This document shows positions 1 to 64,000 of a stretch of 64,000 nucleotides of DNA, piece after piece. The stretch is from a virus (lineage: Duplodnaviria > Caudoviricetes): IMG/VR virus record IMGVR_UViG_3300028888_000063, positions 32,001 through 96,000 of that record. One strand, given 5' to 3'. The position numbers and the translations under genes are program-made. Numbering within the stretch: position 1 is the stretch's first letter; each line of letters begins with the position of its first letter. The notes beneath the pieces are model-generated. The model was not told where the DNA came from, searched no databases, and saw only the letters and a program-made list of their open reading frames with translations.

Positions 1-3000
1 AAAGTTGCTGATAAGCTTAATTTTACAGATATTATTGACGATGAAGATGATATATCTGCTTTAATGGGTGTTTTAGGCGATCAATTTGATGATTTCTTTG
101 CTACAACTGCGGGCGGTGCTAAACAACTGGTTAAGTCTGGAGAAGAATTACGTCAAAAAATTGATGAAATTCAACTCGAAAAATTATCTAATGGGATCGA
201 GCAGATTAAACAAGAGCAAGAACAGTTAGATCAAATTTTGAAGATAGGGTCACATCCAACTTCTATTCAAGATCAAGCTAGATTATTGACTGCATTACGC
301 GAGCGCGGATTGGCGCAAGGAGCTGCTGCAGAACAAGGTAATATAAATACTTGGTTAGATACTTTCTCTCGTACTAAAATGAAGGCCGCGGTTGAAGAAA
401 ATCAAGCTGGTTTTGAAGCCCTCAAAGGAGAGTATGAGGCTTTAACTAAAGATGCTCAAGATTTAGAACAAGCTATTAAATTACTTCAGTTAGCTTTAGA
501 TGAAGATGTTGATGCTAGTAAATGGGAGGCTTTAACTACCTATTTACGTGATATGAAAGAGCAGTTTGAAGATGATCAAATGAATGCCGCCTTAGCATCA
601 GAAGCTATTTTAAGATTCGCAGCCGCCGCAGAACAAGTTGGTGAGAATTATGCTGATTGGGAAAAAGCATTAACAGATTCTAGTTCTACTCTTGATAAAG
701 TAGAAGCAGTTGAAGAATTACGCAATGTTTATATGGATTTATTAAATATAGATGATGCGAATGCTTTAGATTGGGGTTTCTTAGCTAGTCCTACAAATTT
801 AGAATTACTTCAAAGTGCTATTGAAGGCGATGAAGATGCGTTTAATCAATTAGCAGCTTCTGCGGGTGAAGCTTATGAACCAATTGAGAATTTATATCAA
901 TTATTACTTGAAATTCTTGGTTTGGGTAGTGGTAGTTCTAATGTCGATAAAATATTTGAATCTTATAGGAATGTTGCATCTATTAGTAATGGGTTAAGCT
1001 ATGGCAAATCAATTTCAGATCAACAATATAATGATTTAATTAAATTTAATAAAGATTTTGAGGAATTCTTTACTATTGGTTCTGATGGATTGCATATGTT
1101 CATTGGAGATGCTGAAGATTTAGCTAAAGCATTAAATCAAGTCCATTTAGATAATTTACAGCAAGCTATAGAGCAATTAGACCAAGCGCAAGAGAATTTA
1201 CGTTTAACTTCAAGATATCTTAAAAGTCATCCTGATGCAGAAAGCTTTGTTCAGGGAAAGGGTAATATAGATTGGAGTAATAAGTCTACTCGTGAGCGTG
1301 AATATATTGCCCAAGGCCAAGCAAATATATTAAAAGATCTTGTTAATAGGGGAGTACAATTAAATGGATTTGATAAAGAAGCCCAAGAACGTCTTACCTA
1401 TTGGCGGGAACATAGAAAAGGATTTTCTGTTGAGCAGGATGCAGAGATGTTTGAATGGATTAATCAAATTATTCAAGAGAATATCGATTTATTTGAAGCA
1501 GATGAAGATGCCGTAACGCGAGCAGAAGAAGCATATGATAAATTAACTTCCGCAATGAAAAGTATGCAGCAAGCGCAGTTAGATTCTGATATTGATCAGC
1601 AGCGGATGCAAGCAGTAAGTAAGTATTTACAAGAAACTTTGCAAATTCCTGGAGCACAGGCAGACAAAGATGCAGCTGCAATGTTACGTTTTGCAGATGC
1701 TATTGATACTATAAAAGATAAAACAGATGATTGGAATGAATCTTCTAAGAAAGGTTTAGATACTCAATTACAAACTGTTGATGAAATTACTGAAACTTTA
1801 GCAGATTTATATAACGTAGATGAAGATGTTATTAATTTACAAGGTTTAAATCAAGAAAATATTATAGAATTAATGCAAGAAGCAGCAAAAGGTAATAAAG
1901 ATGCTTATGAAATATTAATGCAAGCATTAGGATTAGAAGCTACGCATACGTGGGAGGAAATTTCTCAAGCGACAGATTTCTTAATTAATGCAGCGAACCG
2001 TTTAGAAGCAGCATTCGTTAGTTATGCCTCTGCTCAAAGCGTAGTTGGAAATCTTCAAGAAGGTAGTTCGATTTCTGCTCCGCAATATAAATCTTTAGAA
2101 GATTTTGGTATAAATGGAGAAGATTATTTTACTAAAGCGGCAGATGGAAGTTATAAAATAATTGATGAAAAAATTTCAGAATTACAAAAATTAGTTGATA
2201 GTATCCAATTACAAACTTTAAATACTGAACTTGAACGACTTGCTGAAGCGGGGGCGGAGGCCGCTGCAGGGTTGGCGCCACTAGAAGATATAATTCGTAA
2301 GATTCAATCTGGAGAGAGTTTGTCAGTTGATGATCAACGGTTAGCATTATCTGAAATGCAAGCTAGTGGAAGCACATTGAATGATGCTTCTGGGAATGCA
2401 ATTTTAAATTCTGAAGATTTAGATTTGTCAGCTTTAAGTGATGAAGACATTCATCAGATGTTTGGTCAGAATTTAGATAATTTAATTAATTATATTAATG
2501 ATTTATCTACTTCTGCAAAAAAAGCTAAAGAAGATACTGAGGAATTAGATGAAGCTATCAGCGCTCTTCAAGAAAAAATGGATCGAGATGCCTTAGATGC
2601 TGATGTAGACGCTGATACTTGGGATAATTTAGCAGATCATTTACAGTCAGTAGCAGGCGTTTCTGATGAATTAGATGATAGTCTTGAATCTAATAGACGC
2701 GCCGCCCAAAATATTGCAGAAGCGATTTTACGTTTTGATGATGCTATTGTTGATGTCACTAAAAACTATGATAAATGGGTTGATGTTTTAAAATATGGCT
2801 CGGATCAAGAGTATGCGGAAATAGCTACTGAATTAAAGGATGCTTACGCGGATTTATTAGATCTTGATTGGGACGACTTTTCTGATAGTTTCCTATCTTC
2901 TACAGAAAATTTAAAACGGTTAAATGATGTTGCCACAGGAGCCGAAAATGCTAAAGAAGCATATGAAGAGTTAATGGCAGCTGCACATGAAGAAGTTTTA

Positions 3001-6000
3001 ATGTCTGTTGGCATTGATGTAGCTGATTGGGATGCTCAGGTCTATGATTTATTAAATCAATATTACAATTTACAATCTTTAGACGATATCCAAGTTGGTG
3101 CTGAGTTAAATGATGAAGGCTTTTTAGCTGCTTTAACGGAAATGGTTAATGCGGCTGGTATGTCTGCAGAGCAGGCTCAAGCAGCTTTAGCTACTATGGG
3201 TATTGATGCTGATGTAGAATATGTTCCAGAAACAAAGCAAGTCACACAGACTTATACTGATTTTATTGTTACTCCTCAACCAGTGCCTATTACTTATGTT
3301 GATCCTGCAACCGGTGTTCCAACTCAAGGTGAGACTAGTAGTTTAATTACAGAAGCAGTGCCTAAAACTACCACAGAAGAACGTTCAACAGGGGCATTTA
3401 CTTTACAAGTAACTTCTGCAAATAAATCTTCTGGTGGAGATTATAAATTTAATGAATCTGCTCATGGTGGTGGATCTGCTAATCCTGGTCGTAGTAAAGG
3501 CGGCGGCGGTGGAGGCGGCGGTAGCCAAAAGCCTAAGAAGCCAATGAAGCCTTTTAAAGCTAAGATTGATCCTTACCACGATGTTAATATTAAGATTGGT
3601 GACGTTGAAGAAGGTCTTGAACGTTTAGAGAAACAACGTGATAAATTAATTGGCAAAGATGCAGTTAAAAATTTAACTGAGCAAATTAATTTAATGGAAC
3701 GTCAAAAAGAACTTCTGCAAGAAAAAGCTGATATAGCCAAAGAAGAAGCAAGCAGGTTGCAAGGTGAGCTTGGAGCATTAGGTGCTATCTTTGAAAAGAA
3801 TGGCGATATTGCAAATTATAAGCAGCTTTTACTTGATAAACAAAACCAAATTAACAATGCAATTTCAGTGGCTAATGGCCTTGAAGGTGACTATAGAGAT
3901 GCTTATGAAGATTATATTAGTGATCTTAAAGATGAATATAGTGAACTTGAAGATAAGATTAGTGAGTATGATGAAACAATTCAGTTGCTTGATGATCTAG
4001 ATCTTGAATATAGAGATATTATTAATAAGCAAATTGAACTTGCAATAGAAGCATTTAATGTTGAAATTGAAGTTAAATTAAATGTTAAAGATGCTATTAA
4101 AGATTTTAATGACTTTAGGAAACGTATTATTGATGGTGTAAAAGAAGATGATTATGCGGGTCAAGCGGCCGCCGCAATGAATAACTATGGTACTTATTAT
4201 TACCAAGATGATCAAGGTAATACTCGTGGACTTATTGGTGATTTGTATGAACACACTAGACAAATTGTTCAAGAGTCAAGTATCATTATGAATGGTGGTT
4301 TCTCTAACATCTATGGTGATAATTTAGCAGCCGCCGCAGATGATTTAAAGAAATATAATGATGAACTTATGGAAGCTCTTGAAGATGTTCAAGATATTGT
4401 TGATGAAGTTCATGATAATCTTCTTGAAGCTATTGATGCTATGCAAGATGCTTTTGATACTCAGCAAGAAGCTTTTGATAAATTAGATAATTTACTTACC
4501 CATGATATGGAATTGCTTCAGTTAATTCATGGGGAAGAGAATTTTGATGAAATGAATACGTTGTGGCAACAACAAGTTCAGCAAGATGAAAAGCGGCTGC
4601 GGGCGCTGCAAGAGCAACAAGAATATTGGCATCAAAAAGTCAAAGAGTATGAAAAAGGTACTGACGAATGGAAGAAAGCTATGGAAAATTGGCAGTCAGC
4701 CTTCGAGAGTACCAATGAAGCCATGATTGATGCCGTAAAGAACCTTCAATCTCAATGGGAAAATAGTATAAGCGGGGTTATGAATCAGTTAAGGAACCAA
4801 ACCTTCGGTGGAAATATGAACGCCGCGCTAGAAGATTGGGATAAGATGGTTTGGCATAGTGATAGATATTTAGATAGTATTGAGCGCGCAAGCGGATTAC
4901 TTGAATTACAAACTAAATATCGAGATGCTATTAATAATACTACTGATACTACTGTTCAAGAGAAATTAGCTCAATTAGAAGAACAACAGTTAGATACTTT
5001 AGCTAATAAAGAGCATTTAAGAGAAGTTGATTTAAAGGTTGCTGAACAACAATTAGCAGTCATTCAAGCGCAATTAGCTTTAGAAGATGCACAGCAAGCT
5101 AAAACTAGATTACGGCTGCGTAGAGATAGTCAAGGTAATTACAATTATCAGTACGTTGCTGATGATGATGCTATTGAAGAAAAGACTAATGAATATATTA
5201 GAGCGTTAAATGATTATAGAGCATTAACTCAAGATACTTTAAGATCTGATTTGGAAGCTATTAGAGATTATACTTTGGATTATTACGATGCACTTGAGGA
5301 AGCTCAAATGGCATACGGTGATAATACTGAAGCTTTAATGGCGGAAGAAGAAAGATTATACCAAATGTATTTTGGTGAAGATGGTTATATTACTAATTTA
5401 CATACAGATGCAATTTCTAGTATGTCTGATGCTCAAGAAGCTATGTTTATTAATCTTTATGGATTAAATCAAGTTCTTGAAGAGGATTTATTTGAAAAAT
5501 TCTTAGGGCCAGATTCTAATATGGTTACTGCTGTTGAAGGATTACTTGACGCGGGCGGTACAATACCTAGCTTAATTGATGCATTTATAAATGGATCCGC
5601 GCAAACAGCATTTGATAATATTGAAGCGATGTCTCGTGGGGCATTTGATGAAATGACAATTAATGCTTATGATGCTTTTGGTGTTATAGGCGATGAAGCT
5701 GTTGCGTTGGCAGATTTGATTCTTGACTGCATTAAAGGGCCAGAAGGTATGTTACCAGAGTGGCAGTCAGCATTATGGCAAATAGTTGAAACTTATAATA
5801 CTGAATTTGTTCCAAGAATTATTGATGCAGTTAATGAATTGCAATATGCTAACCAGGCTTATGTTGATGGTTTAGCTATTGTACAGACTGCCGCCAAGAG
5901 AACTACAGAGCAAATTGCTTTAGGTTTATGGGCTGATGCAGAATATACTAATGCGTTAACTAGCACTACTAATGAATTGATCGCCGCACAAAAAGCGGAG

Positions 6001-7146
6001 GTTGAAGCATGTGAAGCAGTTTATAATGCTTTGATGAAGAATCAAGCAATGTTTAAAGCTCATTCTATTGCAGCAACTGAAGCAGCTAATGCAAACTTCT
6101 TGTATTGGGTTTCAATGCAGGGCGGCGTTAGCACAGGTGTTCCATATAGCATAGATGGAATTAGCGGAGACTTTAGTTCCACAGTTCCTTCTATTGTATA
6201 TCCTCAAGCGGCACCCGCTCCTTCCTACACCGATTCAGGTGGAGGCGGCGGCGGAGGAGGAGACTCCGGTGGTGGTGGAGGCGGAGGTTCTGCTCCTGCT
6301 AAAACAACCACTGTAAGACGTGGTGGCGGATGTTTTGCTCCAGGTACTCAAATTTTAATGAGTGATTATACTACTAAGAGTATTGAAGATGTTTGTCCGG
6401 GTGATATGGTTATTGCTTATGATGAAGAAACTGGTAAGTGTGTACCTAAAGCAGTTTTAGGTATATTTACTCGTCGTGAAGTTAAAACTATTGTTACATT
6501 GCATTTTAGTAATGGTCAAATGCTTGAAATGACTCCTGGTCATCCAATTTATACAACTGACGGATGGAAATCATTAGACTTGTTCTATTCTTTATTAGAA
6601 CATTTTATGTTGGTTAAATTATTAGAGGTTGGTAATGAAGTAATTGGCATTGCTCAAAATGCAACTTTAGAATATTTTGATTGTAGTGAACCAGATATAG
6701 AAATGCCAGTATATACTCTTTCTATTGAAGATTGTCCTACATTTATAGCTAATGGTTTTATTGTTCATAACGCTTATGCGACAGTGGCTAAAATGGCTAC
6801 TGGTGGTTATACCGGTGAATGGTGGACAGATGAACCTAAAGTTGCTTTACTCCATGAAAAAGAATTAGTCCTTAATAAAGATGATACTGAGAATATGCTT
6901 AATGCAGTAAATATTGTAAGAACAATAGCTGATAGAATTCAAGCAGTTAATACAATGGCATTAAGTAATCTTGCTTCTGGAGGAGCGTTAGACGTGGCGG
7001 GCGCTGCAGGAAATACTGTATTGCAAGATGTTATTATCAATGCAGATTTCCCAGGTGTAGAGGATGCCGCACAAATAAAACAAGCCTTTAATGAATTAAT
7101 TAATTTAGCAAGCCAAGAAGCTTCATTAAATAGAAGGGCTTATTAA
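1..7146 (+). CDS. Tail tape-measure protein (5'-truncated by window) with internal ~350-aa repeats and a C-terminal Hint domain
   Basis: Frame is open from base 1. >2360 aa, acidic, Ala/Leu-rich helical; typical TMP C-terminus (ATGGYTG...ALLHEKELVLN); lies directly upstream of tail genes. Confidence 0.85.
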   Translation, partial: KVADKLNFTDIIDDEDDISALMGVLGDQFDDFFATTAGGAKQLVKSGEELRQKIDEIQLEKLSNGIEQIKQEQEQLDQILKIGSHPTSIQDQARLLTALRERGLAQGAAAEQGNINTWLDTFSRTKMKAAVEENQAGFEALKGEYEALTKDAQDLEQAIKLLQLALDEDVDASKWEALTTYLRDMKEQFEDDQMNAALASEAILRFAAAAEQVGENYADWEKALTDSSSTLDKVEAVEELRNVYMDLLNIDDANALDWGFLASPTNLELLQSAIEGDEDAFNQLAASAGEAYEPIENLYQLLLEILGLGSGSSNVDKIFESYRNVASISNGLSYGKSISDQQYNDLIKFNKDFEEFFTIGSDGLHMFIGDAEDLAKALNQVHLDNLQQAIEQLDQAQENLRLTSRYLKSHPDAESFVQGKGNIDWSNKSTREREYIAQGQANILKDLVNRGVQLNGFDKEAQERLTYWREHRKGFSVEQDAEMFEWINQIIQENIDLFEADEDAVTRAEEAYDKLTSAMKSMQQAQLDSDIDQQRMQAVSKYLQETLQIPGAQADKDAAAMLRFADAIDTIKDKTDDWNESSKKGLDTQLQTVDEITETLADLYNVDEDVINLQGLNQENIIELMQEAAKGNKDAYEILMQALGLEATHTWEEISQATDFLINAANRLEAAFVSYASAQSVVGNLQEGSSISAPQYKSLEDFGINGEDYFTKAADGSYKIIDEKISELQKLVDSIQLQTLNTELERLAEAGAEAAAGLAPLEDIIRKIQSGESLSVDDQRLALSEMQASGSTLNDASGNAILNSEDLDLSALSDEDIHQMFGQNLDNLINYINDLSTSAKKAKEDTEELDEAISALQEKMDRDALDADVDADTWDNLADHLQSVAGVSDELDDSLESNRRAAQNIAEAILRFDDAIVDVTKNYDKWVDVLKYGSDQEYAEIATELKDAYADLLDLDWDDFSDSFLSSTENLKRLNDVATGAENAKEAYEELMAAAHEEVLMSVGIDVADWDAQVYDLLNQYYNLQSLDDIQVGAELNDEGFLAALTEMVNAAGMSAEQAQAALATMGIDADVEYVPETKQVTQTYTDFIVTPQPVPITYVDPATGVPTQGETSSLITEAVPKTTTEERSTGAFTLQVTSANKSSGGDYKFNESAHGGGSANPGRSKGGGGGGGGSQKPKKPMKPFKAKIDPYHDVNIKIGDVEEGLERLEKQRDKLIGKDAVKNLTEQINLMERQKELLQEKADIAKEEASRLQGELGALGAIFEKNGDIANYKQLLLDKQNQINNAISVANGLEGDYRDAYEDYISDLKDEYSELEDKISEYDETIQLLDDLDLEYRDIINKQIELAIEAFNVEIEVKLNVKDAIKDFNDFRKRIIDGVKEDDYAGQAAAAMNNYGTYYYQDDQGNTRGLIGDLYEHTRQIVQESSIIMNGGFSNIYGDNLAAAADDLKKYNDELMEALEDVQDIVDEVHDNLLEAIDAMQDAFDTQQEAFDKLDNLLTHDMELLQLIHGEENFDEMNTLWQQQVQQDEKRLRALQEQQEYWHQKVKEYEKGTDEWKKAMENWQSAFESTNEAMIDAVKNLQSQWENSISGVMNQLRNQTFGGNMNAALEDWDKMVWHSDRYLDSIERASGLLELQTKYRDAINNTTDTTVQEKLAQLEEQQLDTLANKEHLREVDLKVAEQQLAVIQAQLALEDAQQAKTRLRLRRDSQGNYNYQYVADDDAIEEKTNEYIRALNDYRALTQDTLRSDLEAIRDYTLDYYDALEEAQMAYGDNTEALMAEEERLYQMYFGEDGYITNLHTDAISSMSDAQEAMFINLYGLNQVLEEDLFEKFLGPDSNMVTAVEGLLDAGGTIPSLIDAFINGSAQTAFDNIEAMSRGAFDEMTINAYDAFGVIGDEAVALADLILDCIKGPEGMLPEWQSALWQIVETYNTEFVPRIIDAVNELQYANQAYVDGLAIVQTAAKRTTEQIALGLWADAEYTNALTSTTNELIAAQKAEVEACEAVYNALMKNQAMFKAHSIAATEAANANFLYWVSMQGGVSTGVPYSIDGISGDFSSTVPSIVYPQAAPAPSYTDSGGGGGGGGDSGGGGGGGSAPAKTTTVRRGGGCFAPGTQILMSDYTTKSIEDVCPGDMVIAYDEETGKCVPKAVLGIFTRREVKTIVTLHFSNGQMLEMTPGHPIYTTDGWKSLDLFYSLLEHFMLVKLLEVGNEVIGIAQNATLEYFDCSEPDIEMPVYTLSIEDCPTFIANGFIVHNAYATVAKMATGGYTGEWWTDEPKVALLHEKELVLNKDDTENMLNAVNIVRTIADRIQAVNTMALSNLASGGALDVAGAAGNTVLQDVIINADFPGVEDAAQIKQAFNELINLASQEASLNRRAY
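6331..6771 (+). other. Hint (intein-like/BIL) autoprocessing domain, 147 aa, no homing endonuclease
   Basis: Starts CFAPGTQILM; block B TPGHPIY; ends VYTLSIEDCPTFIANGFIVHN; +1 residue is Ala. Confidence 0.9.
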
Positions 7147-7151
7147 ATAAT

Positions 7152-7183
7152 TAGGGAGAGTTAATTACTCTCCCTATTTTTTT
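7152..7183 (+). terminator. Intrinsic terminator after tape-measure gene
   Basis: tagggagag-ttaatta-ctctcccta followed by T-run. Confidence 0.85.
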
Positions 7184-7265
7184 ATTGGGTAGAAGTATAT
7201 AAGGATATTTTAAGAAATTTTAAAATTAAGTAGATAAAATTGGAGATAAAAGGAGTGAGACGATA

Positions 7266-10200
7266 TTGAATGTTGCTGAGAATATTATTAATGCAGTAAA
7301 TATTCTGATTGATAGTAAAACTTCTAAATTGCAATATAATAAAACAATTAGAGGCCAAATCGCAGAAGTATTAGATGCAAGTATCGGGCAATATAAAATC
7401 AAATATCAGAATAGTTATTTTACGGCGTATTCAATGGACTCTAACGCGAATTATCAAAAAGGGTCTGATGTTTATGTTGAAATTTTATCTAGCGATTTTG
7501 AAAAAAATGCTCTGATAGTAGGTACCGTTACAAGGTTAGGTACTCATTATCTTTCAGCTATAGATCAAATTAATAATTTTAACGAAGTAGGAATTAATAC
7601 AGTTGATTCTGAAAATGTTTTTAATTTTTGTTCTTATAATGGAATTCAAGAGCAAGTTATTTGGCAAGAAAATGCAATTAATCAATATTTAGCAGCGTAT
7701 TTGGAAAATAATAGTGCTACTAATAGAAATTTATTAATTAAACAATTAACTAATGGTGCAACCGTTAATTATAATGGATTTAAATTAGATAAACAAGCTG
7801 TGTCAGAGTATGCGGCCGCCGCAGATACGATTGAGATTGGCGCGCATTTACAAACCCATCTAGAATCGGAACAGCGAGTAGGCAGTGGTAATTATGGTTT
7901 AAAAGTTTATACCATGTATTATGATGCTGCTTATCCTAATAAAGCTGATTGTGAATTATTACAAAAGGTTTATATTTTTGATATAAATGATATGACAGGC
8001 CAGCCTTATAAATATGATGCTGGTTCTGATCAGTATGGCATTTATTCTATCGATTCTGAAAATTTAATTGGTATTACAAAAATTGTTGGATTTTGTAATA
8101 ATTTTCCTGTAACAGAAACAGGCCATGAGAATGATATTAGTATTTCTGATGTTAAGGTGCAATTTTTAGAAGTGCTTTCAGAAGAAGAGTTAACTTCAAG
8201 TTCATTAAGAATAACGACTCCATATGGTAGTTATTTTCCGCAGGGCGCAGATAGCTCTATCACTAAAACGCTTCATGCTGTATTAAAAATCAAAGGGAAA
8301 AAAGTTAATTATAATTCACAACACGTAGATTTTTATTGGTTTAAGAGGAATTTATCTGTTTTTTCTGGAGATAAATTATTTTCTCCTTATGGTGGAAATG
8401 GTTGGGAATGTTTAAATACAGTTAAAACCAACATTGATGGTAGCGCATTAAGTTATACTGATTTTATTCCTGCGGGGGCTGATTTTGTTGTTAAGCAAAG
8501 CCTTTGTCCATGTGAGAAAACAACTTTTAAATGTGTAGCAGTATTTAGTGATGCAGGTGTGTCTGTTTCTTTAAACAGTACAATAATAATTAAAAATTAT
8601 ACAAAAAATTATGATGTGTATCTTACTTCTTCTATGGGTACGCAATTCAATTTTAATAGTGGTAAAACTACTTTAACTGCAACTGGTTTTAATAAAGTAA
8701 GTAGCGTTAATTATATTTATTACTGGACTAAGAGTATTGATGGTGGGACTCCAGAATATGTAAGTGACAATATGCCTATTACAGAGGATCATATTCAAGT
8801 TGAAATTAATGATCCTGATTCTGAATTTGTACAATATGAGTGTTCTGTTTTTGCTAATGGATCTCTTTTAGGGACCGCCGCCATAACACTTTTAAATGGT
8901 AGTAATCCATATGGACATACGTTGGTTATTAGAGATGGCACCCAATTATTTAAATATGATGGGTACGGGATTTCTCCAACTTCTAACTCTCTTGCAAAAA
9001 TTGATAGAATGGTTATTCCTGTTCTTACTTTTGATATCTATGATTCATATGGTAATTTAATAGATATTAGTAATGATGAAAAGCCTAGACGTATGGCTAT
9101 TAAATGGGTTTGGCCTACAGCAACCGCCGCCACTAAAGATCAGACAATGCTTACTACTACTGAAACATTGAGATTAATTACAGTTCCAGATATTGCAAAT
9201 GATACAACTAAAACTCAATATGTAGTACAACAGCAATCTACATTTAGTTATGGTATTTTAGATAGATATAATGCGGTTTATGCAAATACAGATATTTCAA
9301 GGAATAATATTATCCTTGAAGTAGATTTTGAAGGAGAACATTTAGTTGCTTCAACTAATTTTACTTTCACTAAAGAAGGTGAATTAGGTACTAATGGTAC
9401 AAAATATACAGCAAGAATTGTTCCTGTTGGAAATACTGAAGGATATTTTATTTTAGGTACTGGTACTAATGCTCAATTATATTCTATTAATGCGGGGTAT
9501 AAAGGTGTAACTAGGAAACTTGCGGCAGGAGCTCAGGCAACAATTGCTAGCTTGTTTACTGCGCAGCTCTGGAATGGAGATAATACTAATGTAACAGCGA
9601 CTAATATAAAGTGGTCACTTGCTTCATCTACAACTCGCGCCTCCGGTAAACTACCCCTCTTGACAATTAATGGAAGTTATGTTAAAATGAACTCAACAAG
9701 TGGGTCAAGAGCATTAAGCACTATATTACAAGCAGCTATTACTTATAGACCTACTGGTAGTGAGCGAGAATTAGTAATTTATGCTACTTATGCAATTCCT
9801 TGTGTATCAGCTACATTTACCTATGGTGGAAATACTTGTTATCCTTGGTTAAGAGATGGATATCAAGAAGTTATGTATGAAAGTGATGGTACAAGAGGTA
9901 GATTCAATCCATTGCCTTTCTTAACTTGTATGATTACACCTAACGGGCTTGTAGATGTGAATTATACTTCAGCGAATGCGGCCAGCGGGAAAATTACATC
10001 GACTTGGAATATTCAAGGTTCATATAATTATCCTAATGAGTTTAAAGTAGAGCCGCCCGCAAACTTTATAGGTGAAACAGTTAATCATTATATTACCTAT
10101 AATTACAGCACATCATCTGCTTTATATTATCCTGTGCAACTATATCTTAATAGATATGGTATGTCTGCTATGAATGACTGGGATGGTTCTAGCATTCAAA

Positions 10201-12176
10201 TTAATAATGAAGGTGGATATATCCTGTCCCCGCAGGTTGGCGCAGGACGTAAAGAGACTGATAATACTTTTACTGGTATTACTATTGGTGAGGTTTTCCA
10301 AGACCAGAACAACAAAGAAATTGGTATGTTTGGTTATTATCATGGATCTAGGAGTTTGTTCTTAGACGCGGAAACTGGTGATGCAGAATTTGGTGTTTCT
10401 GGCAAAGGACAGATCAAGATTCATGCTAGCGATGGTGAAGGCACCATTGATTCCGGTGACTATGTTTATAATCATGATAAAGATAGTTCTGGGAATTATA
10501 TCGGTAAAGGTTTAAAGATAAAATTTACTAGTACAGGTACTGGTAATGAAAAAGGCCCATATATTAGATATGGTTCTGGTAACTTTTCTGTTGATGCAAA
10601 TGGTTATTTAACAGCAAAAGGTGGAGGCAATATTGCTGGTTGGGAAATTGATGATGAGAATTTTTATAGTACAAATGGTAAAATGTATCTTAATTCATCA
10701 ACTCCTAAAATTTATGCACAAACAAGTGCTTCCGCAAAACATAATACATTAACATCGACGAATCCAGGATTTTATCTTGATGATACTGGGATGTCTATTG
10801 GTAGTATATTTAGAGTTAATAGTACAAATGATGGTAGTTTATTATTAGGTAGATTAACTAGCGGTAATAAATATTGGACTATTAATGCTAACTCAAGCGG
10901 AGATTCATATATTGCTTATAATACTAATAAATCAGTTCCATCTATTACAGGACCTACAACTAATATCCAAGGAACTGCTAATTCAGTATTTTTAGGGACT
11001 AGTGGAATTAGATTAGGAACTAAATTTGCTGTTGATGCAGATGGTAATGGTTTATTTAATAATTTATATGCCAATGGCACAGGTCAAATCGCAGGGTGGA
11101 AGATTTCTAGCACCAGTTTGACAAGTGCTGATGATAAGACATATTTAGCATCATCTGGGGATATTAGATTTAATGTAAATAATAAATTTTATGTTAATGC
11201 AGATGGTAGTTTTTCTGCTGCGAATAGTAATTTTACTGTTGATTCTAGCGGTAAAATAATGTCTCGATCTGGAACTATTGGTGGATTTAATATTGCACAG
11301 CATAAATTATATGCTACAAGTGGTAATTTAACTCTTAATGATGAAGGTTCTATTTATGGTCCAGCGGTTGGGGCTGATTATGCTTGGAAAATTGTGCCAT
11401 CAGGTCGCGCGCATTTTACAGATATTGTTATTAATAATACAGCAAATCAATCAGTTGAAAATAAATTTACTTGGACAAATAGTTCTGGACAGAATATATT
11501 TAGGTTAACAGATAGTGGTAGCCAAATTGGTGGTTGGAGTATTTCTGGTAACCAATTAAGTTCTGGTATTGTTAGTTTTAATAGTAGCGGTGCATTAACT
11601 GGTGGAGCTGTTTTATCTGTTGGACAAGCATTTGCTTTATATGGCAATGGTAATTTAAGTTCCGCGGGCAGTGCTTCATTTAGCGGTAATTTAAGTGCAA
11701 GCGGTACTGGTAATATTGGTGGGTGTACATTTGGCGGGGGCCAATTTAATTGTCCAAGTGGTGTTTTATATTTTGGTGGGCAGATGGTCACATTAAGTAA
11801 TACTGCGTTTTTAACGTCAGTAAGCCCAGAAATACATGTTAATATTGAACAACCAAAGTTTACATTTACACCTGCAGGGAATATCTCCGGTTCTGCTAGT
11901 GGGTCTATTTCTCTTGGATGTAGTGGTTCTATTAGTGGAAGTGCTGGAGATGCAGCTGTAGAAGGTACTTTTTCAGGTACTGCAAGTGGATATGTATCAT
12001 TACCAATTTCCGCTAGTTTTACGGGTACTGAGCAAATAGTTACAGCGGATAAAAATTTTGTTTATAGTATTAAAGACCTTGGTGGTATTCAATATACGCA
12101 TTTAATTCAAGCCATGCGGACTGGCAGCGATGTTACATCTCAAGTGCCAATTCATTGGAATGGTGGAGGCGGATAA
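7266..12176 (+). CDS. Large tail/baseplate protein (central spike/fibre-like) with C-terminal beta-repeat region
   Basis: 1636 aa, TTG start with AAAGGAG SD; G/S/N/T-rich C-terminus with repeated GxI(A/G)GW/FxI motifs; position after TMP. Confidence 0.7.
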   Translation: MNVAENIINAVNILIDSKTSKLQYNKTIRGQIAEVLDASIGQYKIKYQNSYFTAYSMDSNANYQKGSDVYVEILSSDFEKNALIVGTVTRLGTHYLSAIDQINNFNEVGINTVDSENVFNFCSYNGIQEQVIWQENAINQYLAAYLENNSATNRNLLIKQLTNGATVNYNGFKLDKQAVSEYAAAADTIEIGAHLQTHLESEQRVGSGNYGLKVYTMYYDAAYPNKADCELLQKVYIFDINDMTGQPYKYDAGSDQYGIYSIDSENLIGITKIVGFCNNFPVTETGHENDISISDVKVQFLEVLSEEELTSSSLRITTPYGSYFPQGADSSITKTLHAVLKIKGKKVNYNSQHVDFYWFKRNLSVFSGDKLFSPYGGNGWECLNTVKTNIDGSALSYTDFIPAGADFVVKQSLCPCEKTTFKCVAVFSDAGVSVSLNSTIIIKNYTKNYDVYLTSSMGTQFNFNSGKTTLTATGFNKVSSVNYIYYWTKSIDGGTPEYVSDNMPITEDHIQVEINDPDSEFVQYECSVFANGSLLGTAAITLLNGSNPYGHTLVIRDGTQLFKYDGYGISPTSNSLAKIDRMVIPVLTFDIYDSYGNLIDISNDEKPRRMAIKWVWPTATAATKDQTMLTTTETLRLITVPDIANDTTKTQYVVQQQSTFSYGILDRYNAVYANTDISRNNIILEVDFEGEHLVASTNFTFTKEGELGTNGTKYTARIVPVGNTEGYFILGTGTNAQLYSINAGYKGVTRKLAAGAQATIASLFTAQLWNGDNTNVTATNIKWSLASSTTRASGKLPLLTINGSYVKMNSTSGSRALSTILQAAITYRPTGSERELVIYATYAIPCVSATFTYGGNTCYPWLRDGYQEVMYESDGTRGRFNPLPFLTCMITPNGLVDVNYTSANAASGKITSTWNIQGSYNYPNEFKVEPPANFIGETVNHYITYNYSTSSALYYPVQLYLNRYGMSAMNDWDGSSIQINNEGGYILSPQVGAGRKETDNTFTGITIGEVFQDQNNKEIGMFGYYHGSRSLFLDAETGDAEFGVSGKGQIKIHASDGEGTIDSGDYVYNHDKDSSGNYIGKGLKIKFTSTGTGNEKGPYIRYGSGNFSVDANGYLTAKGGGNIAGWEIDDENFYSTNGKMYLNSSTPKIYAQTSASAKHNTLTSTNPGFYLDDTGMSIGSIFRVNSTNDGSLLLGRLTSGNKYWTINANSSGDSYIAYNTNKSVPSITGPTTNIQGTANSVFLGTSGIRLGTKFAVDADGNGLFNNLYANGTGQIAGWKISSTSLTSADDKTYLASSGDIRFNVNNKFYVNADGSFSAANSNFTVDSSGKIMSRSGTIGGFNIAQHKLYATSGNLTLNDEGSIYGPAVGADYAWKIVPSGRAHFTDIVINNTANQSVENKFTWTNSSGQNIFRLTDSGSQIGGWSISGNQLSSGIVSFNSSGALTGGAVLSVGQAFALYGNGNLSSAGSASFSGNLSASGTGNIGGCTFGGGQFNCPSGVLYFGGQMVTLSNTAFLTSVSPEIHVNIEQPKFTFTPAGNISGSASGSISLGCSGSISGSAGDAAVEGTFSGTASGYVSLPISASFTGTEQIVTADKNFVYSIKDLGGIQYTHLIQAMRTGSDVTSQVPIHWNGGGG

Positions 12177-12187
12177 TTTATTTTATA

Positions 12188-12564
12188 TGGAATATAATAA
12201 CTTTATTTTAAATCAATTAGAATTACAAATTAAACAAACTATTATGGAATATAATTTACCAGTTGGCACAGTTTGTTTATTGTTAAAAGATATAGCTCAT
12301 GAAGTTGAGTATTTATATGAACAGCAGATTCAGCGTGAGCAAGCTGCATATTTAGAAGAGCATAAGGATGATATACAACAAAATAATGATGTAACTTCCA
12401 CAGTGCAAGAAGTACAAACACCAATGCAAGGAAGAGTTATTATTGATAATATAAAACCTGAAGAGGTTGAATTACATTATACTGATCCAGAATTAGCAGA
12501 TAAGAAGATAGATGCTAAATTAGATGAGTTTAAAATAAAACAAGTAGATATTGGACAGGAGTAA
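12188..12564 (+). CDS. Hypothetical protein (start re-assigned to MEYNN)
   Basis: ORF 12130-12564; ATG at 12188 avoids overlap with the upstream gene. Confidence 0.55.
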
Positions 12565-12627
12565 CACATCTTTTAACGGATCTTTTTAAACATATTAGTA
12601 AGGATTTACAGAAGAAGGAGGAGTTAA

Positions 12628-13131
12628 ATGGTTGAATTACTATCTAAATACTCTGTAAATGAAATTCTTATTTTTATGGTTTTACTTGCAGTTGCTTTTA
12701 AAACGGTTTCTTCTTTTTTGGATTGGGCAAGAGAGAAACGTAGAACTTTGACAATTAAAGAAATGAAGCCTGAAGAGCTTAGTAAAAGCATTGAAAAAGA
12801 AATTCAAAGACGAGAAGAGCAATTACAAGAATTAGAAATAAAACGTGAAAAGGATGCCGCAGAGTTGCGGAATCAAATTAAAGAAGTTGCACAACATGTT
12901 GATAATGTTACAACTAAAATAGATTTATTAATTGAATCTGATAAAGATGATATTAAAGCGTTTATTACAAGAGAGTATCATTATTTCTGTGAGCAAAAAG
13001 GTTGGATTGATGATTATAGCTTAGATTGTATTGAAAAACGCTATGATCATTATGTAGAAGAGAAAGGGAATAGTTTTATTAGTGGGTTAATGGAAAAAAT
13101 TAGAAATTTACCACATACCCCACCAGATTAA
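12628..13131 (+). CDS. Putative holin-like membrane protein
   Basis: One N-terminal TM helix, coiled coil, C-terminal YxxYxxxxGNS motif typical of Firmicute phage holin-like proteins; strong SD. Confidence 0.55.
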   Translation: MVELLSKYSVNEILIFMVLLAVAFKTVSSFLDWAREKRRTLTIKEMKPEELSKSIEKEIQRREEQLQELEIKREKDAAELRNQIKEVAQHVDNVTTKIDLLIESDKDDIKAFITREYHYFCEQKGWIDDYSLDCIEKRYDHYVEEKGNSFISGLMEKIRNLPHTPPD

Positions 13132-13137
13132 AATTGG

Positions 13138-13166
13138 GCGCGGGGCTAGTTATCTAGTCCCCGCGC
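13138..13166. terminator. GC-rich intergenic hairpin
   Basis: gcgcggggctag-ttat-ctagtccccgcgc; no clear T-tail. Confidence 0.45.
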
Positions 13167-13186
13167 AGAGATAAAAGGAGGAAGAA

Positions 13187-15946
13187 ATGGCAGCTTCAAA
13201 TAGATTATATCCACCAGTTCTGGATTATGCCATGCCAGCTTTTGCCTTAGAAAATTTAGAAACAACTGGTGTTAGAATATATTTTTCAATTCCAGTTTAT
13301 AACTCCGTGGGAGATATAGGATCAGTTCATGTAACGGTACGTTATTTAGACAGTAATGCAAATGCATTAGCTGGATCATATCCTGCAAAAATTAAAGTTT
13401 GTCAAATGAATTCAGTAACTTTAGATGAAGATCCTATAAGATTTGCACGAAATGACAAATATTATATTACTTTATTTAACTCAGATTTAGCAAAAGGCTT
13501 TGAAACAGGTACTGTTTATAAAATTCAGTTACGTTTTAGTGCTTTAGCTTATACCGCAGGCGGTGGTTCGCCCAGCGCATCGTGGTTTAATGAGTATTAT
13601 GCTAGTTTTTCTGAATGGTCTACAGTAAGTTTAATTCGTCCTATCCAGAAACCAGAATACACAGTTTTAGGACTGGAGGATGCCGCCACAGGTTCCGCCG
13701 TTTCATATACTTCTGTTGATTCTGTTTTTACTGTTACTTATTCTCAAAAAGATCAATCTGAACCGTTAAAATCTTGGCGTGCTAGATTATATGATGAAAA
13801 TAAAGCTCATTTGTTAGCAGATAGTAGCTGGCATACTTATAATAATTATAATTATCTCCCAGTGGATGAGCAAGGGATTGTAGCTTTTGATGCTATTTTA
13901 CCTTATGAAATGTCAGCTAATCATATGTACGTTTTAGTTTTAGATATTGAAACTAGAAATGGATATACATCTACTACAGATTTTCCATTTACTTGTGTTC
14001 AAGCTACAACAGATTTTTTTGATGGTTCTGTAAGTTTTGATATTAATGAAGAAGAAGGTTATGCAACAATACATGTAGCTTCTAATTCTTCATTAAGTAA
14101 TAATGTAGTTGTCAGACGCACTTCTTCAAGAAGTAACTTCACTGTTTGGGAAGATATTTCAGTAAAAACTGTTATTAATGATGTATTAAATTGGGATTTT
14201 AAAGATTTTACAATAGAATCTGGAGTATGGTACAGATATGGTGTCCAGATTCGAGATGTGCGTGGCCGCCGCGGGCCTTTATCAGTTTTAACAGATATGA
14301 AAATGGGTGAGTTTGAACATGCATTTTTATTAGGCGAAGGTGGAGTTCAATTAAAACTTAAATATGATTTTAATATTTCAACTGCAAATATTACGGTTTC
14401 AGAAAATAAAACTGATACAATTGGTTCTAAATATCCTTTTGTTCGTAGAAATGGCAACATGTATTATAGAACATTTCAATGTTCAGGTCTTATTACTGGA
14501 TATATGGATATGGAAGAACATTTATTTACAACCAACGATGAGATTTTAGATCAAAATACTGCTCGATATAAAGCGATTCGAGATCAAGTCAATGAAGTTG
14601 TAAATCAATACGATTATACTTATGAGCGTGAATTTAGACGAATTGTACAAGATTTTTTATATGATAATAAAGTAAAATTATTTAAATCTTTACAAGAAGG
14701 TAATATTTTAGTTAAATTACTAAATATTTCTTTAACCCCTAAAAACAATTTAGGAAGGTTACTTTATTCATTTACTGCTCAGGCAATAGAAATCGGCGAA
14801 CCAACTATTCAAAACTTCAATGATTATAAATTGCAAGTAGTTGGGGCATACTCTACTTCTATTAATTTTTCACAGAATAGACTAGGGCAAGTTAGTAGTT
14901 TTAATTACTTTGATTCTAATGATAAGCCAGTTTATAAAGTAATACCGGCGCGGACTAATTTAATTCAAGAGATTAGTAAAAATTATGGTTGGAATTATAA
15001 TTTAAATGGTGCATTATCTAGTATTACTCCAAGCAATGGACTAGTTGTTAAAGATTTTCAAGTGACGCATTTAAGAATAGAGTTTGAGTCGCCGCCCTAT
15101 TTAATTTTAAGGAGCGGAGATTCACTTACACCATTTGATGATTTAAACTATTCTTCTATTGCTAATTCTGGTGATATGAAAGATTTATTACTTGGATGGT
15201 TATTATATATAGATGGAGTTACTGTTTTGGTACAGCCACCTAATAATATATATGAATTAAAAGATGATGCTTTAATTTTACACTCTAATAGTGTTATTTA
15301 TCCATATAAAGATTGTGAAATGAGTGTGTATTATGCCGCTCAAATTAATCAAGAAGTTGATGAATCTAATATTCCAGTCAGTTTAAGTTTAATCACTTCT
15401 ATTGGACAGCTTTGGAGAATTTTTACACCTGATACTACTCAGGAAAATATTGTTGCTTTATTGAGTAATCAATATACTTATAATGATCGTAATACACGAT
15501 ATACTTTTTCAAGTTTAAATTTTGCAGATATAGAAGCAGATCCAGGAACAATTATATATGCAAGATCTACTGCTACTTCAGAAGATACAAAATTTATAAT
15601 GAATGAAACTGGCCATTTATTATTAGACCCAGGTCTTTCTGGCGTGAATATAGCATCTCTACATTTTGAAGGTAAAGAATTCGATTTTAGATATGTTTAT
15701 ACTGATAATGGTGGAGAATTTAGTGTAGATAAATTTATTGAGATACACAATAATGGTAATTCTAAGCCAACTCATGCACGAGATTTTGATTATTATATAG
15801 ATTCTGAATTAGGTTTACAAATGTTTTATCATAGAAAATGGCGGAATGCTGTTAAAATTAATGATTATACCTATGATATTCAATTCCCTGTTGAAGCGAT
15901 AATTAATTATCAAATTCAACAAACGAAGGGAGTGTATAGTACCTAA
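13187..15946 (+). CDS. Virion structural/baseplate protein with Ig/Fn3-like segments
   Basis: 919 aa, beta-rich; Fn3-like DFTIESGVWYRYGVQ motif; tail-module context. Confidence 0.6.
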   Translation: MAASNRLYPPVLDYAMPAFALENLETTGVRIYFSIPVYNSVGDIGSVHVTVRYLDSNANALAGSYPAKIKVCQMNSVTLDEDPIRFARNDKYYITLFNSDLAKGFETGTVYKIQLRFSALAYTAGGGSPSASWFNEYYASFSEWSTVSLIRPIQKPEYTVLGLEDAATGSAVSYTSVDSVFTVTYSQKDQSEPLKSWRARLYDENKAHLLADSSWHTYNNYNYLPVDEQGIVAFDAILPYEMSANHMYVLVLDIETRNGYTSTTDFPFTCVQATTDFFDGSVSFDINEEEGYATIHVASNSSLSNNVVVRRTSSRSNFTVWEDISVKTVINDVLNWDFKDFTIESGVWYRYGVQIRDVRGRRGPLSVLTDMKMGEFEHAFLLGEGGVQLKLKYDFNISTANITVSENKTDTIGSKYPFVRRNGNMYYRTFQCSGLITGYMDMEEHLFTTNDEILDQNTARYKAIRDQVNEVVNQYDYTYEREFRRIVQDFLYDNKVKLFKSLQEGNILVKLLNISLTPKNNLGRLLYSFTAQAIEIGEPTIQNFNDYKLQVVGAYSTSINFSQNRLGQVSSFNYFDSNDKPVYKVIPARTNLIQEISKNYGWNYNLNGALSSITPSNGLVVKDFQVTHLRIEFESPPYLILRSGDSLTPFDDLNYSSIANSGDMKDLLLGWLLYIDGVTVLVQPPNNIYELKDDALILHSNSVIYPYKDCEMSVYYAAQINQEVDESNIPVSLSLITSIGQLWRIFTPDTTQENIVALLSNQYTYNDRNTRYTFSSLNFADIEADPGTIIYARSTATSEDTKFIMNETGHLLLDPGLSGVNIASLHFEGKEFDFRYVYTDNGGEFSVDKFIEIHNNGNSKPTHARDFDYYIDSELGLQMFYHRKWRNAVKINDYTYDIQFPVEAIINYQIQQTKGVYST

Positions 15947-18096
15947 TGGATGATTTTTTAAAGGATAGAGTTTTTTTAGATGCATTTGATAATTTGCCTG
16001 TAAAAAATCAGTTTGTTAAATTAACAGTTCTTTCTTGGAATGAAGAACCTTTAAGTGAAATTCAAGGAAAAGTAGTAAGCGGGAATTTAAATTTAAATGG
16101 TTCTTCTTCTTTAAGAAGAACAGCTAATTTGACTATTTTTGCAGAAGAAAAAGAAAATGATTTATCGCAAATAGATACTGATTTATCTATTAATAGGAAA
16201 ATAAAATTAGAAATTGGTTTTGAAAATACTGTTCCACCTTATATTTATCTTGCTTATAATGAGCAAAGTCAACGATTAGTTGAAAATCAAATTGATTATA
16301 GAGATTTATATGGTGATATGATCTGGTTCCCATTGGGAATTTATGTTATATTTGATCCGAATATTTCTCATAGTACAAATGGTGTTTCAATTACTTTGAC
16401 TTTAAAAGATAAAATGTGTTTATTAAATGGGGATGCAGGTGGAAAATTGCCAGCAAGTACAGAATTTCATTTACGCGAGCAAGAAGATGAAGATGGGATA
16501 GTTACCGTGGATGCTCCAATAATTAGACAAATTATTCAAGAGTGTGTACAGCATTTAGGCGGCGAGGATCCCGCTCGTGTGATCATTGCTGATCTAGATG
16601 ATAGATTGCGGCAGGTTGTTAGGTGGATGTCTGATGACCCATTATATTATGCACAAGCGCCAGTAACTAGCATAGATAATGTAGGCCAATCTAAATATTT
16701 TCTAGATTATGACGAAGCTGTCCGATGGGCGGCCGGAGTATCTAGCGCCAATGCGTATGATGATCTTAGCGATAGTGCGAAGAGTGAAGCAGCCGCCGCA
16801 GTTACAATTATTTCTTATGGGCAAGAAGCAGGATTTATTATGACTGATTTTATTTACCCAGGAGAATTAATTGGAGACGCAGGAGAAACTATTACTAGTG
16901 TTTTAGATAAAATAATTTCCATTTTAGGAAATTATGAATATTTTTATGATGTATATGGTAATTTTAGATTCCAAGAAATAAAGAATTATTTAAATATTAC
17001 CTATACAACACAAATGTTAAAAAATAAAACTCAATATTCTGATGCAGAGGCTAATTACATTTCGAACATGACCGGCGTCCGCAGCGAGAATGAAATTGAT
17101 TATAGTGTAGATATTACAGGAAATGAACGTGCAGCATATACCTTTGCAGGTTCTAAATTGATTTCTTCTTTTGCTAACGCGCCAAAATACAGTAATGTAA
17201 AAAATGATTTTGTAGTATGGGGAGTTAGAACTGCCGCAGATGGTAGCACTAAAATTCCTATTCGATACCATTTAGCTATTGATAAAAGACCTGAAATGCA
17301 ATGGGATGAAAGTGCTAGTGAATGGTATTATCAAGATCATGAACATATTACTTTTTATACAGATGAATATGATGTTAAAAGAGCTAAGGTTCATTTATCT
17401 ACAACAGATGCAAGTTCTGAAGGTGGAGAGACTGTAAGAACTTATGATTGGCGTGAAGAAATGTATTTTCAAGGTATTGAAGCTTCTTCTACTGGTTCAG
17501 ATTATCCTTATTATTTTACTGAATTAGTGTCAGAGTGGCCTAAGCTTTGGGATTTTGATAATCATAAATTTAAGCAAACAGTTGGTTATAATCCTGCGGG
17601 GATTGATTTCTTCTTAGACATATTGGATGAAAATTCAGAAGTGGGTAAATATAGTGTTAATAATATTGGCAGAAGAAGTGAAGTAGTCTCTGATGATAGT
17701 ATTAACTGTGTATTTGAGCAAGAGGTGCCAGATGTAGTATTTATTTCAACTGCGCAGGGACCAGAGGAAATGGAGTATATTAGAGCTGAATGTGATGCTA
17801 TTGGTCAAGAGTATATTCAGGTTGATGAGTCTATTTACAATCTTCTTTCTATTGGTGGAAAACAAAATTCGTGCTATCAAAGAGTTTGTGAAATGCTTTA
17901 TCAATTTACTAATATGAATAATTCTATTACATTGCAGACTATTCCTATTTATTATCTAGAACCAAATACAAGAATTAATGTCCAAGATCCTGCTTCTGGA
18001 ATTTATGGAGATTTTGTTATTCAAACTATCTCACTTCCTCTAACTGTTGCAGGAAATATGAATATTACTGCAAATAAAGCCTTGCAAAAGATTTAA
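15946..18096 (+). CDS. Tail/baseplate hub-like protein
   Basis: 716 aa; GNLNLNGSSSLRRT, YFYDVYGNFRFQ and IPIYYLEPNTRI motifs typical of phage tail hub proteins; coupled to upstream gene. Confidence 0.6.
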   Translation: MDDFLKDRVFLDAFDNLPVKNQFVKLTVLSWNEEPLSEIQGKVVSGNLNLNGSSSLRRTANLTIFAEEKENDLSQIDTDLSINRKIKLEIGFENTVPPYIYLAYNEQSQRLVENQIDYRDLYGDMIWFPLGIYVIFDPNISHSTNGVSITLTLKDKMCLLNGDAGGKLPASTEFHLREQEDEDGIVTVDAPIIRQIIQECVQHLGGEDPARVIIADLDDRLRQVVRWMSDDPLYYAQAPVTSIDNVGQSKYFLDYDEAVRWAAGVSSANAYDDLSDSAKSEAAAAVTIISYGQEAGFIMTDFIYPGELIGDAGETITSVLDKIISILGNYEYFYDVYGNFRFQEIKNYLNITYTTQMLKNKTQYSDAEANYISNMTGVRSENEIDYSVDITGNERAAYTFAGSKLISSFANAPKYSNVKNDFVVWGVRTAADGSTKIPIRYHLAIDKRPEMQWDESASEWYYQDHEHITFYTDEYDVKRAKVHLSTTDASSEGGETVRTYDWREEMYFQGIEASSTGSDYPYYFTELVSEWPKLWDFDNHKFKQTVGYNPAGIDFFLDILDENSEVGKYSVNNIGRRSEVVSDDSINCVFEQEVPDVVFISTAQGPEEMEYIRAECDAIGQEYIQVDESIYNLLSIGGKQNSCYQRVCEMLYQFTNMNNSITLQTIPIYYLEPNTRINVQDPASGIYGDFVIQTISLPLTVAGNMNITANKALQKI

Positions 18097-18111
18097 AGGA
18101 GATAAAAGGAT

Positions 18112-18993
18112 ATGAGTATAAAAATAGGGCAAATCCGAAAAAATCCTTCCACTCAATATATTAGCACTTTATCTAGCTATAGTTTAGGAACCTTCCAAAG
18201 TGCGGGAGCTGGCAGTACAACATTTTCAGATTTTGCTATTAGAGCAAGTTTCCGAGCGGGAACTACATATTATGTAAGAGTTGCTATTAATCGTATTAAT
18301 ATTAATACTATTATGGGAAATTCAACAGGCGCAGGAGATAATGACCCTCATAATCAATATATTGATATTAAGTTATTTGCAGAAGACACTGCGAATTCAG
18401 AATACCAACGGATTGGGGAGTCTGTTTTAGTCGAACCTTATTTAAACGAAGATACAGCAAGTTCATTGGAAAATGAATCTGCTTTTATGAATTGGTGTGC
18501 TGCTTGCGTAAGAGATAATAATCCTTCCATGAATTTATATCCCGGAGCTAGTATATATTATGCTAATTTAGTAGAAATTTATAATCAGCGAAAAGCAAAT
18601 TATACTGGATTAGAAACTAATATTACAGAACCAACTAAAGCAATTGAGATTGTATTTACCCCTTATAGGGATGCTCAAGTATTAGTATTTCAATTAAGCC
18701 GGGTTGCTTATGACTATAGCTTTACCCCACGAATTGTGTCAATTGATACAACAGCAGGAAATAGAGATATTGCTACAGTTAATAATCTCTTTAATGGGAT
18801 TATTGGTATGGCTAATAAAATTGGAGTTCAATCTCGACCGGGTGCATTGGTAGTTATTAATCAAACTCCAATGAGATTAGGTAAAAGTGGAATATTGGAG
18901 ATTAATAATGGTATTCCAATAACCTATTTTGGGATGGTTGCTCCAAGTAACCAAGTTAGTGAATTTCTTGCAGATTATTCTTATACAGCATAA
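18112..18993 (+). CDS. Putative virion structural protein
   Basis: 293-aa ORF with SD in the tail operon. Confidence 0.55.
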   Translation: MSIKIGQIRKNPSTQYISTLSSYSLGTFQSAGAGSTTFSDFAIRASFRAGTTYYVRVAINRININTIMGNSTGAGDNDPHNQYIDIKLFAEDTANSEYQRIGESVLVEPYLNEDTASSLENESAFMNWCAACVRDNNPSMNLYPGASIYYANLVEIYNQRKANYTGLETNITEPTKAIEIVFTPYRDAQVLVFQLSRVAYDYSFTPRIVSIDTTAGNRDIATVNNLFNGIIGMANKIGVQSRPGALVVINQTPMRLGKSGILEINNGIPITYFGMVAPSNQVSEFLADYSYTA

Positions 18994-19009
18994 AGGGAGG
19001 ATTTAAATT

Positions 19010-20956
19010 ATGTATTCTTTTTATGGCGGCAAGCAAGGACATTCTTATAAAATAGTTGCACATTATAATAGTATCTATGATATGGTGCGCGCGTTCCAAG
19101 GCGGCGGTGCCTATACAGCAGTTAATTATGATGAATATGTTATTATAGATACTGTTATTGAAAGAAATCAAAAAAATAATTTAGAAAATGGTATTTTATA
19201 TCGGCGTGGATATAATTTCTCTGAAGAATTTAATCCAAGTGCAATACCATTAAATGACGCAAATACTACACTATCACCTAATCAATTGACTGCAGCACCA
19301 GTTACTTTATCTGCAAATGAATACGGTGTTGAGTATGAATATGGAACTGTAGATAGTGGTATTTATAGTGTTTCTGCGCGGGTTCCAAGGTATAAAGATT
19401 TTAGTTATATCTTATACAATGATGGAACTTATGAAATTTTGGTTAGCGATGATGGATTCCATACAGATCAATGGAATGATGACTGGCGTACGTTCGTTGA
19501 GCATCCTGGCGGTGGTGCTGAATATATAGGTCAAATTGTTGGGCCAGAAGGTGCTACCCCTTCAGTTGCAGTAATTAGTTGGGATGATTTACGTGATTAT
19601 AGACAGAGCGGGGAAGGCGCCGCAGAAGAAGTTCAAGGAGGCTTTATAGTTGACCCTCGGCCAGGATATGACCCAACCGCCGCAGGTACAGAAGGGTATG
19701 ACTTAAATGGATTTCATGATGAAATTCAATATGCTCACTGTACACTAAGAGATGCAGATGGTAATGTCACAGGTTCATATATTGCTTTTGATATTCCATA
19801 TACTGTCTTTACTTTTGAAGCACAAAGTATTAGTCCATATGATACTACTTACGGAACTTATGATGAGACTACGGAAACCTGGTCTTATCAAGGATTAGTT
19901 TCAGAAGGCGCCGAGTCTATTGGGCATCCTTTTTATAAATCTTATCATATTAAAATTCCTAAAGGTATCCATGGTCAAGATTTAGAGAGTGTACAAACTA
20001 AATATTATAATGCTACAGATTCTGAAGTAGCTGGTAGTCGCGATGATTTAGAAGATGGTTTATGGTTAACTTATAAGACTAAAACTTATAATGATACAGG
20101 TGAGCCAATAGCATCAGCAGAGATTCCAATTGATCCATATAAAGTTATTTCTTCTATTGATATACTTTATCGTGGTGCTTCTGAAGCAGGCCCGCATACC
20201 TATCCTTTTCAAACTATTTTCCATTATACTTATGGATCAGACACTGTATTAGATCTTAATTCTATTGATAGAATTTGGAGACAAGAAGAGACTTCTGGAA
20301 ATTTATTAGTCAATCATATTTATGCTTTAATGGCTAATAGTGATGTAGCTACTGATTTAGGTTTAGTACGTCAAGTATATTCAGTTGAAAAAGACCCAAC
20401 AGATTTAAACTTTTATACTTATTACACCGATGACACAACAGAAGAGCGATTAGCTCATAGAACTATTTTCCCAGTTGCCGAAATTGAGCAAATGAAATTG
20501 CGCGGCGATTTAGTATTAATTAAGTATAAAGATGTCCCGAACAGTTTTTATACTGATTCTGGTGTACCTACTTACACAGACCCTGTTACTAATGAAATTT
20601 GGTTTAATTTAGGTTCTTGCGTTAAAGGTAACCATATTTATACTAATTTTGAGACATATGAAGATTTAGTTGCTGCATATCCTTATGGTTTAGGTTATAC
20701 TAGTACTGGGGCAGTAGATCCAACTACTCAAGAGAGAATGGGTTGGAATATTACAGTTGGTGCTGATAATAATTATAGTATTTATGCCTATGATTATATA
20801 AATGGCGGTTGGTATAAGATGCAAGATCTGGGTGCAAGTAGTATTAAACCTTTATACACCATGTTAGTAGCACCTGCAAATCAGCAAGGTTTACCAGATT
20901 CTTTGGATGCCGCGTTATTACAGGAGAATGGATATTGGTTTGTTGCTTCTGAATAA
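19010..20956 (+). CDS. Putative virion structural (baseplate/tail) protein
   Basis: 648 aa, Tyr/Asp/Thr-rich, SD GGGAGG. Confidence 0.55.
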   Translation: MYSFYGGKQGHSYKIVAHYNSIYDMVRAFQGGGAYTAVNYDEYVIIDTVIERNQKNNLENGILYRRGYNFSEEFNPSAIPLNDANTTLSPNQLTAAPVTLSANEYGVEYEYGTVDSGIYSVSARVPRYKDFSYILYNDGTYEILVSDDGFHTDQWNDDWRTFVEHPGGGAEYIGQIVGPEGATPSVAVISWDDLRDYRQSGEGAAEEVQGGFIVDPRPGYDPTAAGTEGYDLNGFHDEIQYAHCTLRDADGNVTGSYIAFDIPYTVFTFEAQSISPYDTTYGTYDETTETWSYQGLVSEGAESIGHPFYKSYHIKIPKGIHGQDLESVQTKYYNATDSEVAGSRDDLEDGLWLTYKTKTYNDTGEPIASAEIPIDPYKVISSIDILYRGASEAGPHTYPFQTIFHYTYGSDTVLDLNSIDRIWRQEETSGNLLVNHIYALMANSDVATDLGLVRQVYSVEKDPTDLNFYTYYTDDTTEERLAHRTIFPVAEIEQMKLRGDLVLIKYKDVPNSFYTDSGVPTYTDPVTNEIWFNLGSCVKGNHIYTNFETYEDLVAAYPYGLGYTSTGAVDPTTQERMGWNITVGADNNYSIYAYDYINGGWYKMQDLGASSIKPLYTMLVAPANQQGLPDSLDAALLQENGYWFVASE

Positions 20957-21021
20957 TTAGGTCAAAACAATATAATTTTATTATTATTTTCTTTGATATT
21001 AGGTAGAAAGGAGAAAAAGTT

Positions 21022-21324
21022 ATGGCAATAAATTTAGTTCAAGGTGCAATTGGACAATTAAAAGGCCCTTTTTCTCAAGGTGAAAGTATTAGTTTCGCGG
21101 GAGCTGGAGTAAAAATCGGTTTTGCTATTGGTGAGAAAGATTTTATGAAGGCAGGAAATCCTAATACAAATAACGGTTTTGCAATTCAGATCAACGATCA
21201 ATTAGTTAGAATGGGGCGCACATATTTATATGAAACTGATGATAGTACAGAAATTACTACCGTTAGTTTTCCACAAGGCGCGCCCCCAAGCTTATTAATA
21301 GATTATGTAATTGCGGAAACCTAA
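21022..21324 (+). CDS. Small structural protein
   Basis: 100 aa with SD; resembles the C-terminal domain of 18112-18993. Confidence 0.55.
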   Translation: MAINLVQGAIGQLKGPFSQGESISFAGAGVKIGFAIGEKDFMKAGNPNTNNGFAIQINDQLVRMGRTYLYETDDSTEITTVSFPQGAPPSLLIDYVIAET

Positions 21325-21342
21325 GAGAGATAAGGAGTTTTT

Positions 21343-21714
21343 ATGTATAGAATAAAGGAAATACGTCAAAAAGATTCCGAAGGTCAATTTCCAACTACTT
21401 ATCCCATTGGTACAGATGGCACTTTAGTAGATATGCTTAGCGGCCTAGATAATGAAGTTGAATTAAAACTAGGCGGAAATCATGATAGTTATATAGAAGA
21501 AGTTAGTGATACAGTAACCAGAATTACTGAAACATATTATGATTTAGCACATGATAGAACTTATGTTTGTGTTACTACAATTACAGAGAACCAAGATAAC
21601 ACTACTACTATTGTGATCGTACTCTCTCAAAATGATGTTGAAATTAGGCGTAAAACAGTGACTATTCCTGTTGATGCTGCTACTATGAATATTAGAGAGG
21701 AGCTAGGTTTGTAA
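21343..21714 (+). CDS. Hypothetical tail-associated protein
   Basis: 123 aa; N-terminus (RIKE...YPIG) resembles the tail-fibre N-terminus. Confidence 0.55.
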   Translation: MYRIKEIRQKDSEGQFPTTYPIGTDGTLVDMLSGLDNEVELKLGGNHDSYIEEVSDTVTRITETYYDLAHDRTYVCVTTITENQDNTTTIVIVLSQNDVEIRRKTVTIPVDAATMNIREELGL

Positions 21715-22001
21715 TGAGTGCATGGCCTGAGGCAATATATATAATTAAAAAATTACAAAAATCTATCAATGAACTAGCTGATATTGATGCAGATATTGCT
21801 AGAATTGATTCAAATATAGCTGCCGCAAACCTTAGTCTTGCGGGGCTGCAAACTAGATTAGAAAATTTAGAAACTGAGAAAGATGAATTTGATAAGGTTA
21901 TGACTATTATTGATACTAATGTAGGTACTAGTCAAGCTCCTTCTCCATCAACTCCGCATAGTGTAACGCGGTATTCAGTTTTTCTTATACAAAGTCCATA
22001 A
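21714..22001 (+). CDS. Hypothetical coiled-coil protein
   Basis: 95 aa, heptad pattern, TAATG coupling. Confidence 0.55.
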   Translation: MSAWPEAIYIIKKLQKSINELADIDADIARIDSNIAAANLSLAGLQTRLENLETEKDEFDKVMTIIDTNVGTSQAPSPSTPHSVTRYSVFLIQSP

Positions 22002-22016
22002 GGAGTGATTTAACTT

Positions 22017-22277
22017 ATGGGAGAAAATAGTTCTTTAGAAAGATTAGCTGAATTAGAAGAAGAGTCTGAACAATTAATAGATGATGTTCAAACATTCTCT
22101 GATTCTATTGATGATTTTCAAGATATACTTGATGATTCACCATATGATTATGTAAATCAAAAGAAATCAATTGTAACAACTATGTCTAATCGTCAGCCTA
22201 ATTTTGTTGGGAAATACGCGGGAATGACTAATGCAGATTTTGCGGCTGGCTCTATTTGTTACGTTGTAAGTAATTAA
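22017..22277 (+). CDS. Hypothetical protein
   Basis: 86 aa with SD AAGGAG. Confidence 0.55.
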   Translation: MGENSSLERLAELEEESEQLIDDVQTFSDSIDDFQDILDDSPYDYVNQKKSIVTTMSNRQPNFVGKYAGMTNADFAAGSICYVVSN

Positions 22278-22297
22278 GAGAAAAAAGGAGATTATTT

Positions 22298-23308
22298 ATG
22301 GCAAAAATAAAAGAAGTCTCTTCTTATAATGGTACGTCATGGGATACTCCAGTACCAATAGGAGCAAATGACGCAAATATTGATATTACGTCAAGTACAA
22401 CAAACCCTACTGATACCACTTCAACTTCTGCAGGGTTAGTTGATAGTAATGTTACTGTTGCGGCGGGAGACACTGCCGCTTCCGCATGGACAAAATTTAA
22501 TAGATTTAGAAAAAGAGTGCAAAACGCATTCGGTAATTTTGCAGGAGTAACTTTAAGAACTGCATATAATACATCAAATACTAGTACTTCTGTTTATACA
22601 ACAGGTGTTATTAATAATTACATGAGTAATGTAATTGGGTATACAGGGACGACAGAGCCAAGCGCCGGAACCGTGGCCGCTCAATTAAGTTCATTAAATA
22701 GTAAAGATGCATCTCATGATACTAGTATATCTAATTTGCAAACTGGATTAGATAATGTATTTGTTTGTAAAACAGTATATAATGCAGATGATGCACCTAC
22801 TGGGGTTAGTGCGATGCCTGATGGAGCTACTAATAATCCTTTTAGTTTTTGGTGTACTATAATAACAACTTATGGGCAGGCAACTTATAAGCAACAAATT
22901 GCTATTCCTTGGGCACAAGGTGAGCAGTTTATTCTTGCTCGCAGGGTTATGGATGCTGGGACTTGGGGCGCATGGAATATAAATTATTCTACTCCTGCCT
23001 ACTACCCACTTACCCAAAATAATACTAAAATTACTGTAATTGGTGGAGGCACTTCACTTCTATTTAATAGAATGTTTTTTATCCGTGTATTATTTGAAGT
23101 AAAAAGCTCTGTTGCTAAGGATGAATCGTTATTTACATTGCCTATGCCATGTCGCCTTAATGTAGGAACTATAACTTTAATAAAACAAAATGGAGCAGGC
23201 TATGCTACTGTGGCTATACGCAATAATACAGATTTATTTGTTAATTATGGTAATGGAATTCCTTCCACAGGATGGTGGGTTTTAGACGGAATATGCTATA
23301 CTTTTTAA
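22298..23308 (+). CDS. Tail fibre/receptor-binding protein: constant N-terminus (132 aa) plus currently expressed variable cassette A
   Basis: Thr/Ser-rich N-terminus, short coiled coil, fibre-knob-like segment (KQQIAIPW...RRVMDAGTWGAW); recombination site at codon 133. Confidence 0.8.
   Translation: MAKIKEVSSYNGTSWDTPVPIGANDANIDITSSTTNPTDTTSTSAGLVDSNVTVAAGDTAASAWTKFNRFRKRVQNAFGNFAGVTLRTAYNTSNTSTSVYTTGVINNYMSNVIGYTGTTEPSAGTVAAQLSSLNSKDASHDTSISNLQTGLDNVFVCKTVYNADDAPTGVSAMPDGATNNPFSFWCTIITTYGQATYKQQIAIPWAQGEQFILARRVMDAGTWGAWNINYSTPAYYPLTQNNTKITVIGGGTSLLFNRMFFIRVLFEVKSSVAKDESLFTLPMPCRLNVGTITLIKQNGAGYATVAIRNNTDLFVNYGNGIPSTGWWVLDGICYTF
22690..22705 (+). repeat. Putative recombination site A (expression site) TTCATTAAATAGTAAA
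   Basis: Core TTAAATAGTAA at 22694-22704 encodes L-N-S-K in frame. Confidence 0.8.
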
Positions 23309-23787
23309 GGAAGCCGTCTCATAGCTATTAATATTAAATATGCATTTGTGTTATTTGTAAAAATTTTATCATCTATTTTTAAGACAGGTGCGTTAGCATA
23401 AACAGATCCATATAAATAAAAATGAGAAATAGTAGAGGGATTTGTCCAAAGTATAACAGGAATAGTAGTAGATTGATCATTATTATAAGCACTCACAATT
23501 ACAACCGATGGAGCATAAGAGAAAGTGTAAGTGCTATGTGGGTCAGCTATTGCTGTTCCACCAAAAAATAAATTTCCAAGACAAAATTGACCTGTTTTAT
23601 CTACTAGAGGATTTAACATAGTAGTACCATCTGCTGTTGTACTGGCTATATGTAATGCATAATTATTTGTTCCTCCACCTCTTCTTAATTCTGCTCTAGG
23701 TCCAGCTGTAGTACTAGTATTAGAACCTAAAGTCCATATTAACACCGGATTTTGACTAGCTGCTTTTGTATTTAAATTACTATTTAA
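23305..23787 (-). CDS. Silent tail-fibre C-terminal cassette B (160 aa, LNSNLNTKAASQNPVLIW...)
   Basis: Frame open from the repeat core, in-frame TAA immediately before it, no SD; stop overlaps the fibre stop (TTAA). Confidence 0.8.
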   Translation of the reverse strand, partial: LNSNLNTKAASQNPVLIWTLGSNTSTTAGPRAELRRGGGTNNYALHIASTTADGTTMLNPLVDKTGQFCLGNLFFGGTAIADPHSTYTFSYAPSVVIVSAYNNDQSTTIPVILWTNPSTISHFYLYGSVYANAPVLKIDDKIFTNNTNAYLILIAMRRLP

Positions 23788-23791
23788 TTAA
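23776..23791 (-). repeat. Putative recombination site B TTAATTAAATAGTAAT
   Basis: Inverted relative to site A. Confidence 0.8.
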
Positions 23792-23823
23792 CTGATAGTA
23801 TGGACTAGATTCGCTAATTTTCA

Positions 23824-23852
23824 TTGATTTTTTATAAAAAATATGTTACAAT
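23824..23852 (+). promoter_or_regulatory. sigmaA-type promoter of recombinase
   Basis: TTGATT-17 bp-TACAAT with extended TG. Confidence 0.55.
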
Positions 23853-23889
23853 ATAAATACAAAAAATGAAACAAAATTTTTTATAAAGG

Positions 23890-24903
23890 TTGGTGAAAAG
23901 AGTGAGCGACAATAGGGAAATTAGAGATGCAGTATTGCGGACGTTGGTAAGTGAAGGATTAAGCGGAGATCAGCTAAAGAATGTAGATAAAGCGTTGTTA
24001 AAAGCTTTAGCTGGATATCAGATTACACCTGCGGAGACCCATTTAGTGGAGCGGGAGTCATGTGTGCCAGAGATTATGGCGTATTTGGTGCGGAAGAAAG
24101 CTAAGGGGTTAGCTGAAACTACACTGCAGCAGTACAGCTTGACATTGAAGTATTTTGCTATATATGTTCCTAAAAAAATTAGTGATATTACTGAATGGGA
24201 TGTATTATACTTTTTAGACCAATATAAAAAAGATAGGAATATTAGTAAATGCAGACAGGATACTTTAAGGATTATTTTGAATGGATTCTTTAGATATCAA
24301 GCTGACTGCGGAAATATTAAAATTAATCCAATGGCTACAATAGAGCCAATTAAATATAGAAAAAATGAGCGGGAGCCGCTAACAGAGATAGAGCTAGAAA
24401 AATTGCGGTATGCTTGTTCTAAATTAAAAGAGCGGGCGTTACTAGAATTTTTCTTCTCTACCGGCTGCCGCGTATCTGAAGTAGTTAATGTTGATATCGA
24501 TGATATTGACTTTAATAATAAAATTTTAAAAGTGACTGGTAAAGGAGATAAGGATAGGATAGTGTGCTTAAATGCGAGTGCAGTGCTTGCATTGCAGAGA
24601 TATCTAGAATCTCGAGTAGATGATAATCCAGCATTATTTGTATCTGATAATCGCCCACACCAGAGACTTAAAAAAGAAGCCTTAGAAAAAATTATTAGAG
24701 TTCTAGGCGAAAAGGCGGAGATGGGCCGCCGCATATATCCCCATCTAATTCGTCATACTACTGCTACTTATCTTTTGAAACATAAGATGCCTCTTGAAGA
24801 ATTGCAGCAGTATCTTGGCCATGAAAATATAAATACTACTATGATTTATGCAAAAACTGACCGAGAAAGTATGATTAATTCATTTAAAAAATGTATGATT
24901 TAA
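23890..24903 (+). CDS. Tyrosine recombinase (XerC/D-like), probable shufflon invertase
   Basis: Intact catalytic set: TGCRVSE (R), GKGDK (K), HLIRH (HxxR), LGH, TTMIY (Y); adjacent to the inverted fibre cassette. Confidence 0.92.
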   Translation: MVKRVSDNREIRDAVLRTLVSEGLSGDQLKNVDKALLKALAGYQITPAETHLVERESCVPEIMAYLVRKKAKGLAETTLQQYSLTLKYFAIYVPKKISDITEWDVLYFLDQYKKDRNISKCRQDTLRIILNGFFRYQADCGNIKINPMATIEPIKYRKNEREPLTEIELEKLRYACSKLKERALLEFFFSTGCRVSEVVNVDIDDIDFNNKILKVTGKGDKDRIVCLNASAVLALQRYLESRVDDNPALFVSDNRPHQRLKKEALEKIIRVLGEKAEMGRRIYPHLIRHTTATYLLKHKMPLEELQQYLGHENINTTMIYAKTDRESMINSFKKCMI

Positions 24904-24916
24904 AAGGAGAAAGTAT

Positions 24917-25351
24917 ATGATTATTCGTTTTGGATCCAATGAATATGATTTAGTACCTGGGTCTGCTGCGCAAACTTATGATGGTAATCTTCATCTTGAT
25001 GTAGTAGCAGACGGTGTTGATTTTGAAGAATTAGAAGAAGTTTTATCTAATAGTGATAACCTTGATCCTATTAAAATTTTAGATAATGATGAAGTAGTTC
25101 AAGTTATTACTGGTTATGGTAAACTTTATGGCATTAGCAAGGAATATAATGTTCTTTATTGGATTGAGAGAATTGAACCAGAACCTGTTGATCCTGAAGA
25201 TCCAGATGCAGAACCTGGTGAACCTCAAGACATTGAACATCGTGTTGATGTATTTAGAGTGGTTCTTCGCAAGCCTGATCTTTCTGATCAAGTTAATTTG
25301 AATACTGCTAATATTGAATTCCTCGCTATTATGAATGATATCGAGTTATAA
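24917..25351 (+). CDS. Putative tail-fibre assembly chaperone (XkdW-like position)
   Basis: Acidic 144 aa ending in a short helix (ANIEFLAIMNDIEL), directly before the XkdX-like gene. Confidence 0.5.
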   Translation: MIIRFGSNEYDLVPGSAAQTYDGNLHLDVVADGVDFEELEEVLSNSDNLDPIKILDNDEVVQVITGYGKLYGISKEYNVLYWIERIEPEPVDPEDPDAEPGEPQDIEHRVDVFRVVLRKPDLSDQVNLNTANIEFLAIMNDIEL

Positions 25352-25371
25352 TTACAGGAGGATAGAATATA

Positions 25372-25512
25372 ATGCATAGTAAGAATTATGCTAAGATTAA
25401 AAAGTATTATGATGAAGGACTTTGGTCTATTGCTAAGGTTAGAGCTGTAGTTGGAAAACCTCTTGGAATTACTGCTACAGAATTTTTTGAGATCACTGGT
25501 CAGGAATATTAA
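25372..25512 (+). CDS. XkdX-family small protein (46 aa, missed by ORF track)
   Basis: MHSKNYAKIKKYYDEGLWSIAKVRAVVGKPLGITATEFFEITGQEY; SD AGGAGG. Confidence 0.85.
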   Translation: MHSKNYAKIKKYYDEGLWSIAKVRAVVGKPLGITATEFFEITGQEY

Positions 25513-25596
25513 ATTTCCTTCAGTTAAAAATCTATATTCTATGAGAGAAGAAAAATAGCACTCATAGAATTTAGTTTTTATAATTTTATATAGATT

Positions 25597-25628
25597 GCCG
25601 CTTCTCTTAATTGAGAAGCGGCTTTTTT
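25597..25628 (+). terminator. Intrinsic terminator
   Basis: gccgcttctc-ttaatt-gagaagcggc followed by T-run. Confidence 0.85.
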
Positions 25629-25649
25629 GTTTTATAGGAGAAGGATAAT

Positions 25650-26027
25650 ATGTATCAGAATGATTTTTATGCGCGGGCGCAGGTTCCGTCAAACAATATA
25701 ATCTGGGTACAAGGAATTGAAGGAGCTAAGGCCCAACAAATAAAGCCTGGAGTGACTTTATTATTATTAGATAGTGAAAATGATCAATTTTATATAAAGG
25801 CATGTGATCAATATGGCATTTGTTTGCCAATAAAAACTTTTAAATTTGAAGAAGTTGTTGCAGCTCCGGCTGTGGCTCAAGCACCTGCCGCCGCGCAGTA
25901 TGTAACAAGAGAAGAATTAACAGAAATCTTAAAGGAGTTTAAATTACAAAATGAACAGCCTATTCAATCAACTACAACCAAATACACCACCATTAAACAA
26001 CAATCTGGCTCAGATAGTAAAGAGTAG
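25650..26027 (+). CDS. Hypothetical protein (WVQG-motif)
   Basis: IIWVQGIEGAKA...LLDSENDQFYIK; SD present. Confidence 0.65.
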   Translation: MYQNDFYARAQVPSNNIIWVQGIEGAKAQQIKPGVTLLLLDSENDQFYIKACDQYGICLPIKTFKFEEVVAAPAVAQAPAAAQYVTREELTEILKEFKLQNEQPIQSTTTKYTTIKQQSGSDSKE

Positions 26028-26193
26028 TTCTGACCCAGGAATGTTATTTAAAACAATGGCTCAAAATAGTCCACAGGTTCAATCTATTATGCAGATGATT
26101 CAGGCTGCAAATATGACTCCCAAGGATTATTTTTATAAAACTGCTCAAGAGAGAGGAATAGACCCTAATCAAATATTAGGGATGTTTAGATAA
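25951..26193 (+). CDS. Small Gln/Met-rich helical hypothetical protein
   Basis: 80 aa, SD AAAGGAG. Confidence 0.6.
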   Translation: MNSLFNQLQPNTPPLNNNLAQIVKSSSDPGMLFKTMAQNSPQVQSIMQMIQAANMTPKDYFYKTAQERGIDPNQILGMFR

Positions 26194-26249
26194 TTTGTTT
26201 AAAACTGCTTTAGCAGTTTAATATATATTAAGGAGAATAATAAAACAAT

Positions 26250-26954
26250 ATGGAAAATAATGGAGCACTTAGTGCAAGTGATGTTGCATTATTAAATCGT
26301 AATAACGGTATGTCTTGGGGCGATTCCTCATTTATGTGGATTTTTGCTCTTTTGATCTTAGCCAACGGAGGTTTTGGTGGCTGGGGTAATAACAATTTTG
26401 CTAATGCTATTGGTTATGAGAATTTAGCTACTTCTAATGAAGTACAACGTGGTTTTGATAATCAAAATGCTATGGCAAATCAGCGTGAAATCCTTGCGGC
26501 AGTTAACTCTGGTACTGCTCAAAGTGTTGCTGCTACTAACCAGACTTTCCATGATACTCTCATGGCTAATCAGAATCTCTATAATGAGACTTCTAGAGAC
26601 CTTGCAGCACTCGCAGTTGGTCAAGCAGATCTTCGTGCGGCTCAGGACGCATGTTGCTGCTCAACTAAGCAATTAATCCTTGAGACTGGCGCCGGTCTGC
26701 AAGCATCTGCCGCACAAAATCGTTATGAAGCAGCTATGAATACTGCGGCAATTAATGCTAATACTACTGCACAAGTTCAAAAAGTTCTTGATGTAATTTC
26801 TAATAATCGCATTGATGAATTACAAAATAAAGTTAACCAATTAGAGTTAATGAATGCTACTGCAAATGTGGTTCGTTATCCTAACGCTTCTACATATTAT
26901 GCTGGGAACAACCCATTTTGCGGTGGTGGATGCGGCTGCGGTATGGTAGCCTAA
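26250..26954 (+). CDS. Hypothetical protein with N-terminal hydrophobic/Gly-rich segment, coiled coil and CCC motif
   Basis: FMWIFALLILANGGFGGWG; DACCCSTK; Cys/Gly tail. Confidence 0.7.
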   Translation: MENNGALSASDVALLNRNNGMSWGDSSFMWIFALLILANGGFGGWGNNNFANAIGYENLATSNEVQRGFDNQNAMANQREILAAVNSGTAQSVAATNQTFHDTLMANQNLYNETSRDLAALAVGQADLRAAQDACCCSTKQLILETGAGLQASAAQNRYEAAMNTAAINANTTAQVQKVLDVISNNRIDELQNKVNQLELMNATANVVRYPNASTYYAGNNPFCGGGCGCGMVA

Positions 26955-26986
26955 ACTGAGCGTATTTAGTACGTCTAACTGAAAGT

Positions 26987-27025
26987 AAGGGTGTGCTTAA
27001 ATGCGGCACACCCTCTTTATTTTTT
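26987..27025 (+). terminator. Intrinsic terminator
   Basis: agggtgtgc...gcacaccct followed by T-rich tail. Confidence 0.7.
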
Positions 27026-27048
27026 GAGAACAAAAAGAGGAGAAGAAT

Positions 27049-27456
27049 ATGTTACAAGTCTATACATTAGCACAAACACTCGTAGATCAACAGCCAGTGT
27101 CTTTTACTAATAGAGTTTTAATAAAAGGATGTACTGCTTCTTTAGGTGCGCCCGCCACTATAGATCTCAATAAAGCCGGAGTTTATGTTGTCTCTTGTAA
27201 TGCAACTATAACAGGCGGTGCGGCCGCAGGAGATGGCTCTTTACAACTCTATAAAAACGGTGTTGCTCAACCTTTTGCAAAAGCAGAGGCAACATTAGCT
27301 ACAGATGATTTAGTTTCTATTGGATTTGAGACTTTAATCCAAGTTCAAGAAAATAATACTCGGTGTTACATCACAAGTCCTACTAGCTTACAAGTAATTT
27401 ATGAAGGCGTGGATGCAACAGGAGATGTTAATTTGGTTGTGACAAAACTCATATGA
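27049..27456 (+). CDS. Beta-sandwich protein, BclA-CTD/C1q-like pattern
   Basis: IDLNKAGVYVVSCNAT...LQLYKNGVAQP pattern; fold is inferred. Confidence 0.5.
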   Translation: MLQVYTLAQTLVDQQPVSFTNRVLIKGCTASLGAPATIDLNKAGVYVVSCNATITGGAAAGDGSLQLYKNGVAQPFAKAEATLATDDLVSIGFETLIQVQENNTRCYITSPTSLQVIYEGVDATGDVNLVVTKLI

Positions 27457-28019
27457 CGATAGAAGAAGTATTTAAACAGATAGGTACTCATATGATTGAA
27501 GGGTTAATGATGCACTCTCAAATGTCTGAGTATTATTTGTTTTTGGGATTAGAAGGATACGCTGAATGCCATCAATATCATTATTTTGAAGAAAGTTGGA
27601 GTTTTCAAGATTTAATTTTATATTATATTAAAGAATTTAATAAGTTACTTCCAATAAGTCAAGCCAAAGATCCAGGTGTGATTTCGCAAAACTGGTATAA
27701 ATATGCAAGAAATGATGTAGATGCGGGGACCAGAAAAACTGCTATCAAAACTGGAATGGAAAAATGGATTGATTGGGAAAAAGAAACTAAAATGCTATAT
27801 GAAAATATGTATAAAGAATTACTTAATGCTGGGGAAGTGGCGGCAGCTCATAAAGTAAAAGAATTAGTATTAGATGTAGATGAGGAGCTAAGACAAGCTG
27901 AACAGTATTATTTAGATAAAAAAATTACAGATTATGATATGGCAGTAATTCTTGAAGAACAAAAACCTAAAAAAGATAAATATGAAATAGATAAACGCAG
28001 TTTATTCTTTCATAAATAA
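27453..28019 (+). CDS. Ferritin-like four-helix protein
   Basis: Helical with spaced Glu/His residues (LGLEGYAECH...EES, WEKET, DVDEEL). Confidence 0.5.
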   Translation: MTIEEVFKQIGTHMIEGLMMHSQMSEYYLFLGLEGYAECHQYHYFEESWSFQDLILYYIKEFNKLLPISQAKDPGVISQNWYKYARNDVDAGTRKTAIKTGMEKWIDWEKETKMLYENMYKELLNAGEVAAAHKVKELVLDVDEELRQAEQYYLDKKITDYDMAVILEEQKPKKDKYEIDKRSLFFHK

Positions 28020-28021
28020 AA

Positions 28022-28060
28022 ATAAGCCTCTGGGCCAATTCCCAGAGGCTTTTTCTTTTT
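28022..28060. terminator. Bidirectional terminator between convergent genes
   Basis: aagcctctggg-ccaatt-cccagaggctt flanked by A- and T-runs. Confidence 0.85.
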
Positions 28061-28559
28061 ACCAATCAAATTCTGCGGCGGCTGTGCCATGTTCAACTAT
28101 ATATGACCAGCCTATTAACACTGCATCAGCTAGATCATCATTTTTTGTATTTAGATTAAATAATTCATTAGCTTTAGCTACATCGAGCGGTTTTAGCTGC
28201 GCCCGCTTAATTCCTGGTCCTGTTTTAATTCCAACTTGCTTACGCCAATGATTAGCGCTACATAGCTGCATCTCTTTTGAGTAATGATTTAGAACTATTG
28301 CTATTGCTCCATGTGCAAAAGTTAATTTTCTATATACATCTATATTATTTTTTACGAATGCAGGTTCTGGTTCTTCTGCATATATAATATCTGGATTATA
28401 TTCTAACATTAATTCATTTACTTTTTCTGCAATTTTTTCTATGCGAGTAATTGCGTTCCCTGTTGGAGCTATAATTCCAGATGATATTAATTCTTTTTCT
28501 TTAAATATTGCATATCCTGTTGAAGTCGTAGATATGTCTAATGCTAATAAAGTTGACAT
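28059..28559 (-). CDS. ruvC: RuvC-like Holliday junction resolvase
   Basis: LALDISTTSTGYAI, YAEE, NDDLADAVLIG motifs. Confidence 0.8.
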   Translation of the reverse strand: MSTLLALDISTTSTGYAIFKEKELISSGIIAPTGNAITRIEKIAEKVNELMLEYNPDIIYAEEPEPAFVKNNIDVYRKLTFAHGAIAIVLNHYSKEMQLCSANHWRKQVGIKTGPGIKRAQLKPLDVAKANELFNLNTKNDDLADAVLIGWSYIVEHGTAAAEFDW

Positions 28560-28611
28560 GATATTCCTTCTTTATAATTTTATTTAATGAACTTTATTAG
28601 TAAATAAATTT

Positions 28612-28627
28612 TTTACTAAATAGTAAT
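28612..28627 (+). repeat. Degenerate recombination site E TTTACTAAATAGTAAT
   Basis: One mismatch to consensus; shares TAAATAGTAATTTAA with sites B and C; followed by only 14 codons. Confidence 0.55.
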
Positions 28628-28656
28628 TTAATTAAACATTTTTCAATTATATTTAT

Positions 28657-28884
28657 TTAATTTTTAGAATCGTCTGCTGCTTTTTGACCATCAAGAGGGC
28701 CGCCATAATAAAACCCAAATAATAATTGTCTTAAACAATCTGGGCAATATCCTGAGTCATGCTTCCCAGATGATGTATAGGTGCAGCCGCAGAGTTGACA
28801 AATAAGTGTGGGTGCAGGTCCTTCCAATCGGATATCACTAGAATTTTGATTGGTGTTTGCGTCTGCCGCATTAGAAAGTACCAT
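28657..28884 (-). CDS. Small zinc-ribbon-like protein
   Basis: CQLCG...YCPDC; SD GAAAGGA; own promoter. Confidence 0.6.
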   Translation of the reverse strand: MVLSNAADANTNQNSSDIRLEGPAPTLICQLCGCTYTSSGKHDSGYCPDCLRQLLFGFYYGGPLDGQKAADDSKN

Positions 28885-28913
28885 AATTATTTCCTTTCTC
28901 TTGAACTAAGTCA

Positions 28914-28942
28914 AGGATAACATAAAATTTTTATTTTGTCAA
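28914..28942 (-). promoter_or_regulatory. sigmaA-type promoter facing away from cassette C
   Basis: TTGACA-17 bp-TATCCT with extended TG. Confidence 0.6.
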
Positions 28943-28973
28943 ATATTTATTCATAACAGATATTGCGCGGGCG

Positions 28974-28989
28974 TTTATTAAATAGTAAT
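28974..28989 (+). repeat. Putative recombination site C TTTATTAAATAGTAAT
   Basis: Core at 28978-28988 in frame (L-N-S-N) with the SGNH ORF. Confidence 0.8.
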
Positions 28990-29967
28990 TTAACATATCA
29001 TTATAGGAATGTTTTAAAAGGGAAAAAATTGCTTGTTATTGGGGATAGTTGGTGTGGTTCTTGGAACGGCACGGAAAACCTTACTCCGTGGGCAACTAGA
29101 CTTGCGACTATGACAGGTGCAATATGTGAAAATCACGCTTTCCCAGGTAGTGGTTTTGTCGCTACAGGTAATTTAAACAAAAATTATGCTACTGCAATTT
29201 CTGAGCTTGACGGAGATTTTGATGCAATAATTGTTCAAGGCGGCATAAATGATATTGTAGCTAATCCGACCGCTGAAACTATTAAAACAGCAGTTGCAAA
29301 TTTTGCAACGAATTGTAGAACAAAATTTCCTAATAGAGATATTTATTTTATACCAACTACACAATGTGTACCGTTAAACATAACACAGATTCAAGTAATA
29401 TTTAATATAATGCTTGAAGCACGAAAACACTATTTAATAACATGCAAGGAGACTGCATCAATTTCTATTAGCTCACCAAATTATGCAGGAGATTTAACCC
29501 ACTTAAGTGATGCCGGCTACGATGAACTTGCAAGATGCGTTGCACAATTTTTAAGCGAAGGTACATCAAAAGTTACAAAAGAAACTATTCATTACCCCAA
29601 TAGCCCTGCTTATATGTTTTATAATATGACTCCGCCAGCAGGTATTACATGGACTGGCATGTATATTCGAGTGGAAGGCGACATTGTTAATTTCTATGGT
29701 ACAGCAAACTTTGCGAATGATACAACTGGAGATTTTGTTAAAATAATGGACGGGTTACCGCCTGCTATCGCGCCATATACAGCATCAAATTACGCTTTTG
29801 ATACATTCCCCGCAGGTTCAGATCCTGCTTTCGCTTATAGAGTTGCATTTATGGTAGGCCAAGAAATGTTTGTACAAACAATGTGGACAAACATGAAAAA
29901 TCATACTTTGTTTGTAATAGCATCATATACTACAAACGAAAATACTGAATTGTTTACAACTACATAA
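28978..29967 (+). CDS. Silent tail-fibre cassette C: SGNH/GDSL esterase domain plus beta-rich C-terminal domain (329 aa)
   Basis: VIGDSW, PGSG, QGGINDI, DLTHLSDAGY blocks; called TTG start lacks an SD; begins at the repeat. Confidence 0.8.
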   Translation, partial: LNSNLTYHYRNVLKGKKLLVIGDSWCGSWNGTENLTPWATRLATMTGAICENHAFPGSGFVATGNLNKNYATAISELDGDFDAIIVQGGINDIVANPTAETIKTAVANFATNCRTKFPNRDIYFIPTTQCVPLNITQIQVIFNIMLEARKHYLITCKETASISISSPNYAGDLTHLSDAGYDELARCVAQFLSEGTSKVTKETIHYPNSPAYMFYNMTPPAGITWTGMYIRVEGDIVNFYGTANFANDTTGDFVKIMDGLPPAIAPYTASNYAFDTFPAGSDPAFAYRVAFMVGQEMFVQTMWTNMKNHTLFVIASYTTNENTELFTTT

Positions 29968-30067
29968 AGCTTAAAATCATAGTATGAATATTATGTTATT
30001 ATTAAATATAGATAAGACAGATATTTTTGCTATTATATAGCTATAACTAATTCAATTCGTTAATATT

Positions 30068-30802
30068 TTATACCGATGCTAAATATACACATGATCCATA
30101 CCAATGGCCAGCAACTTGACCACAATACCATGGCTGTAAAGTACCTCCGTCTAAATTAACACGAGGTTGTAAACTTGTATCTGTTCGGCCACCGGCAGCA
30201 GATACAAATATAGTGCCCCCAGTGACTGGCGAAGGACAAGCGTTGTTTGCAGAAAGCTTAGCTACACCATCGCTAGAATAAGTTGAGTTTAAAGTAACGT
30301 CATAAGTTAAATGCACTATTCTCACTCCACTAGCACCAACGCTAATACTACGATAAGATATTCCACCGCTACAATATGTAGAATTAACTGCAACACCAGT
30401 TGAAGCAGTCAATCCATTTTGTATCCAGAGTTGGGCTTTTTCTGGCACTGAGTCCCAAACTCTTAAACACCAATATGCTCGTTCAAATCGAGGAGAATAA
30501 ATATTTAACCACCCATACGTAGCAGAACCCATATATGTGCAATAAAAATCTCCCACAGCTCTACCAGTGAAACTACCATCTGAACAAAAATTTTCAGTAA
30601 ATCCATCCCATATATGAAAATTTATAACACAATTACTGCCATTCCAACCAGCATTTATAGCTGCATCTCTCATTTGCGCCCAAGAATCTACCCATGAACT
30701 TAACTCAATATATGTACTTGCCCATTTACTATTTTGTAAAAATGAAACATCTGTCTGTAAAGTTGCAATATTAGAATTTTGAGTTGCATCATTACTATTT
30801 AA
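30068..30802 (-). CDS. Silent tail-fibre cassette D (244 aa, LNSNDATQNSNIATLQTDV...)
   Basis: Frame open 43 codons upstream of the called ATG back to the repeat, preceded by in-frame TAA; first 19 aa resemble cassette A (LNSKDASHDTSISNLQTGL). Confidence 0.85.
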   Translation of the reverse strand, partial: LNSNDATQNSNIATLQTDVSFLQNSKWASTYIELSSWVDSWAQMRDAAINAGWNGSNCVINFHIWDGFTENFCSDGSFTGRAVGDFYCTYMGSATYGWLNIYSPRFERAYWCLRVWDSVPEKAQLWIQNGLTASTGVAVNSTYCSGGISYRSISVGASGVRIVHLTYDVTLNSTYSSDGVAKLSANNACPSPVTGGTIFVSAAGGRTDTSLQPRVNLDGGTLQPWYCGQVAGHWYGSCVYLASV

Positions 30803-30806
30803 TTAA
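30791..30806 (-). repeat. Putative recombination site D TTAATTAAATAGTAAT
   Basis: Identical 16-mer to site B; inverted relative to A and C. Confidence 0.8.
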
Positions 30807-30816
30807 TTAATTGAAA

Positions 30817-30845
30817 TTGACAAGAATGAAAAATTATGTTATAAT
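30817..30845 (+). promoter_or_regulatory. Consensus sigmaA promoter
   Basis: TTGACA-17 bp-TATAAT with extended TG. Confidence 0.8.
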
Positions 30846-30871
30846 TTATTTAAATAATGGAGGGATTTTAA

Positions 30872-31105
30872 ATGGATTATTCAACAACAAATACTAATAA
30901 AATGACAATAGATACAAATACAGCGTTAGGAACTAGCTGTAGCTATTTAACAGGCTGCCCACATAGATTACCTTGTGGATATTGTATGATTATGAAAACG
31001 CCATGCATATCATCAACTTCTATTACATGGACTAATAATCCTACTACAATAACAACAGAAGTTAAACCTCTTTCTTCAAATTCTGCAATAGAAGTTAAAG
31101 CATAA
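30872..31105 (+). CDS. Small Cys/Thr-rich hypothetical protein
   Basis: CPHRLPCGYC; SD GGAGG; own promoter and terminator. Confidence 0.65.
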   Translation: MDYSTTNTNKMTIDTNTALGTSCSYLTGCPHRLPCGYCMIMKTPCISSTSITWTNNPTTITTEVKPLSSNSAIEVKA

Positions 31106-31106
31106 A

Positions 31107-31142
31107 TAAAAATGCGGTGTAATTAACACCGCATTTATTTTA
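31107..31142. terminator. Bidirectional terminator
   Basis: aaatgcggtgt-aatta-acaccgcattt. Confidence 0.8.
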
Positions 31143-31590
31143 TTCCGGTAGAACCAAATCCACCAGAGCCTCTATTTGTTTCATCTAAATCATCAACTTC
31201 TACAAGATTCATAGTAGGGACTTTTCTAAAACAGATTTGAGCAATTCTTTCACCATGCTCAATAGTCTGAGCTTCATTTGTATCATTATGAAGTGCTACA
31301 ATAACAGGCCCTCTATAATCTGAATCAATAGTGCCAGGAGTATTTGCGGGACGCAAACCTTGTTTGGTGGCCAATCCAGACCTTGGACGAATTTGTCCTT
31401 CATAGCCCTCTGGAATTGCCATCGCTAAACCTGTAGACACTTTCATAGTTTGATGTGGCGGAATCACTAAGCTAGAGTTAGGAGAATCCATAAGATAGGC
31501 ATAAAGATCGTATCCAGCTGCGCCCGCAGATCCCAAATAAGGGAGTTGAGCATCTTCGTAAAGTTTCTTAATTTGGACTTCATTAACCAT
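31135..31590 (-). CDS. dut: Trimeric dUTPase
   Basis: AGYDL, RPRSGLA, GTIDSDYRG, RIAQ, RGSGGFGSTG motifs. Confidence 0.97.
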   Translation of the reverse strand: MVNEVQIKKLYEDAQLPYLGSAGAAGYDLYAYLMDSPNSSLVIPPHQTMKVSTGLAMAIPEGYEGQIRPRSGLATKQGLRPANTPGTIDSDYRGPVIVALHNDTNEAQTIEHGERIAQICFRKVPTMNLVEVDDLDETNRGSGGFGSTGIK

Positions 31591-31819
31591 ATGTGACTTC
31601 TACCTCTTCAACTGGCTCTTTTGGATCATTAAAAGTTTTCACCAAAGTAACCTGATACCAACTGTCAATAACTTCGCCCTTTTGTTTTCTTTCTTTTAAT
31701 TCCGATGCATACTTTTTCATGGAATAAGCATTATTCTTTTTTTGCTCTTCAATAAAAGCTTTAGCTTCAGATTCAGTATCTACTCTATATTTTTCGGTAA
31801 CTTCACAAAGATATTTCAT
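31583..31819 (-). CDS. Hypothetical protein
   Basis: 78 aa, SD, operon packing. Confidence 0.6.
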   Translation of the reverse strand: MKYLCEVTEKYRVDTESEAKAFIEEQKKNNAYSMKKYASELKERKQKGEVIDSWYQVTLVKTFNDPKEPVEEVEVTYG

Positions 31820-32095
31820 TTATTTCTCCTGTAAAATAACATTAAATTTTGTTTTTTCAAATTTAGTATTCTGATAAGTAATTATATCATCTTTTATTTT
31901 TTGCGTATAATTATTGTTACCAATGATAATAAGTTCATCAACATTTTTTTCTATGCAAAAATTAGTAATGGTGCTGCAAAAAAGAATGTTGTAATTACCT
32001 AATTCATATTTCCAAATTGCTCCTGTCTCATTATCATGTATAATAGGTTGAATATTTAAATTAACAGGACTTAATTCTATAATACAAGTTCTCAT
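31820..32095 (-). CDS. Hypothetical protein
   Basis: 91 aa, ATGA coupling. Confidence 0.55.
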   Translation of the reverse strand: MRTCIIELSPVNLNIQPIIHDNETGAIWKYELGNYNILFCSTITNFCIEKNVDELIIIGNNNYTQKIKDDIITYQNTKFEKTKFNVILQEK

Positions 32096-32451
32096 ATTTC
32101 TACTATTGCCTCATCATATCTAAATAAATAATAGCAATAATCTTCATCGTCTATCCGCAGCCAAATTTCCCATGCATTACCATCTGTGGGATCAATAGAA
32201 ACAATCTTACCTCGGTTTACAAGGCATTCAATAATAACAGCAGCCATATCTGAATAAGATCCATGATCCAAACGAAAAACAGTAAAATCTCTTTGTTCGT
32301 GGCATAATAGCATAGCATATTTATCAACATGATCTCTATACCATCTGCGGATTTCTTCTTGTCTATCTAAAATTTTAGATCTACTAAGAACTTCTTCTTG
32401 CATACTTAATTGTTTATTTACTTCATATAAGGTCCCCGCTTCTAAATCCAT
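32092..32451 (-). CDS. Hypothetical protein (start re-assigned to MDLEAG)
   Basis: GGAGG SD before ATG at 32451. Confidence 0.6.
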   Translation of the reverse strand: MDLEAGTLYEVNKQLSMQEEVLSRSKILDRQEEIRRWYRDHVDKYAMLLCHEQRDFTVFRLDHGSYSDMAAVIIECLVNRGKIVSIDPTDGNAWEIWLRIDDEDYCYYLFRYDEAIVEI

Positions 32452-32815
32452 GGGATACAACCTCCTGTACTGGAATTCCATATGAAGATAGCCAATCAGC
32501 AACTAAATGTCTATGACAAAATTCATCAGGTTTTTCATAACATAACAATACAATTTGCCAATCTTCTGTTAATTTCATTAGCTCTTCCCTAACTTCATAA
32601 GGATTCAAATTATCTAATACTTCTTTAATATATTGTTCAGAGTATTTCTTTTCATCATGAGTTTCTTTAAACTCTTTTAAAATACTCCAACTGGGCGCGA
32701 GCTGCTTATATTCTAGACCCTTGTACCATGCGGGAGCTGCGCGCGCAATACTAACAGGAGTGACATGCTCTGTAGGGAGATTTCTTAAATTAGCAAAATA
32801 ACTTGTGAAAAACAT
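32423..32815 (-). CDS. DUF488-like protein
   Basis: FTSYF, LAPSW, LLCYEKPDEFCHRHLVA motifs. Confidence 0.7.
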   Translation of the reverse strand: MFFTSYFANLRNLPTEHVTPVSIARAAPAWYKGLEYKQLAPSWSILKEFKETHDEKKYSEQYIKEVLDNLNPYEVREELMKLTEDWQIVLLCYEKPDEFCHRHLVADWLSSYGIPVQEVVSHGFRSGDLI

Positions 32816-33288
32816 TAACTAATCCTTTCGGCATATTGATTAGGCGAAGCTAATTTTACACCTAATATTTCATCATAATGGCTATCTTGGTCAGGAATAA
32901 ACCTTCCATATTTTATATATATATTATCATATTTTTTTAAAAAAGTCAAGTAGTATTTTAATTCTTCTTTTGTATATCCAGTATATAAAACAATATCATC
33001 TTTAGTTTTCATGCGTACAGCTATAATAAACTGTTTTAATTCATCCCAAGAATCAAAAGGTTCTAATCCTTGGCATACAATAGCTTCACTAATTGGATTT
33101 TGCAAATATCTTATAATTAATTCATATATATCTATATTAACTTCGGGCGCAGTAGCTAGGTCTGAATTTTGACAGACTTGGCGCCCGCATTCTTTATCAC
33201 ATTTAAAACTACAATAAGGAAATTCCAAAACCATTGCAGGTTTTTTATAATTGACAAAATCTTCATCAATTAATCCTTTGAGTATCAT
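32815..33288 (-). CDS. nrdG: Anaerobic ribonucleotide reductase activating protein (radical SAM)
   Basis: CSFKCDKEC cluster motif, GLEPF, YTGY, KYGRF; adjacent to nrdD. Confidence 0.85.
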   Translation of the reverse strand: MILKGLIDEDFVNYKKPAMVLEFPYCSFKCDKECGRQVCQNSDLATAPEVNIDIYELIIRYLQNPISEAIVCQGLEPFDSWDELKQFIIAVRMKTKDDIVLYTGYTKEELKYYLTFLKKYDNIYIKYGRFIPDQDSHYDEILGVKLASPNQYAERIS

Positions 33289-35243
33289 AATTCCTCCGCA
33301 GTAGTATTAATAGCTTCCCAACGTCTAAGTTTATATTCACTCTTTCTATTCTTAGACCATGTTTGGATTGGAGTGTAGAACCCTACAATTCTCGTGTATT
33401 CAGTTTCTACTGGCTTACCGCATTTAGGACAAGTTCTACCATAAAAGGCATGGTTATCTTCGCACGCTTGGATCTTAGTATTAAAAGCAAAATAAGTTAC
33501 ACCCTGATCTGCAATATATTCTACCATTTTTCTAGCTTTTTCATAACTATCAAATGGTGTATCAATATTAGCGTGAAGAATTGAACCACCATTACAATAA
33601 CTATCGAAAAGTGCTTGAACCCTTACTCGTTCTTGAAGGGTTGTTTTAATTCCGAGTGGCATAAATTGGTTGCCATAAAGGGGTAAGTCATAGATATTAG
33701 CATCGGGATAGAAAAATTTATCTTTCCGCATTAGCTTATCGGCTGCACTTTCACCTGGAATTTGTTCTGTATTTATTTTATAGTCTGCGTTAACTTTTAG
33801 GATAAACTTATCTGCTACATCACGCATAGTCTTAAAAATCTTTTCACCTAACACTGCCGCAGCATCATCATAAAAGGTGTTTCCAAATTCATCTTGGCTA
33901 ATATATCCAAACTTTTTCATAGTCTCATATACGCCTATAAAACCAATAGTGTTATATAAATGTTCAAAATCAACTAAACCATATGAAAAATTAGGAAGCA
34001 GTCCTTTTTCAACATCCCGTTGAATAATATGTCTTATACAATCTAAAGCCATTAAAGCGACTTCAGTACGATCCCGCAGATTTTCAAGATACTCATTTTC
34101 ATCTTTTGAATCAAGAGCGCAACGAGCTAAATTAATAGTATTGACTTTTACAGATCCTACTTTAAGCGCGGTCCCGCCAATACTGTTAAAATAACCTAGA
34201 TCTCTGATGTCACTTTTTAATCTACAACAATTTGATAAACTATTGACTGAATCATCAATGAAAAGATTGCTATCACTCCATTGCATGTTATGTTCTATAG
34301 CCCAGTGTGCAAAATCTTCATCTTCAAATTGACCATTCTTTCTAAGCAAAGAAATTGTTGAAACTGGAAATGTGAACATATTTTCCTGGCGTGTTTTTGC
34401 CATTTCTTCTAGATACCATTTTTGAAATTCAATAACTTCTTCTTCTGCATCAATCATAAAACTTCCATCGGGGAATTCACTTCCACCAAACAAAGCTTCA
34501 TAATAAGGATGATCAAATACAGAAGTGTTTGTGAATGCAGACTGTTGTCCATCACGTACATAAGGCTGGTTCACTGCATATATAAAGCGCTGAAAATTTT
34601 GCCGCGCATACTTCTCTTCACAATGACTGGTTTTAATACCTAAATAATCTGCTTCCACATCTTTATGCCAAAAGTAATACATATAAGGAATTAAATTAGG
34701 CAATCCCACGGCCCCAGAAGATCTATTGCTTGCAAAACCAATAAATTCTTTTACGAAATCTACAAAAGTAGTAAGATGTTGCGCGGGCTGCGGATTAAAA
34801 GTGCCACCAATAAAATATAACCCTTTTTCTGCTAAATCTTTTAAATCATAGGCAAAGCAATAATGTTTAAATGTTGAGGTGTCCGCATCGTGCATGTATA
34901 AATACCCCATCCATTCATATCTCAACCATGTATTTGCTGCTTTAAAACCAAATCTTTTTTGCATTTCATAATAAATTTTATTAAATGCAAGAAGTTTTCT
35001 ATGTGGTTTTGGCATTTCAGATAAAAGTGTAACTATATCTTTTCTACCAACATTACTATTACCATCAATAGAAGAATCAGCTACTGTTGATTCATCAATA
35101 AAATTTGAAATAAAATCTGTATATGAAAGCTGTTCATCAGCAAAACCATTAATTTGAGCTATCTCAGTGCCGAATTCAGCTTGAAGTTTATTATATTGTG
35201 TTTGAAAATTTTTACCAAGTCTTACATTTATTTCCATGTACAA
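33285..35243 (-). CDS. nrdD: Anaerobic ribonucleoside-triphosphate reductase (class III), no ATP cone
   Basis: YMHD, TFPV, SNCCRL, IPGESAA, C-terminal Zn site and TRIVGFY glycyl-radical loop. Confidence 0.95.
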   Translation of the reverse strand: MYMEINVRLGKNFQTQYNKLQAEFGTEIAQINGFADEQLSYTDFISNFIDESTVADSSIDGNSNVGRKDIVTLLSEMPKPHRKLLAFNKIYYEMQKRFGFKAANTWLRYEWMGYLYMHDADTSTFKHYCFAYDLKDLAEKGLYFIGGTFNPQPAQHLTTFVDFVKEFIGFASNRSSGAVGLPNLIPYMYYFWHKDVEADYLGIKTSHCEEKYARQNFQRFIYAVNQPYVRDGQQSAFTNTSVFDHPYYEALFGGSEFPDGSFMIDAEEEVIEFQKWYLEEMAKTRQENMFTFPVSTISLLRKNGQFEDEDFAHWAIEHNMQWSDSNLFIDDSVNSLSNCCRLKSDIRDLGYFNSIGGTALKVGSVKVNTINLARCALDSKDENEYLENLRDRTEVALMALDCIRHIIQRDVEKGLLPNFSYGLVDFEHLYNTIGFIGVYETMKKFGYISQDEFGNTFYDDAAAVLGEKIFKTMRDVADKFILKVNADYKINTEQIPGESAADKLMRKDKFFYPDANIYDLPLYGNQFMPLGIKTTLQERVRVQALFDSYCNGGSILHANIDTPFDSYEKARKMVEYIADQGVTYFAFNTKIQACEDNHAFYGRTCPKCGKPVETEYTRIVGFYTPIQTWSKNRKSEYKLRRWEAINTTAEEL

Positions 35244-35246
35244 TCC

Positions 35247-35447
35247 TCACTCTTGAGTTTTAAGCCAAGCTAAAGCTTGTGAAAAATCTTTTAATTCACC
35301 ATCAATTTCTAACATAGGCGCAGATTTAATTCCTTTTGCCATCATGTCATCAATATTAGTATTGATAGTATATTGGATTCCTTTCTGATCAAGTTTCATA
35401 GATAAAACTTTACATTTAGGACAATTAGTTGAATAAAAAGTAATCAT
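35247..35447 (-). CDS. Glutaredoxin/NrdH-like redoxin
   Basis: CPKC motif, SAPML; 66 aa upstream of nrdD. Confidence 0.85.
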   Translation of the reverse strand: MITFYSTNCPKCKVLSMKLDQKGIQYTINTNIDDMMAKGIKSAPMLEIDGELKDFSQALAWLKTQE

Positions 35448-35490
35448 ATATTCGCCTCCGTATTTATACTTAAGTTTCTTTTGGAGAAAA

Positions 35491-36102
35491 TTATATGATT
35501 TTGCCCGAATCGCCCGAAAGGAAATATGCCAAAAGATTTTCAGATAACCAATCTAAGAGTTCTTCTGTAATAGTAGTAATAGATCTATTTTGATTATAGA
35601 CAGTAAAGTAAGGAAAATCTAAATCATATTGATTAAAATCCGAATCATCAGTTTTAAAACGCCTACAAATTTCTGCACAGTCTGGATATTTTTCTCGGTT
35701 TAATTGTCGTAATAATCTTTCTTTATCATCACAATTGATAAAAATTGGAATTACCTTATAATCTGCTTGTGGCAACTTCAAAAGTTGATGAATACCGCTT
35801 AAATTAAATACCCCAATATTAATTTTATAATCTGTTAAAGCAAATTTTGGAGTGCCATATTTCCAACCTCGAAATTCAGATGTCTCTAAGAACATTTTAT
35901 CTTTTTTACTTTGGATATATTGATCTTCTGTATAGAAAAAATAATCTACCCCATCTTTTTCATACTCGCGCGGCGGCCGCGTAGTTACAGATACCAACTC
36001 ATGGTAAATGAAAGGAGATTGTTTAATAATCTCCTTTAATATAGAATCTTTACCAGCGCCCGCCTTGCCGAATAATGCTACAATAATTTTTTTATCATTC
36101 AT
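35491..36102 (-). CDS. gmk: Guanylate kinase-like protein
   Basis: GKAGAGKD P-loop, TTRPPREYEKDGVDYFF, YGT motifs. Confidence 0.9.
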   Translation of the reverse strand: MNDKKIIVALFGKAGAGKDSILKEIIKQSPFIYHELVSVTTRPPREYEKDGVDYFFYTEDQYIQSKKDKMFLETSEFRGWKYGTPKFALTDYKINIGVFNLSGIHQLLKLPQADYKVIPIFINCDDKERLLRQLNREKYPDCAEICRRFKTDDSDFNQYDLDFPYFTVYNQNRSITTITEELLDWLSENLLAYFLSGDSGKII

Positions 36103-39100
36103 CTTCTTGACCATACCTTTGTGATGTAATTTCAATATTTTGTCCTATAACGTCAGTTATTTTATACAAAGTATGACCAGGTGTATTTGCATACCGTTTA
36201 GCATTAAATGTATCATCTCTTCTAAATCCTGTAATCATAAGTTTTGTACCGCGGGTAAACCAACCTTTTTCTTTAATCTTTTTCGTTCCATCCGTTTGTA
36301 CTTCACTAATTTGTCTACCATACATTGCATAAAAATCTTTAGAAAATTTTACATTAACAACGCCTGTTGTTGTTAATAATGAGATACTGTGTCGTGTATC
36401 ATTTTTACTAATTACAGTTCCTGCAATTCGTGTTAATTTATAAATAGGAATTTGTTGTCCATTTCTTTTGAAAAAATAATCAACTTCTGGATTACTATTA
36501 AGATTTTTAAAATCAACAATTCCATATTTATGAGTATTAATTCCTTGCAATTCATGCGGGTTATAATAAAAACACAATGCTTCCATTTCCCAAGCTGAAA
36601 TAGATCCTTTTGCATATTTATCCCAAAGATCTAAGAATAATTGTTTATTATACTCATCTAATACTTCTTGTTGATGCGTTTGTAACCATGCTCTAACAGT
36701 ATCCATCTTTTGTTTATATATTTTATCCCATACTGTTTGTTTAATAAAAAACTGTCCATGACTTATTTGAATTATATCTAACAAATCAGAAGCTTCCCGC
36801 TCAAGAAATTCATACATAATTTCACTGATTCTATAATATTCTTCAACTTTATCTTTTTTACAGAATTTATTAAATTTAAAGATTTTTTTCTCAAAATCTA
36901 ATTCTGGCGGGAACAGCCCACGTTCAATTAACCCATTTACATTTTGAAGATTCAGTTTTGTTTTTGGCTCACTTGCAATAATCAAATACTGAATCATTGT
37001 TAAAATTCTTGGATGAATTTTTAACTCTGCGGCGACCGCACTATTTATCGAATCAAATGCCCCCGCCTTAATCAAACTAATCATTGCAGTTTTAGTTAAT
37101 GGGCATTTTCTTAAAAAATCTTTGAAGTTATTATAAGGTCTATTATTTAAAATTTTATCAATAATTGGCGCCCCAACTCCATTTAATGCTTTCATGCCAA
37201 AGAGAATTTGATGATTATCTGGATCTGGTTCAAATCCATATGCAGATTTATTAATATCAACTAAGCTAACTTTAATTCCAGAATTAATAATTTCACCGAT
37301 AGCTTTAGCTAATTTTGCATAGTCTGTACTAGTCTCTTTCTTTTGAACCCCAATAATATCTCCATCATCATCTTCTAAATATTCATTTTCATCTTCTTCA
37401 AGGCTTCCACTATTAACAATAAGACACGCAGTATTCCAATAAATTGGATCCCAGTTTGTTGCTATATACGCAGTTTGATATCCAATAAATGAATATGCTA
37501 AAGCATGTATGATCGAAAAAGAATAACCCATTTGAGGCCCAATACCTTGGAACCAAATATATTTACCAAGAGCTGGAGATTTTGCCTGTGTTAACACTTG
37601 TTCTTTAAGCGCGGGAATCTTTTCCATCTGTTTTTTGCCAACGATTTTTCTAGCGCTATTTGCATCTTTAAGACTAAATCCACAAATATCTGGGTCCATC
37701 AACATCATCATCATTTGTTCCTGGCTTGGCGGGACTCCATATGACTGTTTAAAATACTTTTCTACTATCTGGACTTCATGATCTGTGAGACCTGCCGCCG
37801 CCATTTCATTATACCAAAGTTTAATATTATTTTTGAACCTAATATATTTTTCCATAGGCGTCTCTTGACCTTGCTCACTTGTCATAAGGCGCATTAGTCC
37901 ATTTGCATCCGCGAGTTCTAAAATATTTTGTGGTTTAATTTTTTTAGCTGCCTGCGCGCCAACATCGCTATCAAATTGGAATACATTTAAGATAGATCCT
38001 TTTTGAATATTTTCCCATACATCCTTTCGATCAAGAGGAAGAACATTAGGATGAAAATATTTATTATATACCTCTCTTAAAGTTAAATTATTTTCAATTT
38101 GATTAAACTCTTGAAGAAACTTAATTGCTTGTGCAAGTTTATCTTCTACTTCAGTAACCAGAAAGTCATATTTTACAAAACCTAAATATTCTGCATCATG
38201 AAGATCAAAAGCTGTAATGATTTCTCCTTTTGGAGTTCGCATATAAGAACCAAACTCATAGGGATCTTCATCATTCATTACAATCCCTGAAGCATGAGAG
38301 CTTCTTTTGTTAATCAAATTTTCGATTCCTGACATAATCTCCAAAAGTCCAGGATATTCTGCAATTTCATTAATAAATAAATCAACCTTGCGGCGGCCCT
38401 TGTCAGGATTACCCTGGATTACATCTTTTAACGGCCATAGAAATCCTCGTTCACTTGGGATTAGAGATGATAAATATTGAGCTGTATCACTATCAATACC
38501 ATCTGGATAAGTTTCAGACCGATACCCGCGGCAAGCTGTTAAAATTGTTGATTTAGTTGTTTCTGTACCAAATGTCGCTACTAATACACAACCAAGATTT
38601 TTACGACTTAATTCATCAACATCTTGATTAAAATGCATACCGCGCTCTTCTTTTATTTTACGAATAATTGTAGGTTTTTTAGATGGACACAAATCTAGAT
38701 CGATATCACCAAGTTCTACTCTATCTTTATTAAGATATCTCCAGAATGGAAGATTCCACTGGATTGGATCAAGCTGTGTAATTCCGAGTAGATAATGATT
38801 TAATCCACTACAACTAGAACCACGGCCGGCACCGACCAAGCTCCCGCATTCCCACATCATATCAATATAATGTTGAAGTGTAATAGGATATTTAAACATA
38901 TTAGTTTCAAGTTTTTCACTAATTGTTCTTTTAATATCAGCTTCTTCTTCAAGTCGTGCTAAATAAGTGTCATTTTCTAAATTTAATTCTTGAAGTTTAT
39001 TAATACACTCATTAACCCAATATCTCTCATAATTATCTTGTGATTCATACATCGAAGTTAATACTGGGTATTTTTCTGTAAAGGAATTATTAGCTTTACC

Positions 39101-40069
39101 TTGTACTAACCATTTTTGTTCATATTCTTTAACTTCAACAGATGGAATTACTTGATGGTGTGCAAGATTATATACTTCAATTTTATCATATATCTCCATA
39201 CTATTTTTGCACATCTGTTCATACTCAGATGCAATAGATGGACGTAAATTATTTAAGATATCTTCTTCAGGCTGAAGATATGCATATTCATAGAATGAAT
39301 CAACTTCACGATCGCCGCCCTTAGAATTTAAATATGCTTTATGTACATATCTATCTTCTCTTTTGAGATAATGAGCATCCGTACCTATTACCATTTTAAT
39401 CCCATATGCGGCGGCTATATCTTTAAGTTTTAAGTTAACTCGAATTTGTTCTTTACTAGCGCCTGGAGCACACTCAATATAAAAATCATCTCCAAACAAA
39501 TTTTTCATAAAAGTTATAAACTTTTCTATCTGAAGATAAGCGGAGATTGCTCCATTTTCATCCCCAACTTGCCGTGCAACTACCATATTATTAACTGCGC
39601 TAGATAGTTCTCCACCTAAACAAGCGCTAGTACAAATGAGATGCCCAGGTTGCGCCCGCACTACTTCTTCTAATTCACTTTTGAGAGTAGGCACTCTTTC
39701 CATACCTCTATCATGATAACTTTGCATCCATGCTCTTGAACTTAATTTACAAAGTTGTTTAAAACCATCATGATCTTTTGCAATTAAAATACAATGGTAA
39801 TAAGGCTGATTTGTATCTCTTGTATCAGTTAAATAAATTTCATTACCTAATCCAATTTTAAATTCTGGATTTTCTTTTTGAATTTCAAATTGAATTTTAT
39901 TAAATATTACAGCTCCAGAGATACATTCATGGTCTGTAATAGATATACCTTTTAATCTAAGTTCTACTGCTCGATTAATAAGATCTTTAGGCTTATTAAT
40001 ACAATCGAGTAGTCTTATATTGCTGAAATGGCTATGACTATGTACTTCAAATCTATCTAGCACTTTCAT
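36095..40069 (-). CDS. dnaE: DNA polymerase III alpha subunit (family C)
   Basis: PHP domain (HSHS, ITDHE, TDAHY), GRGS, DIDLD, SHASG, KYDFL, GYSFSIIHA; uninterrupted. Confidence 0.95.
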   Translation of the reverse strand: MKVLDRFEVHSHSHFSNIRLLDCINKPKDLINRAVELRLKGISITDHECISGAVIFNKIQFEIQKENPEFKIGLGNEIYLTDTRDTNQPYYHCILIAKDHDGFKQLCKLSSRAWMQSYHDRGMERVPTLKSELEEVVRAQPGHLICTSACLGGELSSAVNNMVVARQVGDENGAISAYLQIEKFITFMKNLFGDDFYIECAPGASKEQIRVNLKLKDIAAAYGIKMVIGTDAHYLKREDRYVHKAYLNSKGGDREVDSFYEYAYLQPEEDILNNLRPSIASEYEQMCKNSMEIYDKIEVYNLAHHQVIPSVEVKEYEQKWLVQGKANNSFTEKYPVLTSMYESQDNYERYWVNECINKLQELNLENDTYLARLEEEADIKRTISEKLETNMFKYPITLQHYIDMMWECGSLVGAGRGSSCSGLNHYLLGITQLDPIQWNLPFWRYLNKDRVELGDIDLDLCPSKKPTIIRKIKEERGMHFNQDVDELSRKNLGCVLVATFGTETTKSTILTACRGYRSETYPDGIDSDTAQYLSSLIPSERGFLWPLKDVIQGNPDKGRRKVDLFINEIAEYPGLLEIMSGIENLINKRSSHASGIVMNDEDPYEFGSYMRTPKGEIITAFDLHDAEYLGFVKYDFLVTEVEDKLAQAIKFLQEFNQIENNLTLREVYNKYFHPNVLPLDRKDVWENIQKGSILNVFQFDSDVGAQAAKKIKPQNILELADANGLMRLMTSEQGQETPMEKYIRFKNNIKLWYNEMAAAGLTDHEVQIVEKYFKQSYGVPPSQEQMMMMLMDPDICGFSLKDANSARKIVGKKQMEKIPALKEQVLTQAKSPALGKYIWFQGIGPQMGYSFSIIHALAYSFIGYQTAYIATNWDPIYWNTACLIVNSGSLEEDENEYLEDDDGDIIGVQKKETSTDYAKLAKAIGEIINSGIKVSLVDINKSAYGFEPDPDNHQILFGMKALNGVGAPIIDKILNNRPYNNFKDFLRKCPLTKTAMISLIKAGAFDSINSAVAAELKIHPRILTMIQYLIIASEPKTKLNLQNVNGLIERGLFPPELDFEKKIFKFNKFCKKDKVEEYYRISEIMYEFLEREASDLLDIIQISHGQFFIKQTVWDKIYKQKMDTVRAWLQTHQQEVLDEYNKQLFLDLWDKYAKGSISAWEMEALCFYYNPHELQGINTHKYGIVDFKNLNSNPEVDYFFKRNGQQIPIYKLTRIAGTVISKNDTRHSISLLTTTGVVNVKFSKDFYAMYGRQISEVQTDGTKKIKEKGWFTRGTKLMITGFRRDDTFNAKRYANTPGHTLYKITDVIGQNIEITSQRYGQEDE

Positions 40070-40097
40070 ACCTCACTTCGATATTTTTTCTATATAT

Positions 40098-40146
40098 ATT
40101 ATATCATAAAATAAAAAAATTGTCAAGATAATGTATCTTGACAATT
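40098..40146 (-). promoter_or_regulatory. sigmaA promoter for dnaE whose -35 lies in a 12-bp inverted repeat
   Basis: TTGACA (40126-40121)-17 bp-TATAAT (40103-40098). Confidence 0.8.
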
Positions 40147-40339
40147 ACTGTTTTCTTATTCCACAATTAGGACAATAATTATATCGTTTAGTTATTTCTT
40201 GTTCAAAACTCCATGATCCATCTTTATTTCTTTTACTGGTTGATGCACAGTATTCAAAACCGCAAGAGCAACGTGCATATAAAGCAATATCATGAGGATA
40301 TTTGATGATAATCCAAGGTTGTATTTTTCTTGGTTTCAT
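40145..40339 (-). CDS. Small zinc-ribbon protein
   Basis: RCSCG...YCPNCG. Confidence 0.6.
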   Translation of the reverse strand: MKPRKIQPWIIIKYPHDIALYARCSCGFEYCASTSKRNKDGSWSFEQEITKRYNYCPNCGIRKQ

Positions 40340-40623
40340 TCTGGAATAAATTCTTTATTAGTAATTTTTACTTTAAAATCTTCTTCTATAATATCATTAC
40401 GAAAATAATAGATTTCTCCATAATGATTCTCAATGTTGTTACGGAATGTCCAATAAGCATCTTCACCAATAAAGAATTCAGCGTCAATTAAATGATAAGG
40501 GCGTTCTTCCATATAAGTACGATTAGGGCAAATAATCATACATTCTTTTTCATACTCTAATTTAGTGTTTAAATATTCTTCTTCTGAAATTTGCTGTTTA
40601 AAAATCATTTGCATTATATTCAA
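40336..40623 (-). CDS. Hypothetical protein
   Basis: 95 aa, TTG start, coupled to neighbours. Confidence 0.5.
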   Translation of the reverse strand: MNIMQMIFKQQISEEEYLNTKLEYEKECMIICPNRTYMEERPYHLIDAEFFIGEDAYWTFRNNIENHYGEIYYFRNDIIEEDFKVKITNKEFIPE

Positions 40624-41420
40624 AATCTCCTATTTTCATAATATTCATTTTCGTTTTCTGGAGTTAAAAGAAAACGTGTTGTTGTTAATTTAAGATCGTT
40701 AAATGTATATTTTGTGTCATAGGGGATGCGGATTAAAGGAATATGGTGTTCAAAACAATACTTATTTTTTAAAAGATCATTTTCTCTTGTTATAGCAAAT
40801 TGTTTTTCGTTATTCCAAGAATTTTCACTTGACCATTTAAAATGTTGGCTTCCATCATATTCTATTAAATAGAGTAAAGTATCTTTATTAAAAATTGCAA
40901 AATCGAACATTAATTGGTCACAAGAACGTCCAGTAGAAGTTAAATCTGAAAATTTATATTGTTCTTTAAATTGAAAATTGGCTCGTTGTAACATATCAGC
41001 AATTAATGATTCATTTTTACTTAAAACACAACCACAACTAATAGTATCTCCATTGCGTAAATAATCTCCAAAAACAATAACGTTTTTACGTCCACATTTA
41101 GTACAAGTACAATTCCAAAAAATTCCTTCTTTATCATGACGAGGTTTTTCTTCTTCTGTAGCCATTCGTTCAACATAAAGATATCCATATGTTTTACCTT
41201 CTTCATGCTTAATGGAAGCTTGACGCATTTTTTCCATTCTGATACATCCACAGTTAGTTGACCGTCCAGCTCGGAGATGTGCTCCATCAACATCTTTTTC
41301 TTTTCCACATGCTGTGCAAATACATCTCCAACGAGTTCGCTGCCCTGGCTTAGATGGTGCTCTTTCTATCACATGCCAATATCCAAAATCTTGGCCTGTT
41401 AAATCTATTAATTTACTCAT
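40620..41420 (-). CDS. Putative free-standing homing endonuclease (Cys-repeat N-terminus plus Vsr/PD-(D/E)xK-like domain)
   Basis: Two DLTG..FG...CxCxxCG...SCGC repeats; FDFAI...IEYDGSQH...IPLIRIPY. Confidence 0.7.
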   Translation of the reverse strand: MSKLIDLTGQDFGYWHVIERAPSKPGQRTRWRCICTACGKEKDVDGAHLRAGRSTNCGCIRMEKMRQASIKHEEGKTYGYLYVERMATEEEKPRHDKEGIFWNCTCTKCGRKNVIVFGDYLRNGDTISCGCVLSKNESLIADMLQRANFQFKEQYKFSDLTSTGRSCDQLMFDFAIFNKDTLLYLIEYDGSQHFKWSSENSWNNEKQFAITRENDLLKNKYCFEHHIPLIRIPYDTKYTFNDLKLTTTRFLLTPENENEYYENRRF

Positions 41421-41505
41421 ATAAAATTTATCCTTTCTATTTCTTTTCATAAAAATATAAACTTTATGAGTAATAAATTATCTCTTTATGACCAGTGTAA
41501 CTATT

Positions 41506-42690
41506 TTAATGTTGAATAATTACTAATTTTTCTGAAGCTCTTGTAGCACAAGTGTACAAAAATCGAGCGTGAGTTTCTTTGTCCCAAGGGAAACCCTCTT
41601 CTACAACTAAAACTTTATCCCATTCTGAGCCTTGTGCTTTCCAACCCGTAATAGCATAGCCATATTCAAATTCACGCGGTATAATATCTCCAATACGAGT
41701 TTTAGCTTTTCCGATTTTATAAGCATCGCGCCAATCACAACACTTAGTACCTTCAGTTAAAAAATTATAATCAATATCTATACATGGATATTCATTATTA
41801 TCATCAGTAATAATATCTGCCTGTAAAATATCAAATTTCTTAACAGTAGTACATAACCAATAAGGAATATTTATAAAAGTTTTAAATGAATTTTTTAAAT
41901 AACCAATAGAACCGTTAATTAAAGGATCTCCCGCCATATTAAAATCTTCCCAGTAATTTCTAGAACAAATTACTTTATCCCCATCGCGCGGCGGCCCCTC
42001 GCGCCCAGCCATTTTTCTCATACGATCATTAAGGCTATGTCGTGTATTATTTTTAGCACAAAGAACTTGATCGGCCCAAGTTAATACGCTATTTTCACTT
42101 AAATAAATATTAGGTACAACCTTTATTTCTTTACCTTCCTGAATTTGTAAAGGTTGCATATCTCTAATACTCATTGTAAGTCTAATAATTTCAGATTCTT
42201 GCGCCTGCCGCATTATTTCATCAAGAAAGATATGAGGATGATCAAGGAGATGATTATCTTCATCTTTGTCTATTGGCGGAAGCTGAAATGGATCACCTAA
42301 ACAAACTACATATACACGATGCTTAAATAATAGATCGATGAGCTTCTTTGGTGCCATTGATACTTCATCAACAATAACTATGGTGTACGGGATACTAGAT
42401 TTAGGTCTATTGATAAAGCCTCCACCTGGGCGAGGGAAACTTTCATAAAGCAATCTATGTAACGTACTTACATTTGAGTTACCTTTTTTTCTTAAAACTT
42501 CTGCTGCTTTTCCAGTAAAAGTTGCAAAACAAACTTGCTCAGGAGCAACGTCTAAAGCTTCAATAATAAATTTAACAAGTGTTGTTTTTCCACTTCCTGC
42601 ATAACCACTAATGGTTGTATATTTACAATTTTGTTTATATCTTTCAACAGCAATCTTTAATCCTTGTTCTTGTTTATTTGTTAGAATCAT
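41506..42690 (-). CDS. SF1B helicase (RecD/Dda-like)
   Basis: GYAGSGKTT, VDEVSM, GDPFQLPP, RQA, YAITGWKAQGSEW, YTCATRA. Confidence 0.9.
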   Translation of the reverse strand: MILTNKQEQGLKIAVERYKQNCKYTTISGYAGSGKTTLVKFIIEALDVAPEQVCFATFTGKAAEVLRKKGNSNVSTLHRLLYESFPRPGGGFINRPKSSIPYTIVIVDEVSMAPKKLIDLLFKHRVYVVCLGDPFQLPPIDKDEDNHLLDHPHIFLDEIMRQAQESEIIRLTMSIRDMQPLQIQEGKEIKVVPNIYLSENSVLTWADQVLCAKNNTRHSLNDRMRKMAGREGPPRDGDKVICSRNYWEDFNMAGDPLINGSIGYLKNSFKTFINIPYWLCTTVKKFDILQADIITDDNNEYPCIDIDYNFLTEGTKCCDWRDAYKIGKAKTRIGDIIPREFEYGYAITGWKAQGSEWDKVLVVEEGFPWDKETHARFLYTCATRASEKLVIIQH

Positions 42691-42694
42691 TTTT

Positions 42695-43474
42695 TTATTC
42701 TATTAACTCCCAATGATAACCAAAAGCGGTTTTTTTCTGTCCATGAAGAACTGAACTAATATTAGTTGCAGTTCTTTTTCTTCCCATTGCTTCACATGCA
42801 TCTGCTATACAATTATAAATGATTTGAGTTTCAACACAACGAACTTTTTTACCATGAGATTTAATATGTCCTTCGCTGGCTTTTTTATGTTCTAACGGGT
42901 CAGCCCATCTACGTTGTTGCCCTTCTCTACTTTTCTTATGTTCTAAAGGATTTTCATATCTTTTAATATTATTAATTCGTTGTGTTTCACGACGTTCTGG
43001 ATTTTCTGCATATGATTTTAATTGACTTTGTTTAAGTCGTTCTTTATATTCTGGATCGTTCCATCTTTCTTTAGTTTTTTCTGATAATTTTTGTCGTGTT
43101 TCTATGGAAATATCATGTGTTTTATAATAGTTTTTCATAATTTCACTTTGTTGTTCTCTCATTTCTGGAGTCCATTTTACATTACCATCACCACCCCAGG
43201 TAGAGTTCCATCCATTAATATAACTATCATAAAATTCAATCCAATATATTTCTTGACTATTTAATTCCTCATTAGGATATTCGCCCAAAATATCATAATG
43301 AAAATGTTCTGGCCCATATTTTCTAATAGCATTATGTAATTTAAAATTTCTATGACCAGATATGGCATCTTGAATATGTTCTTGAAAACGTTCTTTTACT
43401 GTTCTTTCAGTTTTACCAACATAAACATTAGAAATGTTTTCTAAATCACAATAAATTTTATAAATATACCCCAT
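42695..43474 (-). CDS. GIY-YIG homing endonuclease with NUMOD-like C-terminus
   Basis: GYIYKI...VYVGKT...RFQEH...E...GWNSTWGG; basic helical repeats; TAFGYHWE end. Confidence 0.85.
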   Translation of the reverse strand: MGYIYKIYCDLENISNVYVGKTERTVKERFQEHIQDAISGHRNFKLHNAIRKYGPEHFHYDILGEYPNEELNSQEIYWIEFYDSYINGWNSTWGGDGNVKWTPEMREQQSEIMKNYYKTHDISIETRQKLSEKTKERWNDPEYKERLKQSQLKSYAENPERRETQRINNIKRYENPLEHKKSREGQQRRWADPLEHKKASEGHIKSHGKKVRCVETQIIYNCIADACEAMGRKRTATNISSVLHGQKKTAFGYHWELIE

Positions 43475-43584
43475 AATAAAACCTCCTATAATTACAGTAT
43501 ATTTTTCTCTGTCATCAAGTAAAGAAAAATAAAACTATGAGATTTTATATTTTTGACCTAATAATTTATTTTTGTTATGTGTAT

Positions 43585-43613
43585 ATAATACCATATTTTT
43601 TATTATTTGTCAA
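43585..43613 (-). promoter_or_regulatory. sigmaA-type promoter
   Basis: TTGACA-17 bp-TATTAT with TG. Confidence 0.65.
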
Positions 43614-43695
43614 TTTTGGTTGGAAAAAATCCTAGGCCATTTTTTTGATTGGATTGGCGGATGTGCGCGGGCCACAGCTTTTTTCAACACAATAA

Positions 43696-45507
43696 TTAGA
43701 AGAAATAAGCACTACTATCTATAACTTCAAAATCTTCCATAAAGATCTGAGGTGTGATTGACCCCATCCATTCATTTTTATTGCATTTACCAACTAAATT
43801 TATTTCAATATATCCAGTATTATTTGTAGAAAATCTATTACAATCTTCTTCAGACGCTCTGAATTTCATTATGGCAATATCATTATGTAATGTAATTTTT
43901 AAAGTCAAATCTTTTTTACTATAAATTGTAACCATATCAGGAGTAATACGTAGTTTTTGAATTGCTATTAAAGGCTCATCTAAATCTTTTCCCCATAATG
44001 ATTCTAAATCTGCAATATCCAAAATTGCTTGAGGCTGTACTTCATTTTCAGTCCAGAGATAATCTACCTGATAGACTGGTTCAGTAGGCATATCTGCTAA
44101 AATTTTATCTGTATGTTGGATAAATTCTGGAATTTTGTCTAATTCAATACCTAAACCGAAGGCTCCTTGGTGTCCAGTCGCATACATAATACAATTACTA
44201 GCTTCACAAATGTCTTTAAACTGAGTCACGCCAACTTTATCGCACCCGCGCGCACTGCCTTGATAACTAACTTGAGTTATAGGAGACTCTTCCCAAGGCG
44301 GAGTATCTTCATTAGTTTCTATTACTTTTGTAAGAATACAACAGGGGCGTTGATATTTAGCCATAATTTTATTAGCACATAAACCAGCAATATTCTTATC
44401 AATTTGGCCAGGCTCTAATAAAAATAAAATTACCTTATGATCTAATAAATTCTGTGTTGCAATCATATTTTCAAGTAAATCCATACTATTATCTTGTGCT
44501 TTTGTCTGACGAGCCTTAACATTTGTCGCTACTCGAATTGCTTGTTCGACTATTGTTTCTTTTGCGCCTGCCGCATGCCCACGTTTTGTAGAATCTATAT
44601 AATTAAAGGCAAAACAAGATAACATAGATTTAAAAATTAAATCTTTTTCTTCTGACGTTCCGCTTCGCACAATAGCATTAACAAAAGGAGCCACATAAAA
44701 AGCTACTCCAATTGGAGTTACTTTATCTCCTATTGAATATCTATTTTTTTCAATCATATAGGTAATAAAAGGATTGTGTAAATGACTATCAGTTAATCCT
44801 AATTGAATAAGATGTTTAGTTTCAAATGATAGCATGCTCATCATATCTGCGCAATTCCCAAGAGCAACCAGATCTAAATAATCATCTGCTTTATCAACAC
44901 CTAATAAAGAGTCTAAATAACGACAAAATTGCCATGTAACGCCGACTCCAGATAATTCTTTATTTGGATAATTAGAAGTTTGATTATTAATAACAAAAGC
45001 GTATGGATTTTGAATATCACAAATATGGTGATCTAAAATAATAACTTTACATTGCTCATTCCATAAAGTTTGACATTCATTTATATCATTAGAACCTGCA
45101 TCTGGAATAATAATTAATTTTTGTTGATCATTTAAAGAATTAACAATATCTTGAATATGGTCATTTAATCCATGTTGTTTTCCACTATGAATTTTATATG
45201 CGAGATGCGCGGCAACCCAGTCCGGAAACAATTGAAATAGATAGTTGTATATTAATGCGGCAGATGTAAAACCATCACAATCTGAATCTACGATCAATAT
45301 CGCATCATGTGCCAGATTAATTGTAGAAATAAGAGCGGTTGCCGCATTTTTTAAGACATCAAAACCAAAATCTTCATATGAATTTATATCAGCTTGAGTT
45401 GTATGTAAATAGTGTTGGATATCTTCTCTTGCTATTCCTCTGTTAGTTAAAATTTGTTCAACTGTTGTGTAGTTTGTATTAATTGAATTAATTAAACTAA
45501 ATTTCAT
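43696..45507 (-). CDS. recJ: RecJ-like ssDNA exonuclease (DHH)
   Basis: DSDCDG, PDAG, LDHH, LSGVGV, ADMM, GSARG, GHQGAFG. Confidence 0.92.
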   Translation of the reverse strand: MKFSLINSINTNYTTVEQILTNRGIAREDIQHYLHTTQADINSYEDFGFDVLKNAATALISTINLAHDAILIVDSDCDGFTSAALIYNYLFQLFPDWVAAHLAYKIHSGKQHGLNDHIQDIVNSLNDQQKLIIIPDAGSNDINECQTLWNEQCKVIILDHHICDIQNPYAFVINNQTSNYPNKELSGVGVTWQFCRYLDSLLGVDKADDYLDLVALGNCADMMSMLSFETKHLIQLGLTDSHLHNPFITYMIEKNRYSIGDKVTPIGVAFYVAPFVNAIVRSGTSEEKDLIFKSMLSCFAFNYIDSTKRGHAAGAKETIVEQAIRVATNVKARQTKAQDNSMDLLENMIATQNLLDHKVILFLLEPGQIDKNIAGLCANKIMAKYQRPCCILTKVIETNEDTPPWEESPITQVSYQGSARGCDKVGVTQFKDICEASNCIMYATGHQGAFGLGIELDKIPEFIQHTDKILADMPTEPVYQVDYLWTENEVQPQAILDIADLESLWGKDLDEPLIAIQKLRITPDMVTIYSKKDLTLKITLHNDIAIMKFRASEEDCNRFSTNNTGYIEINLVGKCNKNEWMGSITPQIFMEDFEVIDSSAYFF

Positions 45508-45537
45508 ACGATCATTCTTTCTAATATTATTTTAATA

Positions 45538-45581
45538 ATTATAACATAAAAAAAATAACTTGTCAAGAATTCAACAAGTTA
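45538..45581 (-). promoter_or_regulatory. sigmaA promoter for recJ, -35 inside a hairpin
   Basis: TTGACA (45566-45561)-17 bp-TATAAT. Confidence 0.75.
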
Positions 45582-46313
45582 TATAATAAAATTACTAGTT
45601 TCTAATTTTAAATCATTTATAGATAAATCTTTTAAATGAGTATAAGGAATTCGTATTAAAGGAATATTATGTACTTTGCACCAATTATTTTTATATTCGT
45701 CATGCGCCTGTACTTTTAGATAATTTTCTTTACTGTTCCAAGTATTTATATTTGTACCATAATAAAAATGCTGTTCTCCATCATACTCAATTAGATAATT
45801 ATTATTGACATAAAAATCAAATTTAGCTAAATAATTGCTTTCGGGGAATTTACAATCGGGGAAAGAATATTGCTTAACATATTGAATATTGTTTTCTTTT
45901 AATAATAATTCAATATAATATTCTCCTTTTGATTTTAAGCATCCACAAGATGTTTTTCTTCCTTCTTGTAAAGTATGAGTATCAGCTTCAATAATATTTC
46001 CACAATCGCATTTACATTTCCAAATTACTCGTCCATCATTACTACGCTTATCTGTAGACTCTAAAGCAACTAATTTTCCAAAACGTTTATTTGTTAAGTC
46101 AACTGTTTGTCTTTTTTTATTCTCTTTAATTAATACTGATTTTTTATAACATCCACAACTTTTGGTATTTCCTGATTTTAAATTCCAATTCCGAACTTCT
46201 CGAATTGCTCCACATTTACATTGACATTTCCAGAAATTATCCTTCCCTTTCTTAATTGGACCATCTAATACTGTTAAATAACCAAAAGTTTGTCCTATTA
46301 AATTTTCTATCAT
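45579..46313 (-). CDS. Putative free-standing homing endonuclease, paralog of 40620-41420
   Basis: Same Cys repeats and FDFYV...IEYDGEQH...IPLIRIPY; SD GAAAGGAG before ATG 46313. Confidence 0.7.
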   Translation of the reverse strand: MIENLIGQTFGYLTVLDGPIKKGKDNFWKCQCKCGAIREVRNWNLKSGNTKSCGCYKKSVLIKENKKRQTVDLTNKRFGKLVALESTDKRSNDGRVIWKCKCDCGNIIEADTHTLQEGRKTSCGCLKSKGEYYIELLLKENNIQYVKQYSFPDCKFPESNYLAKFDFYVNNNYLIEYDGEQHFYYGTNINTWNSKENYLKVQAHDEYKNNWCKVHNIPLIRIPYTHLKDLSINDLKLETSNFII

Positions 46314-46388
46314 AAAATCACTCCTTTCAATAAGGAATAAAATTCTTATATAGAAAATATACTGTTTTTGCCCAATCAATTGGCAGAA

Positions 46389-47471
46389 TTAAAGAAAAAT
46401 TCTTTTATTATATAGTTCTAAAAAAATATCTTTACCTTGGTCAACGGGGCTTGCCTTATATTTTAAAGTATATCCTTTATCAAAAATATATGAAAGCTGT
46501 ATATATTTGCCATATTTGTCATGTAAATTATACATTTTTTTAGCCCATTCTCTATGTTCTTCGCTTGTAAGTTGTTGATATTGTCGGTCTAAGGCAATGA
46601 TCATTTCTTCTATGCCAAGAGATAATAAAAGCTGAACTTGATATGAACTAAGATTACTGCCACAACAAGCTACACTGATATCATTTTCTGGTTTAAAATA
46701 AGTTGCAAATTTAAGACAGCTTTTTTCTGATTCAAACACTATAGCTTTTTTTATTACACGAACTGCGGCTGCGCAATTATTTATATTATAAAGATTTAAA
46801 CCAAGCGGATGGTTATACATCTTTTTATTAATAACCGCAGGTTTGTATTTTCCTGTTGTTTCATATTCTTTAATTAAAGTTCGTTCTCTAATTCCAATTA
46901 AATGATTATTAATATCATAATGAGGAATCACAATACCATCTGAAATAGGATCATAACAAATACCGCGTTGATCACATATTGCTTTACTAATTCCCTCTTG
47001 TTCCCAAGGAATTATATGCGGGCGAGGAAAATGAGATAAGATTTTTTCATCAAAAATTGGCAACCCGTTTGAATTTTGCTGCTCGAAAATTAATTCCTCT
47101 TTTGATCGTTTATTAAAATATTCCCAATCTTGAAGAGTGGACTGTTTGTTTGAAAAATCTTCGTCAAAATTTATTGAGAAGAAATTTGCGACAAAATTCA
47201 TTGCATTATATAATGACCACTCTTCTCCACTTTGTTGTTTTACTTTGATAATTAATTCAAAGATATCAAATGTATCACTACAATTAGTATAGCAACGAAA
47301 AAGATGCGTATTAGAATAATAGTATAATTTATGGCTATCTCCGCCATGGCATATAGTTTTAGATATTAAAGTATCTTTATATCTACGAGGTTCACCACCG
47401 AGTTCTACTAATATATCTTCAATTTGAGTAACTGTTAAAGAATTTTTTAATTCATCTTTATCAAATTTCAG
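46389..47471 (-). CDS. dnaG: DNA primase (Zn-binding plus TOPRIM), 360 aa, probable CTG start
   Basis: Frame extends 90 codons above the called ATG and includes CHGGDSHKLYYY...FRCYTNC; TOPRIM FESEKS and ALD motifs. Confidence 0.85.
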   Translation of the reverse strand: MKFDKDELKNSLTVTQIEDILVELGGEPRRYKDTLISKTICHGGDSHKLYYYSNTHLFRCYTNCSDTFDIFELIIKVKQQSGEEWSLYNAMNFVANFFSINFDEDFSNKQSTLQDWEYFNKRSKEELIFEQQNSNGLPIFDEKILSHFPRPHIIPWEQEGISKAICDQRGICYDPISDGIVIPHYDINNHLIGIRERTLIKEYETTGKYKPAVINKKMYNHPLGLNLYNINNCAAAVRVIKKAIVFESEKSCLKFATYFKPENDISVACCGSNLSSYQVQLLLSLGIEEMIIALDRQYQQLTSEEHREWAKKMYNLHDKYGKYIQLSYIFDKGYTLKYKASPVDQGKDIFLELYNKRIFL

Positions 47472-48997
47472 AACGCATCATCCTCTCTTGGCACCACTTG
47501 AATATTAATAGCAGGAACGTCAATTACTGAATATTGATAGTCTGTAACAAATTTAGGTTCAATTTTACAAGTCGCTTTGTTTGAAGTACACCACAATAAA
47601 ACATCTTTATATTTACCACGACGATTTTTATATACTGAAATTTTAGTATCTGGAATTGGATATCCTTGTGTTTCAATTAAAGGTTTTAATGCGTCTAAAT
47701 CATCTTGACTAGCATTGAGCATAATCATACCACTATCTATTTTATCGGCAATAGATTTAGCACCTCTTAAGAGATTCTGGTCATATATTTGAGCTGTCCT
47801 ATATTCAGCATTTAATTGAGTAGCAGTTTCAATAAAAACTCCATATTCAACAGCAAGATCCTTTAAACGGACAGCAATCATGAAAAGAATATTATACTCT
47901 TTTAAACCATCAACTTTTGATTTTCCACTGACCTCAGATAAGATTTTCATACTAGTATGGATATAATCATGAAAAATATATCGAGCATTGAATTCTCTTA
48001 CACCAAACTTAATTGTATTTTCAATATCTTGTAGACTAAAATCTGGGAGACGTTTAATTTGAAGCGGGGAGTCAGCTAAAACCGCTGCCGCATGCTGGAC
48101 CCGCTCAAGCTCACCTGGCTGGTATTGATTATAAAGGATATGATCTTCATTTACATCACTGATAAAAGCTAACATCATAGTTTGAATTTCATCAGCTTGT
48201 TGCTCGGTTGTAATATAGATAGTAGGCTCTTTAGTTCCATTCTTTTCCCATTTATTATTTTTATATAATTCTCCACAAGCAATAGTACAAGCATCAGCAA
48301 TCATTGATCTAGTCTTACCAACGCCAGTTGCCGCAGATCTTAAATATAATTTACCTAAACGGGCGCCGCGCGTTACAGTATTAATTAAATCACCGAATAA
48401 AGGTACTCCAAATTCTGGAATAGTCATCAATCGAGTAATTAATTCTTCGGCGCCTTCCCCTGCTTGAATAAATGAATTATCTGCATTATCAATATATTTA
48501 GCTTTTACTAATTCTATTTTACTATCAATAGTATCAGCGATTTTTTCAATAGGGGTGTTATCTAACCAATCTTCTTGTGCTTGCTTTTTCTTTTGATCAA
48601 AAATGTTATCTACATCATATAACCAAGAAAGATTTAACCCAACTTGTTCTTGATACATACGGAAAAGAGTCATCTTTTTCATACGTTTATAATAATAATC
48701 AAAAGCAGCAACTTGAGTAGTAGTTTTTAACTTTTCAAGATATTCTGCTCCATGATTAGTTTTATATACAGCTAATTTAGTTGGACGCTGTTCAAGATAA
48801 TCTTCAATAGTAGAGGAATCAATGGCGGCCGCTCCTAAAACATGAAGATTATATATACTACCAAAAATAATTTTATGGAACTCTTCAGTGAAATCTTGTT
48901 CAGAAAAATGGTAATTTTCATTATCTAATAAGGCAGGATTCTGATAAATACCACCAATTACTTGTACTATAGCACCAATATCTATATATCGACCCAT
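47468..48997 (-). CDS. dnaB: Replicative DnaB-like helicase
   Basis: AATGVGKT Walker A, TTEQ, HDYIH, TQLN, KNRRG. Confidence 0.88.
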   Translation of the reverse strand: MGRYIDIGAIVQVIGGIYQNPALLDNENYHFSEQDFTEEFHKIIFGSIYNLHVLGAAAIDSSTIEDYLEQRPTKLAVYKTNHGAEYLEKLKTTTQVAAFDYYYKRMKKMTLFRMYQEQVGLNLSWLYDVDNIFDQKKKQAQEDWLDNTPIEKIADTIDSKIELVKAKYIDNADNSFIQAGEGAEELITRLMTIPEFGVPLFGDLINTVTRGARLGKLYLRSAATGVGKTRSMIADACTIACGELYKNNKWEKNGTKEPTIYITTEQQADEIQTMMLAFISDVNEDHILYNQYQPGELERVQHAAAVLADSPLQIKRLPDFSLQDIENTIKFGVREFNARYIFHDYIHTSMKILSEVSGKSKVDGLKEYNILFMIAVRLKDLAVEYGVFIETATQLNAEYRTAQIYDQNLLRGAKSIADKIDSGMIMLNASQDDLDALKPLIETQGYPIPDTKISVYKNRRGKYKDVLLWCTSNKATCKIEPKFVTDYQYSVIDVPAINIQVVPREDDAF

Positions 48998-48998
48998 A

Positions 48999-49508
48999 TT
49001 AATCCTCCCCTAAATCAAATAAACGCGGCGGTTGTACATAAGTTCTAGGTGATTGAATAATCACAGTTGTAGTCTCAAGATTATATGGAGCTGCGCCCGC
49101 ATTTTGTTGTTGCTTTTGGTATAAATCAAAATAATATTTATAAGCTTGTTCATAAATATATGGTAGTATTCCTACAGCCCCATTAGCTTTTTCTTTTGAG
49201 CCGCTATTAATTTCATAATACCATTTTAAAGCTTTATACATTCCACTATAAGTAAAATGATATTTGGTTTTATATGATTCTAATTGTTTTTGTGTTTTGA
49301 CAAATTCAAAGTCGTCTCCCAAAAGTTGGTGCATATAAGCAATTAAATTATCCCAGTCTTCTTGCTCTTGAAGTTCAGCTTTATCTTGCTTTTCATAACA
49401 AGCCTGATGTGCATATCTTTTATTAAGTTTTACAAATTTGATATGTGGATCGTTACGGTCAAAATATTCTCCACAAAATTTACATTTAACCATAGCTTTT
49501 GCTGCCAT
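48999..49508 (-). CDS. Hypothetical protein with N-terminal Zn finger (possible helicase loader)
   Basis: CKFC...HQAC; immediately upstream of the helicase. Confidence 0.5.
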   Translation of the reverse strand: MAAKAMVKCKFCGEYFDRNDPHIKFVKLNKRYAHQACYEKQDKAELQEQEDWDNLIAYMHQLLGDDFEFVKTQKQLESYKTKYHFTYSGMYKALKWYYEINSGSKEKANGAVGILPYIYEQAYKYYFDLYQKQQQNAGAAPYNLETTTVIIQSPRTYVQPPRLFDLGED

Positions 49509-49530
49509 AATATCACCTACTTTATATTAT

Positions 49531-49578
49531 ATTATACCAAAATATAATAAAAAAGTCAAGATTTAATATCTTGACTTT
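49531..49578 (-). promoter_or_regulatory. sigmaA promoter with -35 inside an 11-bp inverted repeat
   Basis: TTGACT-17 bp-TATAAT. Confidence 0.75.
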
Positions 49579-49584
49579 AAAGTT

Positions 49585-50592
49585 TTATTTATTTGCAATT
49601 AGTTCTTTCAAATCATCTACGATAAGAGAAAGAGCTTCTGTTTGTTCTCGGCTCATGTTACCTACTTTATTACCTTTGCCGAGATATCTGTCTGTAATCT
49701 GTTGAATCCGAGGACTCCAGTAAGAACCCATTTCTTCATCAGTAGCACTTTTAATAATTTGTTGAATTAAATCATTGAATTGCTTCATCAAATCATCAAA
49801 ATCGAGTGCTTCTGAAGCAATATGAATATTTTCACGTTTATCAGTGAAAAGCTCAGCTCCATCTTCAGCCATTTGCTGATCAATAGCGTCTGCAATAGCG
49901 TTAACAAGATTTTGATATGTAAAATCAATTACGTCAGGGGTGTATTTAAAGCGGGAACCTGCTTCATAACGAGGCGTACCACGCATAAATAATTTTGTTA
50001 CAAGATTACCATTAGCATCTTCCACTGCGCGGGAATAGCCTATGATATCACACATTCTAGCACAAATATTATTTGCACGCTTGTCTAATGTAGGAACAAT
50101 CTTATTATACTGCTGCTTAGATTCATCTGTAAAGACCTTATCGGTATCATGGGAAATAATAACAAGACCATAGTTCATTTGGACAATAGAACGAAGAGCT
50201 TCATCAAACTCTTTCTCAATCATTCCATATCCTTTTCCGTAAGGAATATCTGAAACAGAATCTGCATTATTATTTGCACACACATATTTTGTACAAAGAT
50301 CATAAGCAATATCGGCTGTATCAACTATAATTGTTTCATACATAGTTTGGGCTTTAGGGTCTTTCAACTGGCGCAAAGTGCGTTTAAAATCAGACCAAGA
50401 TTCAAGCGGGAGTGCCATAACTCCAGGAATTGCAGCGTAGCCTTTTTCAAATGCAAGGAGTAGAGCTTTAGGAAATTTGGCGGCTATCGTAGTTTTGCCA
50501 GTTTTCCAACCTCCATAAAGAAACACAGAATAACCTCTAAGATCGCGGGAGACTTGATGCGGTTGAATATTAAAAATATCAATATTTGCCAT
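49585..50592 (-). CDS. Sak4-like/AAA_24 ATPase (ssDNA annealing recombinase)
   Basis: YGGWKTGKTT, IIVDT, YGKGY, IISH, DIIGY, AGSRF. Confidence 0.8.
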   Translation of the reverse strand: MANIDIFNIQPHQVSRDLRGYSVFLYGGWKTGKTTIAAKFPKALLLAFEKGYAAIPGVMALPLESWSDFKRTLRQLKDPKAQTMYETIIVDTADIAYDLCTKYVCANNNADSVSDIPYGKGYGMIEKEFDEALRSIVQMNYGLVIISHDTDKVFTDESKQQYNKIVPTLDKRANNICARMCDIIGYSRAVEDANGNLVTKLFMRGTPRYEAGSRFKYTPDVIDFTYQNLVNAIADAIDQQMAEDGAELFTDKRENIHIASEALDFDDLMKQFNDLIQQIIKSATDEEMGSYWSPRIQQITDRYLGKGNKVGNMSREQTEALSLIVDDLKELIANK

Positions 50593-50614
50593 TTTTACTC
50601 TCCTTTAGGTAGAA

Positions 50615-50640
50615 CTAAGTTAGGTTGATACCTAACTTAG
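50615..50640 (-). terminator. Hairpin after SSB-like gene
   Basis: ctaagttaggt-tgat-acctaacttag. Confidence 0.6.
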
Positions 50641-51608
50641 AACTTAAACCCACCACTGGGGATGGCTGCCGCCGGAGCAGGAGCTGCCGCAAATGTTGTA
50701 CCAGAGGTTTTATTTGCGTTTGCATAATACTCAACGCTTCTCTGCTTAACCTCAGCCAACATAACATTGCGGTTTTCCATGCCTTTTGTGATATCCTCTG
50801 CAGTGAGGATGTCAGGATTACCAAAATCATATGGAAGTTTATTGGCTGTATCAACAACCCATTCTCTAACTCTACGCTCTGTTACATCTACTGCATCTTC
50901 ACCGAATGCAGATTCAACAGTTTTTTCAATTTTAACTGTACGATTTTCAATATGACCTCTAACACCAGTGTACATTGGATTGCTAGGATCAATTCCTGCA
51001 TTCTCGAAATATTTCATACCTTCTGGCTTTTTAATTACAAAAGTAATAGGAAGAATATCATTTCGATAATTGAAGATACATCCTTTAAGCTGAAGATAAT
51101 CCTGCATAATTCCACGTTCTTCATTTGCATCGACATGAATTACGTTAGTAATCAACATATCTGCTTGAAAAGAACAACGTGTGGAGCCTTCCTCTTTCAG
51201 ATCTGCAGGACCACGCAGGATTGTCACGAAACCGCCCTCATGGCGTGGGGTGCTAACCAATTCATCCTGTCCCTGGGGATAAAAATCATTCAGAGCAATA
51301 CTCGGAGTAAGTCTAACACAAGTTGCATTTTCGATACCATCATTCATAATGGTTTTGCCATTATCAATAATCTGTTTCAGAGCATTATAGGATACATTTC
51401 CCTTACCCTGTTTAGTAGTGGCAGTTACATAAGAATAATGCACCTGAATAACATTCAAGCCTGCATCATCTGTTGCAACATCGATTGTGCCATTAATAAA
51501 TTCTTTACCATAGTTTTCGCTATTTTTATTTTCAACTGTTCTGATAGCGAGATCATGAGTATAAATCCGGCCCTCGATAACTTCAGTATTAGTATTTTTT
51601 CTTGCCAT
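50637..51608 (-). CDS. Putative single-stranded DNA-binding protein
   Basis: 323 aa, beta-rich with flexible tail ending in Phe, next to Sak4-like gene; own promoter. Confidence 0.55.
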   Translation of the reverse strand: MARKNTNTEVIEGRIYTHDLAIRTVENKNSENYGKEFINGTIDVATDDAGLNVIQVHYSYVTATTKQGKGNVSYNALKQIIDNGKTIMNDGIENATCVRLTPSIALNDFYPQGQDELVSTPRHEGGFVTILRGPADLKEEGSTRCSFQADMLITNVIHVDANEERGIMQDYLQLKGCIFNYRNDILPITFVIKKPEGMKYFENAGIDPSNPMYTGVRGHIENRTVKIEKTVESAFGEDAVDVTERRVREWVVDTANKLPYDFGNPDILTAEDITKGMENRNVMLAEVKQRSVEYYANANKTSGTTFAAAPAPAAAIPSGGFKF

Positions 51609-51640
51609 AAATAGTAGTCTCCTTAGTAGTTTATATAAAT

Positions 51641-51669
51641 ATTATATCATTTATTTTCTATATTGTCAA
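51641..51669 (-). promoter_or_regulatory. sigmaA promoter
   Basis: TTGACA-17 bp-TATAAT with TG. Confidence 0.8.
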
Positions 51670-51991
51670 GATCTAGGGCGAGCCCCTTCTCTGTTATTTT
51701 ATATGAGATAGGTGTTGAAGAACCAATTTTTTCTACAAAACCATCATTTAGAAGTTTTCGCATAGTGCCAGAAATAGATCTAGTATTCATATTAATATTT
51801 TCAGATAACATTTTTGCTGTGAAAATATAATCTTTATCTTGATTCTGTAGAAGTTTTAGCACTTCTGCGCCTTTTTTCGTTAGCAACTTTTCTTCTTTCA
51901 ATCCATTAAAAAATTGCATAGCTTCATCGCTTAACGGGTTAGTAGTAATTAAATTAGAAATCTCTGAAATAAATTTTTCTTTAGCAGTCAT
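51647..51991 (-). CDS. Winged-helix DNA-binding protein
   Basis: FTAKML...RSISGTMRKLLNDGFVEK...YKITEKG. Confidence 0.75.
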   Translation of the reverse strand: MTAKEKFISEISNLITTNPLSDEAMQFFNGLKEEKLLTKKGAEVLKLLQNQDKDYIFTAKMLSENINMNTRSISGTMRKLLNDGFVEKIGSSTPISYKITEKGLALDLDNIENK

Positions 51992-52023
51992 AATAGTAAT
52001 TCCTTTTCTTATTTTGTATATAT

Positions 52024-52052
52024 ATTATATCATAAAAAAGAAAATTTGTCAA
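52024..52052 (-). promoter_or_regulatory. sigmaA promoter
   Basis: TTGACA-17 bp-TATAAT with TG. Confidence 0.8.
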
Positions 52053-53273
52053 TTACTCATCTTTGAGACATAAATTCAATAAAACGCCCGCCAAGAGAGC
52101 TAAAGCTGTACCACTAATTGAAAAGTCTCCAGATCCTAAAACAACTCCACTAATACCAAGAGATAACACGACAGAACAAATAATTAAATTTTTCTGAACA
52201 TTTAAATCTACTTGCTTTAACATTTTAATACCACTGGAACTAATAAATCCATAAAGCACGCAAGCGGTACCGCCGCCAATTACACAACTAGGAATTGAAG
52301 AGATAAAAGCTTGTATTGGTTCAAGGAATCCAAGCAAAATCATCATAATGGCTGCAGTAACCGTAGTTTTTACAGATGCGCATTTACTGAAGCCTACTGC
52401 TGCGACACCTTCGCCATATGAGCAGGCGCCAAGTCCACCAAAATATGATGTCATAATATTTGCTAAACCTTCACCTACAAAAATTCTACCTAAACCTGGA
52501 GTTTTATATAGGTCTTCGCCGACAATATTACCTAATGCTGCGTGATCACTTAAGCATTCACAAATAGCACTAACTGTAAAAGCTATATAAATTACAATAA
52601 TTGGTATTAATGTCTTAAAAGATATTGGTTGCCATTTAGTAAAAGCTAAAACAGGGAGTTTAATTAAACTAATATTATTAAATTTACTAAAATCTACCAA
52701 ACCAAAAGGAATAGCCACCAAATAACCAACCAATGTTCCAATCAGGAATGGGAACATGGAAAGCGCACCTTTAAGATAATGGCTTGCTAAAGCTATTGCT
52801 AATACTGTAATTAAAGCAATAAATATACCTACATTACCTGTATCCCCAATATATCCCGGAATAAATCCCATTAAATTTATACCAATTACAATAGTTACAG
52901 AACCAATTAAAACCTTTGGCATAAACTTATAAAGATTATCAATAGAAAAGGTAGAAAATAAAAGACCAAATAAACTATATACTAATGCAGTAACCAAACC
53001 ACCAACTGCGACCGCCGTATATCCTCCTGCGGCAAGTGCTGCAAGAACAGGAGCAACAAAAGCCCCGCTATTAGAAATAAACATTGGTGATTTAAATTTA
53101 GTCATTAAGCTGTAAACAAGTGTGGCGGCGCCTGCGCCAATAAAAGCGCCAGATAATTCGACTCCACAAATTTGAGCAATTAAAGCAGTAGCAGTGAAAA
53201 CACTTAATAAAATTTGTAAACTAAAAAGTAATAATTTTCCAATTGGAGGAGTATCATCAATTTTATAAACCAT
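52053..53273 (-). CDS. uraA: Uracil/xanthine permease (NCS2 family)
   Basis: Polytopic membrane protein; SNSGAF, ECLSDH, GEGLAN, SYGE, IPSCVIGG, LYGFI motifs. Confidence 0.88.
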   Translation of the reverse strand: MVYKIDDTPPIGKLLLFSLQILLSVFTATALIAQICGVELSGAFIGAGAATLVYSLMTKFKSPMFISNSGAFVAPVLAALAAGGYTAVAVGGLVTALVYSLFGLLFSTFSIDNLYKFMPKVLIGSVTIVIGINLMGFIPGYIGDTGNVGIFIALITVLAIALASHYLKGALSMFPFLIGTLVGYLVAIPFGLVDFSKFNNISLIKLPVLAFTKWQPISFKTLIPIIVIYIAFTVSAICECLSDHAALGNIVGEDLYKTPGLGRIFVGEGLANIMTSYFGGLGACSYGEGVAAVGFSKCASVKTTVTAAIMMILLGFLEPIQAFISSIPSCVIGGGTACVLYGFISSSGIKMLKQVDLNVQKNLIICSVVLSLGISGVVLGSGDFSISGTALALLAGVLLNLCLKDE

Positions 53274-53275
53274 AA

Positions 53276-53779
53276 TTATTTAAACTTCCTTATATTTTCA
53301 ATAACATCATCAATATTATCAACAAGTACGCCTGCTTGTTTAATAAGACCTGTTACATAAAGATTTTGATAGGAGTATTGTTGTTCACCGAGAGAGGCGC
53401 GGCCGCCCGCATCTTTAGCATCGCTATGAGTGTTATAGCATTGCCGCGTGTCAGTACAAATTCCAATAATTAATTTATGATCACCGCGTTCAATTTTTTC
53501 ATGAAATTTACCAATCTCTGCGCAGGTTCCAGAAGGAAGAACATCACCATCAATACAAGCAATTAAAATATCTGTATTATTTAAACGAACATTATCTCCA
53601 TTTGCGATCTCTTGAGAACCAGCAAATTTTTTCTTACCTTCAACACCATTAATTTCAGTGTTTTCTACAGGACTATATACATAAGCATCTGGAAATGCTT
53701 CACGAATTTTATTAGCCCATTCGATATTTCTTAAATAATCGCCATAAAAGAAAATAGGTCCAGCTAAATAAATATTCAC
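53276..53779 (-). CDS. Nucleoside 2-deoxyribosyltransferase family protein
   Basis: IYLAGPIF, YSP, D...DILIA, SGTCAEIG, NLYVTG. Confidence 0.85.
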   Translation of the reverse strand: MNIYLAGPIFFYGDYLRNIEWANKIREAFPDAYVYSPVENTEINGVEGKKKFAGSQEIANGDNVRLNNTDILIACIDGDVLPSGTCAEIGKFHEKIERGDHKLIIGICTDTRQCYNTHSDAKDAGGRASLGEQQYSYQNLYVTGLIKQAGVLVDNIDDVIENIRKFK

Positions 53780-54114
53780 AGTCTAACATCACTCCAATAA
53801 AGTATATTTTTATTTAACATTTCTGCAAACTCAATTTCTCGTTTAGTAGATTTTCCAATATAATGATCTTGATCTATAACATAAATAAGATCAGCATCTT
53901 TAATTTTCATCCGATGAACTAAATCCAATAAATTTTTTTCTTCATCGGTAATTGGAGTTACTTCATCTGCATGATGAAAAATACAAGGCATAGTAACAAT
54001 TGCGCCTTTTAGAGTTAGTTCTTGTGCTACTTTTATAAAAGTTTCTTTAAATTTTGTACTGCCGCATAAACAAATTTTTGCTCCAAAATATGGGGATGCG
54101 AGAATATCTTCCAT
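53776..54114 (-). CDS. Small Rossmann-like protein (NDT-related)
   Basis: ICLCGSTKF...KIKDADLIYV...YIGKSTKREIEFA. Confidence 0.55.
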   Translation of the reverse strand: MEDILASPYFGAKICLCGSTKFKETFIKVAQELTLKGAIVTMPCIFHHADEVTPITDEEKNLLDLVHRMKIKDADLIYVIDQDHYIGKSTKREIEFAEMLNKNILYWSDVRL

Positions 54115-54116
54115 AA

Positions 54117-54437
54117 TTACTCCTCTTTAAGAATACAATTTTTTTCAACATGTTTTGCATTTAAAGATTCTATAATTTTATATCCTTCCCAAGGATATAC
54201 TCTATCTTCATCTGGGGAAATAAGTCCTCTTATATCATAATAGTAGTCATCAATTTTAGTAAAAAAATGATTTGCTACAGGATCATAATAAATAATTCCA
54301 TTAAATCGCTCTTCAAGATTCTTTGCAAACCAATAACAATTACCATGAAGAAAAGAATCTTCTAATTCTTTTGGGTTACGTTCTTTAAAAGCGTTAATAA
54401 AATGAAGGACTGTTACCATATCGGTCATTCTTGTCAT
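54117..54437 (-). CDS. Hypothetical protein
   Basis: 106 aa; GNCYWFA...NHF...YYDIRG. Confidence 0.6.
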   Translation of the reverse strand: MTRMTDMVTVLHFINAFKERNPKELEDSFLHGNCYWFAKNLEERFNGIIYYDPVANHFFTKIDDYYYDIRGLISPDEDRVYPWEGYKIIESLNAKHVEKNCILKEE

Positions 54438-55360
54438 TTATTACCCTCATTTCCATTAAAACCAAATTCTTTTGCCTGATAAAGTTGAATAAAGTATCGT
54501 TCTTTAGCATCTAAATCTTCTCTTGAACACTCTTCTAGTAATTCAAAAGTAAAATTTTCTAATCCATCTTCTTGCATGGCTTTATATAATTTATTTCCTG
54601 GTGGAGTGTCAATACCTAGTCCACATTTACAGTGGTCATTCCAACGTTTATAAATATCAACACTTTGCCCTATATAACAAGCATTAGTTAAAATATCTGT
54701 AATTTTATAGATCCCGCATTTAGTTTTCTCTTGTAGAATAATAGGAAATTTATTTTTGGCTAATGGTTGCCAATAGGTTTGCCAGATAAGCATAGATAAA
54801 ATTCTAGGTTTATGCAGAGATTTTTTTACTCGCTCTAAAGCTTGAATATCATCTAAATCTGAATCAGAGGGAATTAATCTGTATGCGTCTTTATTTTCTT
54901 TTATTTCATGTTCTTTTAATAAAGCTTGTTGTGCGGCCGCCCTAGTTTGTGCTATGGAATTTAGTTTTTCTTGCTCTATGTTAACTGCTTTTTTAAGATT
55001 ATCAATTTTATCTTGATAATCATTATCTGCTTGTTCATAAGCTTGGTCAAGAGTATCACAATAAGATTCAAAAGCTTGATTAACTAGAGTTCGTTGTGCG
55101 TTTGAAGTGGCGGCGACCGTATCTTTTAATCTTTTTAATTCTTCCTGTTGAGCATCTATATTGCCTTGCAATCTATTGTTCATTTGAAAGAGTTCGTCTT
55201 TTTCTTTTTGTAGTGTTGAAGTAGCTAATTCTAAATCATGTTGTTCTGATTTTAAAATTGCATTTCTTTTTTCAACTTGAGTATTGATTTTGTGCCGTGA
55301 AATAAAAGCATAAAGACATAGAATAAATAGAATTCCTATAATAATAATTTTTATATCCAT
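54434..55360 (-). CDS. Membrane-anchored coiled-coil protein with C-terminal GIY-YIG domain
   Basis: N-terminal TM (IIIIGILFILCLYAFI), long coiled coil, CGIYKIT...YIGQSVDIYKRW...E...GFN. Confidence 0.75.
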   Translation of the reverse strand: MDIKIIIIGILFILCLYAFISRHKINTQVEKRNAILKSEQHDLELATSTLQKEKDELFQMNNRLQGNIDAQQEELKRLKDTVAATSNAQRTLVNQAFESYCDTLDQAYEQADNDYQDKIDNLKKAVNIEQEKLNSIAQTRAAAQQALLKEHEIKENKDAYRLIPSDSDLDDIQALERVKKSLHKPRILSMLIWQTYWQPLAKNKFPIILQEKTKCGIYKITDILTNACYIGQSVDIYKRWNDHCKCGLGIDTPPGNKLYKAMQEDGLENFTFELLEECSREDLDAKERYFIQLYQAKEFGFNGNEGNK

Positions 55361-55379
55361 AGTCTTTATATAGAAAAAT

Positions 55380-55403
55380 GGGGTTGGGCAATAACCCAAC
55401 CCA
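55380..55403 (-). terminator. Intrinsic terminator
   Basis: gggttggg...cccaaccc hairpin with T-run on the minus strand. Confidence 0.7.
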
Positions 55404-55421
55404 ATTTGTTAAATCTCTATA

Positions 55422-55685
55422 TTACTCTGCGGGAGCAGAAGGATCAAAAACTCTGCCTTCATCAGTCAGCTTAATAAGCTTAACCTTCTCATGAGTGCCA
55501 TCAGCAAGCTCCATCTCAGCCTCGACACGCTCTGTCAGACCCTTGCGCTGGAAGGAAGTAATAGAACCATTAACAGACTTAACATTGCGACCAAGTGCTT
55601 CAGCGATATCCTTTGCAGTAAAATCCTCGCCATCATGCTTTTTAATATAATCAAAAATTTCAACAGTTTCCGGTTTCATAGCCAT
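55422..55685 (-). CDS. Small winged-helix DNA-binding protein (MarR-like)
   Basis: FTAKDIAEALGRNVKSVNG...RKGLTER...LTDEG; own promoter and terminator. Confidence 0.75.
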   Translation of the reverse strand: MAMKPETVEIFDYIKKHDGEDFTAKDIAEALGRNVKSVNGSITSFQRKGLTERVEAEMELADGTHEKVKLIKLTDEGRVFDPSAPAE

Positions 55686-55776
55686 AATAATTTTTTCTCC
55701 TTAAAATAAATCAATAAATAAAATAATAATAAATTTAATATTGGGCGAGATTATTACCACCCTTTATTATATACAA

Positions 55777-55805
55777 ATTATATCAAAAAATTTCTTTATT
55801 GTCAA
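55777..55805 (-). promoter_or_regulatory. sigmaA promoter
   Basis: TTGACA-17 bp-TATAAT with TG. Confidence 0.8.
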
Positions 55806-55959
55806 TATACTCTGTAATCTTAATTAAATCATTAAGTGGTATAGTCTGCATATAATTTTGAATTTTTTCTTCGTTTAATTCAATATCTTTGCCCAATTCT
55901 ATCTCGCGCTCAGCATTTATAATTTTCTGAGCAATAATTTTGAGTTCTTGCTTTCTCAT
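55783..55959 (-). CDS. Small hypothetical protein (58 aa, MRKQELKIIAQKIINAERE...), missed by ORF track
   Basis: Fills the gap after ligase; promoter TTGATA-17-TATAAT at 55971-55999 just upstream; no SD. Confidence 0.55.
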   Translation of the reverse strand: MRKQELKIIAQKIINAEREIELGKDIELNEEKIQNYMQTIPLNDLIKITEYIDNKEIF

Positions 55960-55988
55960 CTTGTGAATATATTATATCAAAAAATTTT

Positions 55989-57965
55989 CTATTTATCAAG
56001 TAGTTCCGCAATCAAAGCAGCGAAATCTTTTTCAGATAAAATTGGAATACCGAGTTTTTTAGCGGTTACATTTTTTTGCGTAGTAGATTCTGTGTCATTG
56101 TTAATAAGATAATTTGTTTTACTTGTTACGCTGCCAGTGACCTTTCCACCAAGCGACTCTATATATTCTTTTAATGCGTCTCTATTTTTCCATTGAGTCA
56201 CTTTACCTGTGATACAAAACTGCAATCCATCTAGGCCAGTTTGTGCGGGGGCAGCTGCCGCCGCATAATTTAAATATTTTACCACTTTATCCATAATAGT
56301 AAAATTATAATTATGAATATTTTTATCCATTACATAACCAAAATCAGGTAAATGACTAAAATCAACATTTTGATCTATTGCTTCTCGAAACGCTTCCCAT
56401 ATCTTATAATAATTAGCAATAGTTTTAGAAGCTGTTATTCCAATTTCTGGAATACCTGCCGCAGCGATAATTCTCCACAATTCTGTATTTCTACTATTTT
56501 CTATTGAATTTAAAATTTTATCTACTGAAGCAACACCAAATCCAGGTTTTTTAATCCATTCATTTCTGTGATCCTTAAGAGTAAATATGTTATCAAAATC
56601 TTGCAGCCATTCCCAATCTAACAATTTCTCTAAGGTGGCTTTAGATAATCCTTTGATATCTAGCCCTTTTTTCCCGCAAAAATGTTCAAATTGATTAATA
56701 ATTTTACCATCGCAATTAGGATTGGTACAATAGCAAATAGTAGCTATTCCATCTTGCTTAAATTCAACTGGTTCTCCGCAAATGGGGCAAGTAGTAATTT
56801 GATCAACAAGAATTTTATTCTCTGCATAAATTTCATCTAGAGTTTTATAGGGTCCCGCGCTATATATTTGAGGGATAATTTGATTAGCTTTATAAATCTC
56901 TAAAGGTTCATTTTTATACGCGCAAGGCCCAAGAGTGTCATGCATAATACTAACATTATGTAATGAAGCTCTTTCTACTATTGTTCCATCAATTTCAATA
57001 GGTTCAAAAACGGCGGTAGGGGTTAGCTGGCCAGTTCTGCCCATTGTCCAATCAATAGTCTTTAAAATACTCCAATATGTTTCATCATAAAATTTATAAG
57101 CCAATCCACCATTAAAATGATGAGAAGTTGCACCCAGAGATTGATAATAGTTACAGTCATTAAATTTAAAAACTAACCCATCAATAGGATAAGATAGAAT
57201 TTCAGCAGTTTCTTTTAAAGTTGTTATAACTTTATTAATTTCTTCTTCACTTGACGTAGGGCAACTCCAATTTGGGACAGCTATAAAACCTAATCCAGAT
57301 AAAATACCTAATTTTTCAGATAAATAGTTAGTTGCTCCATCTAACCCTTTAATACAATCCCACGCCACAAACGTGAGTTTTCTTTTTGCACTTTCCATAC
57401 TATCCAAGAGACGTATAGAACCGCTGGCAAAGTTACGGGGATTTTTGTAAATGCTACTAAACTCTTCAAAATCTTCATATGTACAAATAATCTCACCATC
57501 AATAATAATTTCTTGATGAAAGTTTTTTGGCAAAGATAGGGGAACACCTTTAACATGTTTGATATTATGAGTAATATCTTCTCCAACATATCCATTCCCG
57601 CGCGTTTCCGCACTTACTAATATTCCATTATCATATCGTATAGAACAAGTAAGACCATCCATTTTAGCCATCGCTAAAGAAGGCCGATTATTTAAAAAAT
57701 TAATTATATCTTTAACTTCTTTTGTCTTATTTAAAGATAACATTGGATGATTATGCTCTACTTTAGGAAGGGAAGATACTGTTTCAAAATAAATACCTTT
57801 AAGTGGAGAATTTGGATCTTGTTCTCCACTTATCCGTTCATATTCAGCAACTTTGAAATATAAATCATCCCATTGCTTATCACTTACTACCGGAGTCCCT
57901 GCATCATATGCGGCAGTCCAACTATTTAATTGTTCAACTGATTTTATATACTCTTCATGAGTCAT
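55989..57965 (-). CDS. ligA: NAD-dependent DNA ligase
   Basis: HPMLSL, KMDGL, TRGNG, NPRN, DGLVFK, GRTG, Zn finger, BRCT (ITG...SVTSKTNYLI). Confidence 0.96.
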   Translation of the reverse strand: MTHEEYIKSVEQLNSWTAAYDAGTPVVSDKQWDDLYFKVAEYERISGEQDPNSPLKGIYFETVSSLPKVEHNHPMLSLNKTKEVKDIINFLNNRPSLAMAKMDGLTCSIRYDNGILVSAETRGNGYVGEDITHNIKHVKGVPLSLPKNFHQEIIIDGEIICTYEDFEEFSSIYKNPRNFASGSIRLLDSMESAKRKLTFVAWDCIKGLDGATNYLSEKLGILSGLGFIAVPNWSCPTSSEEEINKVITTLKETAEILSYPIDGLVFKFNDCNYYQSLGATSHHFNGGLAYKFYDETYWSILKTIDWTMGRTGQLTPTAVFEPIEIDGTIVERASLHNVSIMHDTLGPCAYKNEPLEIYKANQIIPQIYSAGPYKTLDEIYAENKILVDQITTCPICGEPVEFKQDGIATICYCTNPNCDGKIINQFEHFCGKKGLDIKGLSKATLEKLLDWEWLQDFDNIFTLKDHRNEWIKKPGFGVASVDKILNSIENSRNTELWRIIAAAGIPEIGITASKTIANYYKIWEAFREAIDQNVDFSHLPDFGYVMDKNIHNYNFTIMDKVVKYLNYAAAAAPAQTGLDGLQFCITGKVTQWKNRDALKEYIESLGGKVTGSVTSKTNYLINNDTESTTQKNVTAKKLGIPILSEKDFAALIAELLDK

Positions 57966-60316
57966 AATTTTACCGCTCCAATAATTTTGCTATTTTGAAT
58001 CATAACATTACCAACCATGATTCTATTTCCTACTGGTATTTCTTTAGCAGAAATACAAATAGAATTAGGTTTTCCGATTAATAGAACCTGATCATCTGAT
58101 TTTAACATCACTGCCGCCACAATATTTCCTGTAGCAAGAGATGGTTTATAAGTATAAATACCTTTTCCGCCCCTTAATTGAATTGGGTAGTCTTGGATAG
58201 AAGTCATCTTACCTAAACCTTTTTCAGTAAAGATCGCTAAATATTCCCGATTCCCTATAGGTGTCCCTATAATGACTTCATCATCTTCATCTAATTTAAT
58301 TGCGCGGACTCCGCTTGCAATTCTACCAACAGGAGTTATTAATTTTGTATCAAAATGAATAGAATAGCCATTTTTAGTTACAACTAATACTTCTTCATCT
58401 TTTACAAAAGTCACATTAACTAATTCATCATCTTCTTTAAACTTAATAGCTTGAATTCCCGTTGATTTTTTAGTGTCTTTATATTCATCTAACTTAGTTT
58501 TTTTAATTAATCCATTTTTAGTAAAGAACAATACATATTCTGCATTTGTATCTCGATAAAGAGAAGAAACTGCACAAATATTTTCATTCGGCTCAAAATT
58601 ACAAAGAGAAGTAATATTTGTGCCACGAGAAGCGTTAGTTCCTACCGGTATTTTATCTACCAAAACGCGATATAATTTTCCTTTATTAGTAAAAACCATC
58701 AATGTGTCAATAGTATTAGTGCTAATAGTATCTAATACTACATCATCAATTGTTTTTACACCTTTTCCTGCACGATTTTGTGATTTAAAAAGGTGCTTTG
58801 GAATACGTTTTACATCTCCAGTTTTACTTACAACTACAACTACATCTTCTGGAACAACTTCCTCAATTTCTTTTTTCTTAGGATCAAGATCAATATGCAT
58901 TACTTGAGTCTTTCGAGGCTTACCATATTTTTTAACTAAGCTATTTAATCTATCCAAGAAAATAGACGTTTGAATATTATCTTTATTAGCAATAATATTG
59001 TTGCAATTTTCAATAGTGGATGTAAGTTCGTTCAACTCATTTTGTAATTCAATACCCTCTAAATGAGCCAACCGGCCAAGTTTCATATCAACAATTGCTT
59101 TAGCTTGATTTTCTGTAAAATTATATGTTTTCTGTAAAGCAACCCGCGCGGCCGCCGCACTTTCACTGGATTTAATTAATGCAATTATTTCATCGATAGT
59201 TGCTAAAGCTTTAATTAAACCTTTAACTATTTCTTCTCTTGATTTGGCTTTATTAAGATCAAATTCTGCTTCTCTTTTAATGCAATCCATATTATGCTTA
59301 ATATAGATTTCAAAATATTGTTTTAAATTTAGCAGAATAGGAGTTTTCCCAACCAATGCAAACTGATTAGCACTATAAGATTTCTGTAGATCTGTATTAC
59401 TAAAAAGTTGATTTAAAATAACTCCAGGATTATTATCACATTCAACTTCAACTAAAATACCATTCTTTTGGCTACTTCTATTGTAAATATTATCAATACC
59501 ATCAATGGTGCCATCTGAAATAAGTTTTTTAACTGATTCCATCCAAGGCTCAATATATACTTGATATGGAAATTCAGTAATAAAAATACTATTACCTTTT
59601 ATCTCTGTTTTTGCGCGGAGAATTACTTTTCCTTTACCTGTTTCATATATAGCATGCAGATCTTTTTGATTAATAATTATTCCGCCTGAAGGAAAATCAG
59701 GAGCCAAATCTGTAAGGTTACAGGAACCTGTTGAAACGTACTCTTTTATCTTAGCTTCTATTTCGCTAAGATTATGTGGGAGCCATACATTGGCAATTGT
59801 TACGCCAATACCCTGGCATCCATTTATCATTAATCTAGGTAAAACTGCGGGGAGTACTTCTGGCCATTCTGCATCTTCACTAAAGTTTTTAATCATAGGA
59901 ACATTATGTTTTTTAATTCCTACGAACATTCCTTCTTCAGTAACTTTAGCTAAACGTGCTTCAGTATAACGTGCGGCAGCTGCTTCGCCTGAAATAATCT
60001 GGGATCCATTTGCACCATGCCAGTCTACTTCCGGGATATTATTAATCCAAGGTTGACTCATTCTAGCAAATGTATCATAAATAGCTACGTCTCCGTGAGG
60101 CCACCAATTAGCTATTACACCGCCACTAATTTTAGCACTCTTTACGTGTGGCTTGGAACTTGTATATCCTTTATCATACATTTCCCACAAGCAGGCTCTC
60201 TGGCCTGGTTTTAAACCATCTCTTGCATCGGCAAAAGCACGCTGTGAGTTAGCTTCATATGCAAAATCTATAAAATTTTGATGTAATTCTTGAGTAAGTT
60301 CAACTGTTTTATTCAT
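57962..60316 (-). CDS. gyrA: DNA gyrase/type II topoisomerase subunit A
   Basis: DGLKPGQR, PHGD, AAARYTEARL; beta-pinwheel CTD with QNRAGKG box. Confidence 0.93.
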   Translation of the reverse strand: MNKTVELTQELHQNFIDFAYEANSQRAFADARDGLKPGQRACLWEMYDKGYTSSKPHVKSAKISGGVIANWWPHGDVAIYDTFARMSQPWINNIPEVDWHGANGSQIISGEAAAARYTEARLAKVTEEGMFVGIKKHNVPMIKNFSEDAEWPEVLPAVLPRLMINGCQGIGVTIANVWLPHNLSEIEAKIKEYVSTGSCNLTDLAPDFPSGGIIINQKDLHAIYETGKGKVILRAKTEIKGNSIFITEFPYQVYIEPWMESVKKLISDGTIDGIDNIYNRSSQKNGILVEVECDNNPGVILNQLFSNTDLQKSYSANQFALVGKTPILLNLKQYFEIYIKHNMDCIKREAEFDLNKAKSREEIVKGLIKALATIDEIIALIKSSESAAAARVALQKTYNFTENQAKAIVDMKLGRLAHLEGIELQNELNELTSTIENCNNIIANKDNIQTSIFLDRLNSLVKKYGKPRKTQVMHIDLDPKKKEIEEVVPEDVVVVVSKTGDVKRIPKHLFKSQNRAGKGVKTIDDVVLDTISTNTIDTLMVFTNKGKLYRVLVDKIPVGTNASRGTNITSLCNFEPNENICAVSSLYRDTNAEYVLFFTKNGLIKKTKLDEYKDTKKSTGIQAIKFKEDDELVNVTFVKDEEVLVVTKNGYSIHFDTKLITPVGRIASGVRAIKLDEDDEVIIGTPIGNREYLAIFTEKGLGKMTSIQDYPIQLRGGKGIYTYKPSLATGNIVAAVMLKSDDQVLLIGKPNSICISAKEIPVGNRIMVGNVMIQNSKIIGAVKL

Positions 60317-62228
60317 TAGCTTCCTCCGCGTGTTTTAATAGATAGGCTCTGCGTGGCGGAACACTTGGTCCCATGAGACATTCCATAAGCTGTGCCGCCG
60401 CATTTTCATCAGATACTATAACCTGTGAAATATTCCGTGTGTTAGGATCAATTAAGCACTGATGTAATTCATGAGCATCTTGTTCACCAAGACCTTTATT
60501 TCGATTAACTAGATAAGATTCACCTTTATGTTTAGCTTTATACTCCTCAAGAGCCGCCGCATCTGTTAAAAAGATATATTCATTCTTTTTTGTAGTAATC
60601 CTAAATAATGGCGGGAGAGTGGAATAAATATGCCCATTGGTGACTAATTCTGGGCACAACCACCAAAAGAATTCTAGAAGTAAATTTTTAATAGACTGAC
60701 CATCAGGATCTCCATCTGCACACAGTAAAATTTTTCCATACCTTAATTTAGATTTATCATAAATTAATTTGCCTGTTTTTTTATCGACATCTAAACCTAA
60801 GGCTTTAATAATGTTTACAACCTCGGCATTAGCAAAAATCTTTTCAGGACTATTTTTATAACAAGCAATGATTTTACCCCTGATTGGGAAAATTGCCTGG
60901 ATATCAGGATCTCTTGCTTCAACTAGACCCGATGCTGCGCTATCACCCTCGGCTATAAGCAATTCACAAGCTAATCTATTTTTACCATTAGCATCTACAA
61001 GTTTTGTAGGAAGATTGAGTAATTTTTTCTTCTCTTTTTTACCTACTCCTCTTGCTGCATCTCTGGCTTTTTTTGCTGCTTCTCTTGCTTTCCGTGCGGC
61101 CGCCGCCTTCTCAAAAATTGATTTAATTTCTTTCTCATTATTATTCAACCAATACTGAAGATTTTCAGCTAAAGCTGTTGAAAAAGGAGTCATATCAATT
61201 TTTGTAATTCTAGATTTAACTTGTGCATCGTATCCAATGTTAGGTGCCGTAATATTAAAAATAATATACATTCCTTCTTGAATATCATCACCAGTTAAAT
61301 TTTCATCCTTATCTTTAAGCCACTTTTTATCTTTAAAGAATTTATTAAACTCACGAGTAATAATTGTTTTAACTTGTGTAATATGCTGGCCAGATTCTGT
61401 TAGACCAGTGTTAACATAAGGGACAATAGTAGAAGAATACATAGAAGTGTATGTTAATACCATATCCATTCTATTTTTTCCTTGTACGAACCGCATATTA
61501 AATCTATTTTTAATAAGTTCTTTATTTTCTACTGCTTTGTCTACTAAATCATTTATTCCTTTTGAAGATACATAAGTAACTTTATCATTTTTATCATATA
61601 AATTAATAGTTAAACCAGGACAAAGAGCAGTAATAGTTTCACATAAATTTTTAACTTTATTAATTTCTACTTCTGGATGTGTGAAAAATTCTTCGCTAGG
61701 TTGCCATTTAACAATTGTTCCAGTAGTATCTTTACTAATTTTCATATCTACTGGATCAATTTTTCCACCATCGTGATGGCTGATTTCACCCTCGACAAAA
61801 TAAACTTCTTCCCACTCTCCATCTCTATATGTAATTACATCTAACCAATGAGAAAGATAAGTAGTGATTTTAGATCCAATACCAAAGGATCCTAGCGAAG
61901 TACCCTCATAAGTTCCATCTTCTCTATATTTACCTGAAGTATTTAAGACACTAAATGCAGCTTCAAGAATAGTTTTTCCATCTTCTCTATAAGAGTTAGG
62001 AATAAATCCCTGACCAAAATCTTGCACACTAATAATATTATTATCTTCAATTTTAATATCAATAATATTTCCATGTCCAAGATTAAATTCATCAATAGCA
62101 TTTGATAAGATCTCTACTAAAAGTTGTGTAGAATAAGTCGTATCACCACAATATACTCCAGGTCTAAGACGTGTGAATTCAAGAGGAGATAATGACTCAA
62201 TACTATCTTTTGTATATAATTTATCCAT
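60309..62228 (-). CDS. gyrB: DNA gyrase/type II topoisomerase subunit B
   Basis: RPGVY, EILSNAIDE, AEGDSA, PIRGK, DGDPDG, RNKGLGE. Confidence 0.95.
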   Translation of the reverse strand: MDKLYTKDSIESLSPLEFTRLRPGVYCGDTTYSTQLLVEILSNAIDEFNLGHGNIIDIKIEDNNIISVQDFGQGFIPNSYREDGKTILEAAFSVLNTSGKYREDGTYEGTSLGSFGIGSKITTYLSHWLDVITYRDGEWEEVYFVEGEISHHDGGKIDPVDMKISKDTTGTIVKWQPSEEFFTHPEVEINKVKNLCETITALCPGLTINLYDKNDKVTYVSSKGINDLVDKAVENKELIKNRFNMRFVQGKNRMDMVLTYTSMYSSTIVPYVNTGLTESGQHITQVKTIITREFNKFFKDKKWLKDKDENLTGDDIQEGMYIIFNITAPNIGYDAQVKSRITKIDMTPFSTALAENLQYWLNNNEKEIKSIFEKAAAARKAREAAKKARDAARGVGKKEKKKLLNLPTKLVDANGKNRLACELLIAEGDSAASGLVEARDPDIQAIFPIRGKIIACYKNSPEKIFANAEVVNIIKALGLDVDKKTGKLIYDKSKLRYGKILLCADGDPDGQSIKNLLLEFFWWLCPELVTNGHIYSTLPPLFRITTKKNEYIFLTDAAALEEYKAKHKGESYLVNRNKGLGEQDAHELHQCLIDPNTRNISQVIVSDENAAAQLMECLMGPSVPPRRAYLLKHAEEANE

Positions 62229-62289
62229 AAATTAAATCACCCTTCATAACCTACTTAACTTCTTTTCCCCTTTCTCATTCATTTTTTAT

Positions 62290-62318
62290 ATTATATCATA
62301 TATTTTTTCGCTTGTCAA
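62290..62318 (-). promoter_or_regulatory. sigmaA promoter for gyrB operon
   Basis: TTGACA-17 bp-TATAAT with TG. Confidence 0.8.
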
Positions 62319-62357
62319 GATTTGGGAAAAATCCTGGCTAAAAATCATCGCAAAATA

Positions 62358-62390
62358 GAAAAATCGGTAAGGCAATTAAGCCTTACCGAT
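62358..62390 (-). terminator. Intrinsic terminator after lysin
   Basis: atcggtaaggc-aattaa-gccttaccgat with T-run on the minus strand. Confidence 0.8.
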
Positions 62391-64000
62391 ATATTGAGCT
62401 GACACATATCCTTCTAAGGAATCATTAATTTTAACATGATACCATAGATCATTGTCAGTGCCATTTACAGTTTCAAGAATTGTGACTTTAGTACCTTGTT
62501 TAAGTTTAGTAACTAAACTATAAAAAATTCCGGGTTGAGATCGTACATTTAATAATTTAGCATTAACTATTCCTACGTCTGGGGCGGGGGTCGCAGTGGT
62601 TTGAGGACTAGTAAATTTACCATACCCTAAATTCGTTGTTGCGTGTTGATAATCATTTAAAATAATATCTCCAGGGACAAGATAATCAAAACCAATTAGA
62701 TATTGTGGATCAGTTAATACCTGGAAACCTGCATTACTATAAGCTGCGCGCATTGCAGTAGTAGAGTATACATCAATTTGTTGTAATGCGGGGAGATCTA
62801 ATAAATAACCTACAGCTTTAGTGTTAGCAACGATTCCATTAGAACAATCTGCTTCGCAATCTATTCCAATATTTTTTGGGTAATAACCAGATTTTCTTAA
62901 AGCGTCCCAATAAGTCCTATTTTGTGATTGATCATAACCTATATGATCATTTTGTGCTGCCTCAATAGCCAATTGAGCTAATAACTCTCGGACTTTAGGA
63001 TTAGGATGGCGTAAAATACATTGCCAACCTTGGTTATACCAATTCATAATACGCCATTCTTGGCCAGTTTGGTCACCAGCTATACCGCCAGAATATCTCC
63101 CATTTTCATCTTTACCACAGTTAGAAATTTTACCATAATATTGATCAAAATTAATTCCAGAAGAAACATTAGCGACTTGTTGTGCGGGCGTCGCAGCTTG
63201 TTTTATAATGTAACAGTTGTTCATATCTACATTAGTAGAAATTCCAGGAACTTGGCCTTTATCTGTCCATTGATGGTATGCACCTGCGCGCATTGGAGTT
63301 CCGCCGCCATTATAGTGTGCTACCCAATATACATATTGCTTTAACAGAGCGGGATCATACATTGTATTATAGTAATCTAAATTACTATAAATACCTGCTA
63401 TATAACCTTGTTGTTGAATATAATTACAGAAAATTTTTGAGAATTCTATACATTCATTCTTTCCTAAGGTTACTCCTCTGCTCTTGGCGCGAGCTACTGT
63501 ATCATATTCAAAATCAAAGAATATTATAGTGTTTTTCCCAAGTCTTGCTTGTTTTACATGATTAATACATGCTTGTGCTTCAGCTATAACTTCATTGACG
63601 CTAATGGAATAGCAGAAATGATATACTCCATGGATAGGTAAATTGGCGCTTTGTGCGCCTGTGCAATATTCAAAGAATCTATCATCGGCGGAAGTCCCAT
63701 ACCCTTCTCGGATAATTACAAAATCAATACCAGATTGTTTTACTTGATTAAAATTAACATTACCTTGCCATGTAGAAATATCTATCCCTCGTGCGGTAAT
63801 TTCTGTGCCAACTTTAATTTTTGCGGCGGTACTAGATATAGTTGTATGACTTAATTCTTCTATTAAATCACTAGATATAGTGGTCCCGCTAACTCTTAAA
63901 TTAACTACGCTTTGAACTGCCGCATAATTAAAACCTGCCGCTTGGATTCTGGCTTTACGATCAGCGCCATTCCCCCATTTGCCATCTAATACCTCTTGAG
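62376..64000 (-). CDS. Multi-domain endolysin (5'-truncated): CW_7 + GH25 muramidase + CHAP/NlpC-like domain + SH3b
   Basis: Hand translation shows the frame open from 63998: EVLDGKWGNGADRK (CW_7), GIDISTWQG...FFDFEYD (GH25), GYDQ...ADCS...GDIIL..H, LNVRSQPG (SH3b). Confidence 0.9.
   Translation of the reverse strand, partial: QEVLDGKWGNGADRKARIQAAGFNYAAVQSVVNLRVSGTTISSDLIEELSHTTISSTAAKIKVGTEITARGIDISTWQGNVNFNQVKQSGIDFVIIREGYGTSADDRFFEYCTGAQSANLPIHGVYHFCYSISVNEVIAEAQACINHVKQARLGKNTIIFFDFEYDTVARAKSRGVTLGKNECIEFSKIFCNYIQQQGYIAGIYSNLDYYNTMYDPALLKQYVYWVAHYNGGGTPMRAGAYHQWTDKGQVPGISTNVDMNNCYIIKQAATPAQQVANVSSGINFDQYYGKISNCGKDENGRYSGGIAGDQTGQEWRIMNWYNQGWQCILRHPNPKVRELLAQLAIEAAQNDHIGYDQSQNRTYWDALRKSGYYPKNIGIDCEADCSNGIVANTKAVGYLLDLPALQQIDVYSTTAMRAAYSNAGFQVLTDPQYLIGFDYLVPGDIILNDYQHATTNLGYGKFTSPQTTATPAPDVGIVNAKLLNVRSQPGIFYSLVTKLKQGTKVTILETVNGTDNDLWYHVKINDSLEGYVSAQYIGKA

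Follow-up and report, generated by a model that had tools for sequence, protein, structure and literature searches.

The window analysed here (64,000 nucleotides, positions 32,001 to 96,000 of IMG/VR record IMGVR_UViG_3300028888_000063) very probably carries a DNA-inversion shufflon that swaps the C-terminal receptor-binding tip of a tail fibre in an SPbeta-like, 134-kb phage of the ruminant gut. The similarity between close strains breaks off at short core sequences heading the tips, the recombinase and the spare tips are lost together in relatives, and two genomes of a sister lineage have reciprocally swapped two tip modules. The original prediction was of a tyrosine-recombinase shufflon in which a constant N-terminus of 132 residues can be joined to four tips, and all of its elements were found. 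They are listed below with their neighbours, in window coordinates.

22298..22693, + strand: constant 5' part of the tail-fibre gene, 132 codons, with a strong Shine-Dalgarno sequence (AAGGAG) and ATG
22690-22705 (+), 23776-23791 (-), 28974-28989 (+) and 30791-30806 (-): the 16-nt motif TTNATTAAATAGTAAW
22694..22704, + strand: core A, the expression site, TTAAATAGTAA, fibre codons 133-136
22694..23308, + strand: cassette A, the tip now expressed, 204 codons
23305..23787, - strand: cassette B, silent, 160 codons from the core, with an internal GTG lacking a Shine-Dalgarno sequence
23777-23787, - strand: core B, with TAA directly upstream
23890..24903, + strand: tyrosine recombinase, XerA/XerC/XerD-like, with its own promoter-like site at 23824-23852
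24917..28019, + strand: passenger genes between the cassette pairs, for proteins of 144 aa, 46 aa (XkdX-like), 125 aa, 234 aa, 135 aa (BclA_C-like) and 188 aa
28059..28559, - strand: passenger gene for a RuvC-like Holliday-junction resolvase (phrog_827 at 1e-18; PF02075)
28616..28626, + strand: degenerate fifth site E, CTAAATAGTAA, heading a 14-codon stub
28942-28914, - strand: weaker mirror copy (inverted repeat) of the promoter at 30817..30845, facing away from C
28978-28988, + strand: core C
28978..29967, + strand: cassette C, silent, 329 codons, SGNH/GDSL esterase tip
30068..30802, - strand: cassette D, silent, 244 codons
30792-30802, - strand: core D, with TAA directly upstream
30817..30845, + strand: consensus sigma-70-like promoter, 12/12 matches, facing away from D

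The 16-nt motif had been reported at these four positions, and a match search in the window returned the same four against 0.01 expected. The 12-mer ATTAAATAGTAA has no copies besides the four sites in the complete 133,655-bp genome. A count of four sites holds for perfect cores, to which the degenerate site E at 28616-28626 has to be added; in strains L007 and L008 the position of site E is occupied by a perfect core bounding cassettes. When the reading frames were checked, the core was read as TTA AAT AGT AAx, in frame with a long open reading frame at every site as had been claimed, and the frames remained open from the core for 204 (A), 160 (B), 329 (C) and 244 (D) codons. Open frames of 160-329 codons were absent from a base-shuffled copy of the window (33% GC). 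The fused proteins were predicted to be 336, 292, 461 and 376 aa long, and this arithmetic is correct.

None of the silent tips B, C and D has a ribosome-binding site. The sequence confirmed that B and D directly follow an in-frame stop codon and that C lacks a Shine-Dalgarno sequence, the latter having seven open codons upstream of its core, a TTG among them. The proposed resemblance between the start of D and that of the expressed cassette A was also found, covering their first 18 codons (54 nt, 76%) and reaching upstream of the first ATG of D. An extra 9-nt copy of the core lies in frame within D, at 30734. The pairs A/B and C/D are convergent (tail to tail), with their sites facing inward, and the term head-to-head applied to them earlier was wrong.

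The fibre N-terminus is common to 42 database proteins. In the closest six (P0004-P0009) it is 93-100% identical up to LNSN, and the C-termini are unrelated right after this point. Cassette A shows 86% identity with the tip of P0004, and a domain related to it is present in the unrelated fibre P0051; a search for fused forms of tip A returned only P0004 and one unrelated fibre. Cassette C matches PF13472 at 9e-9 and the tail-fibre family phrog_5240 at 6e-11, and GDSL tips homologous to it are expressed in P0009 and P0028, fused to the same N-terminus. Tip D had no match in the protein collection beyond the window's own open reading frame. An AlphaFold2 model of the fibre (mean pLDDT of 51) was too poor for a fold search, and the identification as a tail fibre draws on gene context, the PHROG match of the GDSL tip and an ESM-Atlas lead (YomR/XkdV) rather than on a confident fold.

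The intact tyrosine recombinase expected next to site B is encoded at 23890-24903 and retains the conserved catalytic residues (R194, K218/K221, H285, R288, H311 and Y320). It matches Pfam PF00589 at 2e-38, being the single match to this family in the genome, and reaches the NCBIfam equivalog cut-off for XerA (222.6 bits, cut-off 220), with scores well under the cut-offs of the XerD and XerC profiles. The structure match is PDB 4a8e at 1.6e-31. The integron integrase profile TIGR02249 scored 81.7 bits on this protein against a cut-off of 265, and its signature is absent; serine recombinases (PF00239) gave no match anywhere in the genome. An identity as phage integrase was considered and rejected, since the enzyme lacks an arm-binding domain, a search of 185,579 species genomes turned up no prophage copy, and the gene disappears along with the cassettes. 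Terrisporobacter phage TPELB_ph1 and Clostridium phage phiCp-D each have a homologous recombinase, annotated as 'integrase', next to their tail genes; a search for a shufflon beside these two genes yielded no convincing inverted repeats.

The cores were compared among lineages by scanning the regions from fibre to dUTPase, where each copy of the core either shares the reading frame of a cassette or sits at an empty slot. The window lineage carries AAATAGTAA at its 4-5 sites, L015 carries AAATGATAA at 8 sites, and L005, with two fibre genes, carries AAATAATAA at 8 sites; the middle bases are AG, GA or AA in the three lineages, and the same variant occupies every site of a genome. Such uniformity would follow if the two central bases belonged to the overlap region, where partner sites have to match. 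Genomes with an intact recombinase have at least two cores. In L011 the recombinase is truncated, the B core is mutated and the C/D slot is empty; L027 and L028, with independently truncated recombinases, keep one core and no spare tips; and L017, without recombinase, has neither the motif nor spare tips. Loss of the recombinase thus accompanies loss of the cassettes in three lineages. Judged from sequence, this co-loss and the many in-frame sites argue for a probable role of the recombinase other than dimer resolution at a single dif-like site.

The order of cassettes in related phages had been proposed as a check, and the comparison revealed alternative junctions at the cores in L015 and L029, two genomes of a sister lineage whose recombinase is 74% identical to that of the window. 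Their backbones show 0/5560, 0/3795 and 2/3261 mismatches (2 in 12.6 kb), and between the two genomes the A-B module at the expression site and the distal P-Q module have traded places, each in inverted orientation. Recombinant junctions fall precisely on the 11-nt core, and the interior of each module differs by 1 nt. The claim that cassettes about 5 kb away, past other genes, belong to the same switch is directly supported by this exchange of modules at the cores in a lineage that shares the window's layout. The distal state of L029 recurs in six more contigs, and its expression-site module was found in five contigs from other samples. In contig L036 a module has the same left arm attached at either end, which would be seen if the sample contained the module in both orientations. 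Moved and unmoved copies differ at few positions, and each of these differences changes an amino acid, a hint that the tips may be under diversifying selection.

According to the mechanism that we propose, a single promoter, ribosome-binding site and 132-codon segment would serve all tips, ending in core TTAAATAGTAA, read as Leu-Asn-Ser-Asn/Lys, and the three promoterless tips headed by the same core would be joined to it in frame. The adjacent Xer-like recombinase would exchange strands within the core, and recombination between oppositely oriented cores would invert the DNA between them. An A x B event would place tip B onto the constant part, an A x D event would do the same for tip D through an 8.1-kb inversion, and tip C would be reached by a further inversion. 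The same geometry, with A x B and A x D as single inversions and C in two steps, had been predicted, and the orientations of the sites agree with it. If the inner sites then recombined (B x C), this second inversion would turn the passenger block back, the net result being a module swap. We infer that the system is active in the window's own genome, that the steps would follow in this order and that host range would be affected.

In the lineage of the window, the backbones of L007-L011 are 95-97% identical to it, and the similarity stops at the cores (22704, 23765-23770, 28988-28992 and 30791-30804). Logan contigs of run X4 show replacement of 1030 nt within the A/B pair and of 920 nt within the C/D pair, in both cases between the cores. 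Cassette content is wholly different among strains with 96% identical backbones, and an all-against-all comparison of cassettes within this lineage detected none that is silent in one strain and expressed in a second. Slots are empty in relatives L009, L011 and L018 and in run X3, and filled and empty slots are present together in one sample; empty slots cannot be produced by simple inversion. For positions 21500-31500, the Logan contigs of the source run X1 (sheep gut) contain the reference arrangement only, and among the joints listed from the contigs of four runs, which lose rare variants, none switches strand at a core. Contigs, the cassette comparison and protein searches with tips A and D returned no recombinant junction for the window's own genome or lineage. 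A contig of run X2 is identical to cassette A for 458 nt from the core, with an unlike left flank, and a contig of X1 has a foreign left flank before 22691.

Searches further afield gave few relatives of the locus. It had no megablast match among 50,697 phage records, and scans with the fibre N-terminus found no relatives in IMG/VR, two in JGI metagenomes and none in GTDB genomes. An IMG/VR pattern scan with the sequence left of A plus the core detected one distant relative, L038, and the scan with the sequence left of B detected none. The passenger block is 95-97% conserved among strains and keeps one orientation throughout the family's assemblies (about 25 contigs), with no inverted-block intermediate among them, and the module swap could have arisen by another route.

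We tentatively suggest that the cores may be portable module boundaries of a distributed system. In such a system a module, consisting of a single tip or a convergent pair enclosed by two cores that face inward, would shift between slots several kilobases apart, flipping the passenger block (with the recombinase and RuvC) and turning it back, and would also pass between co-infecting genomes, giving the phage population a large common pool of tips. If so, modules with a single tip would add a tipless OFF state. It is rather unlikely that only local flips (A x B, C x D) take place within a genome and that distal modules arrive by double crossover at cores when two genomes replicate together or infect the same cell, in the manner of recombinase-mediated cassette exchange, with a passenger block that is never inverted. 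Such an exchange would agree with the single orientation of this block in the assemblies, with the coexistence of empty and filled slots in one sample, and with the divergent cassettes on nearly identical backbones, which imply an outside pool. The swap between L015 and L029, however, is reciprocal in one genome sequence, both modules being kept and inverted, and at least three events would be needed to produce in this way what two inversions give directly. Moreover, assemblies show the majority state only, so a brief or less fit intermediate would be missed.

Two other explanations bear on the window's genome itself. The cores and cassettes might be a fossil left from an ancestral shufflon, the strain differences then reflecting old events plus homologous recombination in the flanks. 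We consider this improbable, because every one of the four cores is perfect, the intact recombinase is 97.6-99.1% identical among strains with every catalytic residue present, and three silent frames of 160-329 codons have remained unbroken in AT-rich DNA. Relatives with decayed versions do exist, site E is degenerate in the window and its lineage offered no recombinant junction, all of which would suit a fossil, but the decayed relatives lost their cassettes rather than keeping them. Least probable is a reading in which the enzyme has nothing to do with the fibre and works as a Xer-like dimer resolvase or an integrase, LNSN serves only as a conserved linker where two domains meet, and B, C and D are separate genes read from internal starts. 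Gene callers do start D at an internal ATG (201 aa) and B at a GTG (146 aa), the XerA score lies just over its cut-off, and the homologues in TPELB_ph1 and phiCp-D are called integrases. A protein linker, however, needs neither identical nucleotides at all sites nor a core that changes in step, and this explanation is also opposed by the stops directly before B and D, the missing Shine-Dalgarno sequences, the joint loss of recombinase and cassettes in three lineages, the swap junctions within the core and the absence of prophage copies.

The inversion shufflon that we favour shares parts with several known systems. The best sequence and structure relatives of its recombinase are Xer proteins (XerA, XerC, XerD), with which it shares the two-domain build and the lack of an arm-binding domain. 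The task of Xer enzymes is to resolve chromosome dimers, at one dif site, whereas here 4-8 sites per genome head fibre cassettes and the gene is dispensable in relatives without cassettes. The R64 (IncI1) shufflon is alike in its tyrosine recombinase (Rci), its several asymmetric sites (sfx, with one conserved arm) and its in-frame swap of C-terminal tips of the pilV adhesin; R64, however, is a plasmid whose shufflon acts on the adhesin of a conjugative pilus, the segments are contiguous and Rci has an extra C-terminal domain. Gin of phage Mu, Cin of P1 and Min are serine invertases working with an enhancer and Fis. The inversions that they catalyse also join a constant 5' part of a fibre gene to alternative 3' parts, but there the invertible DNA consists of fibre segments only, and a serine recombinase is absent from this genome. 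Min, of the plasmid-prophage p15B, has several crossover sites and many isomers (PMC6109161).

Tail-fibre shufflons with a tyrosine recombinase are already known in phages, namely the Rin shufflon of Bifidobacterium breve and B. longum prophages, whose inversions were seen through genome comparison (Mavrich et al. 2018, PMC6109161) and which has also been reported in Eggerthella lenta prophages (PMC8778435). As in Rin, an expressed constant N-terminal segment with its own translation start is accompanied by several promoterless, start-less C-terminal cassettes in both orientations (B on the - strand, C on +, D on -), each with a short, asymmetric 11-bp repeat in frame at its 5' end that is rare elsewhere in the genome, and by an adjacent, intact tyrosine recombinase without arm-binding domain, XerD-like in Rin. 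Unlike the single contiguous array between constant segment and rin, here there are two or three slots separated by about 5.2 kb of other genes, C and D sitting 5.2 kb from the A/B module beyond eight of them. The Rin phages are temperate actinophages of about 40 kb, in contrast to this 134-kb SPbeta-like genome with terminal repeats, where no lysogeny gene was found, and the core sequences are unrelated (TTAAATAGTAA here, TTCCCTAACCC in Rin). New here is the split layout, in which about 5 kb of passenger genes, the recombinase and RuvC among them, separate the modules.

Tail-fibre tips determine to which bacteria a phage attaches. By exchanging its own tips the phage could follow changes of the host surface or shift hosts, which bears on the dynamics between phages and hosts in the rumen; the host of this phage is probably a rumen Firmicute. 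A shufflon need not be a compact array, since spare tips may be usable from kilobases away, behind unrelated genes; gene-by-gene annotation overlooks such tips and calls the recombinase an 'integrase', and the locus accounts for the breaks that metagenome assemblies of these phages show here. The pair L015/L029 offers a natural before-and-after example at single-base resolution, and the lineage-specific central dinucleotide would allow a simple test of the overlap-homology rule with a small recombinase and an 11-nt site.

As shown in the list below, the 16-nt motif described in the original prediction was found at all four of its positions (0.01 expected by chance), and its 12-nt heart, ATTAAATAGTAA, is confined to these four sites in the complete phage genome, a 133,655-bp virus record with direct terminal repeats. 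Each core (the 11-nt repeat presumed to be the crossover site) reads as Leu-Asn-Ser-Asn/Lys in the frame of a long open frame, as claimed.

Fibre cassettes, recombinase gene and degenerate site in the window
22298-23308, plus strand, tail-fibre gene with a strong ribosome-binding site: constant part of 132 codons (22298-22693), then cassette A at the expression site, 204 codons
Cassette B, minus strand, 160 codons
23890-24903, tyrosine recombinase gene
28616-28626, plus strand, degenerate fifth site E with one mismatch, followed by a 14-codon stub
Cassette C, plus strand, 329 codons
Cassette D, minus strand, 244 codons

Cassettes B and D open directly 3' of a stop codon, as had been noted, and the internal starts given to them by the gene caller lack a Shine-Dalgarno sequence, as does the TTG within the seven open codons upstream of C. 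No open runs of cassette length were found in one base-shuffled copy of the 33% GC window. The proposed likeness between the starts of D and A also holds, the first 54 nt of D being similar to those of A and lying upstream of the first ATG of D. One point had to be corrected: the pairs A/B and C/D, described as head-to-head, are in fact convergent.

Further repeats were observed around these sites. Another in-frame copy of the core, 9 nt long (AAATAGTAA, Gln-Asn-Ser-Lys), is located at 30734-30726 on the minus strand, 22 codons into cassette D, and could be either chance or a secondary crossover point yielding a shorter fusion. Just upstream of the RuvC start, the minus strand holds at 28575-28598 a copy of the left arm of site A plus half a core, AAGTTCATTAAATA, of which 18 nt are 94% complementary to 22683-22700; it stands back to back with E, and inversion cannot account for it, being unable to copy left arms. 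The outer flanks of C and D (28907-28942 and 30817-30852) form a 36-nt imperfect inverted repeat, both copies of which bear a promoter-like site pointing away from the cassettes (the one at 30817-30845 being a perfect TTGACA-17-TATAAT), an arrangement that seems to shield the silent tips from transcription entering from outside.

The recombinase is intact, as predicted, with two domains and the catalytic Arg, Lys, His, Arg, His and Tyr all present. It matches Phage_integrase (2e-38) and a SAM-like N-domain in Pfam, scores slightly over the cut-off of the XerA model of NCBIfam, and among structures matches Pyrococcus XerA (4a8e, 1.6e-31). It is the sole tyrosine recombinase in the whole genome, in which no serine recombinase was found either. 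Homologues 33-36% identical to it, annotated as 'integrase', are located between the last tail/fibre gene and the holin in the isolated Clostridia phages TPELB_ph1 of Terrisporobacter (5920-6915) and phiCp-D of Clostridium (5911-6888). No clear shufflon repeats were seen beside these homologues, and TPELB_ph1 has another, separate large integrase.

The phage is SPbeta-like, though distantly: its DNA polymerase shares 38% identity with YorL, and an XkdX-like gene is found downstream of the fibre region. The proximity of the fibre to YomR/XkdV-type fibre proteins in the ESM Atlas is only a lead. All the runs holding the sequence come from sheep, cattle or goat gut, and neither a lysogeny gene nor a prophage copy of the phage was found. 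In cassette C a GDSL/SGNH esterase domain was recognised, along with a match to a PHROG of tail-fibre annotation. The constant part, used as a query, detected 42 proteins, the closest six of which are 93-100% identical across the first 132-136 residues and mutually unrelated directly past LNSN, with full lengths of 236-436 residues. A GDSL tip like that of cassette C is present in one of these six (P0009) and in a more distant protein with the same N-terminus (P0028), which shows such tips to be made as fusions to the shared N-terminus.

Five contigs of close strains (L007-L011) have 95-97% identity with the window across the tail genes and the recombinase-to-RuvC block. Their nucleotide similarity to it ends at 22704, 23765-23770, 28988-28992 and 30791-30804, that is, at the cores, and the DNA between cores has nothing in common among these strains and the window. 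Logan contigs from sequencing run X4 carry 1030 different letters between the A and B cores and 920 between C and D. The distal module of L007 and L008 begins at the position of E, where their core is perfect. In some strains the A and B cores enclose a single tip (10397-10828 in L007 and L008, 10418-10791 in L018), and the stop codon of the fibre falls within the inverted B core. Were such a module flipped, the fibre would end 3-31 residues past the core, which could amount to a tipless OFF state. Several contigs terminate within cassette slots, and assembly ends lie within a few hundred bases of slots in L025 and L026 (10939), L018 (15802), L020 (7307) and L008 (16806). These independent ends fit structural heterogeneity in the samples, and are a practical warning when binning such genomes.

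The same layout was detected in three lineages with distinct cores, each lineage having its own core at every site.

Cores of the three lineages
Window lineage: core TTAAATAGTAA
L015 lineage: core TTAAATGATAA, eight sites, recombinase 74% identical to that of the window
L005 lineage: core TAAATAATAA, eight sites and two fibre genes, recombinase 65% identical to that of the window

In the fibre-to-dUTPase regions scanned, each copy of the core either shares the frame of a cassette or stands at an empty slot, and the differences between lineages are limited to two central bases. Tyrosine recombinases require identity of partner sites within the overlap region, and the covariation is as would be expected if these bases lie there. 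In L005, modules (one or two tips between two inward-facing cores) flank the RuvC segment on both sides.

Wherever the recombinase is intact, the genome has two or more cores, of which one invariably sits immediately 5' of the recombinase promoter. Where the 5' two-thirds of the gene are lost (L011), the B core is mutated and the distal slot is empty; where only its last 78 codons are present (L027 and L028, of another lineage), there is one core and no spare tips. The syntenic L017, without recombinase, has no motif in its fibre and no spare tips, and its dUTPase comes directly after RuvC. A more distant relative (IMGVR_UViG_3300028886_000140, 1770-4322) has one core and no recombinase beside the fibre; its RuvC is on the strand of the fibre, opposite to the window family, an orientation possibly left by an inversion of the RuvC segment that became fixed.

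The proposed comparison of cassette order among relatives was informative in the sister lineage, where the scaffolds L015 (70.7 kb) and L029 (93.7 kb, from a different study sample) differ solely by swapped, inverted modules. P and Q are the distal core sites of this lineage.

Module positions in the two sister genomes
L015: two-tip module (tips starting with KIVS and KVVT) in the A-B slot; one-tip module (NTPQ) in the P-Q slot
L029: NTPQ module in the A-B slot; KVVT/KIVS module in the P-Q slot; both turned over

Mismatches between the two backbones were 0/5560 nt from core B to P, 0/3795 nt on the right of Q and 2/3261 nt on the left of core A, and each of the four junctions is recombinant, with the crossover placed precisely at the 11-nt core. 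Each module interior is one base apart (1/543 and 1/352), both changes altering an amino acid. The distal state of L029 was found again in six further contigs, its expression-site module in five contigs from other samples, and the L015 state in two Logan contigs. Moved and unmoved copies of the L015 modules (16554-16905 and 10429-10971) differ by amino-acid changes only (3/3 against L018, 1/1 per module against L029), with zero differences in 9.4 kb of backbone (the stretch separating the swapped modules and the one on their right); small as these numbers are, they hint that the tips are under diversifying selection or are changed in a targeted way.

Two inversions would be expected to yield such a swap: a first one, A x Q, would turn over 6.5 kb, and a second one, between the two inner sites, would restore the orientation of the passenger block (the genes between the two site pairs). 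An inverted passenger block is absent from all assemblies of the family, and it is from the end product that the long inversion is inferred; the swap may instead have come about through exchange between genomes. As to inversion itself, one contig (L036) has a single left arm joined to both ends of a single module, which is what assemblers do with both orientations in one sample. Inversion by itself cannot produce the empty slots of some strains, which may have arisen by deletion between sites in direct repeat, a pair of which the window has in E and C. For the window's own genome, no alternative junction was found in assembled contigs, which drop rare variants, and the search for its tips in other contexts gave nothing decisive.

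Gin, Cin and Min carry out an equivalent task with serine invertases, and R64 Rci does so for a pilus adhesin. Of the published systems, the Rin shufflon of Bifidobacterium prophages comes closest: it combines a constant RBP segment and variable cassettes with an 11-bp repeat and a tyrosine invertase similar to XerD, which its authors described as the first encoded by a phage (PMC6109161). Rin was subsequently reported from prophages of Eggerthella lenta as well (PMC8778435). The system in the window corresponds to the Rin type in its functional definition, but differs in layout, its modules being placed in two or three slots around 5.2 kb apart, and in its carrier, a large SPbeta-like phage. 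The intervening stretch holds the recombinase gene, the XkdX-like gene, a BclA_C-like gene, four genes of unknown function, RuvC and a 75-codon gene. No paper on this family, or on a split phage shufflon, was found in the literature searched. The breakpoints at the cores, the covariation of the cores, the link between recombinase and cassettes and the swap in the sister lineage support the tail-fibre shufflon originally claimed. Judged from these genome comparisons, the locus is a real shufflon of tail-fibre tips of the Rin kind and is probably active; its principle was already known, whereas its distributed arrangement is new.
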